From the IMG/VR virus record IMGVR_UViG_3300046787_000286, positions 150,007 to 214,006 of that record: a DNA stretch of 64,000 nt; one strand, given 5' to 3'. Shown here piece after piece: positions 1-64,000 of the stretch (positions are counted from its first letter, which is position 1; each line of letters begins with the position of its first letter). The translations under genes were made by a program, and so were the position numbers. The notes beneath the pieces were generated by a model. It saw only the letters and a list, made by a program, of their open reading frames with translations. It did no database searches and was not told the DNA's origin.

Positions 1-389
1 CCTGGACTAGACCATTGCTAGACGTATTACGTGAGTATTATCGTCCGCAAGAAATTGCAGCAATGATCGAAGATCAAGTAATAGAGATAGCACCTCTAGC
101 ATTCATGCGTGGAAGAACTTTCAAACACTCATGGATTATCGCTGATGAAATGCAAAACGCCACACCAGCACAAGTAAAAATGCTAATGACAAGAATCGGA
201 TCAAACAGCAAGATCATTATCACCGGAGACGTGGAGCAGGCCGATCGCCAAAATGGCGACAATGGCTTAATGGACCTCTGCGAAAGGTTGCAGAAGGGAG
301 GTGTTAATGGAATTGCTGTGTGCCACTTAGATGGCCGTGATATTCAGCGGCACAAGATCATTGGATCTGTGTTAAAGTTGTATCAGTAA
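1..389 (+). CDS. phoH: PhoH-family ATPase, 5'-truncated by window edge
   Basis: Motifs FMRGRTF, IIADEMQN, MTRIG, ITGDVEQAD, IQRH. Confidence 0.95.
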   Translation, partial: WTRPLLDVLREYYRPQEIAAMIEDQVIEIAPLAFMRGRTFKHSWIIADEMQNATPAQVKMLMTRIGSNSKIIITGDVEQADRQNGDNGLMDLCERLQKGGVNGIAVCHLDGRDIQRHKIIGSVLKLYQ

Positions 390-960
390 TTAAGTCATAG
401 GCTTCGCGCCAATTTTTGACTACCGGATACGGGCACTCATGATTCATGTTGTGCCCGTGTTCCATTAATACGCTCCGTAAACCCATTGCATGGCCAACAT
501 CGGCATTTTCGGGCTTGTCCTCAAACCACCAACATCCTGATCCTGCATACTCTTCTAGTGCATAGTTCTTGTCTGCACCGGTATCCAAGCACACAATTTT
601 CTCAAATGCAGTAGCACCAAACAACTTGTTCAAGTTCATTTCACGCAGACGTTGTGCATTAATATCTCGGCTCAGACTTGTGATACAGTGAAACACATAG
701 CCATGCTCTTCATGCAAGCGTTTGATGTAATACATTGCATCACGGTGCGGGGGAAGAAATCCAATTGCAGCTGATTCGTTAAACATACGGATCAGCTTCT
801 TGGCCTGTGGTTTGTCGATGTTGTAACGTTCGCCAATATCGTAGATGAATTGGCCGCCTTCTATTTTAGAGAAGCCGTGCTCTTCCATCCAAATAGCAAA
901 CGCATACTCCCAATTCAAACACACTCCGTCCGCGTCTACTAAGATTAATTTATTTTTCAT
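358..960 (-). CDS. HAD-superfamily phosphatase (5'(3')-deoxyribonucleotidase-like)
   Basis: ILVDADGV DxD motif, ITSL, FEDK; start moved to MKNKLIL at 960. Confidence 0.8.
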   Translation of the reverse strand: MKNKLILVDADGVCLNWEYAFAIWMEEHGFSKIEGGQFIYDIGERYNIDKPQAKKLIRMFNESAAIGFLPPHRDAMYYIKRLHEEHGYVFHCITSLSRDINAQRLREMNLNKLFGATAFEKIVCLDTGADKNYALEEYAGSGCWWFEDKPENADVGHAMGLRSVLMEHGHNMNHECPYPVVKNWREAYDLITDTTLTQIQ

Positions 961-1228
961 TTTTTTCCAAGTTAACTTCGTAACCGTTTTCGTTAAACAA
1001 TCGAGTGATAATGTTTTCGTAGTGTTGCATATAGTAAGCAACAATAGTATCAAAGTTCTTGACTACATCCAATCCGCTCATTGAGGCTTTGGTTACTTCT
1101 AGCTTTTTAAAGTCCAAAATAACATTGGCAGTTTGGATGTCACGTGTTTTTAGATTTTTTGACACAGCCATTGCTTCGTCGATTTGACCGTTGGCTTTTT
1201 TATAATAAGTGATTACTAGATATCTCAT
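950..1228 (-). CDS. hypothetical phage protein
   Basis: 92-aa ORF, ATGA-coupled to clamp loader. Confidence 0.7.
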   Translation of the reverse strand: MRYLVITYYKKANGQIDEAMAVSKNLKTRDIQTANVILDFKKLEVTKASMSGLDVVKNFDTIVAYYMQHYENIITRLFNENGYEVNLEKNEK

Positions 1229-2148
1229 TGTAGTTGGCTCAATTCAATTAATGTTGCACTAAGGTTGATCTCGGGGTCTGCAACCATAGTATTGTTTACT
1301 AAACCATTGCGAATAATCACAATAGCTTGGTCTTGTTGTTCAGTTGTTTTACCAAACAAGTTCACGTTGTCGTACATCCAACGGAACACATCTTCTGCTT
1401 CTTCGGGACTTGCGCTTTGGCACAATAACTTGCGAGCTTCTAGCACACGACCATGCTTGAACAAGTCCACACAGTCCAGTTTCCAGTCACGAGTGCTTCG
1501 GTCAGCTTCACTGGGAGGTACTAGTTTGTTACTCTGAGAGTTAAGTTGAATCAAATTCAAACACTTGCGCAAGTCTGGATAAGTTGCTTTGACATAACTG
1601 TCTAGTGTATCTAAGTCAAACTCCACGCCTTCTGTTACTAACACAGTAGCAGCTCTAGCAGTAAATTCTGTTTGATCTGTTTTGGTAATGTGAAAGCCTT
1701 GACAACGTGAATGCAATGGCGGGATAATCTTGTTGGGATAGTTACAAGTTAGAATAAAACGCACACTCTGACTGTAGTCTTCCATCAAGTTACGCATGGC
1801 AGGCTGAACTGAGTTAGGGTTTAGATAGTCAGCTTCGTCAATCAGCACAACCTTGAACTTGCCAAACGGCATGGTTTGACAGAAGCTAATCAGCTTGTCT
1901 ACCCATTCAATCTTGCGACCTTCTTTGGATCCGTTAGCAAACATGATATCATATTCGTCTACGCCCAATTCATTGATCAGCATCTTGGCAAGAGTTGTCT
2001 TGCCTGTGCCTGGCGATCCTGACAACAACAAATGCGGAATTGATCCGTCCTTGATCCAGCTTTGTACTTGATCTCTCTGTGCTTCGTCTACAAACACATA
2101 ACCGTCTACTGTGTTAGGACGGTACTTTTCTACCCATAATTCTTTCAT
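1225..2148 (-). CDS. sliding-clamp loader AAA+ subunit (T4 gp44 / RFC small subunit-like)
   Basis: LWVEKYRP, GSPGTGKT, LIDEAD, SRC motif. Confidence 0.95.
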   Translation of the reverse strand: MKELWVEKYRPNTVDGYVFVDEAQRDQVQSWIKDGSIPHLLLSGSPGTGKTTLAKMLINELGVDEYDIMFANGSKEGRKIEWVDKLISFCQTMPFGKFKVVLIDEADYLNPNSVQPAMRNLMEDYSQSVRFILTCNYPNKIIPPLHSRCQGFHITKTDQTEFTARAATVLVTEGVEFDLDTLDSYVKATYPDLRKCLNLIQLNSQSNKLVPPSEADRSTRDWKLDCVDLFKHGRVLEARKLLCQSASPEEAEDVFRWMYDNVNLFGKTTEQQDQAIVIIRNGLVNNTMVADPEINLSATLIELSQLQ

Positions 2149-2396
2149 TGGTATCTGCTTCCTGGTTGTCCGGGGTCATTACTTCCGGTGCATGCTAAGT
2201 TATGATTAGTTGATTTGGGGCAACGCTTGTTGCCGCAATCTGGACACACAATAAACGTGGTGTAAGTTTTTTTCCACCCGTGTTCATCTGTAATCTTGTT
2301 TAAACAATTATAACACCAACAGGTGTAATTGTTAACCTGCTGTGTTGCCAGATTGCTCTGTCCGATTAAATTCTTCCAAACGCTTTTGATATTCAT
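2145..2396 (-). CDS. small Cys-rich metal-binding protein (start uncertain)
   Basis: CWCYNC...CPDCGNKRCPKSTNHNLAC. Confidence 0.6.
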   Translation of the reverse strand: MNIKSVWKNLIGQSNLATQQVNNYTCWCYNCLNKITDEHGWKKTYTTFIVCPDCGNKRCPKSTNHNLACTGSNDPGQPGSRYQ

Positions 2397-2559
2397 CTTC
2401 TGTTAATCCGTGCCAACCAATACACTTGCCTGTTGGGCTGCGTCCGCAACCGCACTTGCCAAAATCTTCACCGTTGTCTTTTGTTCTTGGTGTCATACGA
2501 CTCTTTCTATTCATTCTTTCCAAACTATTACTAAATTCTTCTTTACTCATCTTCGTCAT
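2332..2559 (-). CDS. CDGSH-like iron-sulfur domain protein
   Basis: CGCGRSPTGKCIGWH resembles the 3Cys-1His CDGSH motif. Confidence 0.65.
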   Translation of the reverse strand: MTKMSKEEFSNSLERMNRKSRMTPRTKDNGEDFGKCGCGRSPTGKCIGWHGLTEDEYQKRLEEFNRTEQSGNTAG

Positions 2560-2839
2560 CTATTACTTCTTCTAGCTCTTCGAAACCTTCGCAATTGTGA
2601 AGATTGTATTCTATGTTGCCTACACGCCAACTCTCTGTCCATACGTGCTGATTGTTTGATTGCTCTCCGGGCCCTAATAAACGTAGCATGGTTAACACTT
2701 GCTCACGTTCTTCGCCCTGAAGTGATCTACGCTTTTTAAGTAGTCCTAGCCCTTTTAAAAATCTTCTAGCTGTTTCGGGATCTTTTGTTACGTCTCTGGC
2801 AACGGCTCGAATCTGCTCTAAGTATTCTGCATGAGTCAT
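2543..2839 (-). CDS. hypothetical protein
   Basis: 98-aa ORF in tight operon. Confidence 0.6.
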   Translation of the reverse strand: MTHAEYLEQIRAVARDVTKDPETARRFLKGLGLLKKRRSLQGEEREQVLTMLRLLGPGEQSNNQHVWTESWRVGNIEYNLHNCEGFEELEEVIDDEDE

Positions 2840-2840
2840 T

Positions 2841-3077
2841 TTATTCTTCGTATGCAGGGTTAGGGAATTCTAATTCAAACACATGCCATTTGGGCTTGGA
2901 GTTTCCTGATGTGGTATCTTTCAACAACTCTAGTGTACGGTTGTGTTCGGCTTCGTGCAAGGTGGAGTAAAATCCAACGCCGAGCGTTGCACCTACTCCG
3001 CCGTAGCTAAATGTCAACCCAGTTTGCTTGACCAGTTGATACACTTTTAGTGTTTTAGGTGCCTTGATTGGTTCCAC
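2841..3077 (-). CDS. hypothetical protein
   Basis: 78-aa ORF in tight operon. Confidence 0.6.
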   Translation of the reverse strand: MEPIKAPKTLKVYQLVKQTGLTFSYGGVGATLGVGFYSTLHEAEHNRTLELLKDTTSGNSKPKWHVFELEFPNPAYEE

Positions 3078-3546
3078 GTAACAGTTCCTTTTCTACTTCG
3101 GCAGCAACCACACGCTTGCGAAGGCTTGAGCTGGAGAATGAGTGATCCCTGCCATTGAAAATAATTTCAATGCCGCGCTGCTTACATTCCCACATTCCAG
3201 AGAAATCTTTATCTGCGTATTCTATTCCAAGCACACGAACATCCAAGGGCAGGATTAGCAGAAGGTCAACAAGATCTTGTTCTGTTTGATACACAACAAC
3301 TTCATCAACATAACGGCATGCGGAAAGCTGTATTTGTCGCTCAACAATAGATTGTATAGGGCGATTTTTAGTGTCAGGACGATCGATAGTTGGGTCTGTC
3401 TGGAGCCCACAGATGAGGTAGTCACAGTGATTCTTGGCTTCCGAGAGCATAGCAATGTGGCCCGCGTGGAGCATGTCAAAGGTTGAGAAAGTGATGCCAA
3501 TTCGTTTACCTTCTGACTTGAGTTTTTTAATGTGATTAAAAATCAT
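3055..3546 (-). CDS. cytidylyltransferase (TagD / glycerol-3-phosphate cytidylyltransferase-like)
   Basis: TFSTFDMLHAGH (HxGH), YVDEV, FSSSSLRK. Confidence 0.88.
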   Translation of the reverse strand: MIFNHIKKLKSEGKRIGITFSTFDMLHAGHIAMLSEAKNHCDYLICGLQTDPTIDRPDTKNRPIQSIVERQIQLSACRYVDEVVVYQTEQDLVDLLLILPLDVRVLGIEYADKDFSGMWECKQRGIEIIFNGRDHSFSSSSLRKRVVAAEVEKELLRGTNQGT

Positions 3547-3752
3547 AGGCTGAATTCACTTAGTGCTGCTTTGATGTTGGCAAGATCACTTGGCTCTAGG
3601 CACAAGTCAAAATGCACACGCTCATCTTCGGGATGTTTAGATCCATCATATGTAGTAGTGATTCGCAAATGAGTTAAGCCAGCTACAGCCTCAACTGGTT
3701 TGATTTCCAGAAATGTGTTCATGCCGCCAGTGGTACTAATTAGTTTTTTCAT
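3543..3752 (-). CDS. hypothetical protein
   Basis: 69-aa coupled ORF. Confidence 0.6.
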   Translation of the reverse strand: MKKLISTTGGMNTFLEIKPVEAVAGLTHLRITTTYDGSKHPEDERVHFDLCLEPSDLANIKAALSEFSL

Positions 3753-3981
3753 TTAGTCTTTTCCAAACAAGTTGTTTATCAAGTTGATCTATAAACTCTT
3801 GTTCACCTTCAAACGTTGGTGAACCTCTTAGGAGTTCGTCTAACTGATATTTTACTATAAGCAAGTCTTGTTTGCAATGCCATTGGGTAAATCCGTCATT
3901 GTAATAGTTGTTCATGTTTGCCGAACAGGCAGAGAGTTGACGTTGAATGTCTCCAACGTCCCATCGCTTTTGGAAACCCAT
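3736..3981 (-). CDS. hypothetical protein
   Basis: 81-aa coupled ORF. Confidence 0.6.
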   Translation of the reverse strand: MGFQKRWDVGDIQRQLSACSANMNNYYNDGFTQWHCKQDLLIVKYQLDELLRGSPTFEGEQEFIDQLDKQLVWKRLNEKTN

Positions 3982-3984
3982 TTG

Positions 3985-4362
3985 TTAGCCCGAAACTGCG
4001 TTGGACATGGTGTCATCCACGCCCGGCTCTTCATCAGAAACTAGCAAAATGTCCTTGTGATCAATACGGCGAATAGTGTGTTCACCGGATTCGTCTTCTA
4101 TTTCTACACCACGAGTCCATCGACCGTGTGCAACACAGATCCACTGACCTGTTTTGATTTCACTTTGGTCAGGGCCCACTGCATAAACTTGTGCCCAGCG
4201 TGGGCGAATACCGCCTGCTTTACCGTTGTCGTTGAGCATGATAATCCCCGAGCTTAGTTGACGCCCAGTAAAGTTCATATCCTTGACAATCACATGATCG
4301 TTCAGTGGCTTGAATTGTTTCTTTTCAAATCGATGTGGTGCAAATGCAAGTTTTTGGGTCAT
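3985..4362 (-). CDS. groES: GroES-like co-chaperonin
   Basis: KPLNDHVIV, SSGII, VYAVGP, DILLV. Confidence 0.8.
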   Translation of the reverse strand: MTQKLAFAPHRFEKKQFKPLNDHVIVKDMNFTGRQLSSGIIMLNDNGKAGGIRPRWAQVYAVGPDQSEIKTGQWICVAHGRWTRGVEIEDESGEHTIRRIDHKDILLVSDEEPGVDDTMSNAVSG

Positions 4363-4363
4363 A

Positions 4364-4789
4364 TTAAATCTTTTTCACTCCTGCGGATTTAGCAGCTTGT
4401 TTAGGTGGGGTTAGTTTAGTTTGTTGAACTGTTTTGGCTTTGGCGATGGCAGCAGCAAGGCCACCTTGTAATGCCGGTGCTTCTTCTTTGACAAAATCAT
4501 TATCGTCAGGCAAATCAGTAAATGTATCCATTGGATCTACTGGCATTTCAACTTCTTGAGATTTAGTTGATTTTGTAACCTGTGGTTTGCTAGACACATT
4601 AGTGTGCTTTTTATTTTGTCGTTTGATCTGTTGAGTCTTTTTGTCAATAACTTTGTTGGCGCTGTTTAATTTGTCACCTTTGGCATTAACATGCATATTG
4701 CCAACTGCTCGCACGCCTTCGTTTTGAAGCATCAAGGCTCCCATATCAACAACTTTGCCCATTGCTGTTCGGTATTGTTTTCTAGTCAT
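4364..4789 (-). CDS. hypothetical protein (late promoter upstream)
   Basis: 141-aa ORF, AGGAG RBS, TAAATA at 4807-4812. Confidence 0.7.
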   Translation of the reverse strand: MTRKQYRTAMGKVVDMGALMLQNEGVRAVGNMHVNAKGDKLNSANKVIDKKTQQIKRQNKKHTNVSSKPQVTKSTKSQEVEMPVDPMDTFTDLPDDNDFVKEEAPALQGGLAAAIAKAKTVQQTKLTPPKQAAKSAGVKKI

Positions 4790-4809
4790 AATTTTCTCCT
4801 GTGTGGTAT

Positions 4810-5328
4810 TTAACGCAAGAACTCGTGTGGGTCTAAATCATAGAACATACTGTCAATGCGGTGTACTCCTAGCAAGTATAACACATAACTGGCTACACTA
4901 GAGCCACGACCTACACCCCAGATAACATTATTTTCTTTTAGTACGTTAACCAAATAGTGCAGATAACGTAGTAAATTAAATAAGTCTCGTTCTTGATACA
5001 ATAGTAGTTCTTCGCCTACCCGTTGTAGTTCTGCATCGGTTTTGCAAAGACCTAGAATGTGTTCTGCAATATCTAGGTCTTGGTATTGTTGTGGCATTTT
5101 CCAATTGTTTTGGCAACGGTGGTCAAAGTCTTCAGTTGAGCCCGACTCTGCCAATTCATTGTAACGAATAAACAACGGAACGTCTTCAATGATCGACACT
5201 GCAACTTCTAGATCTACAGTTTGATCTACAATTACATCTTTTAGTGCGGTAATGTCTCTGCCTTGCATTAGAAGATTACATAGGTCTTCCTCGGCAAAGA
5301 TCATCTCACCATTAGTGTTTTGTCTCAT
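4810..5328 (-). CDS. dnaE: stand-alone fragment of DNA polymerase III alpha (family C palm region)
   Basis: RVGEEL...WGVGRGSSVASYVLYLLGVHRID...EFLR; ends before the PDxDxD catalytic motif. Confidence 0.85.
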   Translation of the reverse strand: MRQNTNGEMIFAEEDLCNLLMQGRDITALKDVIVDQTVDLEVAVSIIEDVPLFIRYNELAESGSTEDFDHRCQNNWKMPQQYQDLDIAEHILGLCKTDAELQRVGEELLLYQERDLFNLLRYLHYLVNVLKENNVIWGVGRGSSVASYVLYLLGVHRIDSMFYDLDPHEFLR

Positions 5329-5932
5329 TCTCAGTATGTCCAAAATTAGCAAATACAACTTGGCCTAAGTCAGTTGTAACTTCTGCATGTGTCCAGCCTA
5401 ATTCCTGATCTTCCCAATCTGTGTTGGCGCCAATAGATACAACATTTTCGGCACCCTCGTCGTCATCAAACTCAATGTTGCTATGAGAAAGGGTAGCATC
5501 ATGCCACCAGCCTGTTTCGGGAAATAACTCAGTGTGTTCAGTCTCGTTGTGGAAGTATTCAATCCCATCGCCGGCTTCGCTACTCATTACTAGTTCAGTA
5601 ATTTTCATTCTACCTTCCATGATGGCATTGAGCTTGTGGTATAGCATGATACAAACAACTTGATCAACTGGCTCTTCGGGCAATGTTGTAACATTCAACC
5701 CAACGTCGGCAAATGCTTCTGCTCGCTCTACATCTGCTTGATTAATAAACACAGTGCTATGAAGTTCGTTAATCAAGAAATACTTAACACGATCGAGCGC
5801 AATGTTTTGATCTTGCGGGTCCAGAGTCTGTGTTAGAAAGTTAAGAGCTAACGTATAGTTGGTCATCATTAACTCATCGTCAAACCATACGGCGGCTGGA
5901 AAAGTAATATTGTATCGTAGTCTAACGTTCAT
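5312..5932 (-). CDS. hypothetical protein, possibly degenerate QueD/PTPS T-fold
   Basis: Hydrophobic pattern resembles PTPS; Zn-binding His residues not evident. Confidence 0.55.
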   Translation of the reverse strand: MNVRLRYNITFPAAVWFDDELMMTNYTLALNFLTQTLDPQDQNIALDRVKYFLINELHSTVFINQADVERAEAFADVGLNVTTLPEEPVDQVVCIMLYHKLNAIMEGRMKITELVMSSEAGDGIEYFHNETEHTELFPETGWWHDATLSHSNIEFDDDEGAENVVSIGANTDWEDQELGWTHAEVTTDLGQVVFANFGHTENETKH

Positions 5933-6171
5933 TGTATGTTAATCTTATCGTTAAGATTTTTGCCAAGATCTTTGTTAGCAGCTTGGTAAATTTCTTGTAG
6001 TCGTTGGGAATGTTTTGCTTGATAACTTTCGATAGCCATTCTAATTTGATTGCAGAGATGGCCATTGCCCATGCTCTGGGCAATTCGAAGTTTGTTGTTT
6101 AGTTCAGAGATTTTAGCCCCCAACTCGTCAATTTTAAGTTCGTCGAGATTGGGGATTAGAGGATGTTCCAT
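5929..6171 (-). CDS. hypothetical helical protein (predicted leaderless)
   Basis: 80-aa ORF, ATG 6 nt after a -10 box. Confidence 0.7.
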   Translation of the reverse strand: MEHPLIPNLDELKIDELGAKISELNNKLRIAQSMGNGHLCNQIRMAIESYQAKHSQRLQEIYQAANKDLGKNLNDKINIQ

Positions 6172-6177
6172 GTATAT

Positions 6178-6206
6178 AGTTTATAACATACACGAGATGT
6201 TGTCAA
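6178..6206 (-). promoter_or_regulatory. sigma70-type promoter
   Basis: TTGACA-17-TAAACT. Confidence 0.7.
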
Positions 6207-6215
6207 TGCTTTTGG

Positions 6216-7130
6216 TTAGGCAAGTGTTGGGAATGTATCGCTTACACCTGGGCCAACACCAGTAACAAACCACTTTGAGTTAATATACATTAGGGTTGCA
6301 GTTTGACCAAACTCAGTAAATGTCACTGTACCTGTGCCCGAAGATTTCCAGCCAGCGTTTGTTACTGTAACAATTCGTGTGTCGCTTGAGTTGCCTTCGG
6401 CATAATACGCTAGCACTTTTACTTGACCGTTTACGCCAGCGGCTAGAGTGTTAGTTTCACCTGTGCCAGCTGTGGTAAAGTATTCGGTAGTCAGTGCCAA
6501 GTTAGATGCACCTGACGCTGCAATAGTTGCTGAACTGTTGTTAAATGGTGCAAGTTCTTTGTTTGATTCTACCACTGTAATAGTTGTGCCACCATCGCTA
6601 GTGATGAATTGGAACAGATATGTTCCAGTAGCAGCAAAAGTAATTACGTTAGTTGACGTATTAAGACCTTGAATACCTTGAGCATTTACGCTAACGGCCG
6701 AAGGTAATGTCAGTGTGTAACTTGTGCTAGCTACTCCGACTTGAACATACACAATACCCACTGTGCCAGCAGCTGGGAAATTACTAAATCCCAAGCTAAC
6801 CGATGCACCAGTTGTTAGTGTATGAAAATGCCCTAGTGCATAGTTAATAGTTTGGCTACCGCTAACAGTGCCAAGTGCAACTCTAGAAAGTCCAAAGTCT
6901 GCTATAACACCATTGTATACCAAACTACCGAGCATGTTGTTGTCTAAAGTAGTTCCGGCAAGTGCTGCCTTGAGAATTGCGTTTGATTGCAAATCTGTAA
7001 TTTCGTCAGATGCATACTGGAAATTGGTTTTTGTGTTTGTGAAATTATCACGGAACCCTTGTGAGTTATTGTCCTGCCCTGCTACTGGGTAGGTTCCGTC
7101 GATGTTATTCGGGTTAATATTACTTGTCAT
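6216..7130 (-). CDS. virion structural protein (baseplate/fibre-associated)
   Basis: Thr/Gly/Ser-rich beta protein, N-terminal GQDNNSQGFRDNF, inside a structural operon. Confidence 0.7.
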   Translation of the reverse strand: MTSNINPNNIDGTYPVAGQDNNSQGFRDNFTNTKTNFQYASDEITDLQSNAILKAALAGTTLDNNMLGSLVYNGVIADFGLSRVALGTVSGSQTINYALGHFHTLTTGASVSLGFSNFPAAGTVGIVYVQVGVASTSYTLTLPSAVSVNAQGIQGLNTSTNVITFAATGTYLFQFITSDGGTTITVVESNKELAPFNNSSATIAASGASNLALTTEYFTTAGTGETNTLAAGVNGQVKVLAYYAEGNSSDTRIVTVTNAGWKSSGTGTVTFTEFGQTATLMYINSKWFVTGVGPGVSDTFPTLA

Positions 7131-7133
7131 AGT

Positions 7134-10007
7134 TTATCCTAAAATTGTTTGTTTGGGAAATACAAGATATTTATCGTATATCTGTGTATTGGTATACATA
7201 TCTACCGGCGCAATGAATCTCACGCTTTGGCCGTCGAACGTTGTTTCATCTTCGCCGACTACTTCTATATCCCAGGTAGCCCCAGAACCTGTACCAGTAA
7301 CGTTTGTGCCGGCTATGTTGTAATAGACATTGCCTACACTAAACATCGGTGCAGTTCCTTGGCAAAATACTTGCTCAATAGTTCCGTTTGTGTCAACTAC
7401 TGCCACAGTTAATGTTATATCGTTTAGCGTATTAGTGCCGCCCACTTGCGATCCGTTGATGCGAATGACATCACCAACTGCATATCCTGTTCCGCCGACA
7501 AATACAAAACTTGAATCATTTGGCACAGGTAATTGATAGTGTGCATTGTAATCGAATGTGGTTTCTGCAGGGGTCGGTTCCCAGGCACCAGTACTGCTGT
7601 CAGCAATCGGATCCCAATTCTTGCTGAGCAAGCGGTCTAACTCATATCTATCAACTTCAAAATCAATTAGGTTCAAACGCTCACCAAACTTGGTTTTGAT
7701 ATAATAAGCTATCTGATCGCCTTTGCCTGGCTTGGCATAAGCTAATACCCAAGAAGGAGTGAACCCGAGCACTTTTCCGTCGGCTTGTTTTGATGTCATC
7801 CACAATGGTAATACATCGTCGACTTCGCCAACTGTATCAATAACTTGATCTCTCATGTTGATCAGGCTGTTTGGGTAAACTACAGATACTTCTGTAGAAT
7901 CATCTTCGTTAATCGGGTATGGCAACGTAACTTGCTTGCTAACGCTTTCGCCTTCGTTGTTTAATAAATTGTCAATCACACGGCTGTAAATTACTTCGTA
8001 AATCACTACGCCTGCTGTGTTGCGAGCTTGGGCAACACTAACTTCGCCTAGTGTTAGATTTTTCCAGTAATGATTTTCATACAGGCTGCTAACATATTCG
8101 TCGTATGTGGCTGCTGTTAATCCAAACGCATGATCATAAACAACTTTTGTAGCTCTTCCAAAATTTGGATCGGTGGGGCGATACAATAAGTCAGGCTGGA
8201 ATATGTCTGCATTCTGTAATAAATCTTGTATTAACGCACGATCATTTTCTGGTGGCATTGCCTCAATGTAAAGATTATCGTAAGGCTCGTTATACAAGCG
8301 TTTTACTGTGACACTAAATTCTTTAGATACATTTACCAATCCATTTGAACTAAATGCTCGAACTGTGAACACATGGGTCATGTCAAATGTTGTTTCAGTG
8401 TCTTGTCCTGTGATTGACAAGTCGTTCATGGTAACGTCGAATGTTGTTGTGCCTAAGTCCAGTGCAAATGTATCAAAGCTCACACGACCTGCAATATCGC
8501 CCGAAGGCAATAACGCTAATCCTTGTGGCAAACTTGATGTACTTCCGTTTAGCAATTCATATTGCAACGGAATACCGGCTGTGTTATAAGCAGCGACATA
8601 TAGTGTGCTGGTTGCGCCATTAACAATAGTGCCCAAATCTGCGTCAACTAGCCAGGTAATTTCTGTATCAACTGCACCAATGATTGACAGGCTGTAGCTA
8701 TATTCGTTGCTAATCAGCGGATCAATGTCTTTGCTAATTCTAACACTAAATGTATATTCACGTTCGGTTAATCCCAAGTTTGGAATATATCCGTATAACC
8801 ATCCAGAGTTTTGATCTAGTGTGAGCCCAGGGATGCCCGAACTGTCGCCTGCATCGTATATCAATTCAAAATCAACTTGGTCGCCGTCAAGGTCGAGCCC
8901 GATGAATTGATAAGCGAACCAGTTGTCATTTCTAACTGTGCCAATTGTTCCTTCGGGGTTGGTAATAATTGGTGGGCGAATTGGTGTTACGTCTGCTGTG
9001 ACAAAAGTGTTGTCAGCAGTGATATCTGTAGTATCTGCACTCAAGCTATCCTTGCTGTAAACGTAGATACTAAAGGTTCGTAAATCACTATATACCCCGT
9101 CAGAGATTTCCAATGTAAATTCGTAATTGGAATTGTAACTCATGGTGCTAAAGTCGAAACTATATTCGTCGTAACCTTGCCCATCGCGGCCAAACCCAGC
9201 TTCTGCATCGTTTGATGCAAGTGGTGTAATGAACCCTGAAATTAACCCCGTGCTCGATATACCAAGACCTTTGGGTAAAGTTCCACCTACTAGTTTAACA
9301 ACTACTTCGGCATTGGGGTCCACATCAGTATATTCAATTTGTAAACCTGCAACTAAACTGCCGTCGTAGTATTGTGCAATTTGCCCACTAGGTGTGGTAA
9401 ACTCAGGAGGATTAGGTCCTGTAACAGTTAATGTAAATGTTCTATCACGGATTTGATCTACAACGTAATTGCTGCCGACATATTTTTTTGTATAAGCTCT
9501 AACAGTAAACTTGCTAGTTACGTCTACTGCAACTTGTGTAGGGACGCCCTGAATACTTGCAACAGCTTTTGGTGTGCCGATAATTAACCCGTTATCAGCT
9601 ACTTGAATTCCAGAAGGAAGCTGACCAGCTTGTAGATTAAAAAGAATGTGCTGTTTAAATTCTGCAGGCATTGTGCCCGATGCAGTTGTTAGCGTAATTG
9701 GGGTAGTTGTAAATTCTGATGTTGTAATGGAAAATTGTGTGCTGTTGTACACATCCAGCACAAAGTATCTTGTTAGGGCACTTATGCCACCGTACACTAA
9801 CCCGGTGGTTCCGCCAAACATTACGTTTAGCCCAGGGTAAATATTTGCTGTACTATCACACGTGATTCTGTTTGTAGTACCGCTTGTGGCTGTGCAAGTT
9901 ACATTAGCTACAACAGGTGTGTCGGCCAACATGGCCAGCTGATAAAACACCCCTTCCGGGATGCTACCTAAAGTGCCTGCGGGCGTGATCCAGACCGGTT
10001 GCGACAT
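7134..10007 (-). CDS. large virion protein with repeated Ig-like (putative Ig) domains, probable baseplate component
   Basis: Repeated W-x-T-P-x-G-x-L-G and G-x-LP-x-GL...G-x-I-x-G motifs; 957 aa. Confidence 0.8.
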   Translation of the reverse strand: MSQPVWITPAGTLGSIPEGVFYQLAMLADTPVVANVTCTATSGTTNRITCDSTANIYPGLNVMFGGTTGLVYGGISALTRYFVLDVYNSTQFSITTSEFTTTPITLTTASGTMPAEFKQHILFNLQAGQLPSGIQVADNGLIIGTPKAVASIQGVPTQVAVDVTSKFTVRAYTKKYVGSNYVVDQIRDRTFTLTVTGPNPPEFTTPSGQIAQYYDGSLVAGLQIEYTDVDPNAEVVVKLVGGTLPKGLGISSTGLISGFITPLASNDAEAGFGRDGQGYDEYSFDFSTMSYNSNYEFTLEISDGVYSDLRTFSIYVYSKDSLSADTTDITADNTFVTADVTPIRPPIITNPEGTIGTVRNDNWFAYQFIGLDLDGDQVDFELIYDAGDSSGIPGLTLDQNSGWLYGYIPNLGLTEREYTFSVRISKDIDPLISNEYSYSLSIIGAVDTEITWLVDADLGTIVNGATSTLYVAAYNTAGIPLQYELLNGSTSSLPQGLALLPSGDIAGRVSFDTFALDLGTTTFDVTMNDLSITGQDTETTFDMTHVFTVRAFSSNGLVNVSKEFSVTVKRLYNEPYDNLYIEAMPPENDRALIQDLLQNADIFQPDLLYRPTDPNFGRATKVVYDHAFGLTAATYDEYVSSLYENHYWKNLTLGEVSVAQARNTAGVVIYEVIYSRVIDNLLNNEGESVSKQVTLPYPINEDDSTEVSVVYPNSLINMRDQVIDTVGEVDDVLPLWMTSKQADGKVLGFTPSWVLAYAKPGKGDQIAYYIKTKFGERLNLIDFEVDRYELDRLLSKNWDPIADSSTGAWEPTPAETTFDYNAHYQLPVPNDSSFVFVGGTGYAVGDVIRINGSQVGGTNTLNDITLTVAVVDTNGTIEQVFCQGTAPMFSVGNVYYNIAGTNVTGTGSGATWDIEVVGEDETTFDGQSVRFIAPVDMYTNTQIYDKYLVFPKQTILG

Positions 10008-10010
10008 GAT

Positions 10011-10277
10011 TTACCAAGGTGTGGTGTCAAACGCCACACGTCTCCAAATTTCAGTTGATGTATCGTAGTTCGACAAACATACGTACAAATACTGATCATC
10101 AAACGCAATCATTCCTGCTGCGTCGCCGTTGGTTCCGGCAGGGCTAGCAGGTGGTGCTTCTTGAACTCGGCTGTAAAGTTCGGCGAAATTGTCGTTACAT
10201 TTAATGTAGGCTGTGCGTATTGCATCGCCTTGCCCGTCATTTGGGGTAGTTCCTACATTGATTACTTGTAATGTCAT
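10011..10277 (-). CDS. small structural protein with T4 gp9/gp10-like N-terminal module
   Basis: QVINVGTTPNDGQGDAIRTAYIKCNDNF; TAAATA at 10297-10302 and RBS upstream. Confidence 0.75.
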   Translation of the reverse strand: MTLQVINVGTTPNDGQGDAIRTAYIKCNDNFAELYSRVQEAPPASPAGTNGDAAGMIAFDDQYLYVCLSNYDTSTEIWRRVAFDTTPW

Positions 10278-10323
10278 TATTGAATCCTCTGGCAAGTATT
10301 TACCAGAAATTCAAAAGGACAAG

Positions 10324-10866
10324 TTACAGACGTTCGTTGCAAACGTCCCAGTTGATAATTTTCCAGATATTATCTAGGTACTTTTCTTTATCGCTTTGGT
10401 AGTCTAGCGCCCAGGCATGCTCCCACCAGTCTACTAGCACTGCAATATCTGTGCGAACTTGGTGATTTGGGATTGTTTTGATAGCACCACTAGTGCTCAA
10501 GTAGACCCACCCGGAACCTTGGATTTTCATTGCTTCTTCTTTGAACGCAATCTTGAAATCTTCGTAGGTTTTAAAGTGCTCTTCGATTAGCGTGAGTATT
10601 GCACCACGGGGTTTGTTTGCGCCCTTAGGAGCCCTAAGCTGAGGGAAGAACTTATTGTGTAAAAAACTGCCAGCACGATTAAAATTCGCATTACCTTCTC
10701 CTGCGTTATAACGTTTTGCATAGCCCTTGGCTAGATGCTCATAGTGATAGTCAATTGTTTCTGCGCTCATTACAGGGTCAAGGTCTTTGACACCGTAGGG
10801 CAGGGGAGTGGTTTCCAGTTTTGCTGGACGGGTACTTGCTTCGATTAAGTCAATTTGTTCACGCAT
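10324..10866 (-). CDS. sod: Fe/Mn superoxide dismutase
   Basis: LPYG..LDP, YHYEH, FLHN, GSGW, DWWEHAW. Confidence 0.92.
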   Translation of the reverse strand: MREQIDLIEASTRPAKLETTPLPYGVKDLDPVMSAETIDYHYEHLAKGYAKRYNAGEGNANFNRAGSFLHNKFFPQLRAPKGANKPRGAILTLIEEHFKTYEDFKIAFKEEAMKIQGSGWVYLSTSGAIKTIPNHQVRTDIAVLVDWWEHAWALDYQSDKEKYLDNIWKIINWDVCNERL

Positions 10867-10873
10867 CTAATAT

Positions 10874-11092
10874 TTAGCGTCTACGTGTAATACGCCCTTT
10901 AGTAAGGTCGTAAGGTGAAAATTCTAGCTCAACTCGATCGCCCAAAAGGACTTTAATGTTGTGTTTTCTCATGCGGCCCGATAAGTGGGCTAACACCAAT
11001 GTTTCTACGTTATCTAATTTTACACGAAACATAGTAGCGGGTAGCACCTCAAGGATCTTGCCCTCCATGTTAATAATATCTTCTTTTGCCAT
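10874..11092 (-). CDS. infA: translation initiation factor IF-1
   Basis: MAKEDII..EG...LP..MFRVKL...LAHLSGRMR...[14 protein letters not shown]. Confidence 0.97.
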
Positions 11093-11098
11093 AAGCAA

Positions 11099-11476
11099 TT
11101 ACTTAGTCTCAAAAGAGATAGAAGCTCCGACTTTTTGCAGTCGATCAAAGCGGAAACTGCGCCACTCGTTTTTGTCTAAATCGAATACACGGATACTTTC
11201 GGGATCCGGTGCTTTACGCTGTTTGCTTTCCTTTACAATCCCGTCCACTGGACCAGTTGGCACAGGAGGTGGCGGCAGTTTGTCGGGATTTAGTGTGCAA
11301 CGCATTTCGCGCACAGTGCCATCTGCTTTTGTAAATTCTACATTTACTTCAGTAACGTGCAACAAACTCTTTACCCAGTCCCGGATAATAACTTTGTTCA
11401 CATCATCAGCTTCCTGATAGCTAGTACCAGGTTTGTTTTTAAGAATACGAAATACTTCTTGTTGTTCCCATGTCAT
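11099..11476 (-). CDS. WYL-like / Sm-SH3 beta-barrel protein common in T4-type phages
   Basis: VEFTKADGTVREMRCTL...VFDLDKNEWRSFR. Confidence 0.8.
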   Translation of the reverse strand: MTWEQQEVFRILKNKPGTSYQEADDVNKVIIRDWVKSLLHVTEVNVEFTKADGTVREMRCTLNPDKLPPPPVPTGPVDGIVKESKQRKAPDPESIRVFDLDKNEWRSFRFDRLQKVGASISFETK

Positions 11477-11489
11477 GATATTTTTCCTT

Positions 11490-11957
11490 TTAACTAATAC
11501 GATTCATTGCTGCCCACATGTCAATCTGCTCTTTGAGTTTGTCATTTTGCTTTTTGACTTGATTAATTTCTTCTTGAGCTTGTTGCACTTTGGCAGTGGC
11601 ACTTTTCTTTTCCTGCCACACTTCTTGCACAAAGTCCATGATACTTCGAGTTTTAAGTTCGTTGTATTTGTCTTCGAGCTCGTGGTGATCGTCTTGCAAC
11701 CAGCTAAGGGTTGATTGAACTTCCTCAAGATCACCACGAAGCTTTTGAATGTAGTCCCCTGGATACATACTCTGCCAGTCAGTTTCGAACTGCCAGGTAT
11801 GTGGGTCCATGCCTGCTGCTTCGAGATCAGTGATTAGACCACCGCGAGTGTTTGATAAAAAGTTAACTAGTCTACGTATTACCGGATCTTCTGAGTGGAG
11901 ATCCAGATAGTGCAGTAGCTCAAAATCTGTCATTGAGTTATAGTTCACATCAGCCAC
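11490..11957 (-). CDS. hypothetical coiled-coil protein
   Basis: Probable GTG start at 11957; heptad-rich C-terminus. Confidence 0.65.
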   Translation of the reverse strand: MADVNYNSMTDFELLHYLDLHSEDPVIRRLVNFLSNTRGGLITDLEAAGMDPHTWQFETDWQSMYPGDYIQKLRGDLEEVQSTLSWLQDDHHELEDKYNELKTRSIMDFVQEVWQEKKSATAKVQQAQEEINQVKKQNDKLKEQIDMWAAMNRIS

Positions 11958-12342
11958 GGCGCATCTTTGAAATTTCGATTGCTTCTTCGTCACTGAACAC
12001 AGGCACAGCGTTTGACTTGTGCATGGTTGCAATGCCTTTTACTTTGGTACCAGTGTATACTTTTGGTGCTGCCATTGTAGCGTTACCACCTGTATTCACA
12101 CTTGGGATATGATGCGTGTTGCTACGACCAACCGGTGTGGTCAGTTTGTATTGCAACGGTTCGGCTTTCATAGCACGGCTACGGCGCTTTTCGTCAGCAT
12201 CCACTTCCCACTTCTTTTGCAGTTCTTTCCAGGCAGCATCAAGCTCACGTGCTTTCTTTGCTTCTTCTGCATTACGGAATTTAACTTTGCCCTTGCGCTT
12301 GCCGTTGTAGCTCAAGCTAGGGTGATGTAAGTGCATGCTCAT
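11950..12342 (-). CDS. conserved hypothetical phage protein
   Basis: YTGTKVKGIATMHKSNAVPV motif familiar from T4-like phages. Confidence 0.75.
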   Translation of the reverse strand: MSMHLHHPSLSYNGKRKGKVKFRNAEEAKKARELDAAWKELQKKWEVDADEKRRSRAMKAEPLQYKLTTPVGRSNTHHIPSVNTGGNATMAAPKVYTGTKVKGIATMHKSNAVPVFSDEEAIEISKMRRG

Positions 12343-12575
12343 TGTAGTGTGCGAGGTTCGTTGTTGAGTGTTTGTTTGAGGATCTCGATTTCCTCTTCAG
12401 AGAGATTGTCCCAGTCAACTGGCTTGCTCGCGGCTTCAAGTTCTTCAGGGCTCATGTTACTAAACATGTCCATGATTTCTGCCATCATCTGATCAAGCTC
12501 TTCTTGCGTTCCATCAAAATGATCAAACGCACCAGGTGCAAATTCTATTTCTAACGGTTTTTTAGTATCAGTCAT
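12339..12575 (-). CDS. acidic hypothetical protein
   Basis: 78 aa, FDGTQEELD; ATGA-coupled. Confidence 0.65.
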   Translation of the reverse strand: MTDTKKPLEIEFAPGAFDHFDGTQEELDQMMAEIMDMFSNMSPEELEAASKPVDWDNLSEEEIEILKQTLNNEPRTLQ

Positions 12576-12796
12576 TTCTTCATTAACTCCCAGGTGTATT
12601 CTTCGTTACGTAAGTTAGCAACAGGCTGGACCCAACCCTTGGCAATAGCAAAGTTAACCTTGTCACGTATCTCGGCAGGGCATTGTTCCAAGATCTCAAC
12701 ATGAGCTCGTGGAACAACACTGATACCGTCGGGACAAAACATAAAGTTATCTTGTCCGCGGTATATAGAAACATACGATCGATTTTGCTTGAACAT
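12572..12796 (-). CDS. hypothetical protein (predicted leaderless)
   Basis: ATG 6 nt after TATAAT. Confidence 0.7.
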   Translation of the reverse strand: MFKQNRSYVSIYRGQDNFMFCPDGISVVPRAHVEILEQCPAEIRDKVNFAIAKGWVQPVANLRNEEYTWELMKK

Positions 12797-12802
12797 GAGT
12801 GT

Positions 12803-12831
12803 ATTATAGCAGATTAGGATTTATTGGTCAA
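12803..12831 (-). promoter_or_regulatory. sigma70 early promoter
   Basis: TTGACC-17-TATAAT. Confidence 0.85.
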
Positions 12832-13220
12832 TAGTAAGACAATGCCTCTAGCGGCTCGCCTTTAAGGATCATCCAAGTTTCTTGCTCTTCGGAAAAGACA
12901 AGATCCCGCTCTACTAAAAATTTTCGGCGGTCGTCGTCTCTCATTTTCATCCAAGCATTAACCTTTTCATAACTGCCCTTGGCTGATACGGGCATGCAGT
13001 TAAGCATCCATTTGGATAGATCTTTGAGAGATTGAACTGCGTTAGCAGGATGACTATGAATGATTGCCATAGCATCACCAGCATACCATCCTTTAAAGAA
13101 GCTACCGGGCTCAATCCCAAACACTAGGTAGTTATACATAGGATCTGCAAAGTCTTTGGCCACACGCCAATGGGCCATTGACTTCCGTAAACGGTGTTCA
13201 CTGTATGTTGATAGCTTCAT
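12828..13220 (-). CDS. hypothetical protein
   Basis: 130 aa, YLVFGIEPGSFF; GGAGG RBS. Confidence 0.7.
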   Translation of the reverse strand: MKLSTYSEHRLRKSMAHWRVAKDFADPMYNYLVFGIEPGSFFKGWYAGDAMAIIHSHPANAVQSLKDLSKWMLNCMPVSAKGSYEKVNAWMKMRDDDRRKFLVERDLVFSEEQETWMILKGEPLEALSYY

Positions 13221-13231
13221 GCTACCTCCGA

Positions 13232-13741
13232 TTAGTCGTTGAACAGTTTCACTAGTTCTTGTGCTAGGGCGTTGTTGCCCAGCACAGGGCTGAGTGCGGA
13301 ATGTTCGTCTCGGTACATGTTGTATAAACCCATTTTCTTTTCTGCTTTAGAAGCACTTGCATTCGAAAGACGGTCTGCTGACTTCACAAAGTCTGCACCC
13401 GGAGTACGAGCAATTTTTTCAATTACATTGGACATTTTTTCAGCACGGTCGCTGCCGTGTGCTGTTACAGCCCAAACCATGTCTGCTACATTAGTGCCGA
13501 ACATTTTGCGGATGTCGTCAATTGTGACTTCCGGGCTGTCTTCTACTGTGTCGTGCAACCAGGCAGCGGCAATAATTTCAGGGTCGTCGGTGATTTGCTT
13601 CACACGGCGCACCACATCTTCCAAGTGAACTGAGTATGGCTGCTCGCCATACTTTTGATCTTTGTGTGCGGCACGAGCAACAAGCTCGGCGCGATGGACT
13701 AGACTGTTACCAATAGTTGCGTTTACTTCGTTAATTTTCAT
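13232..13741 (-). CDS. HD-domain (p)ppGpp hydrolase-like protein (small alarmone hydrolase / Mesh1-type)
   Basis: AHKDQ..PYSVH, AAWLHDTVED, VKSADRLSN. Confidence 0.85.
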   Translation of the reverse strand: MKINEVNATIGNSLVHRAELVARAAHKDQKYGEQPYSVHLEDVVRRVKQITDDPEIIAAAWLHDTVEDSPEVTIDDIRKMFGTNVADMVWAVTAHGSDRAEKMSNVIEKIARTPGADFVKSADRLSNASASKAEKKMGLYNMYRDEHSALSPVLGNNALAQELVKLFND

Positions 13742-13769
13742 GGTGCCCTTTTTTTTACTCTATGTACAT

Positions 13770-13826
13770 ATTATAGCAAAAGGGCAATAATTGGTCAACC
13801 AGTAAAAAGTAGTACTCAAGTATTAC
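13770..13826 (-). promoter_or_regulatory. early promoter cassette with 18-bp palindrome
   Basis: TTGACC-17-TATAAT (13770-13798); GTAGTACTCAAGTATTAC at 13809-13826. Confidence 0.85.
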
Positions 13827-14155
13827 AGTTGATCGGGCCAGTCACGGAACAGTGCATGCTGGATATCCCCTGCTACAAACTGGTTGAACGACTTGTGTTT
13901 TGTTTCGAGCTCGCCTTCTAGTGGTGCAACACGTTTGAACGCAGAGTCCATTTGCGCCATGTCCTTGAATTCCATGAGTATCATCCATTCAGGCATGTCA
14001 GCAATCGAACGGAATCCCATTTTGCATCTTGTGATACGATAGCTTTCCATACGACCTTCGGATACCAAATGATCAAAGAATCCCTTCATGCCATTTACCC
14101 ACTCGAGGTCAGAAATGTCGCCTTGTTTATTTGCCCAAATTGTATAAATGTCCAT
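13823..14155 (-). CDS. dimeric alpha/beta-barrel-type protein (DUF6614-like)
   Basis: MDIYTIW...YRITRCKMGF...MEFKDMAQMDSAF...FRDWP; family recalled from motif. Confidence 0.6.
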   Translation of the reverse strand: MDIYTIWANKQGDISDLEWVNGMKGFFDHLVSEGRMESYRITRCKMGFRSIADMPEWMILMEFKDMAQMDSAFKRVAPLEGELETKHKSFNQFVAGDIQHALFRDWPDQL

Positions 14156-14583
14156 TAGCAAGGTCCCAGTAGTTCGTAGCCGTCAAATTGTGCTTTGTAG
14201 TTGGCACTTTCGCCCAGGTACAAATACTTGTATCCTGATGATTTGTAATATGCACACTCATGTTCCAAGCTACGGCGACCTAGTTCCAGACTAGGGGTCT
14301 GATAGTCCCATGCAAATTGCATGCTCTCTACGTTGTATTCATCCCAGCGACGACATAAACTCCATGCAACAATTTGATCGTTGTGATAGTAAATGTGAAT
14401 ATCGTTTGCTTTGTCTTGAAACTGACTCAAGAAAAGTGGCATCACACTCATAAATTGTTTGTGAGCACAATACTGCCTATAAATCTGCTCAAACGGTTCT
14501 ACACTAGATGCCCAGGTCCATCTAGCTGTTTCAGGGTACTCATTATAGTTTGTATGAGCTAGTTTAATTCTACAAAATTTCAT
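14155..14583 (-). CDS. stand-alone ATE_C / Bpt-like aminoacyl-tRNA-protein transferase domain (GNAT fold)
   Basis: IYRQYC, WDY...LGRRSLEHEC..K..GYKYLYLG...YKAQF...E.L matches the ATE1/Bpt C-terminal signature. Confidence 0.72.
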   Translation of the reverse strand: MKFCRIKLAHTNYNEYPETARWTWASSVEPFEQIYRQYCAHKQFMSVMPLFLSQFQDKANDIHIYYHNDQIVAWSLCRRWDEYNVESMQFAWDYQTPSLELGRRSLEHECAYYKSSGYKYLYLGESANYKAQFDGYELLGPC

Positions 14584-15077
14584 TTTTCATAACGCCAAGT
14601 AACTACATCGTCTAGAGACTTTTGATCCCATGTATCATAGTAGCCTTGCGATTTTAATTTGTCTGCGGCATTATTTAACTTGCTTAATTTCTGAATTACT
14701 AAAAGCCCGCACAAACCAAAATTCATGTTTACTCGGTTAACATACTCTGGCGCATCGGGATGGTCTTCGAGTATAACATAGTTTATGGGTATTAGTGTTT
14801 GATTCATGTTACTAACCCATTCCTGCAAGGATACTGGATCAATTGTGCGGTGATCAAAACACACTACTACAACATCTTTATGTTCTAGCATGCTAATACT
14901 TTCACGAATTACATCTGAGAATTCAAACACTTCGCAAAATATTGTACTGATCATGTCAGACAGTCTTGCAGCTCGAGCATACGGACAAGGTGCCCAGTTG
15001 GCCAGATCAGGATGTTCGACTTCTACAAACTCGATCATCCATTGATCAAGTTCTGCCTTGATTTTTACTTGGTCCAT
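14580..15077 (-). CDS. DUF1415-like protein
   Basis: W..FVE...PCPYAR, DHP, C-terminal GYY..W. Confidence 0.55.
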   Translation of the reverse strand: MDQVKIKAELDQWMIEFVEVEHPDLANWAPCPYARAARLSDMISTIFCEVFEFSDVIRESISMLEHKDVVVVCFDHRTIDPVSLQEWVSNMNQTLIPINYVILEDHPDAPEYVNRVNMNFGLCGLLVIQKLSKLNNAADKLKSQGYYDTWDQKSLDDVVTWRYEK

Positions 15078-15391
15078 TACTTAAACAATATCAATGCCAT
15101 GCAACTAGCTTGTAGAATAAACCCAATACCGATTGTAATAATGTTAAGCATGTCTTTGAGTACAACTGCTCGCATAAACAACAAAATCAACCCACCCCAG
15201 AGAAACAGGATCATGTCTAGGCCAGGAGTCTTGTCGCTTAGACCCGACATCAGTGCTAGGAAGCTAGGCAGTGTTGCACAATGCAACACAATTGCTGATA
15301 GCCATCCCAGTGTGTCTGCTGAAAGTTTAGCAAGGCTGTCTGTAAGGAATTCACGGATAGCAATAATTGTCATTGGAAATTTAAAAGGCAT
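15077..15391 (-). CDS. 3-TM membrane protein
   Basis: Three hydrophobic segments; follows the cell-wall hydrolase. Confidence 0.7.
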   Translation of the reverse strand: MPFKFPMTIIAIREFLTDSLAKLSADTLGWLSAIVLHCATLPSFLALMSGLSDKTPGLDMILFLWGGLILLFMRAVVLKDMLNIITIGIGFILQASCMALILFK

Positions 15392-15393
15392 TG

Positions 15394-15966
15394 TTATGCT
15401 CCGTAAAAAATGTGACGACCAATTTTATCAATCTTGGGCTTTTTCCAACCTGGACTGACATAATCCGCATGGTAAAATAATGCTTCTTTAAGTCCCGGCA
15501 GTCGGAAGTTTTCTAGCAAAACTTTTTTAGCCACTTCCTCAGACTCTCGCCATAGTGGTGTATGCACTGGACGAACTTTATGTGTAGTTTCGCATACCCA
15601 GCTAAACTGACAGATCAGTTTTTCATATATAACATTCTTTTGATAAACAACTCCGCACACTGAATCAGCAAAGCGGCCGGATTCAACTCGGTTCATTGTT
15701 ACCTGGGCTACAGCTACTTTGCCTTCGAATGATTCCGATGCAGCTTCCCAATAAATGTTTCGTGTCAAGCAATCAAGTTGCTTGATTTTCTCTGTTGTAC
15801 TGACATAACCCGCGGGCATGCTTTCGATGTCAGAACGAAGATCGTTGAGTTTGTGGTTACTAACAGCAATAACTGCTAGTGCCACTAACCAAAGTCCGGC
15901 AGCTTTTAATGCTCGCGAACTCCACGTTGTAATTTGATTATTAATGTAGTTTACTTGTGCTTTCAT
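15394..15966 (-). CDS. cell wall hydrolase, SleB/CwlJ (Hydrolase_2) family, with N-terminal anchor
   Basis: CLTRNIYWEA.SE...VAQVTMNRV...VCGVVYQ...CQFSW...FYHADYV.P.W...IGRHIFY. Confidence 0.92.
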   Translation of the reverse strand: MKAQVNYINNQITTWSSRALKAAGLWLVALAVIAVSNHKLNDLRSDIESMPAGYVSTTEKIKQLDCLTRNIYWEAASESFEGKVAVAQVTMNRVESGRFADSVCGVVYQKNVIYEKLICQFSWVCETTHKVRPVHTPLWRESEEVAKKVLLENFRLPGLKEALFYHADYVSPGWKKPKIDKIGRHIFYGA

Positions 15967-16046
15967 GGTAGTTTTACTTACTCAATTGGACTACGAACCA
16001 GTGAGTTACTGGTTCAAACGAATGCTTTTTGTCGTTATGTTAGCCG

Positions 16047-16439
16047 TTAACGGTTATCTTTGTCTTGAGCTTGAAGTTTGTTCCAAGTTTCAAGTTTATC
16101 CTTGATTCGTTGTTCCAACTCACGATATTGGTTGCCCAACTCCCGGAGTTCTTCCCACTCAGATTCAAGTTTGTGATTTACCGTTAAGAGATTGATGCGC
16201 TCTTCGATGCGCTTTAACATTGTTACAAGGCTCTCGCCGTTGATCTCAATGTCGGCACCCTCGCCCTGCAAACTTATTTTACCTGATGGATTTACATTGA
16301 GTGGCGAGCTAATTCTATAGTCGACTCCAGAGGTAACCCAAGGCGATGCCATTGTGTATGATGTGCTTGACGCAGAACCTATTGTTAGATTAGCGTCAAG
16401 ACTTGAGAGCGATACTGTTGGTGATACAGTATAAGTCAT
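16047..16439 (-). CDS. hypothetical protein
   Basis: Ser/Thr-rich N-terminus, coiled-coil C-terminus. Confidence 0.7.
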   Translation of the reverse strand: MTYTVSPTVSLSSLDANLTIGSASSTSYTMASPWVTSGVDYRISSPLNVNPSGKISLQGEGADIEINGESLVTMLKRIEERINLLTVNHKLESEWEELRELGNQYRELEQRIKDKLETWNKLQAQDKDNR

Positions 16440-16640
16440 TTACTTTGCAGCCAATGCCTCTTTTTCAGCAGTGATTTCTTTGCGGCGTTCTTTAATGCCC
16501 TTGCTCATTTCTTGAAGAGCTTTGCGAGCGCGAGCTGCCGATGCCTTTACACCTTTTGCTGTAAACTTTTCGTTTTCGGCAATGTATGTTTCGTAAGCGG
16601 TAACAATTTGTTCGTGTTGTGTAGGTGTTGGTGATGTCAT
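16440..16640 (-). CDS. histone H1-like (Hc1-family) small basic protein
   Basis: ENEKF..KGVKASAARARKALQE...RRKEI; AAGGAG RBS; promoter at 16667-16694. Confidence 0.75.
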   Translation of the reverse strand: MTSPTPTQHEQIVTAYETYIAENEKFTAKGVKASAARARKALQEMSKGIKERRKEITAEKEALAAK

Positions 16641-16700
16641 AATATTCTCCTTGATAGACAAAAGTAATTATAACACTTTCCGCACACTTGTCAAATTTCT

Positions 16701-16970
16701 TTAGTCCAGATAGATATGACGTCTGCTCCAGGTGTCCCAGATCGTGACGTTACTCCAGCTTCCATTCCAAGTTACTTGAAAAAGATTTAGGCTGTTCTGA
16801 CTATAAAGACTCATCTTGTTGTTGGCCAAATGAACGTCCTGCTTGTTCTTGGTTGCCCAATTTTTTAGTAGTGCGTTGGCTTGTGAGTCTCGAAGAATTA
16901 TAATATACAGGGCTTCGCCTGACTTCGAATGGTATGTACTCATTGTTTTTATTTTACTTAGCACACTCAA
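16701..16970 (-). CDS. hypothetical protein
   Basis: 89-aa ORF. Confidence 0.55.
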   Translation of the reverse strand: MSVLSKIKTMSTYHSKSGEALYIIILRDSQANALLKNWATKNKQDVHLANNKMSLYSQNSLNLFQVTWNGSWSNVTIWDTWSRRHIYLD

Positions 16971-16987
16971 TTAAAAAGGCCAAAAGA

Positions 16988-17007
16988 AAAGCGGCCGAAG
17001 CCGCTTT
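16988..17007 (-). terminator. intrinsic terminator
   Basis: AAAGCGGC-TTCG-GCCGCTTT followed by a T-rich tract on the minus strand. Confidence 0.8.
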
Positions 17008-17027
17008 GTAGAAGAAGCACAAGCTGA

Positions 17028-17372
17028 TTAGGCTTTTGCGGCCTCGAGCACTTGCTCGGCAGTAACTTCTTTCTTGGCAGGCTTGGATGCCTTGACCTTG
17101 ACTTCGCCCTTCTTAGCGAGCTTGGCTTTTTCTGCCAACTTGTTGGCAACAGCAAAACCTGCATCACCTTCGGTGATACCTTGCTCTGTTAGATACTGGA
17201 GACATTCCAGCTTGGTCATTGCATGTGGCAACTCAACCAAGTTAATATCAGTGCAACCTGCTTTGTTGAGGATCTTAATACGAGCTACCAGGTCGTTTGC
17301 AAAACGTGCCTTAACGGTGCCATCGGAGTTTTTAGCGGTACCAGCCACGGTAAAAGTTTTTTCTGCTGTCAT
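17028..17372 (-). CDS. hypothetical protein with Lys/Ala-rich tail
   Basis: FTVAG...KARFAND..RIKIL.K.G; own promoter at 17441-17469. Confidence 0.75.
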   Translation of the reverse strand: MTAEKTFTVAGTAKNSDGTVKARFANDLVARIKILNKAGCTDINLVELPHAMTKLECLQYLTEQGITEGDAGFAVANKLAEKAKLAKKGEVKVKASKPAKKEVTAEQVLEAAKA

Positions 17373-17440
17373 TTTGTGTTGCCTTAAAAGTTGATTTAGA
17401 GAGTTAAAAAATGTTTTGCATTACTGCTCAACATATCAAT

Positions 17441-17469
17441 ATTATAGCAAAAGATGATATTTAGGTCAA
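17441..17469 (-). promoter_or_regulatory. sigma70 early promoter
   Basis: TTGACC-17-TATAAT. Confidence 0.85.
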
Positions 17470-17506
17470 CCATTTTCTGCAATAATTTTGATTTGGTTTG
17501 CCCGTT

Positions 17507-17635
17507 TTACTGGGCGAGTTCTTTGCTTTGCGTTTGGATCGTTTGGACACCTTTGTCCATAATGCGAGCAATTCCTGAGAAGCCCACGGTAGTGACTACT
17601 ACACCTAAAACAAACCCAATAACTAGATTACGCAT
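17507..17635 (-). CDS. 42-aa single-TM peptide (not in ORF track)
   Basis: MRNLVIGFVLGVVVTTVGFSG..., AAGGA RBS, promoter TTGACG-17-TATAAT at 17666-17694. Confidence 0.65.
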   Translation of the reverse strand: MRNLVIGFVLGVVVTTVGFSGIARIMDKGVQTIQTQSKELAQ

Positions 17636-17729
17636 TCGATTTCCTTTTGCAGTTTTGATAAGTTAATTATACCAGATTTAGGGTTTTTCGTCAACCGTTT
17701 TTGTATAGAAAAAAGTTAGTACTTAACAC

Positions 17730-19256
17730 TTACTTGTTGATCAGGTGTCGCACAGCTTCTAATTCAGGAATGTAGTCACCAAGTTGACTGTTTCTGGCTG
17801 CGTCCAATTTATCATTGAATTCAAAAAACTTACGCAACTTCTCTACATCAAAGGTAGGATTTGTTTTGTAATACTCGTACATAGAATCAATTGCGCTCTT
17901 GTTAGATTTGCCATCGCTCATGTACATATTGGTTTTCATACACCTAGACAAACTGTCTAACGCCATCTCAACATTGGGATGGATAAACGGGCTTTGATGT
18001 TCGACATAATTTATCTGTACGTACACCGAAGTGTCTGGCAATTCTCGATCTAAAAATTCATAAAGCAAATGTAAGTTCGTAACATTGTAAATTCCTGGAA
18101 CACAGTTGATAGATATACGATGCCCATGGCTTTTTAATAATTTTATATTTTTAATAATAGTATCAAAGTTACTGCCCCAACGCCAATAATCGTTCACACG
18201 CCCGTATCCGTCTAAACTTATGCTGAAATTTACTACAGAAAAGTGATTGCACAGATTTAAAAAGCGTTGACTAATTTTTTGTCCGTTTGTGCCAAACGTG
18301 AGTTCAAAATCTGTTTTGTTTGCTGCTATACATCTTTCCATGAAAGTGAGAACTTCCGGGATAACAGTTGGATCGCCACCGGTCAAGTATATCCGTGACA
18401 ATGGTGACAATGTATTGATGTCGATCCTATCAATATTGGAATATTGGTACTGCTCGGTATCATTTACCCACTTACTAAAAGTGATGTTGTGCTGTTTAAA
18501 TTCAGCTTCAATCCGATGACTGTATGCTGGACGGCAACCTCTGCACATTAGATTGCACTTGTTGCTCAGTCGCAATTCATATAGATAAGGATGAGTAATC
18601 TTGTCGAGATCCTCAAACGATTGGATGTTTAATTTATTAATCCAATCCCGAGTTTCAAATTGCCGATAGCTCTCAATACCTTTATCTTCGTATTCTTCGT
18701 AGCAAAACCCGCAGTGCTCAGGTATGCGTTCTCCTGCTAACATTTTTTGTCTAATAGCCTGATAATCAGGATTGGTCTTCCAGTCAACAATTTTATCAGG
18801 GGTTGTTACATTTGCCCTGGCTCTGGGACAAAGGCGTGTGGTGCCATTTTCCTCAGTGAAATTTATCCATGGGTAAATGCAAAAACTTTTATTCTCGGTT
18901 GTTAGTTTGTCAATTGAGTGAGCAGCTAGCACATTGGCATTGTCTTTGTATACTACATCATAGCCGCGTTGGTCAATCTCTTCCATGATCTTTATAGTAC
19001 TCAACAATGGCTTCCAATTAGTCCATTGACTAATCGGCTGATCTAATAGAACAATTTGATCAAAGTAATCAGCCAACTTGACTATAGCGCCAAACGGTAT
19101 GTCTAAAACAGTAGTATGATAAAATCCATCATGGGCAGGCACAAAGTCTGCCTGACTAATAAGACCGTGATTAATTGTGTTATGCGTTGCGGCCAACACA
19201 CTTACACGACGATCGGTATCTTCATCGTTGTTTCCTAAATATAAAACTTTGTTCAT
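17730..19256 (-). CDS. radical SAM enzyme with N-terminal twitch/SPASM-like Cys cluster
   Basis: CIYPW...C...CGFC; CNLMCRGC; GGDP; TNG; SLDG. Confidence 0.9.
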   Translation of the reverse strand: MNKVLYLGNNDEDTDRRVSVLAATHNTINHGLISQADFVPAHDGFYHTTVLDIPFGAIVKLADYFDQIVLLDQPISQWTNWKPLLSTIKIMEEIDQRGYDVVYKDNANVLAAHSIDKLTTENKSFCIYPWINFTEENGTTRLCPRARANVTTPDKIVDWKTNPDYQAIRQKMLAGERIPEHCGFCYEEYEDKGIESYRQFETRDWINKLNIQSFEDLDKITHPYLYELRLSNKCNLMCRGCRPAYSHRIEAEFKQHNITFSKWVNDTEQYQYSNIDRIDINTLSPLSRIYLTGGDPTVIPEVLTFMERCIAANKTDFELTFGTNGQKISQRFLNLCNHFSVVNFSISLDGYGRVNDYWRWGSNFDTIIKNIKLLKSHGHRISINCVPGIYNVTNLHLLYEFLDRELPDTSVYVQINYVEHQSPFIHPNVEMALDSLSRCMKTNMYMSDGKSNKSAIDSMYEYYKTNPTFDVEKLRKFFEFNDKLDAARNSQLGDYIPELEAVRHLINK

Positions 19257-20035
19257 TAAATAATGCTTACGCGATTGAGTTGGGTTTTGCCATCTTTGTG
19301 AGATTTAACAGTTCCTATAACTGTATGTTTCGACCCATTTGATAGCTCTGGGCGATAACTGAAAAATACAGCATGGTTGTCAGGGGTGATTGCAGTTACA
19401 AAATTTACGTTCCAGTTTTTACTAAACACGGTTTGGATAACTTCGATATCCAGTTTAATTTTGTCGCCTATGTTGCTGATGTATTTACCTGTGGTCTCTG
19501 CAAGCCGGTCTTGAACAGTCTCGCGAGTTTTTGCTCTAAAGAAGGAGTTGGGCAAGGCAGCGATTACAGCAAGTTCGTAACGATGTCCCACTGAGTAGAA
19601 TTTGTCCTTTACAGCAAGACATTTCTGTGCCGCTGAGTCAAATTCAGTGAGTTGGCTTTTAAGGGCACGGAACGTCAAGTCATTGTTTAGCCAGCGCCGA
19701 AGCTCTTCGCCGGTTTCAACATCGCCTACTGTGAGCCGGTCAGGATTTTGTAAAAACTCCAACATAACATCTCGATTTCGAAGTTGCACACTTAACACCC
19801 GCCCAGGATTTTCAGGATCTGCAATAGGTTTAGTTTCTTTTCGATATTCGCCGTTTACACGGTGCGCGGCACAGGCTGCGGCCCACACATCGCTTACAGA
19901 GTAGCCAACTTGATGTACAGGATGTGAGGTTTTACGGAAACCATAACGTTGTGGCTCCTCATCATAGTCATCGGCATGGCCCATGCGTCGAACTTCTTCG
20001 CTTGTCATATTTGATACGTCAACAAAACCAGGCAT
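19256..20035 (-). CDS. hypothetical protein with C-terminal OB-fold
   Basis: C-terminal IGTVKSH...TQLNRV; similar to 28732-29427. Confidence 0.7.
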   Translation of the reverse strand: MPGFVDVSNMTSEEVRRMGHADDYDEEPQRYGFRKTSHPVHQVGYSVSDVWAAACAAHRVNGEYRKETKPIADPENPGRVLSVQLRNRDVMLEFLQNPDRLTVGDVETGEELRRWLNNDLTFRALKSQLTEFDSAAQKCLAVKDKFYSVGHRYELAVIAALPNSFFRAKTRETVQDRLAETTGKYISNIGDKIKLDIEVIQTVFSKNWNVNFVTAITPDNHAVFFSYRPELSNGSKHTVIGTVKSHKDGKTQLNRVSII

Positions 20036-20044
20036 AACGATTCC

Positions 20045-20398
20045 TTAGACCAGCACAGAGGACATGTTGCTGGAGTAGCTAGCAATGAAATTTTCGCCAA
20101 CATCCAGGCTCACATAAGTGTCGCCTTGCATGCCTTGCTCAGAGTAGCCAACATCGCTATCGTCAAGGCCCATGGCAGTCAACAATTCTTTCAAGTCTTT
20201 TTCAAATTGACGATCTGTATAAATCAATCCGTCTTTGTTTACGTCCCAAGACTTGGTGTCAAAGTAAACACGGAGTTCGCCAAAGTCTTGCTCGTCATTA
20301 ACATACGCTAGGTTAATGCCAGTGACCTTAACGTCCTTGGCAACTTCTGACCAGTAGCCGCATCCGTTTGTGGACAAAATTGCAGTGACTTTACGCAT
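20045..20398 (-). CDS. hypothetical early protein
   Basis: GYWS...GELRVYF...IYTD..F...YSEQGMQG; AAGGAG RBS. Confidence 0.75.
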   Translation of the reverse strand: MRKVTAILSTNGCGYWSEVAKDVKVTGINLAYVNDEQDFGELRVYFDTKSWDVNKDGLIYTDRQFEKDLKELLTAMGLDDSDVGYSEQGMQGDTYVSLDVGENFIASYSSNMSSVLV

Positions 20399-20427
20399 TC
20401 GAACTCCTTTTGTTTCTGTATGTGTAT

Positions 20428-20507
20428 ATTATAGCAAATTGGGCAATTCTGGTCAACCAAAAAAATACCCTGCCAACTAGCAGGGTTTTGTAACACTTTG
20501 GGTTTAA
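20428..20507 (-). promoter_or_regulatory. palindrome-terminator-promoter cassette
   Basis: TTGACC-17-TATAAT (20428-20456), hairpin 20467-20486, degenerate palindrome 20490-20507. Confidence 0.85.
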
Positions 20508-20875
20508 TCTGTAAACTGCTGATTTTGCAGTTGTTGCCCTAGACTCTTTTGGGTTTTGATGTTGGCGTTGTTGCCTGTGCCCGAGTCCTTGTGACTAAAA
20601 ATACCATACAAATTAAACACAGTTGGATCTCTACCGCTGAGTGTGTAAAACACCGAAAGGTCTTGTGTTAGGTGAGCATGCTTGATACCGGGCACAGCTC
20701 TACCTAATGGGCCAGCTGATACCATTTGAGTATCACTTTTGCCAAACTGCTGGATTGGATTGTTAGTTTTAGTACCAACAAAATCTGCAAACTTTGCAGC
20801 CAGTCCCGGAACTGCCTGAGTCTTTTCAGCATAAGTTTTTTTAAACAACGGGCTCATCATGAACCGAACACTCAC
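20504..20875 (-). CDS. RelE/YafQ-like ribosome-dependent ribonuclease homolog
   Basis: S..FKK.Y N-terminus; HAHLTQDLSVFY...LYGIFSH; GTG start overlaps the upstream stop. Confidence 0.65.
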   Translation of the reverse strand: MSVRFMMSPLFKKTYAEKTQAVPGLAAKFADFVGTKTNNPIQQFGKSDTQMVSAGPLGRAVPGIKHAHLTQDLSVFYTLSGRDPTVFNLYGIFSHKDSGTGNNANIKTQKSLGQQLQNQQFTD

Positions 20876-21045
20876 TTTAGACTCTCCAGTAATTGTTCGC
20901 CTGTCATGGGCTCGCTCCATTCATTGGCTTGATGGGTGCGAACTACCTTAACTAAATCTTCAGTTAGGTAGCCGGTGTTGTTTTCAGCATCAATGCTTTC
21001 AAACAATGCTCGATCAGATGGTTGTTGGACTTCGTTAATACGCAT
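20872..21045 (-). CDS. 57-aa acidic protein, candidate antitoxin (not in ORF track)
   Basis: MRINEVQQPSDRALFESID...WSEPMTGEQLLESLK; TAAATA 4 nt upstream; GTGA overlap with the RelE-like gene. Confidence 0.6.
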   Translation of the reverse strand: MRINEVQQPSDRALFESIDAENNTGYLTEDLVKVVRTHQANEWSEPMTGEQLLESLK

Positions 21046-21048
21046 CAG

Positions 21049-21450
21049 TTATTTACTCTTTTTGGCTGCTTTGTTTTCTGCGTCTGAGGACTTTAGCACA
21101 CGCATCATTTCTGCTTGCTCAATTTCCTTTTTAACTTTGGCTTGGTATGCACGAACTTTAACTTCGCACTTTTCACGCTTGTTCTTGTCGGACACTTTGA
21201 TCAAGAAGTCGTAGTCACGTGCCCACTTTACACCAGCCAGCCATTGCTGGAGCTCTGTAATAGAACCGTTGAACAACATAGCATCTCGTGCGTAGGCAGG
21301 CAGTTCTTCGTCCTGGGGGAACACAGCTACAGTATCGCCGAATTTGCCGTCGCCCCAGCTGCCATGCTTGTCGTAGCCCCAACGCATGCCCAAGTCATGC
21401 AGTTGCTTTTCCAAGGCTTGGATTTTGAGAATTAGTGCATATCCGCTCAC
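21049..21450 (-). CDS. hypothetical protein
   Basis: 133-aa coupled ORF. Confidence 0.7.
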   Translation of the reverse strand: MSGYALILKIQALEKQLHDLGMRWGYDKHGSWGDGKFGDTVAVFPQDEELPAYARDAMLFNGSITELQQWLAGVKWARDYDFLIKVSDKNKREKCEVKVRAYQAKVKKEIEQAEMMRVLKSSDAENKAAKKSK

Positions 21451-21674
21451 GACAACAAATCTTTCATAATATTGATCCCCTCTGGTGGCAAGTTAACCAG
21501 GAGATACATCATTTGCGATTCTTCAACAACCACTTCTTCGTCGGGCCCGTTGGGATTAGATGCAATCTTTTCGTTGATAAACTTTGCCTGTACACTTTCT
21601 TCACCAAAGAAGATGTTGCACAGTTTCAAGTAACTGCCCAGGGTAGAGGGCTGACCGGTGCTGAGAGTAATCAT
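21447..21674 (-). CDS. hypothetical protein
   Basis: 75-aa coupled ORF. Confidence 0.65.
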   Translation of the reverse strand: MITLSTGQPSTLGSYLKLCNIFFGEESVQAKFINEKIASNPNGPDEEVVVEESQMMYLLVNLPPEGINIMKDLLS

Positions 21675-21982
21675 AATGTTTCCTTGTATTCAGGGTGAGA
21701 GGATTTGGCTTTTTCTGCACGCCAAGATTCTTGTTGTTCTTCATATTCACGAGTGGTACGAGCAATCGTTAGTTCCACCCAGAGCCATGTGCCAGATGCA
21801 ACGATAAGCATCACTGCCAGGCTCTGCAAGAAAAAGTGAGCCATAAGGTACACTACTGTGCCTAACACAGCAAGACCTACTACCGTTGCGGTTGCTACTT
21901 TGACTGCCATGATTGCAAAAAATACAATACCGTGCCCAATTTCTTTGAGTGCAAGTTTCAAATCCTGTTTGGTAAATGTCAT
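21671..21982 (-). CDS. membrane protein
   Basis: Two long hydrophobic segments; ATGA-coupled start at 21982. Confidence 0.65.
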   Translation of the reverse strand: MTFTKQDLKLALKEIGHGIVFFAIMAVKVATATVVGLAVLGTVVYLMAHFFLQSLAVMLIVASGTWLWVELTIARTTREYEEQQESWRAEKAKSSHPEYKETL

Positions 21983-22170
21983 TCTGTGTAGTCCTTTTTC
22001 AATGCTGTCCACGTTGCATTGTGCTGTTCTGCGATGTAATGTTGTGCCACTTTGAGCATAAACACAGCATGTTCATAACTTACTGGTATCACAACTTTAT
22101 CGCCGCACTCGATTTCTTTAAGAAGCTCAAGACGTTCCCAATCAGTATGAGGGAGCATTATTTGCCCCAC
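21979..22170 (-). CDS. hypothetical protein
   Basis: 63-aa coupled ORF. Confidence 0.55.
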   Translation of the reverse strand: MGQIMLPHTDWERLELLKEIECGDKVVIPVSYEHAVFMLKVAQHYIAEQHNATWTALKKDYTE

Positions 22171-22394
22171 AACAGTAAAAAGCGCCAGATTACGATTTCA
22201 TACATGGTCTGACCCTTCATGTTACGCACTTTACCAAAGTGCAAGTAGTCAGTCTTTTCATTTTCACGATCTGTAATATGCGTCCAACAATCGTTGGCCC
22301 AGTTTACTGAAAACAAGTAACCAAACAGGGTAAAGTACTTGGGTTCGTTAGGACATGGATATGTTTTGAAATATTCTCTTGCTCGTTCACTCAT
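22158..22394 (-). CDS. hypothetical protein
   Basis: 78-aa coupled ORF. Confidence 0.6.
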   Translation of the reverse strand: MSERAREYFKTYPCPNEPKYFTLFGYLFSVNWANDCWTHITDRENEKTDYLHFGKVRNMKGQTMYEIVIWRFLLLWGK

Positions 22395-22624
22395 TCTTCA
22401 ACTCCGAAATGTTTTAAAATATCAATACCAGCCCAAGAGCGACCTGAATTGTAATCTGAAGTATCACCATCTTCTTTTTGCACGGCGACTCGGAAACATT
22501 CTTTCACAATCAACTCGGCGAACTTTTCCATTAATTCGTGAAGTTGTTTGGCTTCTTCCATCTTAAATGTGTAGCCTATATCTTTATTAGCCTTATTAGC
22601 AAGGGATAGAATTTGTTCGTTCAT
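22391..22624 (-). CDS. small protein, FAELIV.EC/FGVEE family
   Basis: Paralog of 51480-51698 and 51695-51922. Confidence 0.75.
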   Translation of the reverse strand: MNEQILSLANKANKDIGYTFKMEEAKQLHELMEKFAELIVKECFRVAVQKEDGDTSDYNSGRSWAGIDILKHFGVEE

Positions 22625-22848
22625 TTTTGTTGCAGTAAAAAAGCAGTTAAATCCGGGCCTTCAACTTTTACAAGTTGCGAACCTTCTTGAAGCAGGGTTT
22701 GCCATTTGTGCTCTCCCCAGCGAATACGAGCTTTGCCCGACTCAGTGAATGCGTAGATCTTTGCCAGGCGGAGTCGGCGATAGTGTTGTTCCATAAACAC
22801 CACATGGTCGTCAATTTCTAGCGGGCGGAGCAAATAGTCTTTGGTCAT
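22621..22848 (-). CDS. hypothetical SH3/KOW-like protein
   Basis: D.L.RPL.IDD.VV pattern. Confidence 0.6.
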   Translation of the reverse strand: MTKDYLLRPLEIDDHVVFMEQHYRRLRLAKIYAFTESGKARIRWGEHKWQTLLQEGSQLVKVEGPDLTAFLLQQK

Positions 22849-23318
22849 TCTGCAGCCACCGACATTTCATTTTGCTCAATCACTTCGTCGGCAAGTGCTT
22901 CTGCCAACAGCACCAACTTGCCACCCAGCTTGTCATCGGAACCGTATGTAGTGCCCACATACCACTCACCGTCTTTCATGATGTAGTAATACTCGGCACC
23001 GCAGTCATCACATAGATTGATGAACTCTTCAAAAGTAGAAGTTGTTTTCCACTCAGTGCCAGTCTCGCCACGATCGCGACCGTAAAAAACACAGATGTCT
23101 TCTGCTGGCTTTTCAAATGAGTGCTCAACACCTTCTGCAACAAGCACATCAGGACGCAGGCTACTCAAGTCACCTAGTGCCACAAGGAAGTTGGCTTTGG
23201 TGCTGTCGTAGTGCTCTAACAAGAGACGACCGTTAAAGTCCAAATAACCATCCCAGTGACAATAAACACTTTTGCAGTTGCTACCGTGCATAACGCCAAT
23301 ACGTGAACGAGTTCCCAT
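22845..23318 (-). CDS. conserved hypothetical phage protein (YCHWDGY family)
   Basis: MGTRSRIG...SVYCHWDGY...FYGRDRGE...EYYY; AAGGAG RBS. Confidence 0.8.
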   Translation of the reverse strand: MGTRSRIGVMHGSNCKSVYCHWDGYLDFNGRLLLEHYDSTKANFLVALGDLSSLRPDVLVAEGVEHSFEKPAEDICVFYGRDRGETGTEWKTTSTFEEFINLCDDCGAEYYYIMKDGEWYVGTTYGSDDKLGGKLVLLAEALADEVIEQNEMSVAAE

Positions 23319-23328
23319 GTTTTTCTCC

Positions 23329-23532
23329 TTAAGCAGTAAAGTCGTAAGCAAATTCGTCGCCCACTTTGCTTGGGCTAACTTTGAAGTCGTATTCTTTGCA
23401 GAGCATAGAGAACACTCGGCGAGCTTGTTTTTCTTCCGCCTGGACAAACAATGTACCTTGGAAGAAATATGCTTGTGTGCCAGTTTTAAGAACAGTTGCA
23501 ACCTTGTCGAGCACTACTTTTTCAAACGCCAT
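23329..23532 (-). CDS. hypothetical early protein
   Basis: 67 aa after promoter and AAGGAG RBS. Confidence 0.7.
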   Translation of the reverse strand: MAFEKVVLDKVATVLKTGTQAYFFQGTLFVQAEEKQARRVFSMLCKEYDFKVSPSKVGDEFAYDFTA

Positions 23533-23554
23533 TTCAAACTCCTTTTGTTTCTTT

Positions 23555-23596
23555 ATGTGTATATTATAGCAAATCGGGCAATTTTGGTCAACCAAA
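23555..23596. repeat. 42-bp exact repeat containing a sigma70 promoter (copy 1)
   Basis: ATGTGTATATTATAGCAAATCGGGCAATTTTGGTCAACCAAA, identical at 23823-23864 and 52111-52152. Confidence 0.95.
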
Positions 23597-23824
23597 TGCT
23601 TTAACTAATCCTGTGAGTCCAAGTCCCAAGGCCACAAGATTCACTGCCATTTGTGGTTTATTTGCAACACGAACAGTCCATGTCAGGAACAATATTGTGC
23701 CTACAAAAAATGCAAGAATATTGTAAGGATAGGCTGCAGGTCCCACAGCGTTGAGACTGTGCCCTGCTATGATAAACACAGCACCGGCCCACTGTAAAAT
23801 TTCGTTTGTATCTAATTTCTTCAT
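23588..23824 (-). CDS. 3-TM small membrane protein (predicted leaderless), bounded by direct repeats
   Basis: ATG lies in repeat copy 2; TGA lies in the -35 box of copy 1. Confidence 0.75.
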   Translation of the reverse strand: MKKLDTNEILQWAGAVFIIAGHSLNAVGPAAYPYNILAFFVGTILFLTWTVRVANKPQMAVNLVALGLGLTGLVKAFG

Positions 23825-23911
23825 GTGTATATTATAGCAAATCGGGCAATTTTGGTCAACCAAAAAAATACCCCGCATTTCTGCAGGGTTAATGTAACAC
23901 TTGAGTATTAC
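23823..23911 (-). promoter_or_regulatory. palindrome-terminator-promoter cassette (contains repeat copy 2)
   Basis: TTGACC-17-TATAAT, hairpin 23870-23889, GTAACACTTGAGTATTAC at 23894-23911. Confidence 0.9.
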
Positions 23912-24117
23912 TTTTTAAACTCGTGTTCCACGTAGTACTTGACTAGGCTTTGCTGGCACATAGTAATCAAGTCACCGTGGGAGTCCGGCACAATGAAACG
24001 ATATGGGCATCGTCCCCAAGTGCCATGTTTTGTAAATTGCGAATACCAACGTCGATGTTCTTTGTTGGCAGGATCAAATACTGTCCAGGGACGGGCTTTG
24101 AAATGCAATACGCTCAT
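23908..24117 (-). CDS. hypothetical protein
   Basis: FDPANKEHR...WGRCPYRF; AAGGAG RBS. Confidence 0.7.
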   Translation of the reverse strand: MSVLHFKARPWTVFDPANKEHRRWYSQFTKHGTWGRCPYRFIVPDSHGDLITMCQQSLVKYYVEHEFKK

Positions 24118-24125
24118 GCTACTCC

Positions 24126-24686
24126 TTAGTTGATTACAAGATGTTTAAAATATTCAAAATGTTGTTCTAGTGTCCATGTTTCTGGGTCAATGGCGGTACC
24201 GTCATGTGTTTCAAACTTGGCCTCAAACACTTGACTGTATCGACGGAATGGCAACCACATGTCTGGTGTATGACTTGCCCAACCTGCTTCCTTGAGTTGT
24301 GCATGTTTTGCACGGCTCAATTTCACCGTAGGAGCGTTCAGTGCTTGCTCTACAGAGATAACACCGGCCAACAAAAGGTCACGGATACGTGCGGCAGGAA
24401 TTAGATGCTCAAAATCTGTTTCTGCGTCTGCACCTTGCTCATGATAGTGAGCGCCCATGCTGTCACGTTGCTTGATGCAGTACTCGTGATATCGACGAAG
24501 TTTTTCGTCAATGTCGTTGCGAAGCTCTCGCAACAGTTGCTGATCATTGCGCACAGCCTTGTATTCATCAACCAAGCGAGTTAGATGATTGGTACAGTGT
24601 TGAGACACAGTTTTGTATGTAGCAGTACTGCGTTGAGTCTTGCCGTACACAGGAGCAGTAAATTGTTGGAGAGATTCTTTTAACAT
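24126..24686 (-). CDS. hypothetical protein with HNH-like EH-x-I-P motif
   Basis: DFEHLIPA...H..L..AGW...P....PFRRY. Confidence 0.65.
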   Translation of the reverse strand: MLKESLQQFTAPVYGKTQRSTATYKTVSQHCTNHLTRLVDEYKAVRNDQQLLRELRNDIDEKLRRYHEYCIKQRDSMGAHYHEQGADAETDFEHLIPAARIRDLLLAGVISVEQALNAPTVKLSRAKHAQLKEAGWASHTPDMWLPFRRYSQVFEAKFETHDGTAIDPETWTLEQHFEYFKHLVIN

Positions 24687-25102
24687 TAGATAACCTCAAA
24701 AAGATTTGGGTCCAGGTCAACAACATTTGAATAACGATTGTGTTGATGCCCACTGTCTACTGTTACACGAGCATGGCATACTCGGCACAAACATTCAATG
24801 TTACTAGGATCAGTATTCATCTTATTGCCATCAATGTGATTCACGTCAATTTGAGAAGGATGAGTAATTGTAGTAGTGCAAGCAAATCCATGATGCGTGT
24901 CTCGATTCTCGCAACCACGCTTTAATTTCCAAGCATCAAACTCTGCTTTACGAGCTCCTCGATGGTCAGGGCAAGCCTGCATCCATTTAAAGCCGGGTCC
25001 TCCGTGGTTTAACTTAGAATACTTTTTATGGTAAGATACAAGATTATTGCATCCATCCATGACACATTTTGGTGCCCAGTTCTTTGAAATAGTTGCCTTC
25101 AT
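24686..25102 (-). CDS. HNH endonuclease
   Basis: IDVNHIDGNKMNTDPSNIECLCRVCH; additional Cys pairs. Confidence 0.85.
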   Translation of the reverse strand: MKATISKNWAPKCVMDGCNNLVSYHKKYSKLNHGGPGFKWMQACPDHRGARKAEFDAWKLKRGCENRDTHHGFACTTTITHPSQIDVNHIDGNKMNTDPSNIECLCRVCHARVTVDSGHQHNRYSNVVDLDPNLFEVI

Positions 25103-25103
25103 G

Positions 25104-26150
25104 TTACGCCTCAGGGAAAAGACCGTCTGCAATATTGCCAGCCTCGACACCCATTTTAGCACCTTCGCCGTGGTAGGGCAAGTTCAATGAGCCACCGTTG
25201 CGTAAATGCAACTCACGCAAGAAGTTTGCCATTGCGCTGGGCGCTGACCAAGTTGCACCTGGGTTCACGTGTTCCCACTGTACTTTGGCTTTGGCGTGGA
25301 TCAAGGCACTTGACTTGAATGTGGGCTTGATGCTTTCCAGCAAAGTCTTCATCCAACCTGCAGGCAGTTTTTCGTTGGGGTTTGTGCTAGAGATGCGGTG
25401 CAACTCATACAAGCCAATAAAACAACCCTGATCAATTTCTTCTTGCAGTGGGAAAGTGTCTTTGATTGCGCTGAGAATGTTGAACAGCACTGTGCCGCTT
25501 TCGTCTACTTCGATGCCTTTTTGTGCATACTTAAAGTGACTCATAAAGTAGTCATTGTCGCCACGCAGGTTGTCACTAGCACGAGAGCCTTTGTCTTGTA
25601 AGTCAATGCCGCAAGCATCAAATTGATCTTGCATTGTGCGAGCACGAACGTTTTTAATGTCACGGCTACCGTTTTTATAGCGCACCAGAGCATTACGATG
25701 CAAATCGCCAGGGCCTAAGCGTTTGACGCCGGTGTCGTTGAGCATTTCGAATGCATAACTTGCAAAGTTAGGGTCGTTAGTTTCCACCACAGCACAAGGA
25801 ACTTCCGCAAAGCCCAGGATAGCCGAGGCAATAGTACGATGTTGACCATCATATGTATCCGTTTGCTTTTTACCGTTCAGGCGGCATGCGCTTACAGGTG
25901 AGCAGATACGTGGATCCCACTTTTTCATGATGTTGATAATATGCTTGTGCAATACATCACGTTGAACTTCGTAGTCAATACTCAGTTCATCAATAGGAAC
26001 CATTGCAGTATTAGGGAAGGCAAACTTGCTGGCTTTGGCTGCTGCTCGCCATGTATCGAGTTCTTTTTGTGTCACACCATAGTGTGCTTTGAGCTGGGCT
26101 TCAACTTCGCGAGCCACATCAATGAGTTTACGAGTAAGGCGTTTTGCCAT
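25104..26150 (-). CDS. ParB/Srx-fold protein with DGQHR motif
   Basis: IDYEVQR...YDGQHRT...F..LN..G.K. Confidence 0.8.
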   Translation of the reverse strand: MAKRLTRKLIDVAREVEAQLKAHYGVTQKELDTWRAAAKASKFAFPNTAMVPIDELSIDYEVQRDVLHKHIINIMKKWDPRICSPVSACRLNGKKQTDTYDGQHRTIASAILGFAEVPCAVVETNDPNFASYAFEMLNDTGVKRLGPGDLHRNALVRYKNGSRDIKNVRARTMQDQFDACGIDLQDKGSRASDNLRGDNDYFMSHFKYAQKGIEVDESGTVLFNILSAIKDTFPLQEEIDQGCFIGLYELHRISSTNPNEKLPAGWMKTLLESIKPTFKSSALIHAKAKVQWEHVNPGATWSAPSAMANFLRELHLRNGGSLNLPYHGEGAKMGVEAGNIADGLFPEA

Positions 26151-26226
26151 GATAATTTCCTTTTAAATGATGCACAATGCATCGGGTTGTAAGCTGCCTA
26201 GTACCATACTTGGCTTGCTTATGAGT

Positions 26227-26284
26227 ATTATATAGCAAATACCCTATGCTGTCAACCTCTAAATGTGTAGTACTATCGTATTAC
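26227..26284 (-). promoter_or_regulatory. early promoter with palindrome
   Basis: TTGACA-17-TATAAT; GTAGTACTATCGTATTAC at 26267-26284. Confidence 0.85.
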
Positions 26285-26635
26285 ACGTTCAGTAGTTTCT
26301 CTGTGGCTCACATACATGTGGCCAATACGTCGAATTGTGTCTGCGGCATTTTGCGGGTCTGCTTCGAACATATCACGTATGTGATCTTCGCTGATACCCG
26401 GTGTGGCAGTAATGATGTAGATTTCGTAGTTGCGTTGAGGATTGAAACGTGCTCGCAGTTCCCACATGTTGATGTTAGGCATTGCTGGTGGCTCAACCCC
26501 TTTTAGCAGTGCAAAGGTGGTGTCAGCAGGGTCGGGACATCGTGCCACGGCTTCAAGTCCGTTGCAGTCCCACATGATAGCGAACATGCCATTGCGGCGA
26601 TCTTCTGCTTCTTCGTCGTCCCAGTCTTCAATCAT
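26273..26635 (-). CDS. hypothetical protein
   Basis: MWDCNGLE...LRARFNPQRNYEIY. Confidence 0.7.
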   Translation of the reverse strand: MIEDWDDEEAEDRRNGMFAIMWDCNGLEAVARCPDPADTTFALLKGVEPPAMPNINMWELRARFNPQRNYEIYIITATPGISEDHIRDMFEADPQNAADTIRRIGHMYVSHRETTERVIR

Positions 26636-26796
26636 TTTGGAACTCCAACTGCTACACAATGTTGATCTCGCGGTAATGATTTTTCACAATGTTTAATTGC
26701 CTGCCGATACTTTTCAGCATCGGCAAACGGCATGGTGTGTAGTATAGAACAGATAAAGAATCCCAACACAATGCACCACATGTTGTCTTTTGTCAT
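26632..26796 (-). CDS. 54-aa membrane-anchored peptide (not in ORF track)
   Basis: Hydrophobic N-terminus, CEKSLPRDQHC; ATGA overlaps on both sides. Confidence 0.6.
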   Translation of the reverse strand: MTKDNMWCIVLGFFICSILHTMPFADAEKYRQAIKHCEKSLPRDQHCVAVGVPK

Positions 26797-27017
26797 AACA
26801 TGAACTTTTTCAATACTAAATTGGCTTCAGTAAGGTCTGAATCTTCAAGTGCATCCAACAATTCTTGTTCCTGGATTATGTTTAGCAGTCGTGCGGCTTG
26901 AATGAGCTCAATTGCATACTTGATGTCGTCGCTGGGAAGGCTCATGGCCCAGGCGTCAAACTCCTGGTCCGAAAGACTCATGATAAAGTTTAGTTGATCT
27001 TGATCATACGGGTTCAT
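26793..27017 (-). CDS. hypothetical acidic protein
   Basis: AAGGAG RBS; promoter TTGACC-17-TATAAT at 27044-27072. Confidence 0.7.
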   Translation of the reverse strand: MNPYDQDQLNFIMSLSDQEFDAWAMSLPSDDIKYAIELIQAARLLNIIQEQELLDALEDSDLTEANLVLKKFML

Positions 27018-27068
27018 TGCTACACTCCTTAGAACATAGCCATATTATAGCAAATGATTAATTAATGG

Positions 27069-27308
27069 TCAACCGCCCCATTTTAGCAGAAAAGCACAGT
27101 AATCACGCTCGTTGTCGAAGTAAAATAGGTAGCGACCATCTGCGTGATCCGAACTAACTTGTATCAATTGCCAACGCCATTCGCCTTGCATTTCTGATTC
27201 CTTGCACCAGGCGATCACTGAGTCCAGGCCGCCAAATGGTTGATGGATTTCGACTGCATGTTTAAAACTATCTTTTGCTCTTACAACTAGGTTGTCTAAA
27301 ACATTCAT
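27069..27308 (-). CDS. dispersed member of the F-x-L-[RK]-W small-protein family
   Basis: VIAWC...W.W...FYFDNERDYCAFLLKW. Confidence 0.8.
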   Translation of the reverse strand: MNVLDNLVVRAKDSFKHAVEIHQPFGGLDSVIAWCKESEMQGEWRWQLIQVSSDHADGRYLFYFDNERDYCAFLLKWGG

Positions 27309-28129
27309 AAGTTAGGGGTTAGTTCCATTTCTGGTAGCTGGTTATCTATAACATGATTATACATAACCTTCTCAACTGTGCGTATACGGTCTTGTTTTGT
27401 TTGGGACCCTAATACCACAATAATGTATTGTTGTTGCTTTTGTTCAACTACTAATCCCAAACAAAAACCTGCTCGAGACGTGAATCCAGTTTTGCTCACA
27501 ACAATGTTATCAAACTCAAACAGCAACGGAGAATTTGTATTTTTTAAATTTACAGTTCTAACACGTTTTTTAAATTGAGCTTCAACAGCCACTTGCTTGC
27601 GTGTGGTTACTTCTTGAATAATCCAATATCCTGAAGCAGTTTCCATCATGCTAACAACTTCTGTTGCTGTACTTATATTGTTAGCACTGAGGCCAGTAGG
27701 ATCTTCGAATCGAGTGTTCTTCATGCCCCATTCACGGGCTTGTTGATTCATTGCTGCAATAAACGCAGATCTCCCGCCTGGGTAATCGTTTGCTAGTGTT
27801 TCAGCCGCAGCATTGTCCGATCTAACCAGCATGGCTTGTAGCAGTTGCCAGCGATTATAAGTTTGTTTGGGCAAATGACTGCCCACACGACCATCTAACT
27901 TTAACCTGCGTTGTAGATTTTTATCGTAGTCCAACGCAACCATTGCGGTCATAATTTTAGTCACTGATGCAATTGGGCGAACTGCATCTTTGTTATGCGA
28001 GTATTCAATACGATCTTTTGCCGAATTGTAAACAATTACACTGGGTTCTGCTTTTTGAACTCGAGGTTTTGCTACTGCTGTGCCTGCTACTAAAATTAGT
28101 GTTATGAAGAAATATTTTATTATGCCCAT
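27305..28129 (-). CDS. D-alanyl-D-alanine carboxy/endopeptidase (peptidase S11, PBP7-like)
   Basis: Signal peptide; IASVTK (SxxK), SDN (SxN), KTG. Confidence 0.93.
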   Translation of the reverse strand: MGIIKYFFITLILVAGTAVAKPRVQKAEPSVIVYNSAKDRIEYSHNKDAVRPIASVTKIMTAMVALDYDKNLQRRLKLDGRVGSHLPKQTYNRWQLLQAMLVRSDNAAAETLANDYPGGRSAFIAAMNQQAREWGMKNTRFEDPTGLSANNISTATEVVSMMETASGYWIIQEVTTRKQVAVEAQFKKRVRTVNLKNTNSPLLFEFDNIVVSKTGFTSRAGFCLGLVVEQKQQQYIIVVLGSQTKQDRIRTVEKVMYNHVIDNQLPEMELTPNL

Positions 28130-28347
28130 TTTAACCTGTAAAAACTAGCCATAGCTGGATCTGCAAACTCAAATATAACTTGGCTATCAGATTCCGGGGT
28201 CGAGCTAAAACTATCGCTGTATTTAACGGGCTGAAATCTCCATGTATAATCCTGATCTACTACTAGACCTGTCCGATCCAGATCTATCTTTAATGCAATA
28301 GCTTCAGCAGCGGATAGTTTAGTAATAGTAAGAGAGTTCAGTGTCAA
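28120..28347 (-). CDS. dispersed member of the F-x-L-[RK]-W family (start uncertain)
   Basis: DYTWRF...VIFEFADPAMASFYRLKWA; probable TTG start. Confidence 0.65.
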   Translation of the reverse strand: MTLNSLTITKLSAAEAIALKIDLDRTGLVVDQDYTWRFQPVKYSDSFSSTPESDSQVIFEFADPAMASFYRLKWA

Positions 28348-28735
28348 AATCTTGTACCAAATGATCAAACGGTTGATTGAAATATCTATACACAGAACGA
28401 ATGTCATCCACATAACACTTGCTAGGGTTGCCTTCGCGAAAGGATGCCATTTCGTAAAAGAAAAACTTTTGCTTGCTTTGGCGCATTTGGCGCTTGGTGT
28501 AGTAAGATGGAAAACCTTCAAACGAATCCAGTGAGCGCTCGCATTCAGGAGTAATATCCCACAGGATTCCCCAAACAGATTCGCCAGGGCTAGGCTCCAC
28601 TGTTGCATGAGAGTAGAACTTTAGTTTCCAGCCTTGCAAAACAAACGGGCGTGGATTAGTGGCACCAGGGCAACGGCGTGCCATGCTAGCTTGACTCATA
28701 TTTGCCCCGTAGGCAAAATACAATTTCTTGGTCAT
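28319..28735 (-). CDS. gamma-glutamylcyclotransferase (AIG2-like)
   Basis: YFAYGANM...RCPGA...LDSFEGFP..Y. Confidence 0.88.
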   Translation of the reverse strand: MTKKLYFAYGANMSQASMARRCPGATNPRPFVLQGWKLKFYSHATVEPSPGESVWGILWDITPECERSLDSFEGFPSYYTKRQMRQSKQKFFFYEMASFREGNPSKCYVDDIRSVYRYFNQPFDHLVQDFDTELSYYY

Positions 28736-29427
28736 ACTAATCTTAAATTTCCCAGTTGTATGTAATTGAATCCTCGACGACCTTGCATGCCTTTGTAGTA
28801 AGCAGTGGCTGTGAATTCTCTAGGTGTTGTTAATACACTTTCTACTAGTGATCGTAATACGTCGTCGGACTTGGCTACCAGCTTGTAAAGATATGGGGAT
28901 CCTTCTTGCTTTAACCAGTAATAGTAATACTCGCCGTTGCGACGACTTCGCAACATTCTTTTATGCAAAGAGAACACACCCCGGAGTTCTTTGTTTACTG
29001 ATACTTCCACGCTTTTGAATTCTGATACCATTTGATCAAGTGCAAGATCTTCTTCGTACAAATACGGTAGTCGATGCAACAAACCAATATCGTCTTTGGT
29101 ATACTCGTGACAGCCTGTGGCAATAGCATAGAGCTTTTGTCTAAATGTTGTTTTAATTCCTGTGCCTTTAAGTGCAGCAAAGGTCATTTGACCAGCGTAG
29201 TATTTTCTCAACTCATTGGCACGAACTCTATCTTCATCTTGTGCAGTTGTGTTCTCCAAGTCGGTCCAGCGAATTCCTGTGTGCAACCAAATACGATAAC
29301 TGGCCATTGCCAGTGCCACTGGATCGTCGGGCAGTTTCAGCGGCACTGATTCAGGCTTGGGTCGGTTTGCTAACCAAGCTCCAAAGTCAAACTCGTCGTT
29401 AGATTCTATAATATTCACAGTTGTCAT
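28732..29427 (-). CDS. hypothetical protein, paralog of 19256-20035
   Basis: Shared ELR..Y/W...TF.ALK...T.F and LP motifs. Confidence 0.7.
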   Translation of the reverse strand: MTTVNIIESNDEFDFGAWLANRPKPESVPLKLPDDPVALAMASYRIWLHTGIRWTDLENTTAQDEDRVRANELRKYYAGQMTFAALKGTGIKTTFRQKLYAIATGCHEYTKDDIGLLHRLPYLYEEDLALDQMVSEFKSVEVSVNKELRGVFSLHKRMLRSRRNGEYYYYWLKQEGSPYLYKLVAKSDDVLRSLVESVLTTPREFTATAYYKGMQGRRGFNYIQLGNLRLV

Positions 29428-29471
29428 GTTAATCCCATAGTCCTTTATACGTTAAAATCATAAATAAAAGT

Positions 29472-30041
29472 ATGATACCATACACATACTTGATCGGTTG
29501 GAGTAAAGAAAATAAATTTTATTACGGAGCGAGATGGGCAAAAAATTGCCACCCCTCTGATCTGTGGAAAACATACTTTACCTCTTCAACACATGTTAAA
29601 AAATATCGCAATCTCTACGGTGATCCTGATATTATTCAAATTAGAAAAACATTTAGTGACGTCGATCAGTGCAGAATTTATGAGCAAAAAACTCTACGTC
29701 GAATTAATGTATTATACAATAATAAATGGTTAAACAAGAACATAAACGGAAGATTCCTTCCGTATGGTCCTCAAACAGAAGAACACAAAGCTGCGAGATC
29801 GATTGCCCTTAAAGGCCATGCACCAACATTCACTAGAAAACATTCAGCAGAATCCTTAGAAAAAATGCGTTTAGCTCAACTTGGAAAACCTAAGTCTGCG
29901 GAGCATATCCTTGCTATGCGTAGCCGTCCTCAAGATACTGCGAAACTTGTTTGTCCACATTGTGGTAAAGAAGGCGATTATAAGAATATGAAACGTTGGC
30001 ATATGGACAGGTGCAAACATCAATCCCAGAGGCCGGAATAA
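29472..30041 (+). mobile_element. free-standing homing endonuclease (GIY-YIG-like with NUMOD3 repeats and C-terminal Zn ribbon)
   Basis: YTYLI..FYYG.R..YFTSS; HSAESLEKMR; CPHCGKEG..NMKRWH..C; antisense insertion with TAAATA promoter. Confidence 0.8.
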
Positions 30042-30646
30042 TATTTTCCGAACAATCGATATCCGTTTGCCTTACGTGCAGTGTGGGCATCTAGACCTGC
30101 ACGATCAACTTTCATCTGGTTAATTTGTTGATTGAGACTGGCACCAGATTGAACTCCGGAATGATCGTAAAACTGAGCATCATCGTCGTCTTTGAGTTTT
30201 TGTTCAAATGCCCAGATCATTTCGTCCATGATCCAGTTCCAGCGATCATGCACAGTTTCGTCATCGTAATTGTTGTGAGGACCAGGTGCCACCTTGGGGT
30301 GCAGATGTTCAGGAGTATCTTCAAGGTCTGTCATGGGACTGCCATGTTTGGTAGCCTTGAGCTGCTTTAGCATAGGCACAATAATATGTGCCAGGGTATG
30401 ATCCATGCTCCATGTGTCGTGGTAGTCGACCTTGACATATCTGAGGGGAGGATGAATCCAATCCAAGAAGTCACGCAACTTTTCACAAACAGGCGCTAAA
30501 CGAAGGGCCCACTTTTCAATCCAGGGATCATCTTCAAAACTTTCATTATCGTCGTCACGCGGAATCACTCGCCAAAAACACACACGCTGAAGGATAGTGT
30601 ATGGCGAGATCCAGTGGTCGCGATAAGGTGATAGATATACTTTCAT
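30020..30646 (-). CDS. conserved hypothetical phage protein
   Basis: DTWSMDHTLA..I.PML.QL...WIMDEMIWAFE...LFGKYY..LWD. Confidence 0.8.
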   Translation of the reverse strand: MKVYLSPYRDHWISPYTILQRVCFWRVIPRDDDNESFEDDPWIEKWALRLAPVCEKLRDFLDWIHPPLRYVKVDYHDTWSMDHTLAHIIVPMLKQLKATKHGSPMTDLEDTPEHLHPKVAPGPHNNYDDETVHDRWNWIMDEMIWAFEQKLKDDDDAQFYDHSGVQSGASLNQQINQMKVDRAGLDAHTARKANGYRLFGKYYSGLWD

Positions 30647-30882
30647 TTTACAGGTTGCATGCTTTCTGTTGTATAGTCAAGGAAATCGCCAGCTTCACTG
30701 CGGATAAAAGCAGCATGTGGATCGATAATTACTACTTCGCAATCGTGGTTGGTAATTTCGTAATCTGTAAACGAATGATCCTTGGACCCTTCGTGATATA
30801 CACGAAACCAAATCTCGTTGTCAAGCCCGCGAATTAAAAATCCTCGTTGTCCGATTGCGAGAGCTTCTTCCGTATTTCCCAT
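30643..30882 (-). CDS. hypothetical protein
   Basis: FRVY...FTDY...DY pattern. Confidence 0.6.
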   Translation of the reverse strand: MGNTEEALAIGQRGFLIRGLDNEIWFRVYHEGSKDHSFTDYEITNHDCEVVIIDPHAAFIRSEAGDFLDYTTESMQPVK

Positions 30883-31022
30883 GTACCGTCTCCTCTGTCA
30901 TACCATTCTAAATTATCGCCAGGTTTCCAGCCCACTTCGTCTAGCATTTCCTGGGGAAAGGGAAGAATTAAATCTTCGCCTTCCTCTTCGATCATTACAC
31001 TCCATGTTTTGACTTTTGTCAT
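30834..31022 (-). CDS. AbrB/MazE/SpoVT-type DNA-binding protein
   Basis: DLILPFPQEMLDEVGWKPGDNLEW. Confidence 0.75.
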   Translation of the reverse strand: MTKVKTWSVMIEEEGEDLILPFPQEMLDEVGWKPGDNLEWYDRGDGTWEIRKKLSQSDNEDF

Positions 31023-31903
31023 ACTTCCACCGTTAGCAGTTCAAAGTCAATAGCACGTTGTTCATGTCCAGTGTAGCCACGTGGGTTGCAAACAACTCGA
31101 GTTTCCCCAACCATATAATCAAACACATGATGAGTATGGCCGTGTGTCCACAATTTAATTTGCGGGTGATCCACAATAAACTCGTCTAGGTCTGAACTAT
31201 ATCCGCCGTTCATGATAGTGTCATCGGCATACATTGGATGTGTTGACTGCTTGCTGGGTGAGTGATGGCCGCACACAACAAACTTTTGATCAAACTTGCC
31301 TTCAACAATTTGCTGAATATAGCCCTTCATCTTTACATGCTCTTCAAACGCATCCTCGGGCTGAAACTTAGCTGTACGAGTTTTAAAGATTGGCTTTTCA
31401 CGATTGTCGACACCGTTGATTTGTTCGTAAGCCTTGTAGTTTACAACACGGTTAGAGTTTTCGACAACACGGAAATCGTTCATCATAGCTTTCATATGAT
31501 ATAAAGTTAACGTGTCACCGTTGTTCATGTCAGTCCACAATGTGCCACCGATAAACGTAACATCATCGATAACTTTGACTTCCTTTTCCAACACGTACAC
31601 ATTCTTCAAGTAGCCAAGCACATCCTTCAAGTGTGTTTCTGTCTTGGCAAAGTCGCCGTTGTAGTGTTCGTGGTTGCCCATCACGTAGATAACATGTGGG
31701 AACAGGGCAGAGCAGCGTTGCATAAAATCATGGTAACGATTACTACGATACTCTGTGCCCATTACGCCGTAAGGGTCACGCTGTGTTATATCTCTAGCAA
31801 CAAGAATGTCGCCTGATAAAATTAAAACGTCTGCTTGATCGGTGTTGTTGATTTCTAAGTCGCCAAACTCAAGATGCAGATCCGATGCTATTGCTATTTT
31901 CAC
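31019..31903 (-). CDS. calcineurin-like metallophosphoesterase
   Basis: SDLH, GD, GNHE, HH.P, HGHTH, NPRGY. Confidence 0.92.
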   Translation of the reverse strand: MKIAIASDLHLEFGDLEINNTDQADVLILSGDILVARDITQRDPYGVMGTEYRSNRYHDFMQRCSALFPHVIYVMGNHEHYNGDFAKTETHLKDVLGYLKNVYVLEKEVKVIDDVTFIGGTLWTDMNNGDTLTLYHMKAMMNDFRVVENSNRVVNYKAYEQINGVDNREKPIFKTRTAKFQPEDAFEEHVKMKGYIQQIVEGKFDQKFVVCGHHSPSKQSTHPMYADDTIMNGGYSSDLDEFIVDHPQIKLWTHGHTHHVFDYMVGETRVVCNPRGYTGHEQRAIDFELLTVEV

Positions 31904-32288
31904 GATTGTCTTTCAGTTGTTGTCGCAGTACTGCTAATGCAGCCTCGTCGCCGGAATTAAAAAATGCGTTGAGTCCCGGGAAACGTTGTTGAAACTGATC
32001 AGTAAGTTCTTTTACATCTGATCCTTGACAAACAAATTGGTTTGTATTGCTATTATAGCAGTAATACAAATTGTTTTCAACCTCTACGGTTAGTGGGATA
32101 ATCTTGTCCGAAGCAAGTGCTTGTTCTTTGGACACCGAAGTTGTGGTTTTTCCAGACTCATCTGCTAATGCTTCTTCTAGCAACACTCGAAGACGCTCTG
32201 CCCACCGGCGAACAAAGATCGCCATGACCCAAACAGCAACGACCATTCCAACTACAAATGCCAAAAACAATTCGCCCCATCCAAACAT
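31869..32288 (-). CDS. membrane-anchored hypothetical protein
   Basis: N-terminal TM; FVCQG. Confidence 0.65.
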   Translation of the reverse strand: MFGWGELFLAFVVGMVVAVWVMAIFVRRWAERLRVLLEEALADESGKTTTSVSKEQALASDKIIPLTVEVENNLYYCYNSNTNQFVCQGSDVKELTDQFQQRFPGLNAFFNSGDEAALAVLRQQLKDNRENSNSIGSAS

Positions 32289-32289
32289 A

Positions 32290-32580
32290 TTAACCTCGCA
32301 TTGCTTCTAAAGTGATCAACTTGCCCAACTCGCGCTCAAAATCCCGATCATCTGGGATAAGGTAAACTTGATTGTTACTGCGGTCACTTTTACGATCGTA
32401 TTTACGAAACGTTACAATACGCCCGCCGTGTGCCGAGTGAACTTGGATATTGAGTCCATCGCCCCAGTCACTTTCGGGTGACATACTGACTTTGGCACTT
32501 GACATGCTTCGATCATATAGTTCAGGCTCATTACCGATGTCACGCATCTTTTTAAACAAATAACGCCAAATAAACTTCAT
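32290..32580 (-). CDS. hypothetical protein
   Basis: AHGGRIV...YDRKSD; ATGA-coupled. Confidence 0.7.
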   Translation of the reverse strand: MKFIWRYLFKKMRDIGNEPELYDRSMSSAKVSMSPESDWGDGLNIQVHSAHGGRIVTFRKYDRKSDRSNNQVYLIPDDRDFERELGKLITLEAMRG

Positions 32581-33041
32581 ACTTTTGCCTTTCGATTTTT
32601 TAAATAATCTTCCCACTGCACCCACTTGTTTTTAACAAGGAATCCCCAGTCACGTTGTTTAGCGCCTGGCATGAACAAGGTCCAGCATGTTACTTCGGGG
32701 TCGAGCTCAATACGGTGGAGGCTTTTCGCCCCAGCCATCCGGAAGCTGCCCGGACCGCACCACCGAGCAATCTCGCCAATTTTCTTTCCATCGCTCCCAA
32801 ACTGCGGAGTCCATTCATAGTAGCCACCTTTTAAAATAAGTGTAGCAAAGGGCCAGGGATGATCGTGTAAGTCATCAACATCTGATTTCAAAAACTTGTG
32901 CAGGAACACGTTAAACGGAAAGTTCTCTCGATCTTTAAGAAACAAGTAGTACCGTTCCAGATATGGTTCATTGTCTACACGGTCATAAACAATGCGTTTA
33001 CGCCCACGGGCTTCCAAAAACTTTAGAAATTTTGAGAACAT
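32577..33041 (-). CDS. cupin-fold protein
   Basis: LHDHPW...LKGGYYE...HRIEL...WTLF. Confidence 0.8.
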   Translation of the reverse strand: MFSKFLKFLEARGRKRIVYDRVDNEPYLERYYLFLKDRENFPFNVFLHKFLKSDVDDLHDHPWPFATLILKGGYYEWTPQFGSDGKKIGEIARWCGPGSFRMAGAKSLHRIELDPEVTCWTLFMPGAKQRDWGFLVKNKWVQWEDYLKNRKAKV

Positions 33042-33061
33042 GCTAACTCCTTTACACCTGT

Positions 33062-33131
33062 ATTATACAGGGTTTTTATTTGCTGGTCAAGAGAAACCCG
33101 CCACTTGGGCGGGTTAATACTTTGGGTTGAC
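33062..33131 (-). promoter_or_regulatory. palindrome-terminator-promoter cassette
   Basis: TTGACC-17-TATAAT (33062-33090), hairpin 33095-33115, degenerate palindrome 33114-33131. Confidence 0.8.
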
Positions 33132-33140
33132 CTAAGTAAC

Positions 33141-33407
33141 TTAGACCAAGCCCATTGCCAAAGCGCGATAGCCTGCGGCGATCAACTTGCGTGATGGCTT
33201 GCCAATTTGGTACTCGGTGACCTTGACACCGTTGCCTGCAACGCGGCTGTTGGAGTAAACGCAGAAACCAGCAGCGCGAACGCGACTGACTTCAGCACTC
33301 AAGTTACCAACGCCGAAACGCTTTTTGGCTTCAGATGGGGTTAAAGTTTCGCCATTGTGCAAGGCTGTAAAGACTTTAAAAGTTTTGGATTTAGGATTAA
33401 AACGCAT
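33141..33407 (-). CDS. winged-helix DNA-binding protein
   Basis: L..GETLT..EA..RFGV.NL.AEVS..R..G..VY; promoter TTGCAT-17-TACAAT at 33455-33483. Confidence 0.75.
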   Translation of the reverse strand: MRFNPKSKTFKVFTALHNGETLTPSEAKKRFGVGNLSAEVSRVRAAGFCVYSNSRVAGNGVKVTEYQIGKPSRKLIAAGYRALAMGLV

Positions 33408-33507
33408 AATATTACCTTTCATGTAAGTTAGCTGTTTGCGTACAGCATATGACTATTGTATGCGAGTATAACACAAAATGCAACGGCTTTTGGATGCAGT
33501 TTAGCCA

Positions 33508-33513
33508 TAAATA
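33508..33513 (+). promoter_or_regulatory. T4-type late promoter
   Basis: ATAAATA about 22 nt upstream of the fibre gene. Confidence 0.65.
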
Positions 33514-33535
33514 ACAAAAAAGGTAGAGTTCTCAC

Positions 33536-36500
33536 ATGGCAAACCAAATTAACATTGATATCGGTGCAGCAGCAAATGACGGCACAGGCGATCCGTTACG
33601 CACCGCGTTTAATTACGTAAACAACAACTTTTCTAACGTTTGGAATACAGGATTACCTAACTCAAACGTTCAATTTTCTGACAATAGAATTTTAACAGTT
33701 AACACCAACGCTAACTTGGTGTTGGCACCTAATGGCATTGGCAAAGTTGCATCCAACGTTGATATTGTGCCTAACACAGCTAATGTATTTGCGCTAGGTG
33801 GGGCAAGTCGTCGTTGGAACACAGTTTACGGACAGTATTTAGATTTATCGCACAATGCAGTTATTGGCGGGAATTTAGTTGTTACAGGTAACTTATCAGC
33901 AGGGAATATCAGTTACACATCTAATGTATTTGTTGGCGACCTAGAAGGATCAGTGTTCGACGGTGCTAGTTCGATTGTGTTGGATGTAATTGACAGTACC
34001 ATTTACGTAGACAACTATCGTTATGCAAATGGCGTTCCTGTTTCTTTTGGCGGCAATTATAGCAATGCAAACGTGGCAGCATATTTGCCAACTTACACTG
34101 GCAATCTCAGTGCTAATAATATCACAGCTGGCAATGTGTTCACTGCACAGACAGTAACAGCAAATGATGCATACATTAACACTGGCACCTTTGCCGGGGA
34201 TGAGAATACCGGAGACGCTGCAATGTACGTTGGATCGCCAACGTTTACTAACCTGGGCTCAGATATCATGGCCCAGTTTACAGGCAACGTAACAACCTAC
34301 GCTCAAATCAACTTGCAGAACTGGAGTAATGCTGCCACTGCATCCGGCGATTACATTTTAACAGCAGACAACGGCAACGACTCTACTCACTTCCTGGATA
34401 TGGGTATAACCAGTTCTACCTGGGACGGTACACAAACAAACGTCTTAACCGGTCTCAATCCAAACAACGGTTACTTGTATGTACAAGATGGCAACTTAAC
34501 ACTGGGCACAAGAGCAGGCAACGTAAGTTATAGCTGGAAGTTTGATACCACAGGCAACTTAACTGTGGCCGGAAACGTTATCCCCACAGGCAACAACACA
34601 CAGAGTTTAGGTAGTGCAACCCAGCAATGGAATGACTTGTATTTGTCCAATGCTACAATTTACATGAACTCTGTGCCGATCAGTTTGACTGCCGACAATG
34701 TGCTCACAGTCAATGGTGCAGATGTTGTAACAACCAACAGTGAAGGACAGGCAAACATTGGTAACCTTGACATCAACGGCACTGTTATTCAAATTGCAGA
34801 AGGTGCTTCAGAAACTCTAATCAATATTACTCCTAGTGGACCTACCGCAGGTTGGGCATATTTACAACTTCCCACAAATGGCACTGCAAATACAGCCAAC
34901 ACACGCTTGCATAACGATGCCGGCAATATAGAATTTGGTACAGGAGATTTTTCAACAGGTAGCACCAACTATACTTGGACATTTAACAACACCGGAACCT
35001 TGGTTTTTCCTGCCAACCCTAATGGTCAAATCTATGGTGGCCAAGACAACGATTTTATCATCACCACCTCCAATGCCAATGCTGCCACATACTATTTTAC
35101 TTTCAGTCAGTTAGGCGATCTCACAGTTCCTATCAATCTCAATGTGTCGGGCAATGTCTATACAAATGATATTGTAGGAGCAGGAGCTGGCAACATCACA
35201 ATCACAGCTAACACACAGTCATGGTTATTTGATGACACTGGCATGTTGACTTTGCCCAGCGAGGGTCAGATTAGATCTGTGGCCAACACTGGCATGAGAC
35301 TCAGTGCTGGTGCCAGCGATGTCACTGGCTTGTTGTTAAACAACACTGGCGATGCTGAACTCTATGCTAATGCCAATGTATCCGTATACACTGACTCTGG
35401 AAACACCGGCTGGACGTTTGACACTGCTGGTAATCTAACACTTCCTGGTAACGCTGGTGCAAACAATGCAAGCATTTCAGCAACAGTCAATGGTAGTATT
35501 CTAGGCCTAAACAGTCAGGCTAATGGTTCAGTAAGATTGAGAGCATATGGCAGTGCTGCCAACCTGGTTGCTGGCATGGCTGTGTTTGGTGAAGACGGTG
35601 AAGTTGATCGTGTTCAAATCAGCACTTATAACCCTGGCATTGATGATAACAACGCTTGGGTATTTAACACTAGTGGCGATTTAACCACGCCAGATGGTAA
35701 CATATTCTTTGGCACAGGCGCTAATAGTGCTGTTATTGTGCCAGCAGGTAATTCTGTTAAAATAGCCGCAGATCGCGGAAATACTTCAAAAAATTATATT
35801 GATATAACCAGCAGTGGAATAACCATTGATGCACTAGGTGGTTCCACTGCTGACATTAGAATAAGAGCCGCAGATGATATTTTTGTGCAAGGCGGGGACA
35901 AAACAAGTGCTCCGGGACAACGCGGTGGTGATATCAATATTGATGGTGGCCAAGGTGGCCCAGACAATGGTGTCAATGCAGGCGACGGCGGCGACATTGC
36001 CATTCAAGGTGGCCTGGGCGGCGAGATATTAGCAGGTGGATCAGGCGACGGCGGCGATGTGACACTGCTTGGTGGTACAGGTAGCACCGCCAACGTTGCT
36101 AATTTACTAGGGGCAGGCCGCGGCGGCCTGGTGGTGATACAAGGTGGTCAAGGTGGCGATCAAGCAGGCAACACTTCTCTATCAGAGCGCGGCGGCAACG
36201 TTGACATCTACGGCGGCCAAGGCAGTTTTGACTTTGCGAACACTTTGCCAAGTGGTCTTCCAGGCCATGTTAACCTCTATGGTGGCAACTGGGGATTTGT
36301 CAATGCTCCAAGTGGCAACATCTATCTCAATACCTATGACGGAACAAACTTCAAGACATTGACCTACGATACTGCTGGCAATGTCACAATGGCCGCTGGT
36401 GGTGCATTAAACATGGTGGGATCAAGTTCGGGCATTGTTCAATCGCCAAACAATGATTTGATTGTCACAGTTCAAGATGATGACAATGACGATTGGGCAT

Positions 36501-37540
36501 TATACAATCGAATCACTGACACTGGCGCAACATTGGGCGAAACAAGACTACGCCGTGGCGATTTTCGAATTGATTTTCCTGGTGTGTCAAAGACCTTTAC
36601 CTTTGATGATAGTGGTGTACTTAGTTTACCCGGTGATATTGCTTCTAGCACTCAAGGCGGAGATATCAGTCTTTATGCAATCGACGATGGCGACAGTGGA
36701 TCTGCAGAGATAAAAACTATCAGTTTTGCTGGTAGTACGCTAGGTAGTAATGTCAGAGTAACCCAAAGCAACGCCACTATTTCGACCAGTAACGCTGCAT
36801 ACACCTGGACATTTGATAACACTGGTAATCTAACAGTTCCAGGAAACACCATTGTTTCCACAGCCAATGCCACAGGCGGTCTAGGTGGTAAGAGCGTAAG
36901 CATTACTGCTGGCGCCAGTGACGCAGTTACTTGGAATTCAAACCCAGGTGGCAATGTAAACATCACAGGCGGATACGGCTCGTTTGGCGGCGGCGGCGGC
37001 GGTCCTGGTGGTAATGTTAATATCACAAGTGGTGGTAGTTCAGATAGCCATGCAGGCAATGTAACTATCAATTCCGGCGCTAATGCATGGAACTTTGATT
37101 ACACCGGTAATTTAGACGCCCCGGGTAATATTACATCCACTAACTTTGTCGGCAACGGCGCAGCATTGACCAATGTTGCTACACAAGTAACAGGTTCCTG
37201 GACATTAGCCGCAGGGACAAACACTGCAAATATTACAGTTCCGCCAAACGGTACTTACACAATCTGGGTCAATGGAAACATTCCAAACGGTATTGCAGTA
37301 TGGAACGCTACTGTAACTATTACCAACAATAACGTGCCAGTAATTGGACAACAATTTGCTTGGAATTATTCTGGTAATGCGTTGGTGATTACTTCAATTC
37401 CATCACAGATCATTGGAACAGCAGGTGCTATTAGTAATGCATCACCGGCTGTTGGCACAACTACCAATGTGTTTGAGTTCAGCATTGACAACAACAGTGG
37501 TAATAGTCAGACTGTGGACTACGGATGGACTAAACTTTAA
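33536..37540 (+). CDS. long tail fibre / adhesin-like virion protein
   Basis: gp9/gp10-like N-terminus (IGAAANDGTGDPLRTAF), ten W-x-F-D-x-x-G-x-L-T-like repeats, Gly-rich repeats; 1334 aa. Confidence 0.85.
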   Translation: MANQINIDIGAAANDGTGDPLRTAFNYVNNNFSNVWNTGLPNSNVQFSDNRILTVNTNANLVLAPNGIGKVASNVDIVPNTANVFALGGASRRWNTVYGQYLDLSHNAVIGGNLVVTGNLSAGNISYTSNVFVGDLEGSVFDGASSIVLDVIDSTIYVDNYRYANGVPVSFGGNYSNANVAAYLPTYTGNLSANNITAGNVFTAQTVTANDAYINTGTFAGDENTGDAAMYVGSPTFTNLGSDIMAQFTGNVTTYAQINLQNWSNAATASGDYILTADNGNDSTHFLDMGITSSTWDGTQTNVLTGLNPNNGYLYVQDGNLTLGTRAGNVSYSWKFDTTGNLTVAGNVIPTGNNTQSLGSATQQWNDLYLSNATIYMNSVPISLTADNVLTVNGADVVTTNSEGQANIGNLDINGTVIQIAEGASETLINITPSGPTAGWAYLQLPTNGTANTANTRLHNDAGNIEFGTGDFSTGSTNYTWTFNNTGTLVFPANPNGQIYGGQDNDFIITTSNANAATYYFTFSQLGDLTVPINLNVSGNVYTNDIVGAGAGNITITANTQSWLFDDTGMLTLPSEGQIRSVANTGMRLSAGASDVTGLLLNNTGDAELYANANVSVYTDSGNTGWTFDTAGNLTLPGNAGANNASISATVNGSILGLNSQANGSVRLRAYGSAANLVAGMAVFGEDGEVDRVQISTYNPGIDDNNAWVFNTSGDLTTPDGNIFFGTGANSAVIVPAGNSVKIAADRGNTSKNYIDITSSGITIDALGGSTADIRIRAADDIFVQGGDKTSAPGQRGGDINIDGGQGGPDNGVNAGDGGDIAIQGGLGGEILAGGSGDGGDVTLLGGTGSTANVANLLGAGRGGLVVIQGGQGGDQAGNTSLSERGGNVDIYGGQGSFDFANTLPSGLPGHVNLYGGNWGFVNAPSGNIYLNTYDGTNFKTLTYDTAGNVTMAAGGALNMVGSSSGIVQSPNNDLIVTVQDDDNDDWALYNRITDTGATLGETRLRRGDFRIDFPGVSKTFTFDDSGVLSLPGDIASSTQGGDISLYAIDDGDSGSAEIKTISFAGSTLGSNVRVTQSNATISTSNAAYTWTFDNTGNLTVPGNTIVSTANATGGLGGKSVSITAGASDAVTWNSNPGGNVNITGGYGSFGGGGGGPGGNVNITSGGSSDSHAGNVTINSGANAWNFDYTGNLDAPGNITSTNFVGNGAALTNVATQVTGSWTLAAGTNTANITVPPNGTYTIWVNGNIPNGIAVWNATVTITNNNVPVIGQQFAWNYSGNALVITSIPSQIIGTAGAISNASPAVGTTTNVFEFSIDNNSGNSQTVDYGWTKL

Positions 37541-37752
37541 GCCCACCGTAAGTTAAACCAGGCACGGTCTTGGTCGTTGAGCACTCGCCACACGTCAAAA
37601 CCACCAAGTGTGCCTTGGTATTCAATTGTGATGCTATTCTCACCTGCCCACTCATACACTTCTTGACGCTTTGAGTACGGTGTTGCAATATCACGAGCAT
37701 CACTCATGAACACATATCCACGATCGTCACGAGCAAACTCTTTGAGTGCCAT
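37537..37752 (-). CDS. array member 17 (71 aa)
   Basis: Ends NDQDRAWFNLRWA. Confidence 0.8.
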   Translation of the reverse strand: MALKEFARDDRGYVFMSDARDIATPYSKRQEVYEWAGENSITIEYQGTLGGFDVWRVLNDQDRAWFNLRWA

Positions 37753-37973
37753 TACTGCCACCTCATTGCAAACACTGCGGCTTTTTTAGAGCAGTCGAAT
37801 TTCCACTCTGGATTACCGATCCATCGCGGATCGTGCCATCCGTCGTCTACACAAGGGCCAAAGTTCTTTTGACACCATTCAAACATCTCCATGTAGTGGT
37901 GCCAGTCTCGTGTGGGTACATTAATAATGTATTTCCACTTTCGTCGATCTTTTCTACGTTGATGACTATTCAT
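37752..37973 (-). CDS. array member 16 (73 aa)
   Basis: MNSHQRRK...EWCQKNFG...AAVFAMRWQ. Confidence 0.8.
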   Translation of the reverse strand: MNSHQRRKDRRKWKYIINVPTRDWHHYMEMFEWCQKNFGPCVDDGWHDPRWIGNPEWKFDCSKKAAVFAMRWQ

Positions 37974-38203
37974 TTCCATCTCAGCAAGAACATTGTGTAG
38001 GATTTTTCATCCGGGAACTCAACCATCATTTCCTTGCTCAAGCCATACTTGCCGCCAAACGAGCCAGCACGAACTTTGCGAGCACCGTAGTCACGGGCTA
38101 GCACATCCCAGATACTCATGTGGGTACCGTTGGCGGGTTGATCAAACTTTTCCCAATACCAGTCGGCAATTTTTTTAAAATAGGGTTCGATGTTTACTCT
38201 CAT
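37970..38203 (-). CDS. array member 15 (77 aa)
   Basis: Ends FPDEKSYTMFLLRWK. Confidence 0.8.
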   Translation of the reverse strand: MRVNIEPYFKKIADWYWEKFDQPANGTHMSIWDVLARDYGARKVRAGSFGGKYGLSKEMMVEFPDEKSYTMFLLRWK

Positions 38204-38595
38204 GACGTATATTTTAACGCAATCATCATAGCGTCCCTTTCATCGTTTGTTGCCACAAATACTTTATCTCTATCACCCATTCCGTTAATGTCCCATTCCC
38301 CAGTCCATTGGTTCCACATGACTCGTTCAAATTGCCAAACGCAAGTGTTAGTAACTGGACGCTGTGGCCAAAAATATTGCCTAGCATCTTCGCATGGCAC
38401 ATAAGCAAATGGTTCGCATATATCAAAGAACTTGTTTGGGCTGACTATGATAACATGTTTAAAGTTTTGGAACATGTTAGGGATTGTGCTAGCACGATAG
38501 ACTACATTCTCTTCGTACCACGCTTCCCACTCTCGTGTAGCCTTGTCCTTACCGGTACGCCAGGTTAGCCACCGGTCTTTGATCCATTCAATCAT
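38200..38595 (-). CDS. array member 14 (131 aa)
   Basis: Ends NDERDAMMIALKYTS. Confidence 0.75.
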   Translation of the reverse strand: MIEWIKDRWLTWRTGKDKATREWEAWYEENVVYRASTIPNMFQNFKHVIIVSPNKFFDICEPFAYVPCEDARQYFWPQRPVTNTCVWQFERVMWNQWTGEWDINGMGDRDKVFVATNDERDAMMIALKYTS

Positions 38596-38774
38596 GACCA
38601 TTTCAACTTATATACGATGTAAATATCTTCGTCCATGTAGATATTGTCTAGCCCGTAGTCATACTGTGTACCCCAACGACGACCTTCTGGACCAAAGTTG
38701 AGCCCTAGCCAATGTCGTACCTCACTCTTACGAACTGCTGGCCAGTTCTCAATTGCTATTCCGTATTGCTTCAT
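38592..38774 (-). CDS. array member 13 (60 aa)
   Basis: WLGLNFG...EDIYIVYKLKWS. Confidence 0.8.
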   Translation of the reverse strand: MKQYGIAIENWPAVRKSEVRHWLGLNFGPEGRRWGTQYDYGLDNIYMDEDIYIVYKLKWS

Positions 38775-38775
38775 G

Positions 38776-38997
38776 TTACATCTTTAACAAAAACATCATG
38801 TAGTCCTTTTCTTCTTTGAACACAATGTAGTTCTTGTCTTTGCGCCAACTAAACTCTTGGTCACCGTTGTACTCTGCTTTAACAAACTGCCAAAAGCTCT
38901 TGCTGTACACGCCCTTGCCGCGACTAAGCATTGCATCAACGATTCTTGCACTGTATTCCTCTGCAAGTACCCTGTGTTTTTTGCGGAATACGTTCAT
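38776..38997 (-). CDS. array member 12 (73 aa)
   Basis: Ends FKEEKDYMMFLLKM. Confidence 0.8.
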   Translation of the reverse strand: MNVFRKKHRVLAEEYSARIVDAMLSRGKGVYSKSFWQFVKAEYNGDQEFSWRKDKNYIVFKEEKDYMMFLLKM

Positions 38998-39281
38998 AGC
39001 CATTTCAACTTTATAAACGTCATCAAGTCCTCGCGCACATGATAGATAGCACGATGTCGCTCACCGGAGGCTTCCCATTGTTCATCTTTAGTGCCATTAG
39101 CTTCGATCCAGTCTCCGAACCAGTAACTGCAATTTAAGCGATACCAAAGGATCCCGTCATTACGATCGTGTGGGTAGAAACCGACTTCTCCCCCGAGCTC
39201 GTAGTGATATAACTTGTCGCCGTATAGCGGATCACCTTCAATCGGACGCTTTCTGTAAACCCATTTTTGAAAATCTCCCAT
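38994..39281 (-). CDS. array member 11 (95 aa)
   Basis: Ends EDLMTFIKLKWL. Confidence 0.8.
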   Translation of the reverse strand: MGDFQKWVYRKRPIEGDPLYGDKLYHYELGGEVGFYPHDRNDGILWYRLNCSYWFGDWIEANGTKDEQWEASGERHRAIYHVREDLMTFIKLKWL

Positions 39282-39481
39282 TATGCAAACCTCAACTTAA
39301 ACCACATTAGATCTTTCTTGCGCTTGAAGTAGATTTCATCACTAAAGTGATAGTAGTGCCAATTTTTACGCAGGAAGTTTTCGTTGCAAAAAGCAAAGTG
39401 CTGTTCTCTTTCGGTAGGGTGTGTTGGCACACAATGCTTGAACTTTTCTTCATACGTGCCGTAATCAACAATCAGTGTCAT
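39281..39481 (-). CDS. array member 10 (66 aa)
   Basis: Ends YFKRKKDLMWFKLRFA. Confidence 0.8.
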   Translation of the reverse strand: MTLIVDYGTYEEKFKHCVPTHPTEREQHFAFCNENFLRKNWHYYHFSDEIYFKRKKDLMWFKLRFA

Positions 39482-39708
39482 GACCACTTCAGTGCAAAGT
39501 ACACTGCATCTTTTTGCTCACTAAATTTAAACTCAGCGTGAGACCACCCATTCTCGTTTTTCCAACTGCCTTTGCAATTTTTCCTACACCAACGAGCTGC
39601 TAGTTCAACCTTTTGGTCATGCTCGAAGTAGCGTTTTTGTTCGGCAGTGCGAAGTGTGATAATGTGAGGATGCTCACGTTTTGCTTTGCGTCTTTGTGCT
39701 GAATTCAT
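39478..39708 (-). CDS. array member 9 (76 aa)
   Basis: MNSAQRRK...WCRKNC...QKDAVYFALKWS. Confidence 0.8.
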   Translation of the reverse strand: MNSAQRRKAKREHPHIITLRTAEQKRYFEHDQKVELAARWCRKNCKGSWKNENGWSHAEFKFSEQKDAVYFALKWS

Positions 39709-39953
39709 GATGCCCACTTTAATACAAACGCGGTATGACTGGATTCTTTATCCCACCGCAAATACCAACCTTGTGTTTTTGTGATAACAAGTTTGCCCCC
39801 AAGCGGCCTAAGTTGATAGTTCATAACAGTTGCAGTAGACCAGCCATTTGTACGAGCAATCCCTTGGCAATGTTCCAAGAAGTTATCAAACCACTTAGGG
39901 CTGTCATCTTTCCAATAGCTTTTTAAAATAGTAACACGAAATTTATCAGGCAT
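39705..39953 (-). CDS. array member 8 (82 aa)
   Basis: Ends ESSHTAFVLKWAS. Confidence 0.8.
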   Translation of the reverse strand: MPDKFRVTILKSYWKDDSPKWFDNFLEHCQGIARTNGWSTATVMNYQLRPLGGKLVITKTQGWYLRWDKESSHTAFVLKWAS

Positions 39954-40147
39954 TATTTCCACCTCAACATAAACCACTCTGCGTCTTGTTTACGCTCAAA
40001 CTTAACAGCCGTGCTTGAGCGATGAATATGATACATACCTTTGCTGTCGTGTGTCCGCAACCATTCCCACTGGTCGTTATTCAACGGCCGTTTTAACAGA
40101 ACATTCGTCCAGTCTTTTGTATTGTGCGAATCTGGCGTGTGAATCAT
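39953..40147 (-). CDS. array member 7 (64 aa)
   Basis: Ends FERKQDAEWFMLRWK. Confidence 0.8.
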   Translation of the reverse strand: MIHTPDSHNTKDWTNVLLKRPLNNDQWEWLRTHDSKGMYHIHRSSTAVKFERKQDAEWFMLRWK

Positions 40148-40602
40148 GACCACTTCAACTTATAAAACACAAAATCTTTTTCATCGCGGAAGTGAATTTC
40201 TCCGACACCAACCCACCAACGACTCCACGCATCTGGTTTGTCGGGGTGCTTTCCGAACTGCTCGGTACACCATTCGATGATTTCGTTATACTCACGGCCT
40301 AGACGCCAGATGCCATTGCCAATGTCAACAGTGTGCCACTTAGCACGGCTAAATTGGTATTTGGGTTTTGTAACAGGATGCATTGGCAAGAAAATTTCCT
40401 TACATAAGTTAGAACCCATTACAGAAACGCTTCGCTGTTTCAATGCTGAATAGTAGTATAAAGAAATCAGACTCTTACCAGTTTGTCGACCACCGGAGAA
40501 AATCATCATTTCACTAGGATGAATACCGCCAGTAGTATTACTTAATACCGTTGGCGTCAGGGCGTCCCAAGCTTCGAGATCAACTATTGTTTTATTTTTC
40601 AT
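40144..40602 (-). CDS. array member 6 (152 aa) with N-terminal helicase-like P-loop remnant
   Basis: TGGIHPSEMMIFSGGRQTGKS ... EWCTEQFG...FRDEKDFVFYKLKWS. Confidence 0.8.
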   Translation of the reverse strand: MKNKTIVDLEAWDALTPTVLSNTTGGIHPSEMMIFSGGRQTGKSLISLYYYSALKQRSVSVMGSNLCKEIFLPMHPVTKPKYQFSRAKWHTVDIGNGIWRLGREYNEIIEWCTEQFGKHPDKPDAWSRWWVGVGEIHFRDEKDFVFYKLKWS

Positions 40603-40811
40603 GACCACCTCAGTATAAACCAATTGCGTGTTTTTTCATCGGGAAATGCCACCACTATTTGCTGGCTGGCTGCGCTGCCAAAGGTGTGGCTAATACCATA
40701 CTCGCGGTCAAGCCAATCCCAGATACTAACATTGGACTTGTATGGGTTATCCCAATAGTGATTAGCGACCTTCTTGAAGTAGGGATAGATGTCTGCATAG
40801 ATTTTAGTCAT
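40599..40811 (-). CDS. array member 5 (70 aa)
   Basis: Ends FPDEKTRNWFILRWS. Confidence 0.8.
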   Translation of the reverse strand: MTKIYADIYPYFKKVANHYWDNPYKSNVSIWDWLDREYGISHTFGSAASQQIVVAFPDEKTRNWFILRWS

Positions 40812-41020
40812 GACCACCTCAGTACAAATAACACAGCATCCTGTTTGGATCTAAAATGCCACACAGTTTGGTCCCGGCGAAACATAGCACCCCTGTAGTC
40901 TTCTTGACAGTTTTGTTTGCACCACACAAACCTCTCGTCCTTGCCCCATACCCAACCACCTGAATGTGGTACTTCCACACGATGCTGGAGATCTCGGCTG
41001 CGACTGTATTTTGCTGTCAT
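40808..41020 (-). CDS. array member 4 (70 aa)
   Basis: WCKQNC...FRSKQDAVLFVLRWS. Confidence 0.8.
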   Translation of the reverse strand: MTAKYSRSRDLQHRVEVPHSGGWVWGKDERFVWCKQNCQEDYRGAMFRRDQTVWHFRSKQDAVLFVLRWS

Positions 41021-41202
41021 AACCACTTCAATGCAAACATTGTAGCATCTTTTTCATGTTGAAAGTTAAATGTAACATACTGTCGTTTATCAATAACTTC
41101 CCATGTGCGATTAAGCAAGTTCATGCCATGCTCTTGTGCCCATTCCTGGCGCTCTGACACTTCAATGATATTGCGACATGCAACAGTTACAGGATACCAC
41201 AT
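41017..41202 (-). CDS. array member 3 (61 aa)
   Basis: Ends FQHEKDATMFALKWL. Confidence 0.8.
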   Translation of the reverse strand: MWYPVTVACRNIIEVSERQEWAQEHGMNLLNRTWEVIDKRQYVTFNFQHEKDATMFALKWL

Positions 41203-41393
41203 TACGACCACCTCAATGCAAATAGCACAGCACTCGCTTGCTCGTTAAACTTGAAAATAAAATCTGCTTTTCCAGCAGCCATGCCATAAGTCCAATCTCT
41301 TTGCCATTGAAAATCGTTGTCTACTTCGAGCCAGTCAAATACATCGGGTAACACTTTGTCCCGTGGGAGCTTGATTGAAACATCGTAAGTCAT
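41202..41393 (-). CDS. array member 2 (63 aa)
   Basis: Ends FNEQASAVLFALRWS. Confidence 0.8.
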   Translation of the reverse strand: MTYDVSIKLPRDKVLPDVFDWLEVDNDFQWQRDWTYGMAAGKADFIFKFNEQASAVLFALRWS

Positions 41394-41632
41394 GACCACC
41401 TCAACAAAAACAATGTGTAGTCTTTTTCATTTTCAAAATAAACAGTTTCGTTCCGCCAAAACCAGTATACATAACCAAAGGCGTCACGGCACCATTGAAC
41501 TATTTCGTTAAATGGCGCAGAACCGTTATACTGCCAAACGTATACTTTCGACGTGCTTACAGCCCCCACGGAACCGGAAGCCGGAACAAGTGCAGTTGAA
41601 ATTTCCACTATTCTCTGTGACTTTGTATTCAT
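41390..41632 (-). CDS. array member 1 (start uncertain, overlaps SWIM gene)
   Basis: QWCRDAFG...FENEKDYTLFLLRWS. Confidence 0.75.
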   Translation of the reverse strand: MNTKSQRIVEISTALVPASGSVGAVSTSKVYVWQYNGSAPFNEIVQWCRDAFGYVYWFWRNETVYFENEKDYTLFLLRWS

Positions 41633-41882
41633 CGCCTTTGCTACCTTTCACAACCCACATACGACCTAGGGGCTCATCCTCTTTGAGTTTTGTTTTAAAC
41701 TGCACAGGATTCACAATAAACTTGCGGCCACGAGTTTCAATCTTGATGGGATTCCGGAACACTTTGATGTCGCCTGTGCCCCGGGGTTTGAAAGCATACA
41801 TCTTGACCTTGGCATCATCCAGCAAGTAGATACCGTTGGGAACAGAGTCCTTGTAGTCAGTTGTTTCAGCAAACCATTTCAT
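41526..41882 (-). CDS. SWIM zinc-finger protein
   Basis: V.GSKG..Y.V...CTCSGF.FRG.CKH. Confidence 0.85.
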   Translation of the reverse strand: MKWFAETTDYKDSVPNGIYLLDDAKVKMYAFKPRGTGDIKVFRNPIKIETRGRKFIVNPVQFKTKLKEDEPLGRMWVVKGSKGDEYKVTENSGNFNCTCSGFRFRGGCKHVESIRLAV

Positions 41883-42085
41883 TCTTCAACTCCGACTATT
41901 TCAAGGAAATCACTGCGGTAAAGTTCCTCTATCTCTTTAGCAAACTCTTTGTTGCCAAACTCATGCGTGAATACAGGTCGACCCAGACGCTTCTCAACAT
42001 CGCCGTGAAAGTCACTAAATTTACATGCCAACTTACCAGTAAAGCCGGTAATCACAATAGCCTGTTCTTTAGAAAGTTTTTTCAT
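41879..42085 (-). CDS. hypothetical protein
   Basis: EKRLGRPVFTHEF; ends GVEE. Confidence 0.7.
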   Translation of the reverse strand: MKKLSKEQAIVITGFTGKLACKFSDFHGDVEKRLGRPVFTHEFGNKEFAKEIEELYRSDFLEIVGVEE

Positions 42086-42213
42086 TTTGCCATTACCTTT
42101 GCTAACACTTCGCGGGCTAAAGTCAAATCTACAATTTCTGGTTCCTGTTCAACAGGCCATGCTTCGTAAGTTTGAGTCCAAACAATGCGATACAGTTCGT
42201 TGTCTTTGTTCAT
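42082..42213 (-). CDS. 43-aa hypothetical protein (not in ORF track)
   Basis: Fills the gap exactly, with TAATG and ATGA overlaps. Confidence 0.55.
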   Translation of the reverse strand: MNKDNELYRIVWTQTYEAWPVEQEPEIVDLTLAREVLAKVMAK

Positions 42214-42485
42214 TACACTGCCTCTAACATGTTAGCAGGAACGTTGAACACCGAACTACCAGTCTTGACAAGAACATACTTGATTTTAACCTTGTTTACT
42301 GTGCCAGTGTACGTGATACCATTGCGATTGCTGGTAAATTTCACAGCATCGCCAACACGGAATGAACGAGTCTTTTGTTTGGTCATTTGTGCGCGAGCAT
42401 ATTTTACTGCTTCGACTACACTGTTGATTTCGTCGTTGGTGAGATTACCAAACATGATTGCAGAGTTGATGTCTTTGATGTCCAT
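42213..42485 (-). CDS. small KOW/SH3-like protein
   Basis: FRVGDAVKF...GTV.KVK.K.V.V...VPA.ML; AAGGAG RBS. Confidence 0.7.
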   Translation of the reverse strand: MDIKDINSAIMFGNLTNDEINSVVEAVKYARAQMTKQKTRSFRVGDAVKFTSNRNGITYTGTVNKVKIKYVLVKTGSSVFNVPANMLEAV

Positions 42486-42515
42486 TTGGGGCTCCTTTTT
42501 ACTGTCTATGCGTAT

Positions 42516-42544
42516 ATTATAGCAAATCGGTAATTTTTGGTCAA
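42516..42544 (-). promoter_or_regulatory. sigma70 early promoter driving the operon that contains the array
   Basis: TTGACC-17-TATAAT, close variant of the 42-bp repeat. Confidence 0.85.
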
Positions 42545-42545
42545 C

Positions 42546-42812
42546 TCAATTTACCACTTTGTAGCTGTCTTTTTCGAAGAACAACCCGTATACTTTAGTA
42601 TTAACTCTGCGTTCTGTTCCCACACGCCAATCTGAGCAGTGATGGGTTCCGCCTGACCCAGCCCAAGCACCGCAGTAGGAGTAGGATACTGTATAGGGCT
42701 CGCTTACAACTTCGTAAGTGCCAAACACATCATTGACAATGCTAGTACCCACAATTCCAAAAACTGTTAGTACACAAGCCACGATGCAGAAGTTTGTTTG
42801 TTTTGCTGTCAT
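42546..42812 (-). CDS. membrane-anchored protein (predicted leaderless) between two promoter repeats
   Basis: N-terminal TM, C...C pair; ATG 6 nt after TATAAT. Confidence 0.65.
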   Translation of the reverse strand: MTAKQTNFCIVACVLTVFGIVGTSIVNDVFGTYEVVSEPYTVSYSYCGAWAGSGGTHHCSDWRVGTERRVNTKVYGLFFEKDSYKVVN

Positions 42813-42818
42813 GTGTAT

Positions 42819-42876
42819 ATTATAGCAAAACGGAAAATTCTGGTCAACCAAGCAAAATGTAATACTTTTGTAATAC
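42819..42876 (-). promoter_or_regulatory. early promoter with palindrome
   Basis: TTGACC-17-TATAAT; GTAATACTTTTGTAATAC at 42859-42876. Confidence 0.85.
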
Positions 42877-42925
42877 TAGTGTTTATACTGAGATATTTCC
42901 TCCAATAATATGTGTAAATATTTGT

Positions 42926-43303
42926 ATGAACTCCAGAGAATACGCAAAATTTAAAAGACTGTTTGTTGGGCCAATTATGCCAAGAAAAGTAGTCAAAGAA
43001 AGATTTTATAGTGTAATGCCTACAAAATCAAATCCTCGGCCCTTGTTAGAAAAGGGAGATGTTAGAAAGTTGTGGGACAGAGCCGCGGTGCGTAGATATG
43101 CTACTCCTTCTTGGGCTGACAAAAATCAAATTGATCAACTATACACTGAGGCTAGAAAACTAACACTAGAAACTGGAATACCACACGAAGTTGATCATAT
43201 TATACCTGTCAAGCATCCTTTGGTATGTGGGCTACATGTAGAAACTAATTTACGTATTCTATCAGGAACTGTAAACAATAAAAAATCAAATTTTTATAAT
43301 TAA
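42926..43303 (+). CDS. HNH endonuclease
   Basis: ATPSWAD...HEVDHIIP...VCGLHVETNL...N.KKSN; TAAATA 5 nt upstream. Confidence 0.88.
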   Translation: MNSREYAKFKRLFVGPIMPRKVVKERFYSVMPTKSNPRPLLEKGDVRKLWDRAAVRRYATPSWADKNQIDQLYTEARKLTLETGIPHEVDHIIPVKHPLVCGLHVETNLRILSGTVNNKKSNFYN

Positions 43304-43364
43304 TAGGGTTCCTTCTTATGGTTTCTACTGAGTATCATGGTAAATACTACGAAGGAAAAATATC

Positions 43365-43520
43365 ATGAAATTACTACAATGGATCAAAAGTCTGTTTGCA
43401 GCACCGTCTTATCAAGACCAGCTAGACAGTTTCGTAGCTAGCAAACGCCCAACATCAACTGCCGAAGTTGAACATTGGCTCAGAGTCTACGATCAACATC
43501 AAAAAGGATGCACACTATGA
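43365..43520 (+). CDS. 51-aa hypothetical protein (not in ORF track)
   Basis: TAAATA at 43341, AAGGA RBS; MKLLQWIKSLF...AEVEHWLRVYD. Confidence 0.6.
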   Translation: MKLLQWIKSLFAAPSYQDQLDSFVASKRPTSTAEVEHWLRVYDQHQKGCTL

Positions 43521-43612
43521 AAAAGTTTTTAACAGCAGTTTGGGATTTTTTTGTCGAGTGGGGCGAGTATCGCTACCAAGTGGCCAAACGTCGTGGCTTC
43601 ATGACTTACTGA
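43517..43612 (+). CDS. 31-aa peptide (not in ORF track)
   Basis: ATGA-coupled, AAGGA RBS; MKKFLTAVWDFFVEWGEYRY. Confidence 0.5.
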   Translation: MKKFLTAVWDFFVEWGEYRYQVAKRRGFMTY

Positions 43613-43854
43613 GGTTCTAACAACCAACCCTGCCCGCTTGCTCGATGATACCAGCGGTAAAAAGGCTCAGATATAATTAATTTTCCATCTACAGCCATAT
43701 ACGAGTATTTGGGCAGTATTTCTATTCTATCTATTACAACCGCATCGTTGGCAGAAAATGATAATATATCGTGAAGGCCAGCTTCATGTTCTATTCCATT
43801 TATAACAACAGTTAACGTTGGCTCAGTAGCCAGCAGTTCTGAAAAGTTCTTCAT
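43606..43854 (-). CDS. hypothetical protein
   Basis: PFYRWYH..SGQGWLL.P; coupled to the radical SAM gene. Confidence 0.65.
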   Translation of the reverse strand: MKNFSELLATEPTLTVVINGIEHEAGLHDILSFSANDAVVIDRIEILPKYSYMAVDGKLIISEPFYRWYHRASGQGWLLEPQ

Positions 43855-45094
43855 ATTCGGGTAGGTAGGTTAAGACAGAGTTTCCTCTGTTGGATTCAAG
43901 CTGCTTCAAGTATTTGACCAAGTCTGGCAAGCGCCAACTTTCATCTGGTTCAGTACTTAGATAATTTACGTAACTTTGTAAGTCTTGCACCAATTGTGCT
44001 TGCACAGTGTTGGGATTTCTAATGTTCACTATTTGATCGCTTGTGATCATATGAGCATCGATCCAGGCTTGCATTTTATCTATAATCTGTTGTCTATAAC
44101 TCATTGGCAATACTGAAGGTTTTAGAACTTCCGGTCTATATAAAAAATTACAGCTTTCAACGATAATGCTATGTGCTAGTGCATAATCGTATATAGGAAG
44201 CAGTGTATGAACAGTCAAACAAGTAGGCGTTGTTCTAAATTGCATTAACCATTTGAGTTCATTGGCTACTGTTTTCCATCGTTCTAGATTTTCAAACACT
44301 GTTGGCAAGCATACTGGCCAACGAACATAGTCGTTGATAATGCTAAAACTTTCAACACTGAATCCAAGATTAACACCCTTGAATTGTTTAAGTAAATCAA
44401 CAATATCATTGTCCCATACTGACAGATTAGTAGTGAACCCAATGGTTGCATTTGTGTTTAGCCCTGCGTCAACTAGTGCTTGTAGGATAATTCTAAACGC
44501 CGGGGTAATTAATGTTTCGCCGCCAATAAAGTGCAAATACTGTATATGTGGACTTTGCTTTAATGTGTTGATAAATTTCTGAACTAATAAAGGATCATCG
44601 CTCCAGTTAGCAGGTGGCATCTCAGTGATGAACCCAATTTTTTTCCATTCAGCAGCAAGGCGTGAACTTGACTCTGGTCTGCAAAAGACGCAGGCACTGT
44701 TACAAAAATTTCCCAAATCTATTTGCCAATCTTGTGGGTACTGGCTACACTTACTGTCGCCAAATGTAGACACCCATGGGCTGCTTGCTAACGTTTTTTC
44801 AAACTCATCTAGTCTAACTCCAACTTTGAGTAACTGTTTTTGCCTGCCGCTGATTTTATCATGCTTTTCCATGCTGCGACAAGTGTGGCATCCTGCAGGG
44901 CTTGCGCCTTGCAGTAACTCATTTCTCAGGGGTTGCATTATTGTTTGAAAATAATCAACTGGATCAATATCTCTAATATTGTGAGTGCGCGGGGATTGGG
45001 CCCAGCGACAATACTCAAAATCACCAGAATTTGTTATTCTCATGTGAATCCAAGGGCTTGAGCAAAAGTTATTTTTGATATTGTTCTCTGACAT
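43823..45094 (-). CDS. radical SAM enzyme with twitch-like domain
   Basis: CSSPW...YC...CHTC; CNSACVFC; GGET; TTN. Confidence 0.9.
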   Translation of the reverse strand: MSENNIKNNFCSSPWIHMRITNSGDFEYCRWAQSPRTHNIRDIDPVDYFQTIMQPLRNELLQGASPAGCHTCRSMEKHDKISGRQKQLLKVGVRLDEFEKTLASSPWVSTFGDSKCSQYPQDWQIDLGNFCNSACVFCRPESSSRLAAEWKKIGFITEMPPANWSDDPLLVQKFINTLKQSPHIQYLHFIGGETLITPAFRIILQALVDAGLNTNATIGFTTNLSVWDNDIVDLLKQFKGVNLGFSVESFSIINDYVRWPVCLPTVFENLERWKTVANELKWLMQFRTTPTCLTVHTLLPIYDYALAHSIIVESCNFLYRPEVLKPSVLPMSYRQQIIDKMQAWIDAHMITSDQIVNIRNPNTVQAQLVQDLQSYVNYLSTEPDESWRLPDLVKYLKQLESNRGNSVLTYLPEYEELFRTAGY

Positions 45095-46028
45095 AAATTT
45101 TAAATCTGTTTTGATTGTACAGTAGTTTTTCTTGAAGTTGCAAAAATTTCATTTGCAAATAATCAGTTGGTTGTTTACACAATTCTGTTAAAAATACAGG
45201 AATATTATATGGTGCTGTTAGATCTGCATCAGTGATATCTTCAAAATCATCAACGTATGTTTCGAATCCCCGACTGTGCAAACATTCCACGCCCCCATTG
45301 GGTGCATAAAGTAAAAAAGGTCTTAGCCCTAGTATAGGCTTAAATGTTTTTTCACTTAGGAAATTACTAGGCTCAATGTCCCAGATAGTTTCAGTGATAA
45401 TGTTAACAAAATGTCGTTTCCAATTGCTGATGTTTCCCAAACTCACGATGTCATTGCCAATTCCGTATTGTTCAGTTCCGCCATTGGGTGCAAGATCTTG
45501 CCCCGGACTATCTTCATTAAGTAGTCTCAGTGGTGGCGTACCGCCCATGCTTACAAATCCACAATCTAGTAGCCCTGCTGCTTCTAACCCTTGATATAAT
45601 CTCATTCGATGTTGATGCGGCTTTCTATTCAAGCACATGTATGCCGTATCTATCATGTCATGAGTTAGTAAAAGAGACTGATCAACCGGCTGATAAAAAT
45701 GCTCCATAAACAATGGAAAATAATCAACATACCCCTGGCCTGAATAATACCCAATGCCATGCACTTCACAATTTAATTCGTCAAACCAATCGAGTTGAAC
45801 AATCGGAGGATCTAACATTGCAACAACAAAAATATGACTGGGTTGTATCTTGCGTAATTCTGCCATCACCTGTTGATGATAATCACCTGTGTACCAGACA
45901 CTGTTGATTATCACTGCTCTGCTATCGTCAGCGTAATACTTTGATAACTTAGTCTTGATGATTTGTCGCTCAAGTTGCTTCATGGGCCAATTTGTGCCCC
46001 AGCCTATGTCATACTCCTTTAAAATCAC
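45069..46028 (-). CDS. glycosyltransferase-like protein (SEK..KPI family, GT10-like C-terminus)
   Basis: CLNRKP..HR, NIITET, FLSEKTFKPI, GFETY. Confidence 0.6.
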   Translation of the reverse strand: MILKEYDIGWGTNWPMKQLERQIIKTKLSKYYADDSRAVIINSVWYTGDYHQQVMAELRKIQPSHIFVVAMLDPPIVQLDWFDELNCEVHGIGYYSGQGYVDYFPLFMEHFYQPVDQSLLLTHDMIDTAYMCLNRKPHQHRMRLYQGLEAAGLLDCGFVSMGGTPPLRLLNEDSPGQDLAPNGGTEQYGIGNDIVSLGNISNWKRHFVNIITETIWDIEPSNFLSEKTFKPILGLRPFLLYAPNGGVECLHSRGFETYVDDFEDITDADLTAPYNIPVFLTELCKQPTDYLQMKFLQLQEKLLYNQNRFKIYVREQYQK

Positions 46029-46986
46029 GAATTTTCTTTCTTACTATACTTCTATTATGTCGAGTGATATTAGCAGCCTGGTTGATAATTTCTTGCCACT
46101 GAGCATCAGGCAGGTTTGCTAACGTATCAATTAACTTTGATATCGCTGACCAACGAGCAACACCCTCAAGTTGATCATAACTTTCGTCCCAAAGATCGCT
46201 AAATGTTTGAAAGTTATCCTTCTTTAAATTATTTAAGTAATTTACAGGGCCGTAAACTATAAAGGGCTTGTTGCCCACAATTGGACGTATTGTTTTTTCT
46301 GTAGGGAAAAAAGTATCACCTAATGTATACGTTTCACAAACAAGTTCGATATTAAACATGGGATAATACTGGAACAAACTTCTTGCCATATCTCCTGAAC
46401 TGATTTCGGGCACACGATATTGATCTTGTATCACATGATTATCAATACTGCACACTGGCGCAGTACCAAGCCAGGCTACAGCTTGTTCTGCATCGTCAAA
46501 CCAGTCGTTTACATTTTCACAATGTGATGCGTGTGGCGATAATTTCATGCCCCAGTTATCTCCATGCAGACTAGACATTTTGCTTACTAGAAATTTCCCG
46601 GGCCACTTGTGGAATGTATCGTATAAAATACGGTTTCTACTTGGACATCCGCGGCCTTGGAACAACCCAAAACGGGAATCTGTTGGAGATGTATTTTCAA
46701 TTTCATCTACCCAATAGTGCCAACTCATTGGAAAAAAATGACTGTGACTATTGCAATAATTTCGTTTGTACGGCACAGATTCAATGCCGTTAGACCAGCG
46801 TGTAACCCATACATCTAAGTCGTAGTTACTGATCAAATCAGTTACTCCTAGTTTTTTTAAACTAGGGCCTTCGGAACAGAGATCTAGCATTATACTCTGC
46901 CCCGGTTGCGTTTGATCTAACAGTTGTTTTGCAGTGTCTCTGTTGTTCCAAATGTCGCCAGAAACTTGTATAGGTATTGTAATCAT
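46009..46986 (-). CDS. glycosyltransferase-like protein (TEK..RPI family)
   Basis: ELVCET...FFPTEKTIRPI..KPF...FQTF..WDESYD. Confidence 0.6.
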   Translation of the reverse strand: MITIPIQVSGDIWNNRDTAKQLLDQTQPGQSIMLDLCSEGPSLKKLGVTDLISNYDLDVWVTRWSNGIESVPYKRNYCNSHSHFFPMSWHYWVDEIENTSPTDSRFGLFQGRGCPSRNRILYDTFHKWPGKFLVSKMSSLHGDNWGMKLSPHASHCENVNDWFDDAEQAVAWLGTAPVCSIDNHVIQDQYRVPEISSGDMARSLFQYYPMFNIELVCETYTLGDTFFPTEKTIRPIVGNKPFIVYGPVNYLNNLKKDNFQTFSDLWDESYDQLEGVARWSAISKLIDTLANLPDAQWQEIINQAANITRHNRSIVRKKIRDFKGV

Positions 46987-47003
46987 GTAGATAAGTATAT
47001 ATT

Positions 47004-48572
47004 ATGATGCGCGACTTACTTAACATTCTTGACAAAATAACCCTTACTGAAGGTGTGGGATTAACTAACCGTAAACCTGGCGAAAAATTCAAAAATCATG
47101 TGGATGACATTGTGTCGTACCAGAACATGGAATTTTATCCAGACTCAGGCCGATACGAAACCCCAGACGAACTAGCACAGGCCAAAACCTCAGTTGAGCA
47201 GTCTGGTAGAAACATACACTGGATCAATCAACCTAACTCATCAACTGGTGGATTCATGATTGCCACGTTCACTGGCGAAGATGGAAAAGAATATTATCTA
47301 GGCAAATGGGTCAAAGCAATTAGTCCAAACAAGGCCCTGAACAATTTTGCGCACAATGAGATTCCCGGTGGATTCAAGTTCCAAAGCAAGGCAGGGCAAA
47401 AGGAAAACTCTGGACTCAAGCCCAGTGAGTGGTTAGAGCAATATCAAAACAACACTCCACAAACAATTTTAGATCAAGCCCGCAAGGCATTTGGACCAGA
47501 CAGCGCAGAAGCTCAAGCACTGGCAACATTTATTAACGGAGATATTCCAGTGGAAGTTGCCCGTGGTAACATGAACGCTACTGCCTTCCGCGATTACTTT
47601 GCTGAGGTACTACAGCCTATTGCACTAGTGCTAGGTAAAAAAGTATCCGGTAATGCCGCAGAAGCGGCTCAAATCTTCTTTGGTCCAGGTGCTGATTACT
47701 CAGATTGTACAATTAGTTTCAACAACAATACCATTGGTGGCCTGTACGATTCCTTGTTGGTTAACCCCGAAGGTAAACAGATCAAGCTGTCGAGCAAAGG
47801 TAAAGATGGCGCTAACGCATCAGTTACTAACTTGATTAAATCTGTACAAGAACTTGAAAAAGTACCTGCAGGTAAAAAGCTCAAGGCCACATTTGCCGAA
47901 GAAATAGAAATGTTGACCAACATTGAAAAACTGGGACACTTCGGTGCTCCTATTGCTATTGCCGAAAAGTACGGAATTATCGACCAAGGCGACGGAGCAA
48001 GAGTTATGCAGTTAAAAAATCTGGGTCCCAACGATGATGTTACTGGTATCTTGAGCAAGAAGCTACAGGCGTTGTACAATGACCGCAAAGCCAAGGACAT
48101 GGGACGCATTATCCCGGCTGAACACATGATTGCTGCCATTGCTTACAAAGTTGCCGATTATGTTAACAAGAACACACGCTTTGGCGAAGCAGCTTCTTCT
48201 ATCCTAAACAACGCGGCACTGGTACAAATGTATACAAACACTACCGACACTGCTGATACAATTACTATTACTAAACTAGAAGCAGTATACCCATCGCAGA
48301 CAGTTACAGGTGTGCTGCTAGATGCTACCAAGGCTTACATGAGCACACAAGGCAAAGGTAACTTTACATTTAAGATCTTGAAGAATGGTGCCAAGCCAAC
48401 TGATGTAAACGACATCGACGGAATGGATAGTTTAGAAGAGCCCGGGGTAGATACATCTAATCCAGACGAGTTAGACGCTGCTACACAACGTAGAAGTTCT
48501 GTAAAAGCAGCTGGAGCAGCACCTGAGAAATTAGGGTCTAAACAAAGTTTAGGTAGAGCACGTCAACGCTGA
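47004..48572 (+). CDS. 522-aa protein with PD-(D/E)xK-like nuclease motif; probable late/virion protein
   Basis: FAEV..P...LYDS...IKLSSK; TAAGTA upstream; leader ending LTE. Confidence 0.6.
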   Translation: MMRDLLNILDKITLTEGVGLTNRKPGEKFKNHVDDIVSYQNMEFYPDSGRYETPDELAQAKTSVEQSGRNIHWINQPNSSTGGFMIATFTGEDGKEYYLGKWVKAISPNKALNNFAHNEIPGGFKFQSKAGQKENSGLKPSEWLEQYQNNTPQTILDQARKAFGPDSAEAQALATFINGDIPVEVARGNMNATAFRDYFAEVLQPIALVLGKKVSGNAAEAAQIFFGPGADYSDCTISFNNNTIGGLYDSLLVNPEGKQIKLSSKGKDGANASVTNLIKSVQELEKVPAGKKLKATFAEEIEMLTNIEKLGHFGAPIAIAEKYGIIDQGDGARVMQLKNLGPNDDVTGILSKKLQALYNDRKAKDMGRIIPAEHMIAAIAYKVADYVNKNTRFGEAASSILNNAALVQMYTNTTDTADTITITKLEAVYPSQTVTGVLLDATKAYMSTQGKGNFTFKILKNGAKPTDVNDIDGMDSLEEPGVDTSNPDELDAATQRRSSVKAAGAAPEKLGSKQSLGRARQR

Positions 48573-49135
48573 GTTAGGTCTGAAATGTAATTGCAGATTC
48601 TCAATTGAACTGCTTCTTCTGCACTAAGGTAAACATCTTGTGGAGGAAGCAGTTTTTCTTTTATAGTTTTTTCGTCTAGTCCAGTTGCCAACTTGTAATG
48701 TGCTAGCATGCGTTCGTGAACTAAATTAAACTCTTTTGTAACTGCCCATAGTTCGTGGTGCTTGCCTTCGCTTCCCCAGGAGTACTGGTGGCTTAGTATA
48801 CTGGTATTTGGTGTTAATATGCGGGGCTTGCCTGCTAAGAATATCATCAATCCTGCTGATGCAATTTGCCCTAGTCCCACAGTTTTAACAGGAATCAAGC
48901 TGCTTCGTATTACATCGATTAGTGCAAATGCAGATTCGAGCTCCCCGCCTGAGCTGCAAATCATTAACAGTAATTCTTTTTTCTTCTTTTTAACCACATG
49001 ATTCTCTGCCAGAATCCACTCTATAATAGGCTGTATTGACTCTTCGTCAACTTCGCCCATGAAGACATACATCCCGTTGTCTTGCAGTTGTTCCGAATGT
49101 GATCTTGATTCTGGTAGGTCTTTTTCTTGTGGCAT
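48563..49135 (-). CDS. clpP: ClpP protease subunit
   Basis: ICSSGG, GQIASAG (Ser), SHQ (His), DVYLSAEEA (Asp). Confidence 0.92.
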   Translation of the reverse strand: MPQEKDLPESRSHSEQLQDNGMYVFMGEVDEESIQPIIEWILAENHVVKKKKKELLLMICSSGGELESAFALIDVIRSSLIPVKTVGLGQIASAGLMIFLAGKPRILTPNTSILSHQYSWGSEGKHHELWAVTKEFNLVHERMLAHYKLATGLDEKTIKEKLLPPQDVYLSAEEAVQLRICNYISDLTQR

Positions 49136-49170
49136 AATAAGTAACCGGTTACCCAATTACTTATCATGTA

Positions 49171-50178
49171 TCACAGAGAACGACATTGCGAATTTGTTAC
49201 AACTTCCACTAAAATGTTGTCAGTTTTTGCCATCGCCGCAACATCTTGCCCTAGATTCACACTTGCACGGAATCGATGTGCCCCATTCTGCAATCGAAGA
49301 CTATTCCCGTAATAAGAATAAAATTCAACATTGTGCAAATAACAAACACGCTTGACTGGCTGTCCGTAAATGTTTTGCACTTCGACCATTACAGTAGGGG
49401 ACGATGATCTAAAGTACTGATCAATATCAACCAGCTTTTGGATGTCATAAAACTCACGATCTTGAATAAAGTAACGCAAGTCTGCACAACCAAACCTACA
49501 CATTTTGTTGCCAGTTTTTTCTGCGGCATCATTAAATGCATTTACAAACCGTTCGTCCCAGCTAATTGTTATTGGGATGGACACCTGGGTGTTTCGGTAT
49601 GCATCCATGTATACATCAGGGGTCTCCATTTTTACACGAAATGCGCGACGAGGGAAATCACGCAGTACAGCACGAAAAATGTCATCTCCTCGGCTTCGCT
49701 CGTCCAGGATGCTTTCTGCACGAGTGCTTAATGCACCGCCGTCGATCCCTTTTTCAGTAGCACTTTTGGCCAATAACCGTTGTGCCATTACACTTTCTGT
49801 AATCCAAACATCCATGGTCAACTTTACAAACCCTGCACCGTTGTAGCGTTCAACGATTTTGTATTCGTCAATTAGCCCAGAACTGTAAGTAACGATTTCA
49901 TCACGGGTTAGTTTGCTGTTACGCAGTTCGCTTTCGCTTAGGACCACAGTTCCTGCAACTTGCTCACTTGCTAAACGGAATGCTTGTTTCTTTGCTTTTT
50001 CAAAATCCGGTGCTTGGGATTCTACACGAATGTAGTATACCTTCTTTTGGTCTTTCAAATAAGACTTAACTGCAATAACCACACCTAGCGGACTAGGTGT
50101 AATCAATACTGACACCGGTGGTACTGCTAGGGCATTAAAACTCAATGCCACTAGCAGAGTAGCTACTAGCTGTTTCAT
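49171..50178 (-). CDS. exported protein with LPP20/FlgT-N-like motif
   Basis: Signal peptide; AKKQAFRLASEQVAG.VV.SE. Confidence 0.65.
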   Translation of the reverse strand: MKQLVATLLVALSFNALAVPPVSVLITPSPLGVVIAVKSYLKDQKKVYYIRVESQAPDFEKAKKQAFRLASEQVAGTVVLSESELRNSKLTRDEIVTYSSGLIDEYKIVERYNGAGFVKLTMDVWITESVMAQRLLAKSATEKGIDGGALSTRAESILDERSRGDDIFRAVLRDFPRRAFRVKMETPDVYMDAYRNTQVSIPITISWDERFVNAFNDAAEKTGNKMCRFGCADLRYFIQDREFYDIQKLVDIDQYFRSSSPTVMVEVQNIYGQPVKRVCYLHNVEFYSYYGNSLRLQNGAHRFRASVNLGQDVAAMAKTDNILVEVVTNSQCRSL

Positions 50179-50849
50179 TGCTGAACACGCCACTTATTGC
50201 GGAAGAACTCGCTAGCACGTTCTGAATCTTTGTCCCAACGAATTGTAACCTGCACAGTTTGGCGATCCACAATCTTCTCGTCAACTGCACGAACTCCACG
50301 CAAGATGCCTGCGGCATTGATACGCACAGTTTCTGTCAAGGTTTGCACAGTGTCATTGGTGTTTTCGCGAATGGCCCAGTTTGTTTCTTTAGTGGCCTCG
50401 TCGTCAGTCATGCTAACTTCTTCGTTGGCATTGATACGTTGTTTAATACGATCATTTGCCTTTTCAATGTTCTTAGCAATCACAGTTTTAACCTGCGAGC
50501 TAGACACGTCTTCTTGGATGAAGTGACGCAGTTTGGCCTTGGCTCGCATTTCTGCGACACGGAACGCCTGTTCACGGTTGTTTTCAGAGTTGCCGTAGCT
50601 TGGTGCATAAGCAGTAACTTCGATTGCTTTGATATCAGTCTTGCTACACATAGCATCTGTCATGCCAAATGCACCAGTGCCAAATGCACAATCATATTCT
50701 AGCTTGATACCTTTTCGGGTAAAGTTGCTAGACAGTTTCTGCGAATGGATAGGTGTCATGGACCCGGGGTTTTCTGCTTTGTTTAATTTAACAGAGCTAC
50801 ATGCACTCAATGTCAGTGCAATCGCGGTAACTAAAAGAACACGTTTCAT
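50175..50849 (-). CDS. lipoprotein (LPP20-like)
   Basis: Lipobox LSAC; A...AEMRAK..L..F...GILRGV; promoter at 50886-50914. Confidence 0.75.
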   Translation of the reverse strand: MKRVLLVTAIALTLSACSSVKLNKAENPGSMTPIHSQKLSSNFTRKGIKLEYDCAFGTGAFGMTDAMCSKTDIKAIEVTAYAPSYGNSENNREQAFRVAEMRAKAKLRHFIQEDVSSSQVKTVIAKNIEKANDRIKQRINANEEVSMTDDEATKETNWAIRENTNDTVQTLTETVRINAAGILRGVRAVDEKIVDRQTVQVTIRWDKDSERASEFFRNKWRVQQ

Positions 50850-50885
50850 ATGGCCTCCTTAGCCTGAAAGTTTGTTAATGTGTAT

Positions 50886-50914
50886 ATTATAGCAAAATGG
50901 AAATTATTGGTCAA
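50886..50914 (-). promoter_or_regulatory. sigma70 early promoter
   Basis: TTGACC-17-TATAAT. Confidence 0.85.
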
Positions 50915-51101
50915 CCGATTCCACATCCTGCAAGATACGCTTGAGTTCGTCGATGTTGACTTCCAACATCTTGACAACAGCATAGGCCATCATACGCACA
51001 TGGGCATCTTCTGATTTACGATTCTCGTTTTCACGAGCCAAGTATGCTTCCTTGCCGGCGATTGTGTTACGCAGATTTTCTGCTACGGTTTGGATGTTCA
51101 T
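50904..51101 (-). CDS. hypothetical protein
   Basis: 65 aa, ATGA-coupled. Confidence 0.65.
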   Translation of the reverse strand: MNIQTVAENLRNTIAGKEAYLARENENRKSEDAHVRMMAYAVVKMLEVNIDELKRILQDVESVDQ

Positions 51102-51307
51102 TTCAATTCCTTTACAACCCAAGGTTCAGGTTTAACTTTCCAATGATCCTTGTTCCAGATACCATGAACATTTTCTTCCCACAATCCAATGATTGCGTTC
51201 ATGTTAACGGCATGTGCTTCTGCATCCTCTTTGGTGTAAAACTTCATAGGAACTGGACTTGGATCATTGGGACTCATTGCCCCGTGTGTGAATTTTGGTT
51301 CGTTCAT
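51098..51307 (-). CDS. hypothetical protein
   Basis: 69 aa, ATGA-coupled. Confidence 0.6.
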   Translation of the reverse strand: MNEPKFTHGAMSPNDPSPVPMKFYTKEDAEAHAVNMNAIIGLWEENVHGIWNKDHWKVKPEPWVVKELK

Positions 51308-51483
51308 TTTGATTCTTTCAATCGTTTTACATTCAAGAAAATTCGTTGTTCATGCAAGCCAACAGCGGCCTGTCGCAGTTCTCTCAATCTTGCTTCGCTT
51401 TGATTTTCTTTGGATTTATTGTGTTCTACGATAAACTGATCCTTGACTAATTGTAGCAAGATTTCAGTTGCTTCCCAGTTCAT
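51304..51483 (-). CDS. 59-aa hypothetical protein (not in ORF track)
   Basis: ATGA overlaps at both ends. Confidence 0.55.
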   Translation of the reverse strand: MNWEATEILLQLVKDQFIVEHNKSKENQSEARLRELRQAAVGLHEQRIFLNVKRLKESK

Positions 51484-51698
51484 TTTTCAACTCCAAACTG
51501 TTTCAACATATCATACGCATTGTCATCATCGACAACAAGACTGGCACATTCTCGCACAATCAACTCAGCGAACAAGTCAAGGTCAAAGTGACGGGTCACT
51601 GATACTGACTTGATAGTAGGATCAACCACAGAACTAAAATATTCTTGTCGGCGTTCTATATGAGCCTGCTCATACAGTTTTTTAATTCGTAGGTTCAT
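51480..51698 (-). CDS. FAELIV.EC/FGVE family protein
   Basis: LFAELIVREC...KQFGVEK. Confidence 0.75.
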   Translation of the reverse strand: MNLRIKKLYEQAHIERRQEYFSSVVDPTIKSVSVTRHFDLDLFAELIVRECASLVVDDDNAYDMLKQFGVEK

Positions 51699-51922
51699 TC
51701 TTCAACTCCGAAATCTTTGTTAATAGCACGGATGTAATCTTCCGATGTTGGTACTTGCCCTTTTTCTTCCATTACCACATCTGTAATTAGAATACTTGCA
51801 ATTACCTTACGGTGCATATCTTGCATAATCAACTCAGAGAACTTTCGCTTGTCAAGATACCGAAAACCATCGTGCTCTTCGGTAGTGGCTTGTTCGGCTA
51901 GTTGTTTAATCGGTTCGTTCAT
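51695..51922 (-). CDS. FAELIV.EC/FGVEE family protein
   Basis: MNEPIKQLAEQA...KFSELI...FGVEE. Confidence 0.75.
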   Translation of the reverse strand: MNEPIKQLAEQATTEEHDGFRYLDKRKFSELIMQDMHRKVIASILITDVVMEEKGQVPTSEDYIRAINKDFGVEE

Positions 51923-52089
51923 ACCATCTCTACCTTGCCGTTGAGTTGTTGTGCAACTTTGTCAGCTTGGGCACGGCTACGGTATGTTTGGGGCTGACGC
52001 ACGAAAGAAATCTTACCACTGCGGTCGTATTCGTTACGGCCAATTGCAAATTTCTCGTCGCTTTGATCCAGGGCAATCACATAAAACAT
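51919..52089 (-). CDS. 56-aa early protein (not in ORF track)
   Basis: AAGGA RBS after promoter; ATGA overlap. Confidence 0.55.
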   Translation of the reverse strand: MFYVIALDQSDEKFAIGRNEYDRSGKISFVRQPQTYRSRAQADKVAQQLNGKVEMV

Positions 52090-52110
52090 ACTCGGTCCTT
52101 TTTGCTGTCT

Positions 52111-52197
52111 ATGTGTATATTATAGCAAATCGGGCAATTTTGGTCAACCAAAAGAAAAGCCCCTTGCGGGGCTCAAAATGTACTACTTGAGTATTAC
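52111..52197 (-). promoter_or_regulatory. palindrome-terminator-promoter cassette (contains repeat copy 3)
   Basis: 42-bp repeat 52111-52152, hairpin 52158-52173, GTACTACTTGAGTATTAC at 52180-52197. Confidence 0.9.
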
Positions 52198-52460
52198 TTT
52201 TTGAAGCTGAACTTTTCTGCCATGTCAGCGTATGCTTTGTTGAAGTCATACTTGGTAGCTTCTTGAGCTGTCTTTACTGCTTCGCTTGTGAGTGAAGTGA
52301 AAGTGTCCATGCCAACCTTAGCTGCCTTCTTTGTGTAGTCGGCTTGTGCATCAATGAACTTGATCAATGGTGCTTTGACTGCTTCGTTTGTTACGAATGT
52401 GTTGATGAAAGTCTTTTTTGCAGTTTGAACTGCGTCGATGGTTGCGTCTGCTGTAAACAT
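52194..52460 (-). CDS. phasin-like amphipathic helical protein
   Basis: Ala/Thr/Lys-rich helices, IDAVQTAKK..FV, FIDAQ..YTK. Confidence 0.5.
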   Translation of the reverse strand: MFTADATIDAVQTAKKTFINTFVTNEAVKAPLIKFIDAQADYTKKAAKVGMDTFTSLTSEAVKTAQEATKYDFNKAYADMAEKFSFKK

Positions 52461-52516
52461 AATGTTCTCCTTAAATAAGCAAGTTTGCTACAAGACCCGG
52501 CCTATCCAGCGTCTCA
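52455..52516 (-). ncRNA. ROSE-like structured 5' UTR (putative RNA thermometer)
   Basis: 5' hairpin, then CUUGCU pairing with AGGAG with a bulged G. Confidence 0.45.
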
Positions 52517-52567
52517 TAGTATATTATATATGATCTATATATTGAAGATCAATGGGTTTTTGTATGT

Positions 52568-53743
52568 TTAGTGACGACTCACTAAATCTGCAACCTTTTT
52601 ACCTGTAGCCGGGCCTAGTGTCCATCCCAAATGTCCGTGTCCTGTGTTGTAAAACACATTTGGGGTAGATACACTTTGGCGAATAATTGGCATCATGTCT
52701 GGTGTCATTGGACGCAAACATGCATACTGAGTGTAATCATGTGTGTTAATGTTTGGGAAATTAGTATGCACCCATTTCAACAACGGGTCGATTCGATCTC
52801 TAGTGATGTCGTAGTTTTCACCTGCCAGCTCTGCTGTGCCTGCAACACGGAAACGATTGCCTAATGTTGCTGTAACAATTTTTGCTTCGTCATCTAATAA
52901 ACTCACTCGAGGCAAATACTTAGGATCGACATTGTTGATTGTGATAGAGTAACCCTTGACTGGGTATACATCAATTGTGTCTCCCGCTGTCTTGGCCAAT
53001 GCTCGACTGCCAACTCCGTTTGCAATCACAATAGCATCGTAAAAGGAAAGTTCTTCCACATGTCCAATTTTCCAGTTGTAGTGAAATTCAACTCCGTACT
53101 TGGTCTCTAAGATTTCTGCAAGGCTATAACAGAACTTGTGAATGTCTCCTGTCCAATCTTCCTTGGTCCATGTGCCACCGATAATATTCTCAATATCACC
53201 TAGTGCAGGATCCATTGACTTTACATGTTGACTGCTTTGTAGCAAATCCCAACTGCATCCGTTGGCATTATAAAGTTCTTTAATATCTTGTGCATTTTTC
53301 CAATAGTCGGGATTCTTGTAAAAATGCAAGATGCCGCAATCGTTACGATCAAAATCGATATTCTCATCGCTACAAATCTCATCGTATAGCTGTCTGCTTT
53401 GAATACCCATCTGAACAGTCGAACTAGAGTTGCGATAACAAACATCGTTGACTGTTGCTAACAAAAATTTAAACACCCAACGCCACATTGCCCAGTCTAG
53501 TCTCCAACGAAACTTTAACGGAGCGTCTTTCTTGAACATCCATTTGAAGCCTTTCTTGACATTGCTCCATGTTGTCCATGTTTCTGAATTACTAACTGAT
53601 ATTTGTCCACCGTTGGCAAAACTTGTTTTCATGCCAGCATAACGTTCAGCTTCGTATACTCTAACTTTGTGACCGGACTTTGCCAGATAATACGCTGAAC
53701 ATAGTCCCGTAATGCCTGCGCCTACTACTGCTACTTTTTTCAC
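52568..53743 (-). CDS. dadA: D-amino acid dehydrogenase (FAD-dependent)
   Basis: GAGITG, TSFANGGQIS, YPVKGYS, RVAGTAE, LRPMTPD, NTGHGHLGWT. Confidence 0.93.
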   Translation of the reverse strand: MKKVAVVGAGITGLCSAYYLAKSGHKVRVYEAERYAGMKTSFANGGQISVSNSETWTTWSNVKKGFKWMFKKDAPLKFRWRLDWAMWRWVFKFLLATVNDVCYRNSSSTVQMGIQSRQLYDEICSDENIDFDRNDCGILHFYKNPDYWKNAQDIKELYNANGCSWDLLQSSQHVKSMDPALGDIENIIGGTWTKEDWTGDIHKFCYSLAEILETKYGVEFHYNWKIGHVEELSFYDAIVIANGVGSRALAKTAGDTIDVYPVKGYSITINNVDPKYLPRVSLLDDEAKIVTATLGNRFRVAGTAELAGENYDITRDRIDPLLKWVHTNFPNINTHDYTQYACLRPMTPDMMPIIRQSVSTPNVFYNTGHGHLGWTLGPATGKKVADLVSRH

Positions 53744-53815
53744 TGTTAATTCCTTAAGACAAACTATTTATAAGGTACCATTAACCACCTACTAAATAAA
53801 ATCGGAGGATATCAC

Positions 53816-54085
53816 ATGATACGATTTTTTAAAAACTTATTCAAAGGCAAGGAACCTATTCCTGCGCCCGAAGCACCTTACAAGGTAGAAACGCCAGTTA
53901 CTAAAGTTGCCGCAGTAAATGCACAACCTGTTGTTGCCGAGGTAGTAACTGCCAAGGCTGTTACCAAGGCACCTGCTAAGAAACGCACGTTTGTTAAACG
54001 TGAAGAAGGTGGCGTTGCCAAAGTAGCACCTGTCAAAGCAAAGCCCAAGGCACCTGCAAAACCCAAGGCACCTAAAGCAAAATAA
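53816..54085 (+). CDS. Lys/Ala/Pro-rich low-complexity protein
   Basis: TAAATA and GGAGG upstream; APYKVETP, KAPAKPK repeats. Confidence 0.7.
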   Translation: MIRFFKNLFKGKEPIPAPEAPYKVETPVTKVAAVNAQPVVAEVVTAKAVTKAPAKKRTFVKREEGGVAKVAPVKAKPKAPAKPKAPKAK

Positions 54086-54107
54086 AAAGCCCCGAAAGGG
54101 GCTTTTT
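54084..54107. terminator. bidirectional intrinsic terminator
   Basis: AAAAAGCCCC-GAAA-GGGGCTTTTT between convergent genes. Confidence 0.9.
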
Positions 54108-54409
54108 TATTGAAATATCATTCTGGCTAGTGCTACACTATCTATGCTGACTAACAAGAAGTAGTTGGCTAACATACCTAGACTCTTTCGTGTCCATGCC
54201 GCCCATGCAAAGATAACGCATTGTGTAATGAACAATGGGTATAGGATCAAGAAAGGCGGATTAGGAACAGTTAGCATCATAGTAAATGAGCATCCGATAC
54301 TCAAGAACCATGCCAAGATTTCTAATCCACAACGTAGAGGATTACTGCGCCAGTCCTCCCGTATCCATGCAACAATATTAAGCAGTAAATTGTTCATACA
54401 GTTGTTCAC
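54107..54409 (-). CDS. 3-TM membrane protein
   Basis: Hydrophobic segments, PPFL.LYP. Confidence 0.7.
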   Translation of the reverse strand: MNNCMNNLLLNIVAWIREDWRSNPLRCGLEILAWFLSIGCSFTMMLTVPNPPFLILYPLFITQCVIFAWAAWTRKSLGMLANYFLLVSIDSVALARMIFQ

Positions 54410-55400
54410 TTGCTAGATTCTTGCTCTTGGCCTCGCACTGAATATCAAAGTTGTCAGCAAAGCCTAACACCCAGTCATTACAAGCTGTATTCCACATCAT
54501 ATCAGAGTGTGCGCGGAGCTTTTGCTTTTTAAAACCTCCAGCAAGAAGTTGATCAAGGTCTGGTCGAACTCCTGTATCATGACCAACCAAAACATCTTCG
54601 CGGCTAACAGAGTAGTGAAGAGTAGGACGCTGGTCGCGCCAAGACTCAATAACCCGCATCGTGCGAGCGTCCTTGGGATCGATGTACTCGCCGGAATTAA
54701 TCCAATGGTGGTGAACGTCCAGAACAAGAGCAACATGCTCAGCCACAAGTAAAGTACTATCAAGTCCATTTGTCATCTCGTCGTTTTCGATGGAAATTAA
54801 GTTCCTGGCCTCTGGAGTGAGACGACCTAGTGTCTTCAGGAATTTAGTGGCACCACCTTTGCCACTCAAATGCACGTTTATTTTAAATCCATGATCATGC
54901 CAACTTGAACCGTAACCCATCCAGCGAGCCATGTCCGCGTGATACTCAAATTCGAGTATCGAACGTTCCACGATGTCGTCGGACTCACTAGCCAGTACAC
55001 AGAATTGCCCAGGGTGAAACGACAATCGAACACCAAGTTCTCGAGCACGAGCACCAATCGGAGCAAAGATTCGGGCACAGTGATCTTGAACATCTTGCTG
55101 TTGCCAAAACGGAATCCAATCTTCATGTGTGTATCCTTGTAGCATTTCTGAGCCCAGGCGCACCATGCGGCGGCCTTCGGGCATGGCACCCACACGTTCC
55201 ACCATAAGCAGAGCCGCACGAGCATTGTGATTCATAATGTCCCACTGACGCTGTTCTGCTTCGCTCTTGTGTTCGCGAAGCCAGCGCATTGTAGTAGAAC
55301 GCCCGTTTAGTTCACGGCTCTCAACTGTGGGCTTGCGACCCGCAGTTTCAGAGGGATGATCGAGCCATTTGCAGCAAAAGCCAATTCGAGGTGTATTCAT
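54378..55400 (-). CDS. uvsE: UV-damage endonuclease (predicted leaderless)
   Basis: RIGFCC, RLSFHPGQF, INVH, IENDE, LDVHHH, HYS, HSD, EAKSK; TTGACA-17-TATAAT at 55407-55435. Confidence 0.93.
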   Translation of the reverse strand: MNTPRIGFCCKWLDHPSETAGRKPTVESRELNGRSTTMRWLREHKSEAEQRQWDIMNHNARAALLMVERVGAMPEGRRMVRLGSEMLQGYTHEDWIPFWQQQDVQDHCARIFAPIGARARELGVRLSFHPGQFCVLASESDDIVERSILEFEYHADMARWMGYGSSWHDHGFKINVHLSGKGGATKFLKTLGRLTPEARNLISIENDEMTNGLDSTLLVAEHVALVLDVHHHWINSGEYIDPKDARTMRVIESWRDQRPTLHYSVSREDVLVGHDTGVRPDLDQLLAGGFKKQKLRAHSDMMWNTACNDWVLGFADNFDIQCEAKSKNLASEQLYEQFTA

Positions 55401-55417
55401 GATGTAATTATACAACA

Positions 55418-55972
55418 TTACGAAAATTGTGTCAACACGTTATCTAACTTGTCAAACAACAAATTTGGTAAATCTTTGAACATTTTTTCAATTTGATCTG
55501 GGTGGTCCAAAATAACCCATTGGATTGTAGGGTTATCTTTTACAAGATGTAATACATATTGCTTATAATTGTGCCACTTATGGATAGCCAATTTATCTGT
55601 GCCAAGATCCTTGGGCTGCAAATCAAACCCAACTAACAATACAATATCGCTATTAGAAGTTGACAAGTGCATACTCACAATATCATCTGGATGGTCTACT
55701 ATTTCGTGAAAGTCACCTTGATATAACTTAACACCCGGTGGCCTACCAATTGACTGATATGCAGAATTAGGCACATACAAATTGCATCTTGTATGGAAAC
55801 TTCTATTAACTAAATCCTGTGCCTCTGGCTCGGAGTGACATATGACATTGTCAGTTGCGTAACTGCGCCAGGTGCGCCAGCCACCCCAAAATGGACCAAC
55901 GCTTTTGAGTCGTTCTATATCTATAGTTGGATGTATAGTTGCAGCATCGGCTAGTACCCAGGATATTTTCAT
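55418..55972 (-). CDS. Maf/DUF115-like or sialyltransferase-fold protein (degenerate)
   Basis: G..WG.....S..TDNVIC ... IVLLVGFDL pattern. Confidence 0.45.
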   Translation of the reverse strand: MKISWVLADAATIHPTIDIERLKSVGPFWGGWRTWRSYATDNVICHSEPEAQDLVNRSFHTRCNLYVPNSAYQSIGRPPGVKLYQGDFHEIVDHPDDIVSMHLSTSNSDIVLLVGFDLQPKDLGTDKLAIHKWHNYKQYVLHLVKDNPTIQWVILDHPDQIEKMFKDLPNLLFDKLDNVLTQFS

Positions 55973-57231
55973 TCAACTGCCTTGATTAATTTCCATTTAA
56001 ACCCGCCCAAGCATTGCCACGCAAACACCGGGTTCTCAACAGTAGGGTTAGCATTAAAAACAATATCACCTTTGGTTCCAGAATAGTTCGGAACTTCGGT
56101 TCCGTGACTGACTTTATGAATTCCCACTTGCAATTGCTTGATTGATGTAAGGCCAACATCACTAATTTCAATAGCAGGGGTTTTGTTAACGCCGATCGAC
56201 AATGCTTGTTTTCTAGTTGTGCCAATGAATCCAGTTTGGTTTTTAAATTTACCAGCAGAAATAGTAACTTCTTCATCCCATATACTCAGTGCCATGTCCG
56301 GATCAGCAGTATTGATACCAACACGTCTTTTTGTAACACTCATTGTTTCAGCTAAGTTAGTTTCGCCTGTTACTGTTAATTTTGATAGCACACCAACTGA
56401 CTGTAAATTACTTTCCGTGATAGTACGTGCTAATTTACCCGAATCAACCAGCAGCTCTCCGCTGATTTTAACTTTATCAAAATCAATTCCTTGATCTGTA
56501 ATAGCTTCTTTAACTTGCTTTACTAATGATTCTTTCCACTTAGCATCAAGTTTTTCAAATGTTTTTGTACCAACATTGTTTGCTAGCTCTTGCCAGGCGT
56601 AGTTGTCTGTATTGATAGACCCTTTGACTACCAGGTCCTTGACAGTCAATGAGTTTACAGCCGAAATATCTTTTGCTGTGAAATTGTTTTCAACTACAAC
56701 ATGAGCATCAAGCACTGTTAGCTCAACTGATTCTGAGTTAGACTGTATTCCTTTAAAGACTGAGGTGTTTAGATTTTTTACAGTCTCTTCTATGCTTTGT
56801 TTGATGATAGGACGAATATCAGTGCTTGACAAACTTGCCAACACACGTTGAGTGGCATGTTGATTGACCACTGTTTCAATTTTTTCAAGCCACACAGGAT
56901 CTAATGTTAGTTCTGAAATAGCTTGCTTAATCAAATCCTGTGTACTGTCATTAATGCTACGAGTAATAAATCCGTAATCAATATATTGGGCCAATCCAGG
57001 AATCTTGCCACTGTGAAACAAGTCCTTTACTGAGGACTTAACTGCATCAATGAGCTCTGGCATTGCTTCGCTGTTAGCAAACTTTGCAACAACTCGATCT
57101 TGAATAAACTTAATAGCATCTGCTTCTACAGTCTTGAGCCATTCTTCAGACATTGTTTGCTGGATTTTATCAGCAACTTCTTTTTTAACTTGTTGTTCAA
57201 CTAATTGTTGTAATGCATTGGAATCAAGCAT
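55969..57231 (-). CDS. helical N-terminus plus fibre-like beta C-terminus, probable virion-associated protein
   Basis: SNLQSVGVL, RVGINT.DP, KGDIVFN..P....W.CLGG..W. Confidence 0.6.
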   Translation of the reverse strand: MLDSNALQQLVEQQVKKEVADKIQQTMSEEWLKTVEADAIKFIQDRVVAKFANSEAMPELIDAVKSSVKDLFHSGKIPGLAQYIDYGFITRSINDSTQDLIKQAISELTLDPVWLEKIETVVNQHATQRVLASLSSTDIRPIIKQSIEETVKNLNTSVFKGIQSNSESVELTVLDAHVVVENNFTAKDISAVNSLTVKDLVVKGSINTDNYAWQELANNVGTKTFEKLDAKWKESLVKQVKEAITDQGIDFDKVKISGELLVDSGKLARTITESNLQSVGVLSKLTVTGETNLAETMSVTKRRVGINTADPDMALSIWDEEVTISAGKFKNQTGFIGTTRKQALSIGVNKTPAIEISDVGLTSIKQLQVGIHKVSHGTEVPNYSGTKGDIVFNANPTVENPVFAWQCLGGFKWKLIKAVE

Positions 57232-58144
57232 GTTCTCTCCATAAATCTAACGTAACACAATGAAATCCGCCGCCCAGTGTACGACTGTGACGTAGTGTTA
57301 GAGGAATAACCGTGAATCCCCGTTTCTCCAAACTAGCGTGAAGCCCTGTTTGTTGAGCGTCACATATAACAGTTTGGGGGTCCACAACGAGCATATTAAG
57401 GGCGATCCATTTACTAGCATACGGGTACTGGTAAAAATCTTGAGGTTCAACGTCATCCACATAAATCTTCTCCCAATCCTGGAAAACTCTTGGACAATTT
57501 TCTTCTGTAACTCGGCTTCCATTTAATAATACCAACCCTTCTCTCAAAGGAACAATTGTGCTGTCAATATGCACACCTGCATAGAAGTTGCACAGCTCAA
57601 TTTTAACATCAGGCAATATATTACACAACCAATCGTATGCAGCCCGATTACCCGACGACGACTCCAAGAATAGCATTTTGTCTTTGCCTAGTCGACACAC
57701 ATTAGCAGCATCTAACACAAAGCCTTCGTTACGTGGCATAAAATGATACTGGGTTGCTGCATCAACAATATCGTGGTAACATTGCAATTCCATGTCACGA
57801 CAAGGATACATCATGGCAGGATTTACAATAGTATCTCCATGTACAAGCAATCGGTCACGAGGGCAATAATTGTACAGGCCATCATGCACCTGAAAGTTTA
57901 AAGGATCTGGACGAACTACATCTACCCCAAGACTGACCAATGTACTACATAACTTTTGTAGGTCCTGTTCAGTTTCGTCAATAATCCACTGAGGTACCGG
58001 ACCGCTCGGTAACGGAGTTTCTTTCCATAACGTGTTTTGTTCTTCTGCTCTAAATATTTTGTCATGTACTGGCCAATTTGCATGCTCGGCTGTTCCTACA
58101 ACAACCTTTTTAAGTGGATCCCACTCGTTATAACTTGATATCAT
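57224..58144 (-). CDS. amidinotransferase (glycine / inosamine-phosphate amidinotransferase family)
   Basis: NEWDPLKKVVVG, CPRD, DAAN, HIDST, GGGFHCVTLD (catalytic Asp/His/Cys). Confidence 0.92.
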   Translation of the reverse strand: MISSYNEWDPLKKVVVGTAEHANWPVHDKIFRAEEQNTLWKETPLPSGPVPQWIIDETEQDLQKLCSTLVSLGVDVVRPDPLNFQVHDGLYNYCPRDRLLVHGDTIVNPAMMYPCRDMELQCYHDIVDAATQYHFMPRNEGFVLDAANVCRLGKDKMLFLESSSGNRAAYDWLCNILPDVKIELCNFYAGVHIDSTIVPLREGLVLLNGSRVTEENCPRVFQDWEKIYVDDVEPQDFYQYPYASKWIALNMLVVDPQTVICDAQQTGLHASLEKRGFTVIPLTLRHSRTLGGGFHCVTLDLWREHA

Positions 58145-58659
58145 ATATGCCCTGTAATCTGAAGAGTATATCTATCTTCTATCCCAATGTTTGCAGCCAT
58201 ATGTGGCTCATCATATACCCATTCAACGGTATCTCCTGCACGCCAACATGTGTATGGTTTTCCTGCCACTTCGAGATAGTGTCCGGATTTCCAATCTTCC
58301 AACAACACTAACGAACGTCTAATAGTTGTTTCTTTGCCTTGTAAATTAAACAGCTCAATATACCGCTTGTATAGGTCTCTATGAACTGGCATCACTGTGC
58401 CAGTTGGCATACGATAAAACGCAAGCCCGACATCTTGCCAGCCTTGCTGTTCGTATATGTTAATAAACGTCTTTGCCCAGGCAGGTAATCGATGGCGCAT
58501 ATCGCACAGGTCACCAGTAATTTTATTTTGGTAACCTTGCGAGATCCAGAGTTCAACACTGCTTGGATCATTGAACGGTTCCTGGATGTAATCTAATGTT
58601 TTAAACTCATCATCCCAAAACCGTTCTATACGATATTTAAGCGGCACGTGTATTGCCAT
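58141..58659 (-). CDS. 2OG-Fe(II) oxygenase (Asp/Asn hydroxylase-like)
   Basis: MPVHRD (HxD), PHMAAN, RYTLQITG. Confidence 0.8.
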   Translation of the reverse strand: MAIHVPLKYRIERFWDDEFKTLDYIQEPFNDPSSVELWISQGYQNKITGDLCDMRHRLPAWAKTFINIYEQQGWQDVGLAFYRMPTGTVMPVHRDLYKRYIELFNLQGKETTIRRSLVLLEDWKSGHYLEVAGKPYTCWRAGDTVEWVYDEPHMAANIGIEDRYTLQITGHI

Positions 58660-59878
58660 AGTGGACAACTTCGATCTTGTCTGTTGATTTGAGTTTGCGC
58701 CATGGGTCAACAATCATTGACCCATCTGGGATAGCACAATACGGCTGTGTCTTGTCTTGGTCGCCTGTGTATTCGTAAGTAATTTGGCGGTCATGTGCCC
58801 ACAAGATGATGCTTGCTTGTTCAATGCTGTCAACTACTTTATCCTTGTTATCAGCTAGTGGATCAATATAAACAACTGACTTGCCTTCTTGCTCAATATA
58901 ATGACCTACCAATGTTGAGTAACTACCGATACAGTACTCAACATCTGGCTTGTATGCTTTGCCATGGATCACAATCGGCATGTTATCGTGCATCACACTC
59001 AAGTCCAGCAAGAACATTGCAAGGTTCTTTGCTTGGATTTCACGAGCATGCATAACTGTGTCGAACAAGTCGTAACCAATGTTGTATTCCTGTGCTAGCC
59101 AACGTAGAGCAATATTGTCTCGTGGGTGGCAAGCACCTGCATCGCCCATGCCAGCAGTCATGTACTTGGGTCCCATGATACGCATAGTGCTTCGTGCCAA
59201 GGCATTTGTAACAACATCAACATCGATATTACCAATACGCAAAGCAAAGTCTTGAATCATGTTCACTAAGCCAACTTTAGCACTGATGAATGTGTTGTAA
59301 AAGATTTTAATTGCTTCGCATTCGTCCCAGGTGCCAATTTCGTAGCGAGGATTGTTCTGCATAACAGTATCATACAATGCACGAAGCTCACCTGCTAATG
59401 CATTAGGATTTCCGTCCTCGGTACCAATCATAATCATCTCAGGATTAACCATGTCCCACTTAACTGATCCCATAGCAATCAAATAAGGGTTGTACAAGAA
59501 TTGATGTTTCTTGTCCAGCAACGGGTAAAAGTGTTTGCGAGTTGTGCCTGGTAATACTGTAGAGATTAGTACAACTTTTTTAGAGTCTTTGGCATATTTG
59601 TTAATGTTGTTAATAGCATCGAGCACAGCATCTCGGCCAAAATCTCGTGGTTCCATGTGCGAGCTAGGGACTGATCCGTCATATCCTTCTGCATGCGGAG
59701 TTGGCACAGCGATAAAAATCCATTCGCTTTCGTTCACAAGCTCTTCAATCTCACAAACTTTTACCGAGTCGCTTGTGCGTGGGTAAATATCGTAGCCCCA
59801 AACTTCGTGCTTTTCTGCCATAACTTCAGCGCAATCGAGGCCAAGTTTTCCAATTCCAATAAAACCAATTTTTGACAT
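58637..59878 (-). CDS. ugd: UDP-glucose/GDP-mannose dehydrogenase family
   Basis: GIGKLG, IAVPTP, STVLPGT, K..YN.F, GACHPRD, YKP. Confidence 0.88.
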   Translation of the reverse strand: MSKIGFIGIGKLGLDCAEVMAEKHEVWGYDIYPRTSDSVKVCEIEELVNESEWIFIAVPTPHAEGYDGSVPSSHMEPRDFGRDAVLDAINNINKYAKDSKKVVLISTVLPGTTRKHFYPLLDKKHQFLYNPYLIAMGSVKWDMVNPEMIMIGTEDGNPNALAGELRALYDTVMQNNPRYEIGTWDECEAIKIFYNTFISAKVGLVNMIQDFALRIGNIDVDVVTNALARSTMRIMGPKYMTAGMGDAGACHPRDNIALRWLAQEYNIGYDLFDTVMHAREIQAKNLAMFLLDLSVMHDNMPIVIHGKAYKPDVEYCIGSYSTLVGHYIEQEGKSVVYIDPLADNKDKVVDSIEQASIILWAHDRQITYEYTGDQDKTQPYCAIPDGSMIVDPWRKLKSTDKIEVVHYGNTRAA

Positions 59879-59881
59879 ATT

Positions 59882-61171
59882 ATGAGTATTCCTTTAGATC
59901 GTCTGTATCACCACATAGAAAATTTAAGCGGTGATAATATATTAATTTATCGCTGGGTGCCACATGGCTCAAAAAAAATCAGCGATCTGCAACCGTTGTA
60001 TCCAATTGACCGTGTTGCCCAATGGGACAAATTTATAACTTCGTTGCCAATAATCTGTCACGACCAAGAACCGTTAACACATGATTCGCACACCAGTGAC
60101 GAACTTTTAAAAATCATTATGATACAGGAACCGTTCCATAATGTAGCAGAAGATGCAGCATTGTTTATCAGAGACATAAAGCAAAAGATGCACATATATC
60201 GAGTTTACGCTTCGTCATTGTCAGTGTACGATCGATTGCTGTTGTGTCATTCAGAAAAAAACAGTGTAGAACTTGCAAAATTTGAAGCTAATGGATTTAT
60301 AGGGGTTTATTACTGGTCACATGCTCTGATTGCAAGGGACTGGTTTAGATTTGCCGAGCACGATAACTCTATTGCAAACCCTGCATTTAAATTTGCAAAT
60401 GACTTTTTGATTTACAATCGTGCTTGGCAAGGCACAAGAGAGTATAGATTAAAATTTACAGAATTATTATTAAAAAATAGTTTAATACCTAACAGCAATA
60501 TAAAATTTAACCCGCACGACAACGACATGCATTACACTCAGCACACATTTACAAATCAAAGTTTTGCTGTGACCAATGAACGGATGGAAAGATTAATTCA
60601 AATAAACGATTCGTCAAGTTCATGTAGTGCTGATTATGTAAGCACTGATTACCACGATGCCGGGTTAGAAGTTGTGCTAGAAACATTGTTTGACGATAGT
60701 CGGTTGCACTTAACTGAAAAATCTCTAAGGCCTATCGCCTGCGGGAAACCATTTATATTAGCTGCTACTCCAAACAGTCTTCAGTATCTCAGAGACTACG
60801 GATTTAAAACATTTGATGGGTTAATTGACGAATCGTATGATACTATTCAAGACCCGCTAGCTAGACTAGTTGCAATTGTTACAGAACTCAAACGTATTGC
60901 TAGCATGCCCTTTGCCGAAAAACAAAAACTTTGGGAAGACCTACATTCAATAGCTGACTATAACAAAAAGTTGTTTTTCTCAAAAGAGTGGGAATCTACA
61001 ATTTCCGACGAACTCAAAGCTAACTTAGCCGCAGCCCGCGCAGCAGCGGATCAATATTGTGCCGGAACATACTGGAGAAAAATACACACAGAATTTAAAA
61101 ACGAACGAGGTACTTCTCAAGGCAAACGATTTTTAGACAACTGGCTTAGTCAACGTGGGTACGGGTATTAA
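59882..61171 (+). CDS. glycosyltransferase-like protein (TEK..RPI family)
   Basis: HDQEPL, YNR..R.YR, VVLET...LTEKSLRPI..KPF...GFKTF..IDESYD. Confidence 0.6.
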   Translation: MSIPLDRLYHHIENLSGDNILIYRWVPHGSKKISDLQPLYPIDRVAQWDKFITSLPIICHDQEPLTHDSHTSDELLKIIMIQEPFHNVAEDAALFIRDIKQKMHIYRVYASSLSVYDRLLLCHSEKNSVELAKFEANGFIGVYYWSHALIARDWFRFAEHDNSIANPAFKFANDFLIYNRAWQGTREYRLKFTELLLKNSLIPNSNIKFNPHDNDMHYTQHTFTNQSFAVTNERMERLIQINDSSSSCSADYVSTDYHDAGLEVVLETLFDDSRLHLTEKSLRPIACGKPFILAATPNSLQYLRDYGFKTFDGLIDESYDTIQDPLARLVAIVTELKRIASMPFAEKQKLWEDLHSIADYNKKLFFSKEWESTISDELKANLAAARAAADQYCAGTYWRKIHTEFKNERGTSQGKRFLDNWLSQRGYGY

Positions 61172-61525
61172 TTATCGTTCAACTACACCGTCCCAGTCGT
61201 CGCTGGGTTCGTTGTCAACGTACTCTTGAATTCTTGTGCGAAGGATATCATAAAATGTATCTACTTCATGACCCCAAAATCCAGTCAGATGCTCCAATGC
61301 CTGAATGCAATAGTTCCAATCGCGCTTTTTATATTCAGCCAGTAAATTGCTGTGCAAATTTTTCATGCTCTCGAGTTTTGGCATGTCTAGGATAGGCATG
61401 GATTCAATTACGCAGAATGCAGTAATTTCAGTGTTTGTAGGCTTTACTCTAATTGTGTCTAGCTCTAACACAGTATATCTTTCACCAAGTGCTAATGCCT
61501 GGTCTCTTCCAAAAATTATGTTCAT
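61172..61525 (-). CDS. C-terminal fragment of a class III adenylate/guanylate cyclase with TPR-like tail
   Basis: LELDTIRVK...Y...DW......FY..L..RI.EY...P..WDGV. Confidence 0.55.
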   Translation of the reverse strand: MNIIFGRDQALALGERYTVLELDTIRVKPTNTEITAFCVIESMPILDMPKLESMKNLHSNLLAEYKKRDWNYCIQALEHLTGFWGHEVDTFYDILRTRIQEYVDNEPSDDWDGVVER

Positions 61526-61550
61526 CTCTTAATCCTTTTAAATATGTATC

Positions 61551-62339
61551 ATGGAATTTACTTTTGATTTAATTTCTGACTTACATGTCGAAACCTGGGA
61601 CAAATTTGACTGGACCAATCAGGCCACCAGTCCTTACTGTGTTGTTGCAGGTGATGTAAGTACAGATAGAAAACGGTTAACAGAGACCCTAAAACATTTG
61701 GGTAGCTGTTACCAGGGTGTGTTTTACATCGACGGCAATGATGAGCACAGAAATAATTTAGAGAACCTAGGGCAAAGTTACAAAGACCTAAGTCACTATG
61801 TTGATAAGTTTAAAAATGTAGTGTTTATGCAAGACAATGTGGTAGTAATCAATGGTGTTGCATTCTTGGCTGCAAATGGGTGGTATAGTTTCGACCTTGA
61901 CCCTAGTGTTGATTACATAAAGAGCACCGAGTGGTTTACCGAACGCTACGGGGTAAATTCAACTGTTGCTCCTGTTGTTTCGAACTTAGCAATTACTGAT
62001 GCAGCGTACTTAAAAAACAGTGTTCGTAAACTACAAATGCATCGAGATGTCAAAGCTATTGTCATGGTCACACATACTGTACCAGATTACCGGTTAGTGT
62101 CACATGATCTAGAGTTAGAAAATCACTACAGAATGAACACTACTGGAAATCCTCACTTGCAGATTGCATTAGACGAAGATTCTGAAAATAAAATCAAGGC
62201 TTGGTGTTTTGGACATTATCATAGATCAATTGATCGTACTATTGACGGCATCCGTTATGTAAACAACTGCAAAGGAAGGGGTAATACACCCTGGAGTCAG
62301 GCAGCATATTACCCCAAACGAATTACAATAAATTTTTAA
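61551..62339 (+). CDS. calcineurin-like metallophosphoesterase
   Basis: ISDLH, AGD, DGNDEH, THTVP, FGHYH. Confidence 0.88.
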   Translation: MEFTFDLISDLHVETWDKFDWTNQATSPYCVVAGDVSTDRKRLTETLKHLGSCYQGVFYIDGNDEHRNNLENLGQSYKDLSHYVDKFKNVVFMQDNVVVINGVAFLAANGWYSFDLDPSVDYIKSTEWFTERYGVNSTVAPVVSNLAITDAAYLKNSVRKLQMHRDVKAIVMVTHTVPDYRLVSHDLELENHYRMNTTGNPHLQIALDEDSENKIKAWCFGHYHRSIDRTIDGIRYVNNCKGRGNTPWSQAAYYPKRITINF

Positions 62340-62644
62340 ATAGTGTCAGGTCTGATTTCGATTTGCAAAGGATAATTTTGTTTCCTTGCGCTATGCAAAA
62401 CTTCGTGACCTTTTTGTTCTGCAATTTCAAATGGCAATACTGCTACAGTAGCTTGCCCGCCTGTGTGAATGTCTTCGGTAATCTTGAGTGCTGTCTCAGT
62501 ACTGTAATCAAAAAATTCAATCAAACTTTCAATTACAAATTCCATAGTAGTTTGGTTGTCGTTTAAGTAAATGACCTTGAACATCGAAGGTTCCTTGATC
62601 GACTCGTTGATTTTAATTTTTGTTGCGGCGTCAGCTTGCGACAT
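62336..62644 (-). CDS. clpS: ClpS N-degron adaptor
   Basis: FKVIYLNDNQTTMEFVI..L...IHTGG...EIAEQK...YPL. Confidence 0.93.
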   Translation of the reverse strand: MSQADAATKIKINESIKEPSMFKVIYLNDNQTTMEFVIESLIEFFDYSTETALKITEDIHTGGQATVAVLPFEIAEQKGHEVLHSARKQNYPLQIEIRPDTI

Positions 62645-62674
62645 ATCCAGTCCTTAAAAAATACAATTACAAAG

Positions 62675-62697
62675 CAGTGGGAGATTGACTCCCACTG
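62675..62697. terminator. GC-rich hairpin (terminator or leader structure)
   Basis: CAGTGGGAG-ATTGA-CTCCCACTG between hsp20 and clpS, next to TAAATA at 62698-62703. Confidence 0.55.
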
Positions 62698-62713
62698 TAT
62701 TTACACTATTATA

Positions 62714-63157
62714 TCACTTTTGATAAGTGATTGCAATAGATTTTGGCTTCTTCTCTTCAGGAACAATGCGTTCCAGTTTGATTGACAAGATACCATTGGT
62801 CATTTCTGCATTAGTAACTTCTACATATTCAGCTAGTGTGAATGTGCGTTCGAAATCACGCATGCTAATACCGTGGACTAGGTATTCGCCTTCAGAATCG
62901 CGAGTAGTGCCGCCTTGGATAGCAAGGACATTCTTCTCCAAACGGATATCGATTTCACCTTCTGCAAATCCAGCCACTGCCAAGTCAATCACAAAATGAT
63001 CTTCATCAATTTTGCGAACGTTGTGTGGGGGATAATTAGTTTGTTGCTGTGAAGTCACACGCATGAGTTCGTCAAGCATGTTGTCAAAGCCGATACCAAA
63101 CTTGTGAAGTTGTGGAATATCGAAACTGCGAAGAGTGAGGGTTTTGTTTTGTGTCAT
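62714..63157 (-). CDS. ibpA: small heat-shock protein (Hsp20/IbpA)
   Basis: IGFD, YPPHN, LAVAGF, GIS.RDF.RTFTL, NGILSI, PEEKKPKSIAI. Confidence 0.93.
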   Translation of the reverse strand: MTQNKTLTLRSFDIPQLHKFGIGFDNMLDELMRVTSQQQTNYPPHNVRKIDEDHFVIDLAVAGFAEGEIDIRLEKNVLAIQGGTTRDSEGEYLVHGISMRDFERTFTLAEYVEVTNAEMTNGILSIKLERIVPEEKKPKSIAITYQK

Positions 63158-63218
63158 GTTATTCTCCTTATAGCAAGATATGACTAGTATGTGGGCCCAA
63201 CCATTGGCACCCACATAC
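63153..63218 (-). ncRNA. ROSE-like RNA thermometer in the hsp20 5' UTR
   Basis: Hairpin 63187-63218, then UCUUGCU-AUA-AGGAGA, with GUCAU/AUGAC pairing over the start codon. Confidence 0.65.
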
Positions 63219-63242
63219 ATATTTATGACCTCAAAGGGTCAT

Positions 63243-64000
63243 TTACATGCCCATTCCCATGTGTGGCATGCCTGGTGCAGTGTCACCTTTCGACGGAATC
63301 TCTGCAATAGAGCAATCCGTAGTAAGGATCAAGCCTGCAATCGATGCAGCATTAACTAATGCTGTTTTTGTTACTTTGGTTGGGTCAATAACACCTGCGT
63401 CAACCATGTCACCGTAAGTGTGGTTGCCTGCGTTATAACCATAGTTGCCAGTGTTAGCTGCAATTTGATTAATTACAACATCAGCAGAGTCGCCGGCATT
63501 GCTGGCAATGCAGCGAGCTGGTGCATCCAATGCACGTAGCAAAATATTCCACCCTGCAAATTGGTCGTCGTTGGCTGGACGGTTAGGTGCAGCTTGGAGA
63601 GCTTGGCGAACACGAATTAGTGCAACACCACCGCCTGCAACAATGCCTTCTTCTACAGCAGCGCGAGTTGCATGGAGAGCATCGTCGATGCGATCTTTCT
63701 TCTCTTTCATTTCTACTTCTGTAGCGGCACCAACTTTGATAACTGCAACACCGCCTGCTAGTTTAGCCAAGCGTTCTTGTAGTTTTTCACGGTCGTAATC
63801 ATTGGTAGCTTGATCACACTGTGAGCGAATTGCCTTAACACGAGCTTCAATAGCTGCTGACTCGCCTGCGCCGTTGATGATGATAGTGTTTTCTTTATCA
63901 ATCTCTACTCGAGCTGCCATGCCAAGATGTTCAACTGTTGCTTTTTCAAGTGTTAATCCAACTTCGTCGGCAATAACAGTAGCACCTGTCAAGATAGCAA
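63243..64000 (-). CDS. groEL: chaperonin GroEL, C-terminal part (5' end outside window)
   Basis: [52 protein letters not shown] tail. Confidence 0.97.

What the first reader, a model, noticed from the sequence alone, without database searches (positions are those of the whole stretch)
55418..61171. Biosynthetic-looking cluster: NDP-sugar dehydrogenase, 2OG oxygenase, amidinotransferase, fibre-like protein, Maf-like and GT-like transferases
Seen: five overlapping minus-strand genes plus a divergent GT-like gene. The amidinotransferase retains its catalytic motifs (DAAN, HIDST, GGGFHC). Established: this family transfers an amidino group from Arg to amines (glycine, aminocyclitols), and Maf-type proteins attach acidic sugars to flagellin. 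Inference: the cluster makes a guanidinylated or oxidised sugar for decorating a virion protein (55969-57231 is embedded in it), the host surface or DNA. I do not know such a pathway as characterised in phages.
Basis: partly seen in the sequence, partly recalled or inferred. Interest (0 to 1): 0.72.

Follow-up and report, generated by a model that had tools for sequence, protein, structure and literature searches.

The report
Phage guanidino-sugar biosynthesis and transfer module
A family of large freshwater phages carries a tightly conserved gene set (sugar dehydrogenase, small iron oxygenase, arginine amidinotransferase, glycosyltransferase) that most likely builds and attaches a positively charged, guanidine-bearing sugar, a chemistry not yet described for any virus.

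Summary
The genes are real, at the stated coordinates and under strong purifying selection. The amidinotransferase is a genuine StrB1/AGAT-family enzyme with all its catalytic motifs.

The "cluster" is really two things. The first is a core module: a UGDH-like dehydrogenase, a 172-aa HxD..H..R cupin, the amidinotransferase, and a divergent gene that models as a GT-B glycosyltransferase. The three minus-strand genes are present in 80/80 related jumbo-phage contigs and the transferase in 76/80. The second is a variable insert, the fibre-like 420-aa protein and a 184-aa Maf-fold protein, found in only 19/80 and 17/80.

The core genes are linked beyond synteny:
- The cupin is fused to p429-type transferases in at least 8 protein clusters.
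- The cupin is fused once to a short DegT-like PLP enzyme.
- That PLP enzyme neighbours the amidinotransferase in unrelated contigs and is core in this clade.

The best reading is a streptidine-like sequence (dehydrogenase, transaminase, amidinotransferase) acting on a nucleotide sugar, followed by transfer.

The acceptor is unresolved. Known DNA-modification entry enzymes and lipid-linked export genes are absent, so virion protein is the leading guess. No product has been shown.

The parts
58637..59878 (-). UGDH-like NAD-dependent nucleotide-sugar dehydrogenase (413 aa), first gene of the minus-strand operon
   Evidence: Pfam UDPG_MGDP_dh_N and central domain at 5e-15 each. PHROG 9148 at 2.5e-89. 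Matches PDB UDP-glucose 6-dehydrogenases at E about 6e-15, with the catalytic Cys aligned: GDAGACHPRD against GFGGSCFQKD. Below the NCBIfam NDP-sugDHase cut-off, 139.9 against 189.8 bits. Invariant YNPYLIA, K191, N195, C250 and D254 across phage relatives, including cyanophage Bellamy and pelagiphage HTVC008M. Present in 80/80 loci. dN/dS 0.02-0.03.
58141..58659 (-). Small cupin, Fe(II)/2-oxoglutarate-oxygenase-like (172 aa; true start at the ATG at 58659)
   Evidence: Invariant H93-x-D95 ... H153 ... R163 in 21 homologues. Pfam Asp_Arg_Hydrox is weak: 13/21 members, best 2.7e-5. Weak alignment to the TauD-family enzyme AtsK around the distal His. Present in 80/80 loci. Fused to p429-type transferases in at least 8 clusters, and to a short DegT-like protein in one cluster.
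57224..58144 (-). L-arginine amidinotransferase of the StrB1/AGAT family (306 aa)
   Evidence: Profile search against PDB: StrB1 1bwd 5e-87 over the full length, HsvA 5.6e-51, AGAT 3.6e-49, SxtG 2.1e-47. Invariant D97, D145, H192, D194 and C296. Present in 80/80 loci at 67-80% identity.
59882..61171 (+). Divergently transcribed GT-B-fold glycosyltransferase (p429, 429 aa)
   Evidence: AF2 model with pLDDT 82.5 and pTM 0.83. VIA Z 11.7 to T4 beta-glucosyltransferase, 10.4 POGLUT1, 9.9 T4 alpha-glucosyltransferase, 9.6 alpha1,3-fucosyltransferase. All Foldseek hits are GT-B enzymes. No Pfam, PHROG, PDB-sequence or GT10-HMM hit. Present in 76/80 loci. Five paralogues in the same genome.
55969..57231 (-). 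Accessory 420-aa protein (p420), possibly fibre-like; variable insert, not part of the core
   Evidence: Present in 19/80 related loci. No Pfam or PHROG hit. The language-model neighbours carry PTL_trimer and Peptidase_S74 tail-fibre families, which is a lead only (score 0.90, 118 shared features). dN/dS 0.06.
55418..55972 (-). Accessory 184-aa Maf/MptE-fold protein (p184), a putative sialyltransferase-like transferase; variable insert
   Evidence: AF2 model with pLDDT 88.3. VIA Z 10.6 to Maf glycosyltransferase 5mu5 (168 of 184 residues aligned), 8.5 Cst-I, 8.2 MptE. Foldseek Cst-I TM 0.56. Embedding lead to MptE-like/WaaZ. PF01973 HMM gives no hit. Present in 17/80 loci, together with p420 in only 7.
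55407..55435 (-). Perfect sigma-70 consensus (TTGACA-17-TATAAT) at the p184/UvdE junction; probable separate start of the downstream unit
   Evidence: 12/12 match. A strong terminator-like hairpin lies at 54107-54084 on the minus strand. These are consensus matches only.
54378..55418 (-). UvdE-like endonuclease: a conserved neighbour, judged not part of the pathway
   Evidence: Pfam UvdE 1.3e-28 and PHROG 8420 at 1.3e-67. Homologues occur in Erwinia, Dickeya, Aeromonas and Vibrio jumbo phages; none of these phage groups appears among the amidinotransferase hits. Follows the module in 71/80 loci.

Best explanation
**What it is.** The window is the last 64 kb of a 214-kb fragment of a freshwater jumbo phage. 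Complete relatives are 320-374 kb.

The core of the finding is a four-gene module: a UGDH-like NAD-dependent dehydrogenase, a small Fe/2OG-type cupin, a StrB1-type L-arginine amidinotransferase, and a head-to-head GT-B glycosyltransferase. Two variable genes, p420 and p184, are inserted after the module in a minority of relatives.

**Proposed mechanism.** These steps are inferred, not shown.
1. A UDP-hexose is oxidised by the dehydrogenase and/or the cupin. The phage's own GalE can interconvert the UDP-hexose pool.
2. The resulting carbonyl is transaminated by a short DegT-like PLP enzyme. That enzyme is encoded elsewhere in the genome but is core to the clade.
3. The new amine receives an amidino group from L-arginine through the Cys296/His192/Asp triad of the amidinotransferase. 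This gives a guanidino sugar.
4. The GT-B enzyme, one of six paralogues, transfers the sugar, or a precursor that is then tailored in place, to an acceptor.

This is the chemical logic of streptidine biosynthesis (dehydrogenase, then DegT-family aminotransferase, then StrB1), moved onto a glycan pathway.

**Acceptor.** It is unresolved. A cytoplasmic macromolecule is favoured, most likely a virion protein.

**Shown.** Gene reality, family and fold assignments, conservation, linkage and fusions.

**Inferred.** Substrate, order of steps, product and acceptor.
For: - **The amidinotransferase is genuine.** Full-length match to StrB1 at 5e-87, with invariant catalytic residues.
- **The operon is conserved.** Dehydrogenase, cupin and amidinotransferase are present in 80/80 related viral loci and the divergent transferase in 76/80. 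dN/dS is 0.02-0.14.
- **Fusions tie the cupin to its partners.** It is fused to p429-type GT-B domains in at least 8 clusters at 50% identity, including one GT-cupin-GT protein of 1018 aa. It is fused to the short DegT-like protein in P0360.
- **Partial modules recur outside the clade.**
  - L109: UGDH, cupin, short DegT, GTP cyclohydrolase I, amidinotransferase, all contiguous.
  - L110: radical SAM, p429-like, amidinotransferase, UGDH, short SDR, short DegT, GT2, GT2.
  - L107: short DegT, p429-like, amidinotransferase.
  - L105 and L106: cupin and amidinotransferase, with a p429-like gene nearby.
  - Cyanophage S-SCSM2R: short DegT, radical SAM, GT, cupin, amidinotransferase, GT2.
  - Sources.
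- **The short DegT-like protein looks functional and is core.** It keeps the PLP-lysine motif. It is present at 69-86% identity in 5/5 complete relatives. It sits next to a bona fide GalE.
- **p429 models as a GT-B transferase**.
- **Cupin and amidinotransferase move as a pair.** In L009 the flanking genes are 95-97% identical to the window but these two are only 76-78%.
- **Against lipid-linked export.** No phage-encoded phosphoglycosyl transferase or Wzx flippase in six genomes.
- **Against the known DNA routes.** No TET/JBP, C5 methyltransferase, QueC or DpdA in the genomes searched (four to five of them complete). ThyA is lacking in two complete genomes.
Against: - No product, substrate or acceptor has been observed. 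Everything chemical is inference from families and linkage.
- The cupin reaches no curated family threshold and its fold was not modelled. It could be a sugar keto-isomerase-type cupin rather than an oxygenase.
- The dehydrogenase is divergent and falls below the NCBIfam cut-off. From my memory of human UGDH numbering, it has Tyr where classical enzymes have the thioester-hydrolysis Glu. Whether it makes an acid or an aldehyde is therefore unknown.
- The short DegT-like protein is only about 200 aa against roughly 360 for the family, and may not be a working transaminase.
- In this genome the transaminase and GalE lie about 110 kb from the module.
- The best structural neighbours of p429 are the two T4 DNA glucosyltransferases. 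This keeps DNA in play as an acceptor.
- HsvA, the second-best amidinotransferase match, acts on polyamines, not sugars.
Confidence: 0.5

Rival explanations
1. DNA hypermodification. The module makes a cationic sugar that p429-type transferases attach to phage DNA bases, as T-even phages glucosylate 5-hydroxymethylcytosine, to evade host nucleases.
For: - The best structural match of p429 is T4 beta-glucosyltransferase (Z 11.7). T4 alpha-glucosyltransferase is fourth (Z 9.9).
- The module is core to the clade, which fits an essential anti-restriction trait.
- It sits beside a DNA-repair-type UvdE gene.
- Phage DNA glycans built by several transferases are documented (PMC13326640; bioRxiv 10.1101/2023.12.21.572611).
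Against: - The known entry points are missing. There is no TET/JBP, no C5 DNA methyltransferase and no QueC or DpdA in the genomes searched.
- The only ThyA homologue looks canonical: top hits are thymidylate synthases and the active-site Asn is kept. It is absent from two complete genomes that still carry the module.
- p429 and its five paralogues are acidic, pI 5.1-6.8. This is weak evidence.
- The fold match is to the general GT-B architecture. POGLUT1 and fucosyltransferase lie within 2 Z units.
Confidence: 0.13
2. Host-envelope remodelling. The enzymes alter LPS, capsule or S-layer glycans of the infected cell, for superinfection exclusion or to avoid trapping of released virions, as is usually assumed for sugar genes in marine phages.
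For: - Relatives of the dehydrogenase and amidinotransferase sit in glycosyltransferase-rich islands of cyanophages S-SCSM2R and Bellamy and of pelagiphage HTVC008M.
- L110 ends in two GT2 genes.
Against: - No initiating phosphoglycosyl transferase and no Wzx flippase in six genomes. Host machinery would be required.
- The module is core and highly conserved in a clade of probably lytic jumbo phages, unlike typical variable host-range islands.
- None of the module proteins matched a membrane-protein or signal-peptide family. Membrane segments were not tested directly.
Confidence: 0.12
3. Small-molecule product. The module makes a free guanidino compound. This could be an aminoglycoside-like guanidino-glycoside or guanidino-cyclitol, or an amidinated polyamine of the HsvA type. 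It would be used to condense DNA, poison host translation or inhibit competitors.
For: - The closest solved relative is StrB1 of streptomycin biosynthesis and the second is the polyamine amidinotransferase HsvA.
- The dehydrogenase, DegT and amidinotransferase set mirrors streptidine logic. This comparison rests on established knowledge, not on a test here.
- The genome holds a very large tailoring repertoire: at least 8 radical-SAM genes, a carbamoyltransferase, a methyltransferase, a NadE-like enzyme and a TPP enzyme.
Against: - Cupin-transferase fusions and six paralogous GT-B enzymes fit glycan assembly on a macromolecule better than a small molecule.
- No exporter or self-resistance gene was seen near the module.
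- A polyamine role would not explain the linkage to a UGDH-like enzyme and GalE.
Confidence: 0.12
4. No common pathway. These are independently acting auxiliary metabolic genes (arginine or creatine-type metabolism, UDP-glucuronate supply) that happen to be neighbours.
For: - Public annotations treat such genes singly, for example "glycine amidinotransferase" or "antibiotic synthesis genes".
- The dehydrogenase occurs without the amidinotransferase in Bellamy and HTVC008M.
Against: - 80/80 synteny with overlapping reading frames.
- Fusion proteins.
- The same partners recur in contigs of different composition (GC 28-55%) and different gene order.
Confidence: 0.05

Closest known systems
StrB1, L-arginine:inosamine-phosphate amidinotransferase of streptomycin (streptidine) biosynthesis, with its dehydrogenase and StsC aminotransferase partners
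   Same: - Full-length sequence relationship at 5e-87.
- Same catalytic Cys/His/Asp and arginine-binding motifs.
- Same set of partner enzyme classes: an NAD dehydrogenase, a DegT-family PLP enzyme and an amidinotransferase.
   Different: - The phage enzyme is shorter, 306 aa against 348 aa, lacking two insertions seen in the alignment.
- The partners are a UGDH-family enzyme and a truncated DegT-like protein, not inositol enzymes.
- No kinase or inositol gene was seen in the genes examined.
- It is coupled to GT-B transferases and a cupin, and it is encoded by a virus.
T4 beta- and alpha-glucosyltransferases (DNA 5-hmC glucosylation)
   Same: These are the best and fourth-best structural neighbours of p429 (Z 11.7 and 9.9). 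Both are phage-encoded GT-B enzymes.
   Different: - No detectable sequence similarity.
- The hydroxymethylase, dCTPase-type and TET entry enzymes are absent or not universal in the clade.
- p429 is acidic.
- p429 carries an invariant T-E-K motif. From memory this resembles GT10-type enzymes, but the GT10 HMM does not match.
Sugar-gene islands of T4-like marine phages (Synechococcus phages S-SCSM2R and Bellamy, Pelagibacter phage HTVC008M)
   Same: - S-SCSM2R has the adjacent cupin and amidinotransferase pair (31% and 36% identity) plus the short DegT-like gene.
- Bellamy and HTVC008M have the same UGDH subfamily (54% and 47% identity) next to NadE-like, methyltransferase and carbamoyltransferase genes. 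All of these also exist in this genome.
   Different: - In those phages the genes lie in variable, GT2- and GT25-rich islands.
- No function has been tested. The S-SCSM2R paper calls them antibiotic-synthesis genes (PMC12801897).
- Here the genes form a compact operon that is core to a jumbo-phage clade and is paired with a different transferase family.
Maf flagellin glycosyltransferases / GT42 sialyltransferases (for p184 only)
   Same: Fold match to the catalytic domain of Maf from Magnetospirillum (Z 10.6) and to Cst-I (Z 8.5, TM 0.56).
   Different: - p184 is only 184 aa, a bare catalytic domain.
- The PF01973 HMM gives no hit.
- No NeuB-type nonulosonic acid synthase was found in the 214 kb available.
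- It is a variable accessory gene (17/80 loci).

Membership tests
Amidinotransferase family (AGAT / StrB1 / SxtG / HsvA; pentein superfamily) | Full-length homology to characterised amidinotransferases | tested here: met
   Profile of 13 homologues against PDB: StrB1 5e-87 (profile positions 2-303 of 304), HsvA 5.6e-51, AGAT 3.6e-49, SxtG 2.1e-47. DDAH reaches only 0.009.
Amidinotransferase family (AGAT / StrB1 / SxtG / HsvA; pentein superfamily) | Catalytic Cys nucleophile with His and Asp partners, and the Asp residues that hold the arginine guanidinium | tested here: met
   C296 (GGGFHC), H192 and D194 (HIDST), D145 (DAAN) and D97 (CPRD) are invariant. They align with the same motifs of StrB1. 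The roles of these residues are taken from established knowledge of AGAT and StrB1.
Amidinotransferase family (AGAT / StrB1 / SxtG / HsvA; pentein superfamily) | Arginine-dependent amidino transfer to an amine acceptor | not testable with these tools
   Needs an enzyme assay.
UDP-glucose/GDP-mannose dehydrogenase family | NAD-binding N-terminal domain plus the central dimerisation domain | tested here: met
   PF03721 at 56.0 bits (cut-off 27) and PF00984 at 55.8 bits (cut-off 25.4).
UDP-glucose/GDP-mannose dehydrogenase family | Catalytic cysteine in the GGxCxxKD-type motif | tested here: met
   C250 in GDAGACHPRD aligns with the Cys of GFGGSCFQKD in human UGDH. It is invariant in 11 relatives.
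UDP-glucose/GDP-mannose dehydrogenase family | C-terminal UDP-binding domain and the curated subfamily score | tested here: inconclusive
   - PF03720 was not reported for the window protein. It scores 25.9-28.6 bits, below the cut-off of 30, in the L109 and L110 orthologues.
- TIGR03026 scores 139.9 bits against a cut-off of 189.8.
- The PDB alignment does run through the C-terminal domain.
Fe(II)/2-oxoglutarate-dependent oxygenases | HxD/E...H metal triad, and an Arg about 10 residues after the distal His for the 2OG carboxylate | tested here: met
   H93, D95, H153 and R163 are invariant in 21 sequences.
Fe(II)/2-oxoglutarate-dependent oxygenases | Significant match to a curated 2OG-oxygenase family, or a double-stranded beta-helix fold | tested here: inconclusive
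   - PF05118 scores 14.6 bits for the window protein, against a cut-off of 22.6. It is seen in 13/21 homologues, best 2.7e-5.
- The PDB profile hit to AtsK is only E 0.57.
GT-B glycosyltransferases | Two facing Rossmann-like domains | tested here: met
   AF2 model with pLDDT 82.5. The 50 best VIA matches listed are almost all GT-B enzymes (two are receptor fusion constructs); the top Z is 11.7. Foldseek probabilities reach 1.00, and all hits are GT-B enzymes.
GT-B glycosyltransferases | Membership of a defined sequence family (e.g. GT10 fucosyltransferases) | tested here: not met
   PF00852 gives no match even at E<=10 on the genome. No Pfam or PHROG hit for any of 21 orthologues. The embedding lead to GT10 scores only 0.79.
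Maf / MptE-like (PF01973) transferases (p184) | Maf catalytic-domain fold | tested here: met
   Z 10.6 to 5mu5 with 168 residues aligned. Related folds follow: Cst-I, MptE and mammalian sialyltransferases.
Maf / MptE-like (PF01973) transferases (p184) | Sequence-family match, and a CMP-nonulosonic acid supply | tested here: not met
   PF01973 gives no hit at E<=1. NeuB gives no hit in the 214-kb fragment. The genome is only 62% complete, so absence of the pathway is not proven.
Phage tail fibre proteins (p420) | Recognisable fibre or trimerisation domains, or homology to structural proteins | tested here: inconclusive
   No Pfam, PHROG or NCBIfam hit. No paralogue in the genome. Only embedding and low-TM structural leads to PTL_trimer and Peptidase_S74 proteins; the held model has pLDDT 0.56.
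T-even-type DNA glycosylation systems | An enzyme that creates the hydroxyl handle on a base (ThyA-like hydroxymethylase or hydroxylase, or TET/JBP with a C5 methyltransferase) | tested here: not met
   No TET/JBP and no C5 methyltransferase in 6 genomes. There is at most a single, canonical-looking ThyA, and none in two complete genomes.

The most novel reading that the evidence does not exclude
A widespread clade of freshwater jumbo phages uses streptidine-type chemistry to make guanidino sugars. With a private family of GT-B transferases and radical-SAM tailoring enzymes, it builds a cationic glycan on virions or DNA, or releases an aminoglycoside-like guanidino-glycoside. This would be a class of viral glycan or metabolite with no described precedent.
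Probability: 0.3. Interest if true: 0.85.

Novelty: new variant of a known kind. Interest (0 to 1): 0.63.

Why it matters
**What would be new**
- Phage-encoded sugar pathways are known for DNA glucosylation and arabinosylation, for virion glycosylation in mycobacteriophages, and for serotype conversion.
- None is known to use an amidinotransferase. I know of no guanidino sugar described in any viral glycan. A full-text search for "guanidino sugar" found none.

**Scale and conservation**
- The amidinotransferase has thousands of close relatives in metagenomes.
- It is core to phages with 320-374-kb genomes. Whatever it makes is therefore abundant in freshwater and probably essential to these viruses.

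**Possible consequences of a permanently cationic sugar**
- It could change virion surface charge, DNA packaging or nuclease resistance.
- It would be a new handle for defence and counter-defence studies.

**Practical outputs of this analysis**
- It defines a new, unannotated GT-B family (p429-like) and a small cupin family that is repeatedly fused to it.
- It points to a cultured system, Synechococcus phage S-SCSM2R, in which the cupin and amidinotransferase pair can be tested.

Tried and rejected
**Searches that found nothing**
- Megablast of the region against 50,697 phage records: no match.
- tblastn of p429 against phages: no match.
- Sequence-profile searches of PDB for p429 and p184: nothing usable.
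- Pfam on all 21 p429 orthologues: only noise.
- GT10 HMM on the genome: no hit. GT10 membership is therefore not claimed, despite the embedding lead and a motif I recalled from memory.
- PF01973 HMM: no hit.
- NeuB: no hit.

**Ideas tested and dropped**
- *7-deazaguanine DNA modification.* A GTP cyclohydrolase I gene sits beside the short DegT-like gene, and an amidinotransferase could in principle act on preQ1. This was rejected: no QueC above cut-off and no TGT/DpdA in five genomes.
- *The 5mC to 5hmC route.* Rejected: no TET/JBP and no C5 methyltransferase.
- *A ThyA-type hydroxylase route.* The single ThyA looks canonical, and it is absent in two complete genomes.
- *UvdE-like gene as a sugar isomerase of the pathway.* Rejected. 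It matches UvdE and UvsE models specifically. It occurs widely in other jumbo phages, none of which appears among the amidinotransferase hits. It has its own consensus promoter.
- *The 250-aa protein that occupies the variable slot in a sister subclade.* It is not related to p184.

**Uninformative or unavailable**
- Bacterial amidinotransferase homologues at 35-40% identity have heterogeneous neighbourhoods, which say nothing about the acceptor.
- No RNA run holding the region was listed (the search was of kind 'any', not an RNA search), so expression timing could not be checked.

It was rebuilt without that row.

Full report
**Setting**

The window is bases 150007-214006 of a 214,006-bp linear IMG/VR contig, which CheckV rates 62% complete. 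Close relatives are complete genomes of 320-374 kb, one of them with terminal repeats. The runs that hold the sequence are freshwater, wetland and groundwater metagenomes. This is therefore an uncultured freshwater jumbo phage.

No cultured phage shares nucleotide similarity with the region.

**The observation**

The six ORFs are at the stated coordinates.
- On the minus strand, successive genes overlap by 4, 8 and 4 nt.
- The plus-strand gene starts 3 nt from the start of the dehydrogenase gene, so there is no intergenic space between the divergent genes.

Comparison with 60-odd homologues moves the start of the oxygenase gene to the ATG at 58659, giving 172 aa. Upstream of that point the frame carries stop codons in many relatives.

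All six genes are under strong purifying selection, with dN/dS of 0.02-0.14 and saturated synonymous sites. They are real genes.

**What each gene is**

*Amidinotransferase (306 aa).*
- It fails Pfam as a single sequence (ADI, E 0.07).
- A profile of 13 homologues matches StrB1, the inosamine-phosphate amidinotransferase of streptomycin biosynthesis, at 5e-87 over its whole length.
- The next matches are HsvA, AGAT and SxtG, at 1e-47 to 1e-51.
- It is a true member of the family.

*Dehydrogenase (413 aa).*
- It has the NAD-binding and central domains of the UDP-glucose/GDP-mannose dehydrogenase family.
- The catalytic cysteine aligns with that of human UGDH.
- It is nonetheless divergent. It falls below the NCBIfam subfamily cut-off.
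- It belongs to a phage-borne subfamily with its own invariant YNPYLIA motif, shared with cyanophage Bellamy (54% identity) and pelagiphage HTVC008M (47%).
- From memory of human UGDH, the Tyr in that motif replaces the glutamate that hydrolyses the thioester. I could not verify this with the tools.

*Cupin (172 aa).*
- H93-x-D95, H153 and R163 are invariant. This is the classical spacing of an Fe(II)/2OG oxygenase.
- Family hits are only weak.

*Divergent p429 (429 aa).*
- It has no sequence-family match of any kind.
- It folds confidently (pLDDT 82.5) into a GT-B glycosyltransferase.
- The VIA matches are, in order: T4 beta-glucosyltransferase (Z 11.7), POGLUT1 (10.4), POGLUT2 (10.3), T4 alpha-glucosyltransferase (9.9) and, at rank 6, alpha1,3-fucosyltransferase (9.6). 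The remaining listed rows are almost all GT-B enzymes too. Foldseek agrees.

*p184 (184 aa).*
- It folds with pLDDT 88.3.
- Its best match is the catalytic domain of a Maf glycosyltransferase (Z 10.6), followed by SteA (Z 9.1), the sialyltransferase Cst-I and MptE.
The PF01973 HMM does not match.

*p420 (420 aa).* There is nothing firmer than language-model and low-TM structural leads to phage tail trimerisation proteins.

**The cluster is a core module plus a variable insert**

I examined 80 related viral loci.

| Gene | Loci with the gene |
|---|---|
| Dehydrogenase, cupin, amidinotransferase (same order) | 80/80 |
| p429, divergent | 76/80 |
| UvdE-like gene after the module | 71/80 |
| p420 | 19/80 |
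| p184 | 17/80 |
| p420 and p184 together | 7/80 |

- In the commonest class of loci (21 of the 60 that could be measured), the UvdE-like gene follows the amidinotransferase within about 100 nt or less.
- Elsewhere the slot between them holds 0.2-3.7 kb of varying genes.
- A perfect sigma-70 consensus lies at the p184/UvdE junction, and a strong hairpin follows the next small gene. This suggests that UvdE belongs to a separate transcription unit.
- UvdE-like genes are common in unrelated jumbo phages; none of those phages appears among the amidinotransferase hits.

The fibre-like protein is therefore not a conserved member of the pathway. The idea that it is the pathway's target has no support from distribution.

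**Linkage beyond synteny**

A profile search with the cupin over 1.8 billion representative proteins found 957 clusters. Among the best 150:
- At least eight are fusions of the cupin to a p429-type GT-B domain. They are 522-595 aa long, and one 1018-aa protein has the order GT-cupin-GT.
- One is a fusion of a short DegT-like PLP protein to the cupin.

The same short DegT-like protein is about 200 aa and retains the SFxxxK..GxGG PLP-lysine motif. It lies next to or near the amidinotransferase in contigs of quite different composition:
- L107: DegT-like, p429-like, amidinotransferase.
- L110: radical SAM, p429-like, amidinotransferase, UGDH-like, short SDR, DegT-like, GT2, GT2.
- L113 and L120.
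- Cyanophage S-SCSM2R.

In L109 all of the following are contiguous: UGDH-like, cupin, DegT-like, GTP cyclohydrolase I, amidinotransferase. L109 is filed under a Legionellales MAG, but its genes match this phage's genes at 47-72% identity.

In the present genome, the DegT-like gene (94992-95585) and the cyclohydrolase gene (94289-94990) sit beside a bona fide GalE (95582-96532), about 110 kb from the module. The DegT-like gene is present at 69-86% identity in five of five complete relatives.

There is also a mosaic pattern. In L009 the flanking genes are 95-99% identical to the window, but the cupin and amidinotransferase are only 76-78% identical. The two therefore recombine as a unit.

**Most likely mechanism**

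The enzyme classes, taken together, reproduce the logic of streptidine formation: an alcohol is oxidised, the carbonyl is transaminated by a DegT-family enzyme, and StrB1 converts the amine to a guanidine using arginine. This comparison rests on established knowledge of that pathway.

Here the starting material is most plausibly a UDP-hexose, given the UGDH family and GalE. The end point is glycosyl transfer by p429.

Three things cannot be told from sequence:
- Whether the dehydrogenase gives a uronic acid or stops at the aldehyde.
- Whether the cupin hydroxylates, oxidises or isomerises.
- Whether tailoring happens on the nucleotide sugar or after transfer. The cupin-transferase fusions hint at the latter.

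I put 0.5 on [quoted passage not shown].

**The acceptor**

*DNA.*
- The T4 enzymes are the nearest structures to p429.
- However, the clade lacks TET/JBP, C5 methyltransferase, QueC and DpdA.
- Its only ThyA homologue looks canonical and is missing from two complete genomes that keep the module.
- Recent work shows that DNA glycosylation in phages starts from a ThyA-homologue product (PMC13326640).
- p429 and its paralogues are acidic.

*Host envelope.* No phosphoglycosyl transferase or Wzx flippase is encoded.

*Virion.*
- The genome is rich in tailoring genes: five paralogues of p429, at least eight radical-SAM genes including SPASM types, a carbamoyltransferase, two full-length DegT genes, SDRs, a 4,6-dehydratase, a TPP enzyme, a methyltransferase and a NadE-like enzyme.
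- Several of these lie directly downstream of a 4775-aa ORF and a protein with a Peptidase_G2/IMC domain.
- That arrangement resembles the glycan machinery that giant viruses use on their fibres. This is suggestive, not demonstrative.
- In S-SCSM2R, a second amidinotransferase and a 2OG oxygenase were reported in the virion proteome (PMC12801897).

Virion protein is my leading guess. DNA, host envelope and a free guanidino-glycoside or polyamine stand at roughly 0.12-0.13 each.

**Comparison with the known, and novelty**

- Amidinotransferase genes have been annotated in Campylobacter CP220-type phages (24% identity) and in S-SCSM2R (36%). None has been characterised.
- Phage sugar pathways and virion or DNA glycosylation are established kinds.
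- I found no description of an amidinotransferase-coupled version with a private GT-B family and fused cupins.
- I therefore rate this a new variant of a known kind. It is of substantial interest because it is core, abundant and chemically distinctive.
- The rating is limited by the complete lack of product data and by the absence of a cultured host for this clade.

Noticed in passing
genome G000 21878-32279 (outside the window) and window 43823-45094 (-): An unusual concentration of radical-SAM genes. Seven lie in a row at 21.9-32.3 kb, two of them with SPASM domains. One more lies in the window, next to two p429 paralogues (45069-46028 and 46009-46986). The row follows a 4775-aa ORF (1239-15566) and a Peptidase_G2/IMC-domain protein.
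   Followed up: partly
genome G000 133575-134561 (-), outside the window: A second, divergent pentein/amidinotransferase paralogue: 328 aa, 25% identity, with the Cys retained in GGMHC. It sits in a different, non-sugar context. S-SCSM2R also has two copies, and one of them is reported in its virion proteome.
   Followed up: partly
genome G000 81814-97723 (outside the window): A second sugar island. It holds a NadE-like amidotransferase, a radical-SAM-like gene, a short SDR, a TPP enzyme, a DegT aminotransferase, a 4,6-dehydratase, a methyltransferase, GTP cyclohydrolase I, the short DegT-like gene and GalE. The NadE-like enzyme, the methyltransferase and a carbamoyltransferase (33404-34885) are homologues of genes that flank the UGDH-like gene in Bellamy and HTVC008M.
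   Followed up: partly
window 55407-55435 (-) and 54084-54107 (-): A perfect TTGACA-17-TATAAT consensus overlaps the annotated UvdE start at 55418. The real start may therefore be the Met at 55400. A 10-bp GC-rich hairpin with a T-run follows the 100-aa membrane-like ORF.
   Followed up: no
window 48563-49156, 62336-62644, 62714-63220, 63243-63992: Phage-encoded proteostasis genes: a ClpP-like protease, the ClpS adaptor, Hsp20 and a GroEL-type chaperonin that is cut by the contig end. ClpS and Hsp20 are conserved next to the module in about 57-59 of 80 loci.
   Followed up: no
window 52568-53743 (-): An FAD-dependent oxidoreductase (DAO family, 1.6e-62) lies just downstream of the region. It has no counterpart in any of the 80 related loci, so it is probably a recent acquisition.
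   Followed up: no
L009 against window 57224-61171: Mosaic pattern. The UGDH-like gene, p429 and the downstream genes are 95-99% identical to the window, while the cupin and amidinotransferase between them are 76-78%. This indicates recombinational exchange of that gene pair.
   Followed up: partly
L087-L091 and L109 (genome contigs): Contigs that carry this phage module with full phage synteny are filed in MAGs of Haliscomenobacter, Terrimicrobiaceae, Legionella, Bacteroidetes and Legionellales. This is probably mis-binning, or possibly a clue to the host.
   Followed up: no
L008, L012, L059, L060, L070, L072, L074, L077, between the amidinotransferase and the p420-like gene: A sister subclade carries a conserved protein of about 250 aa with a Rossmann-like look in the variable slot. 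It is unrelated to p184 at the HMM level.
   Followed up: partly
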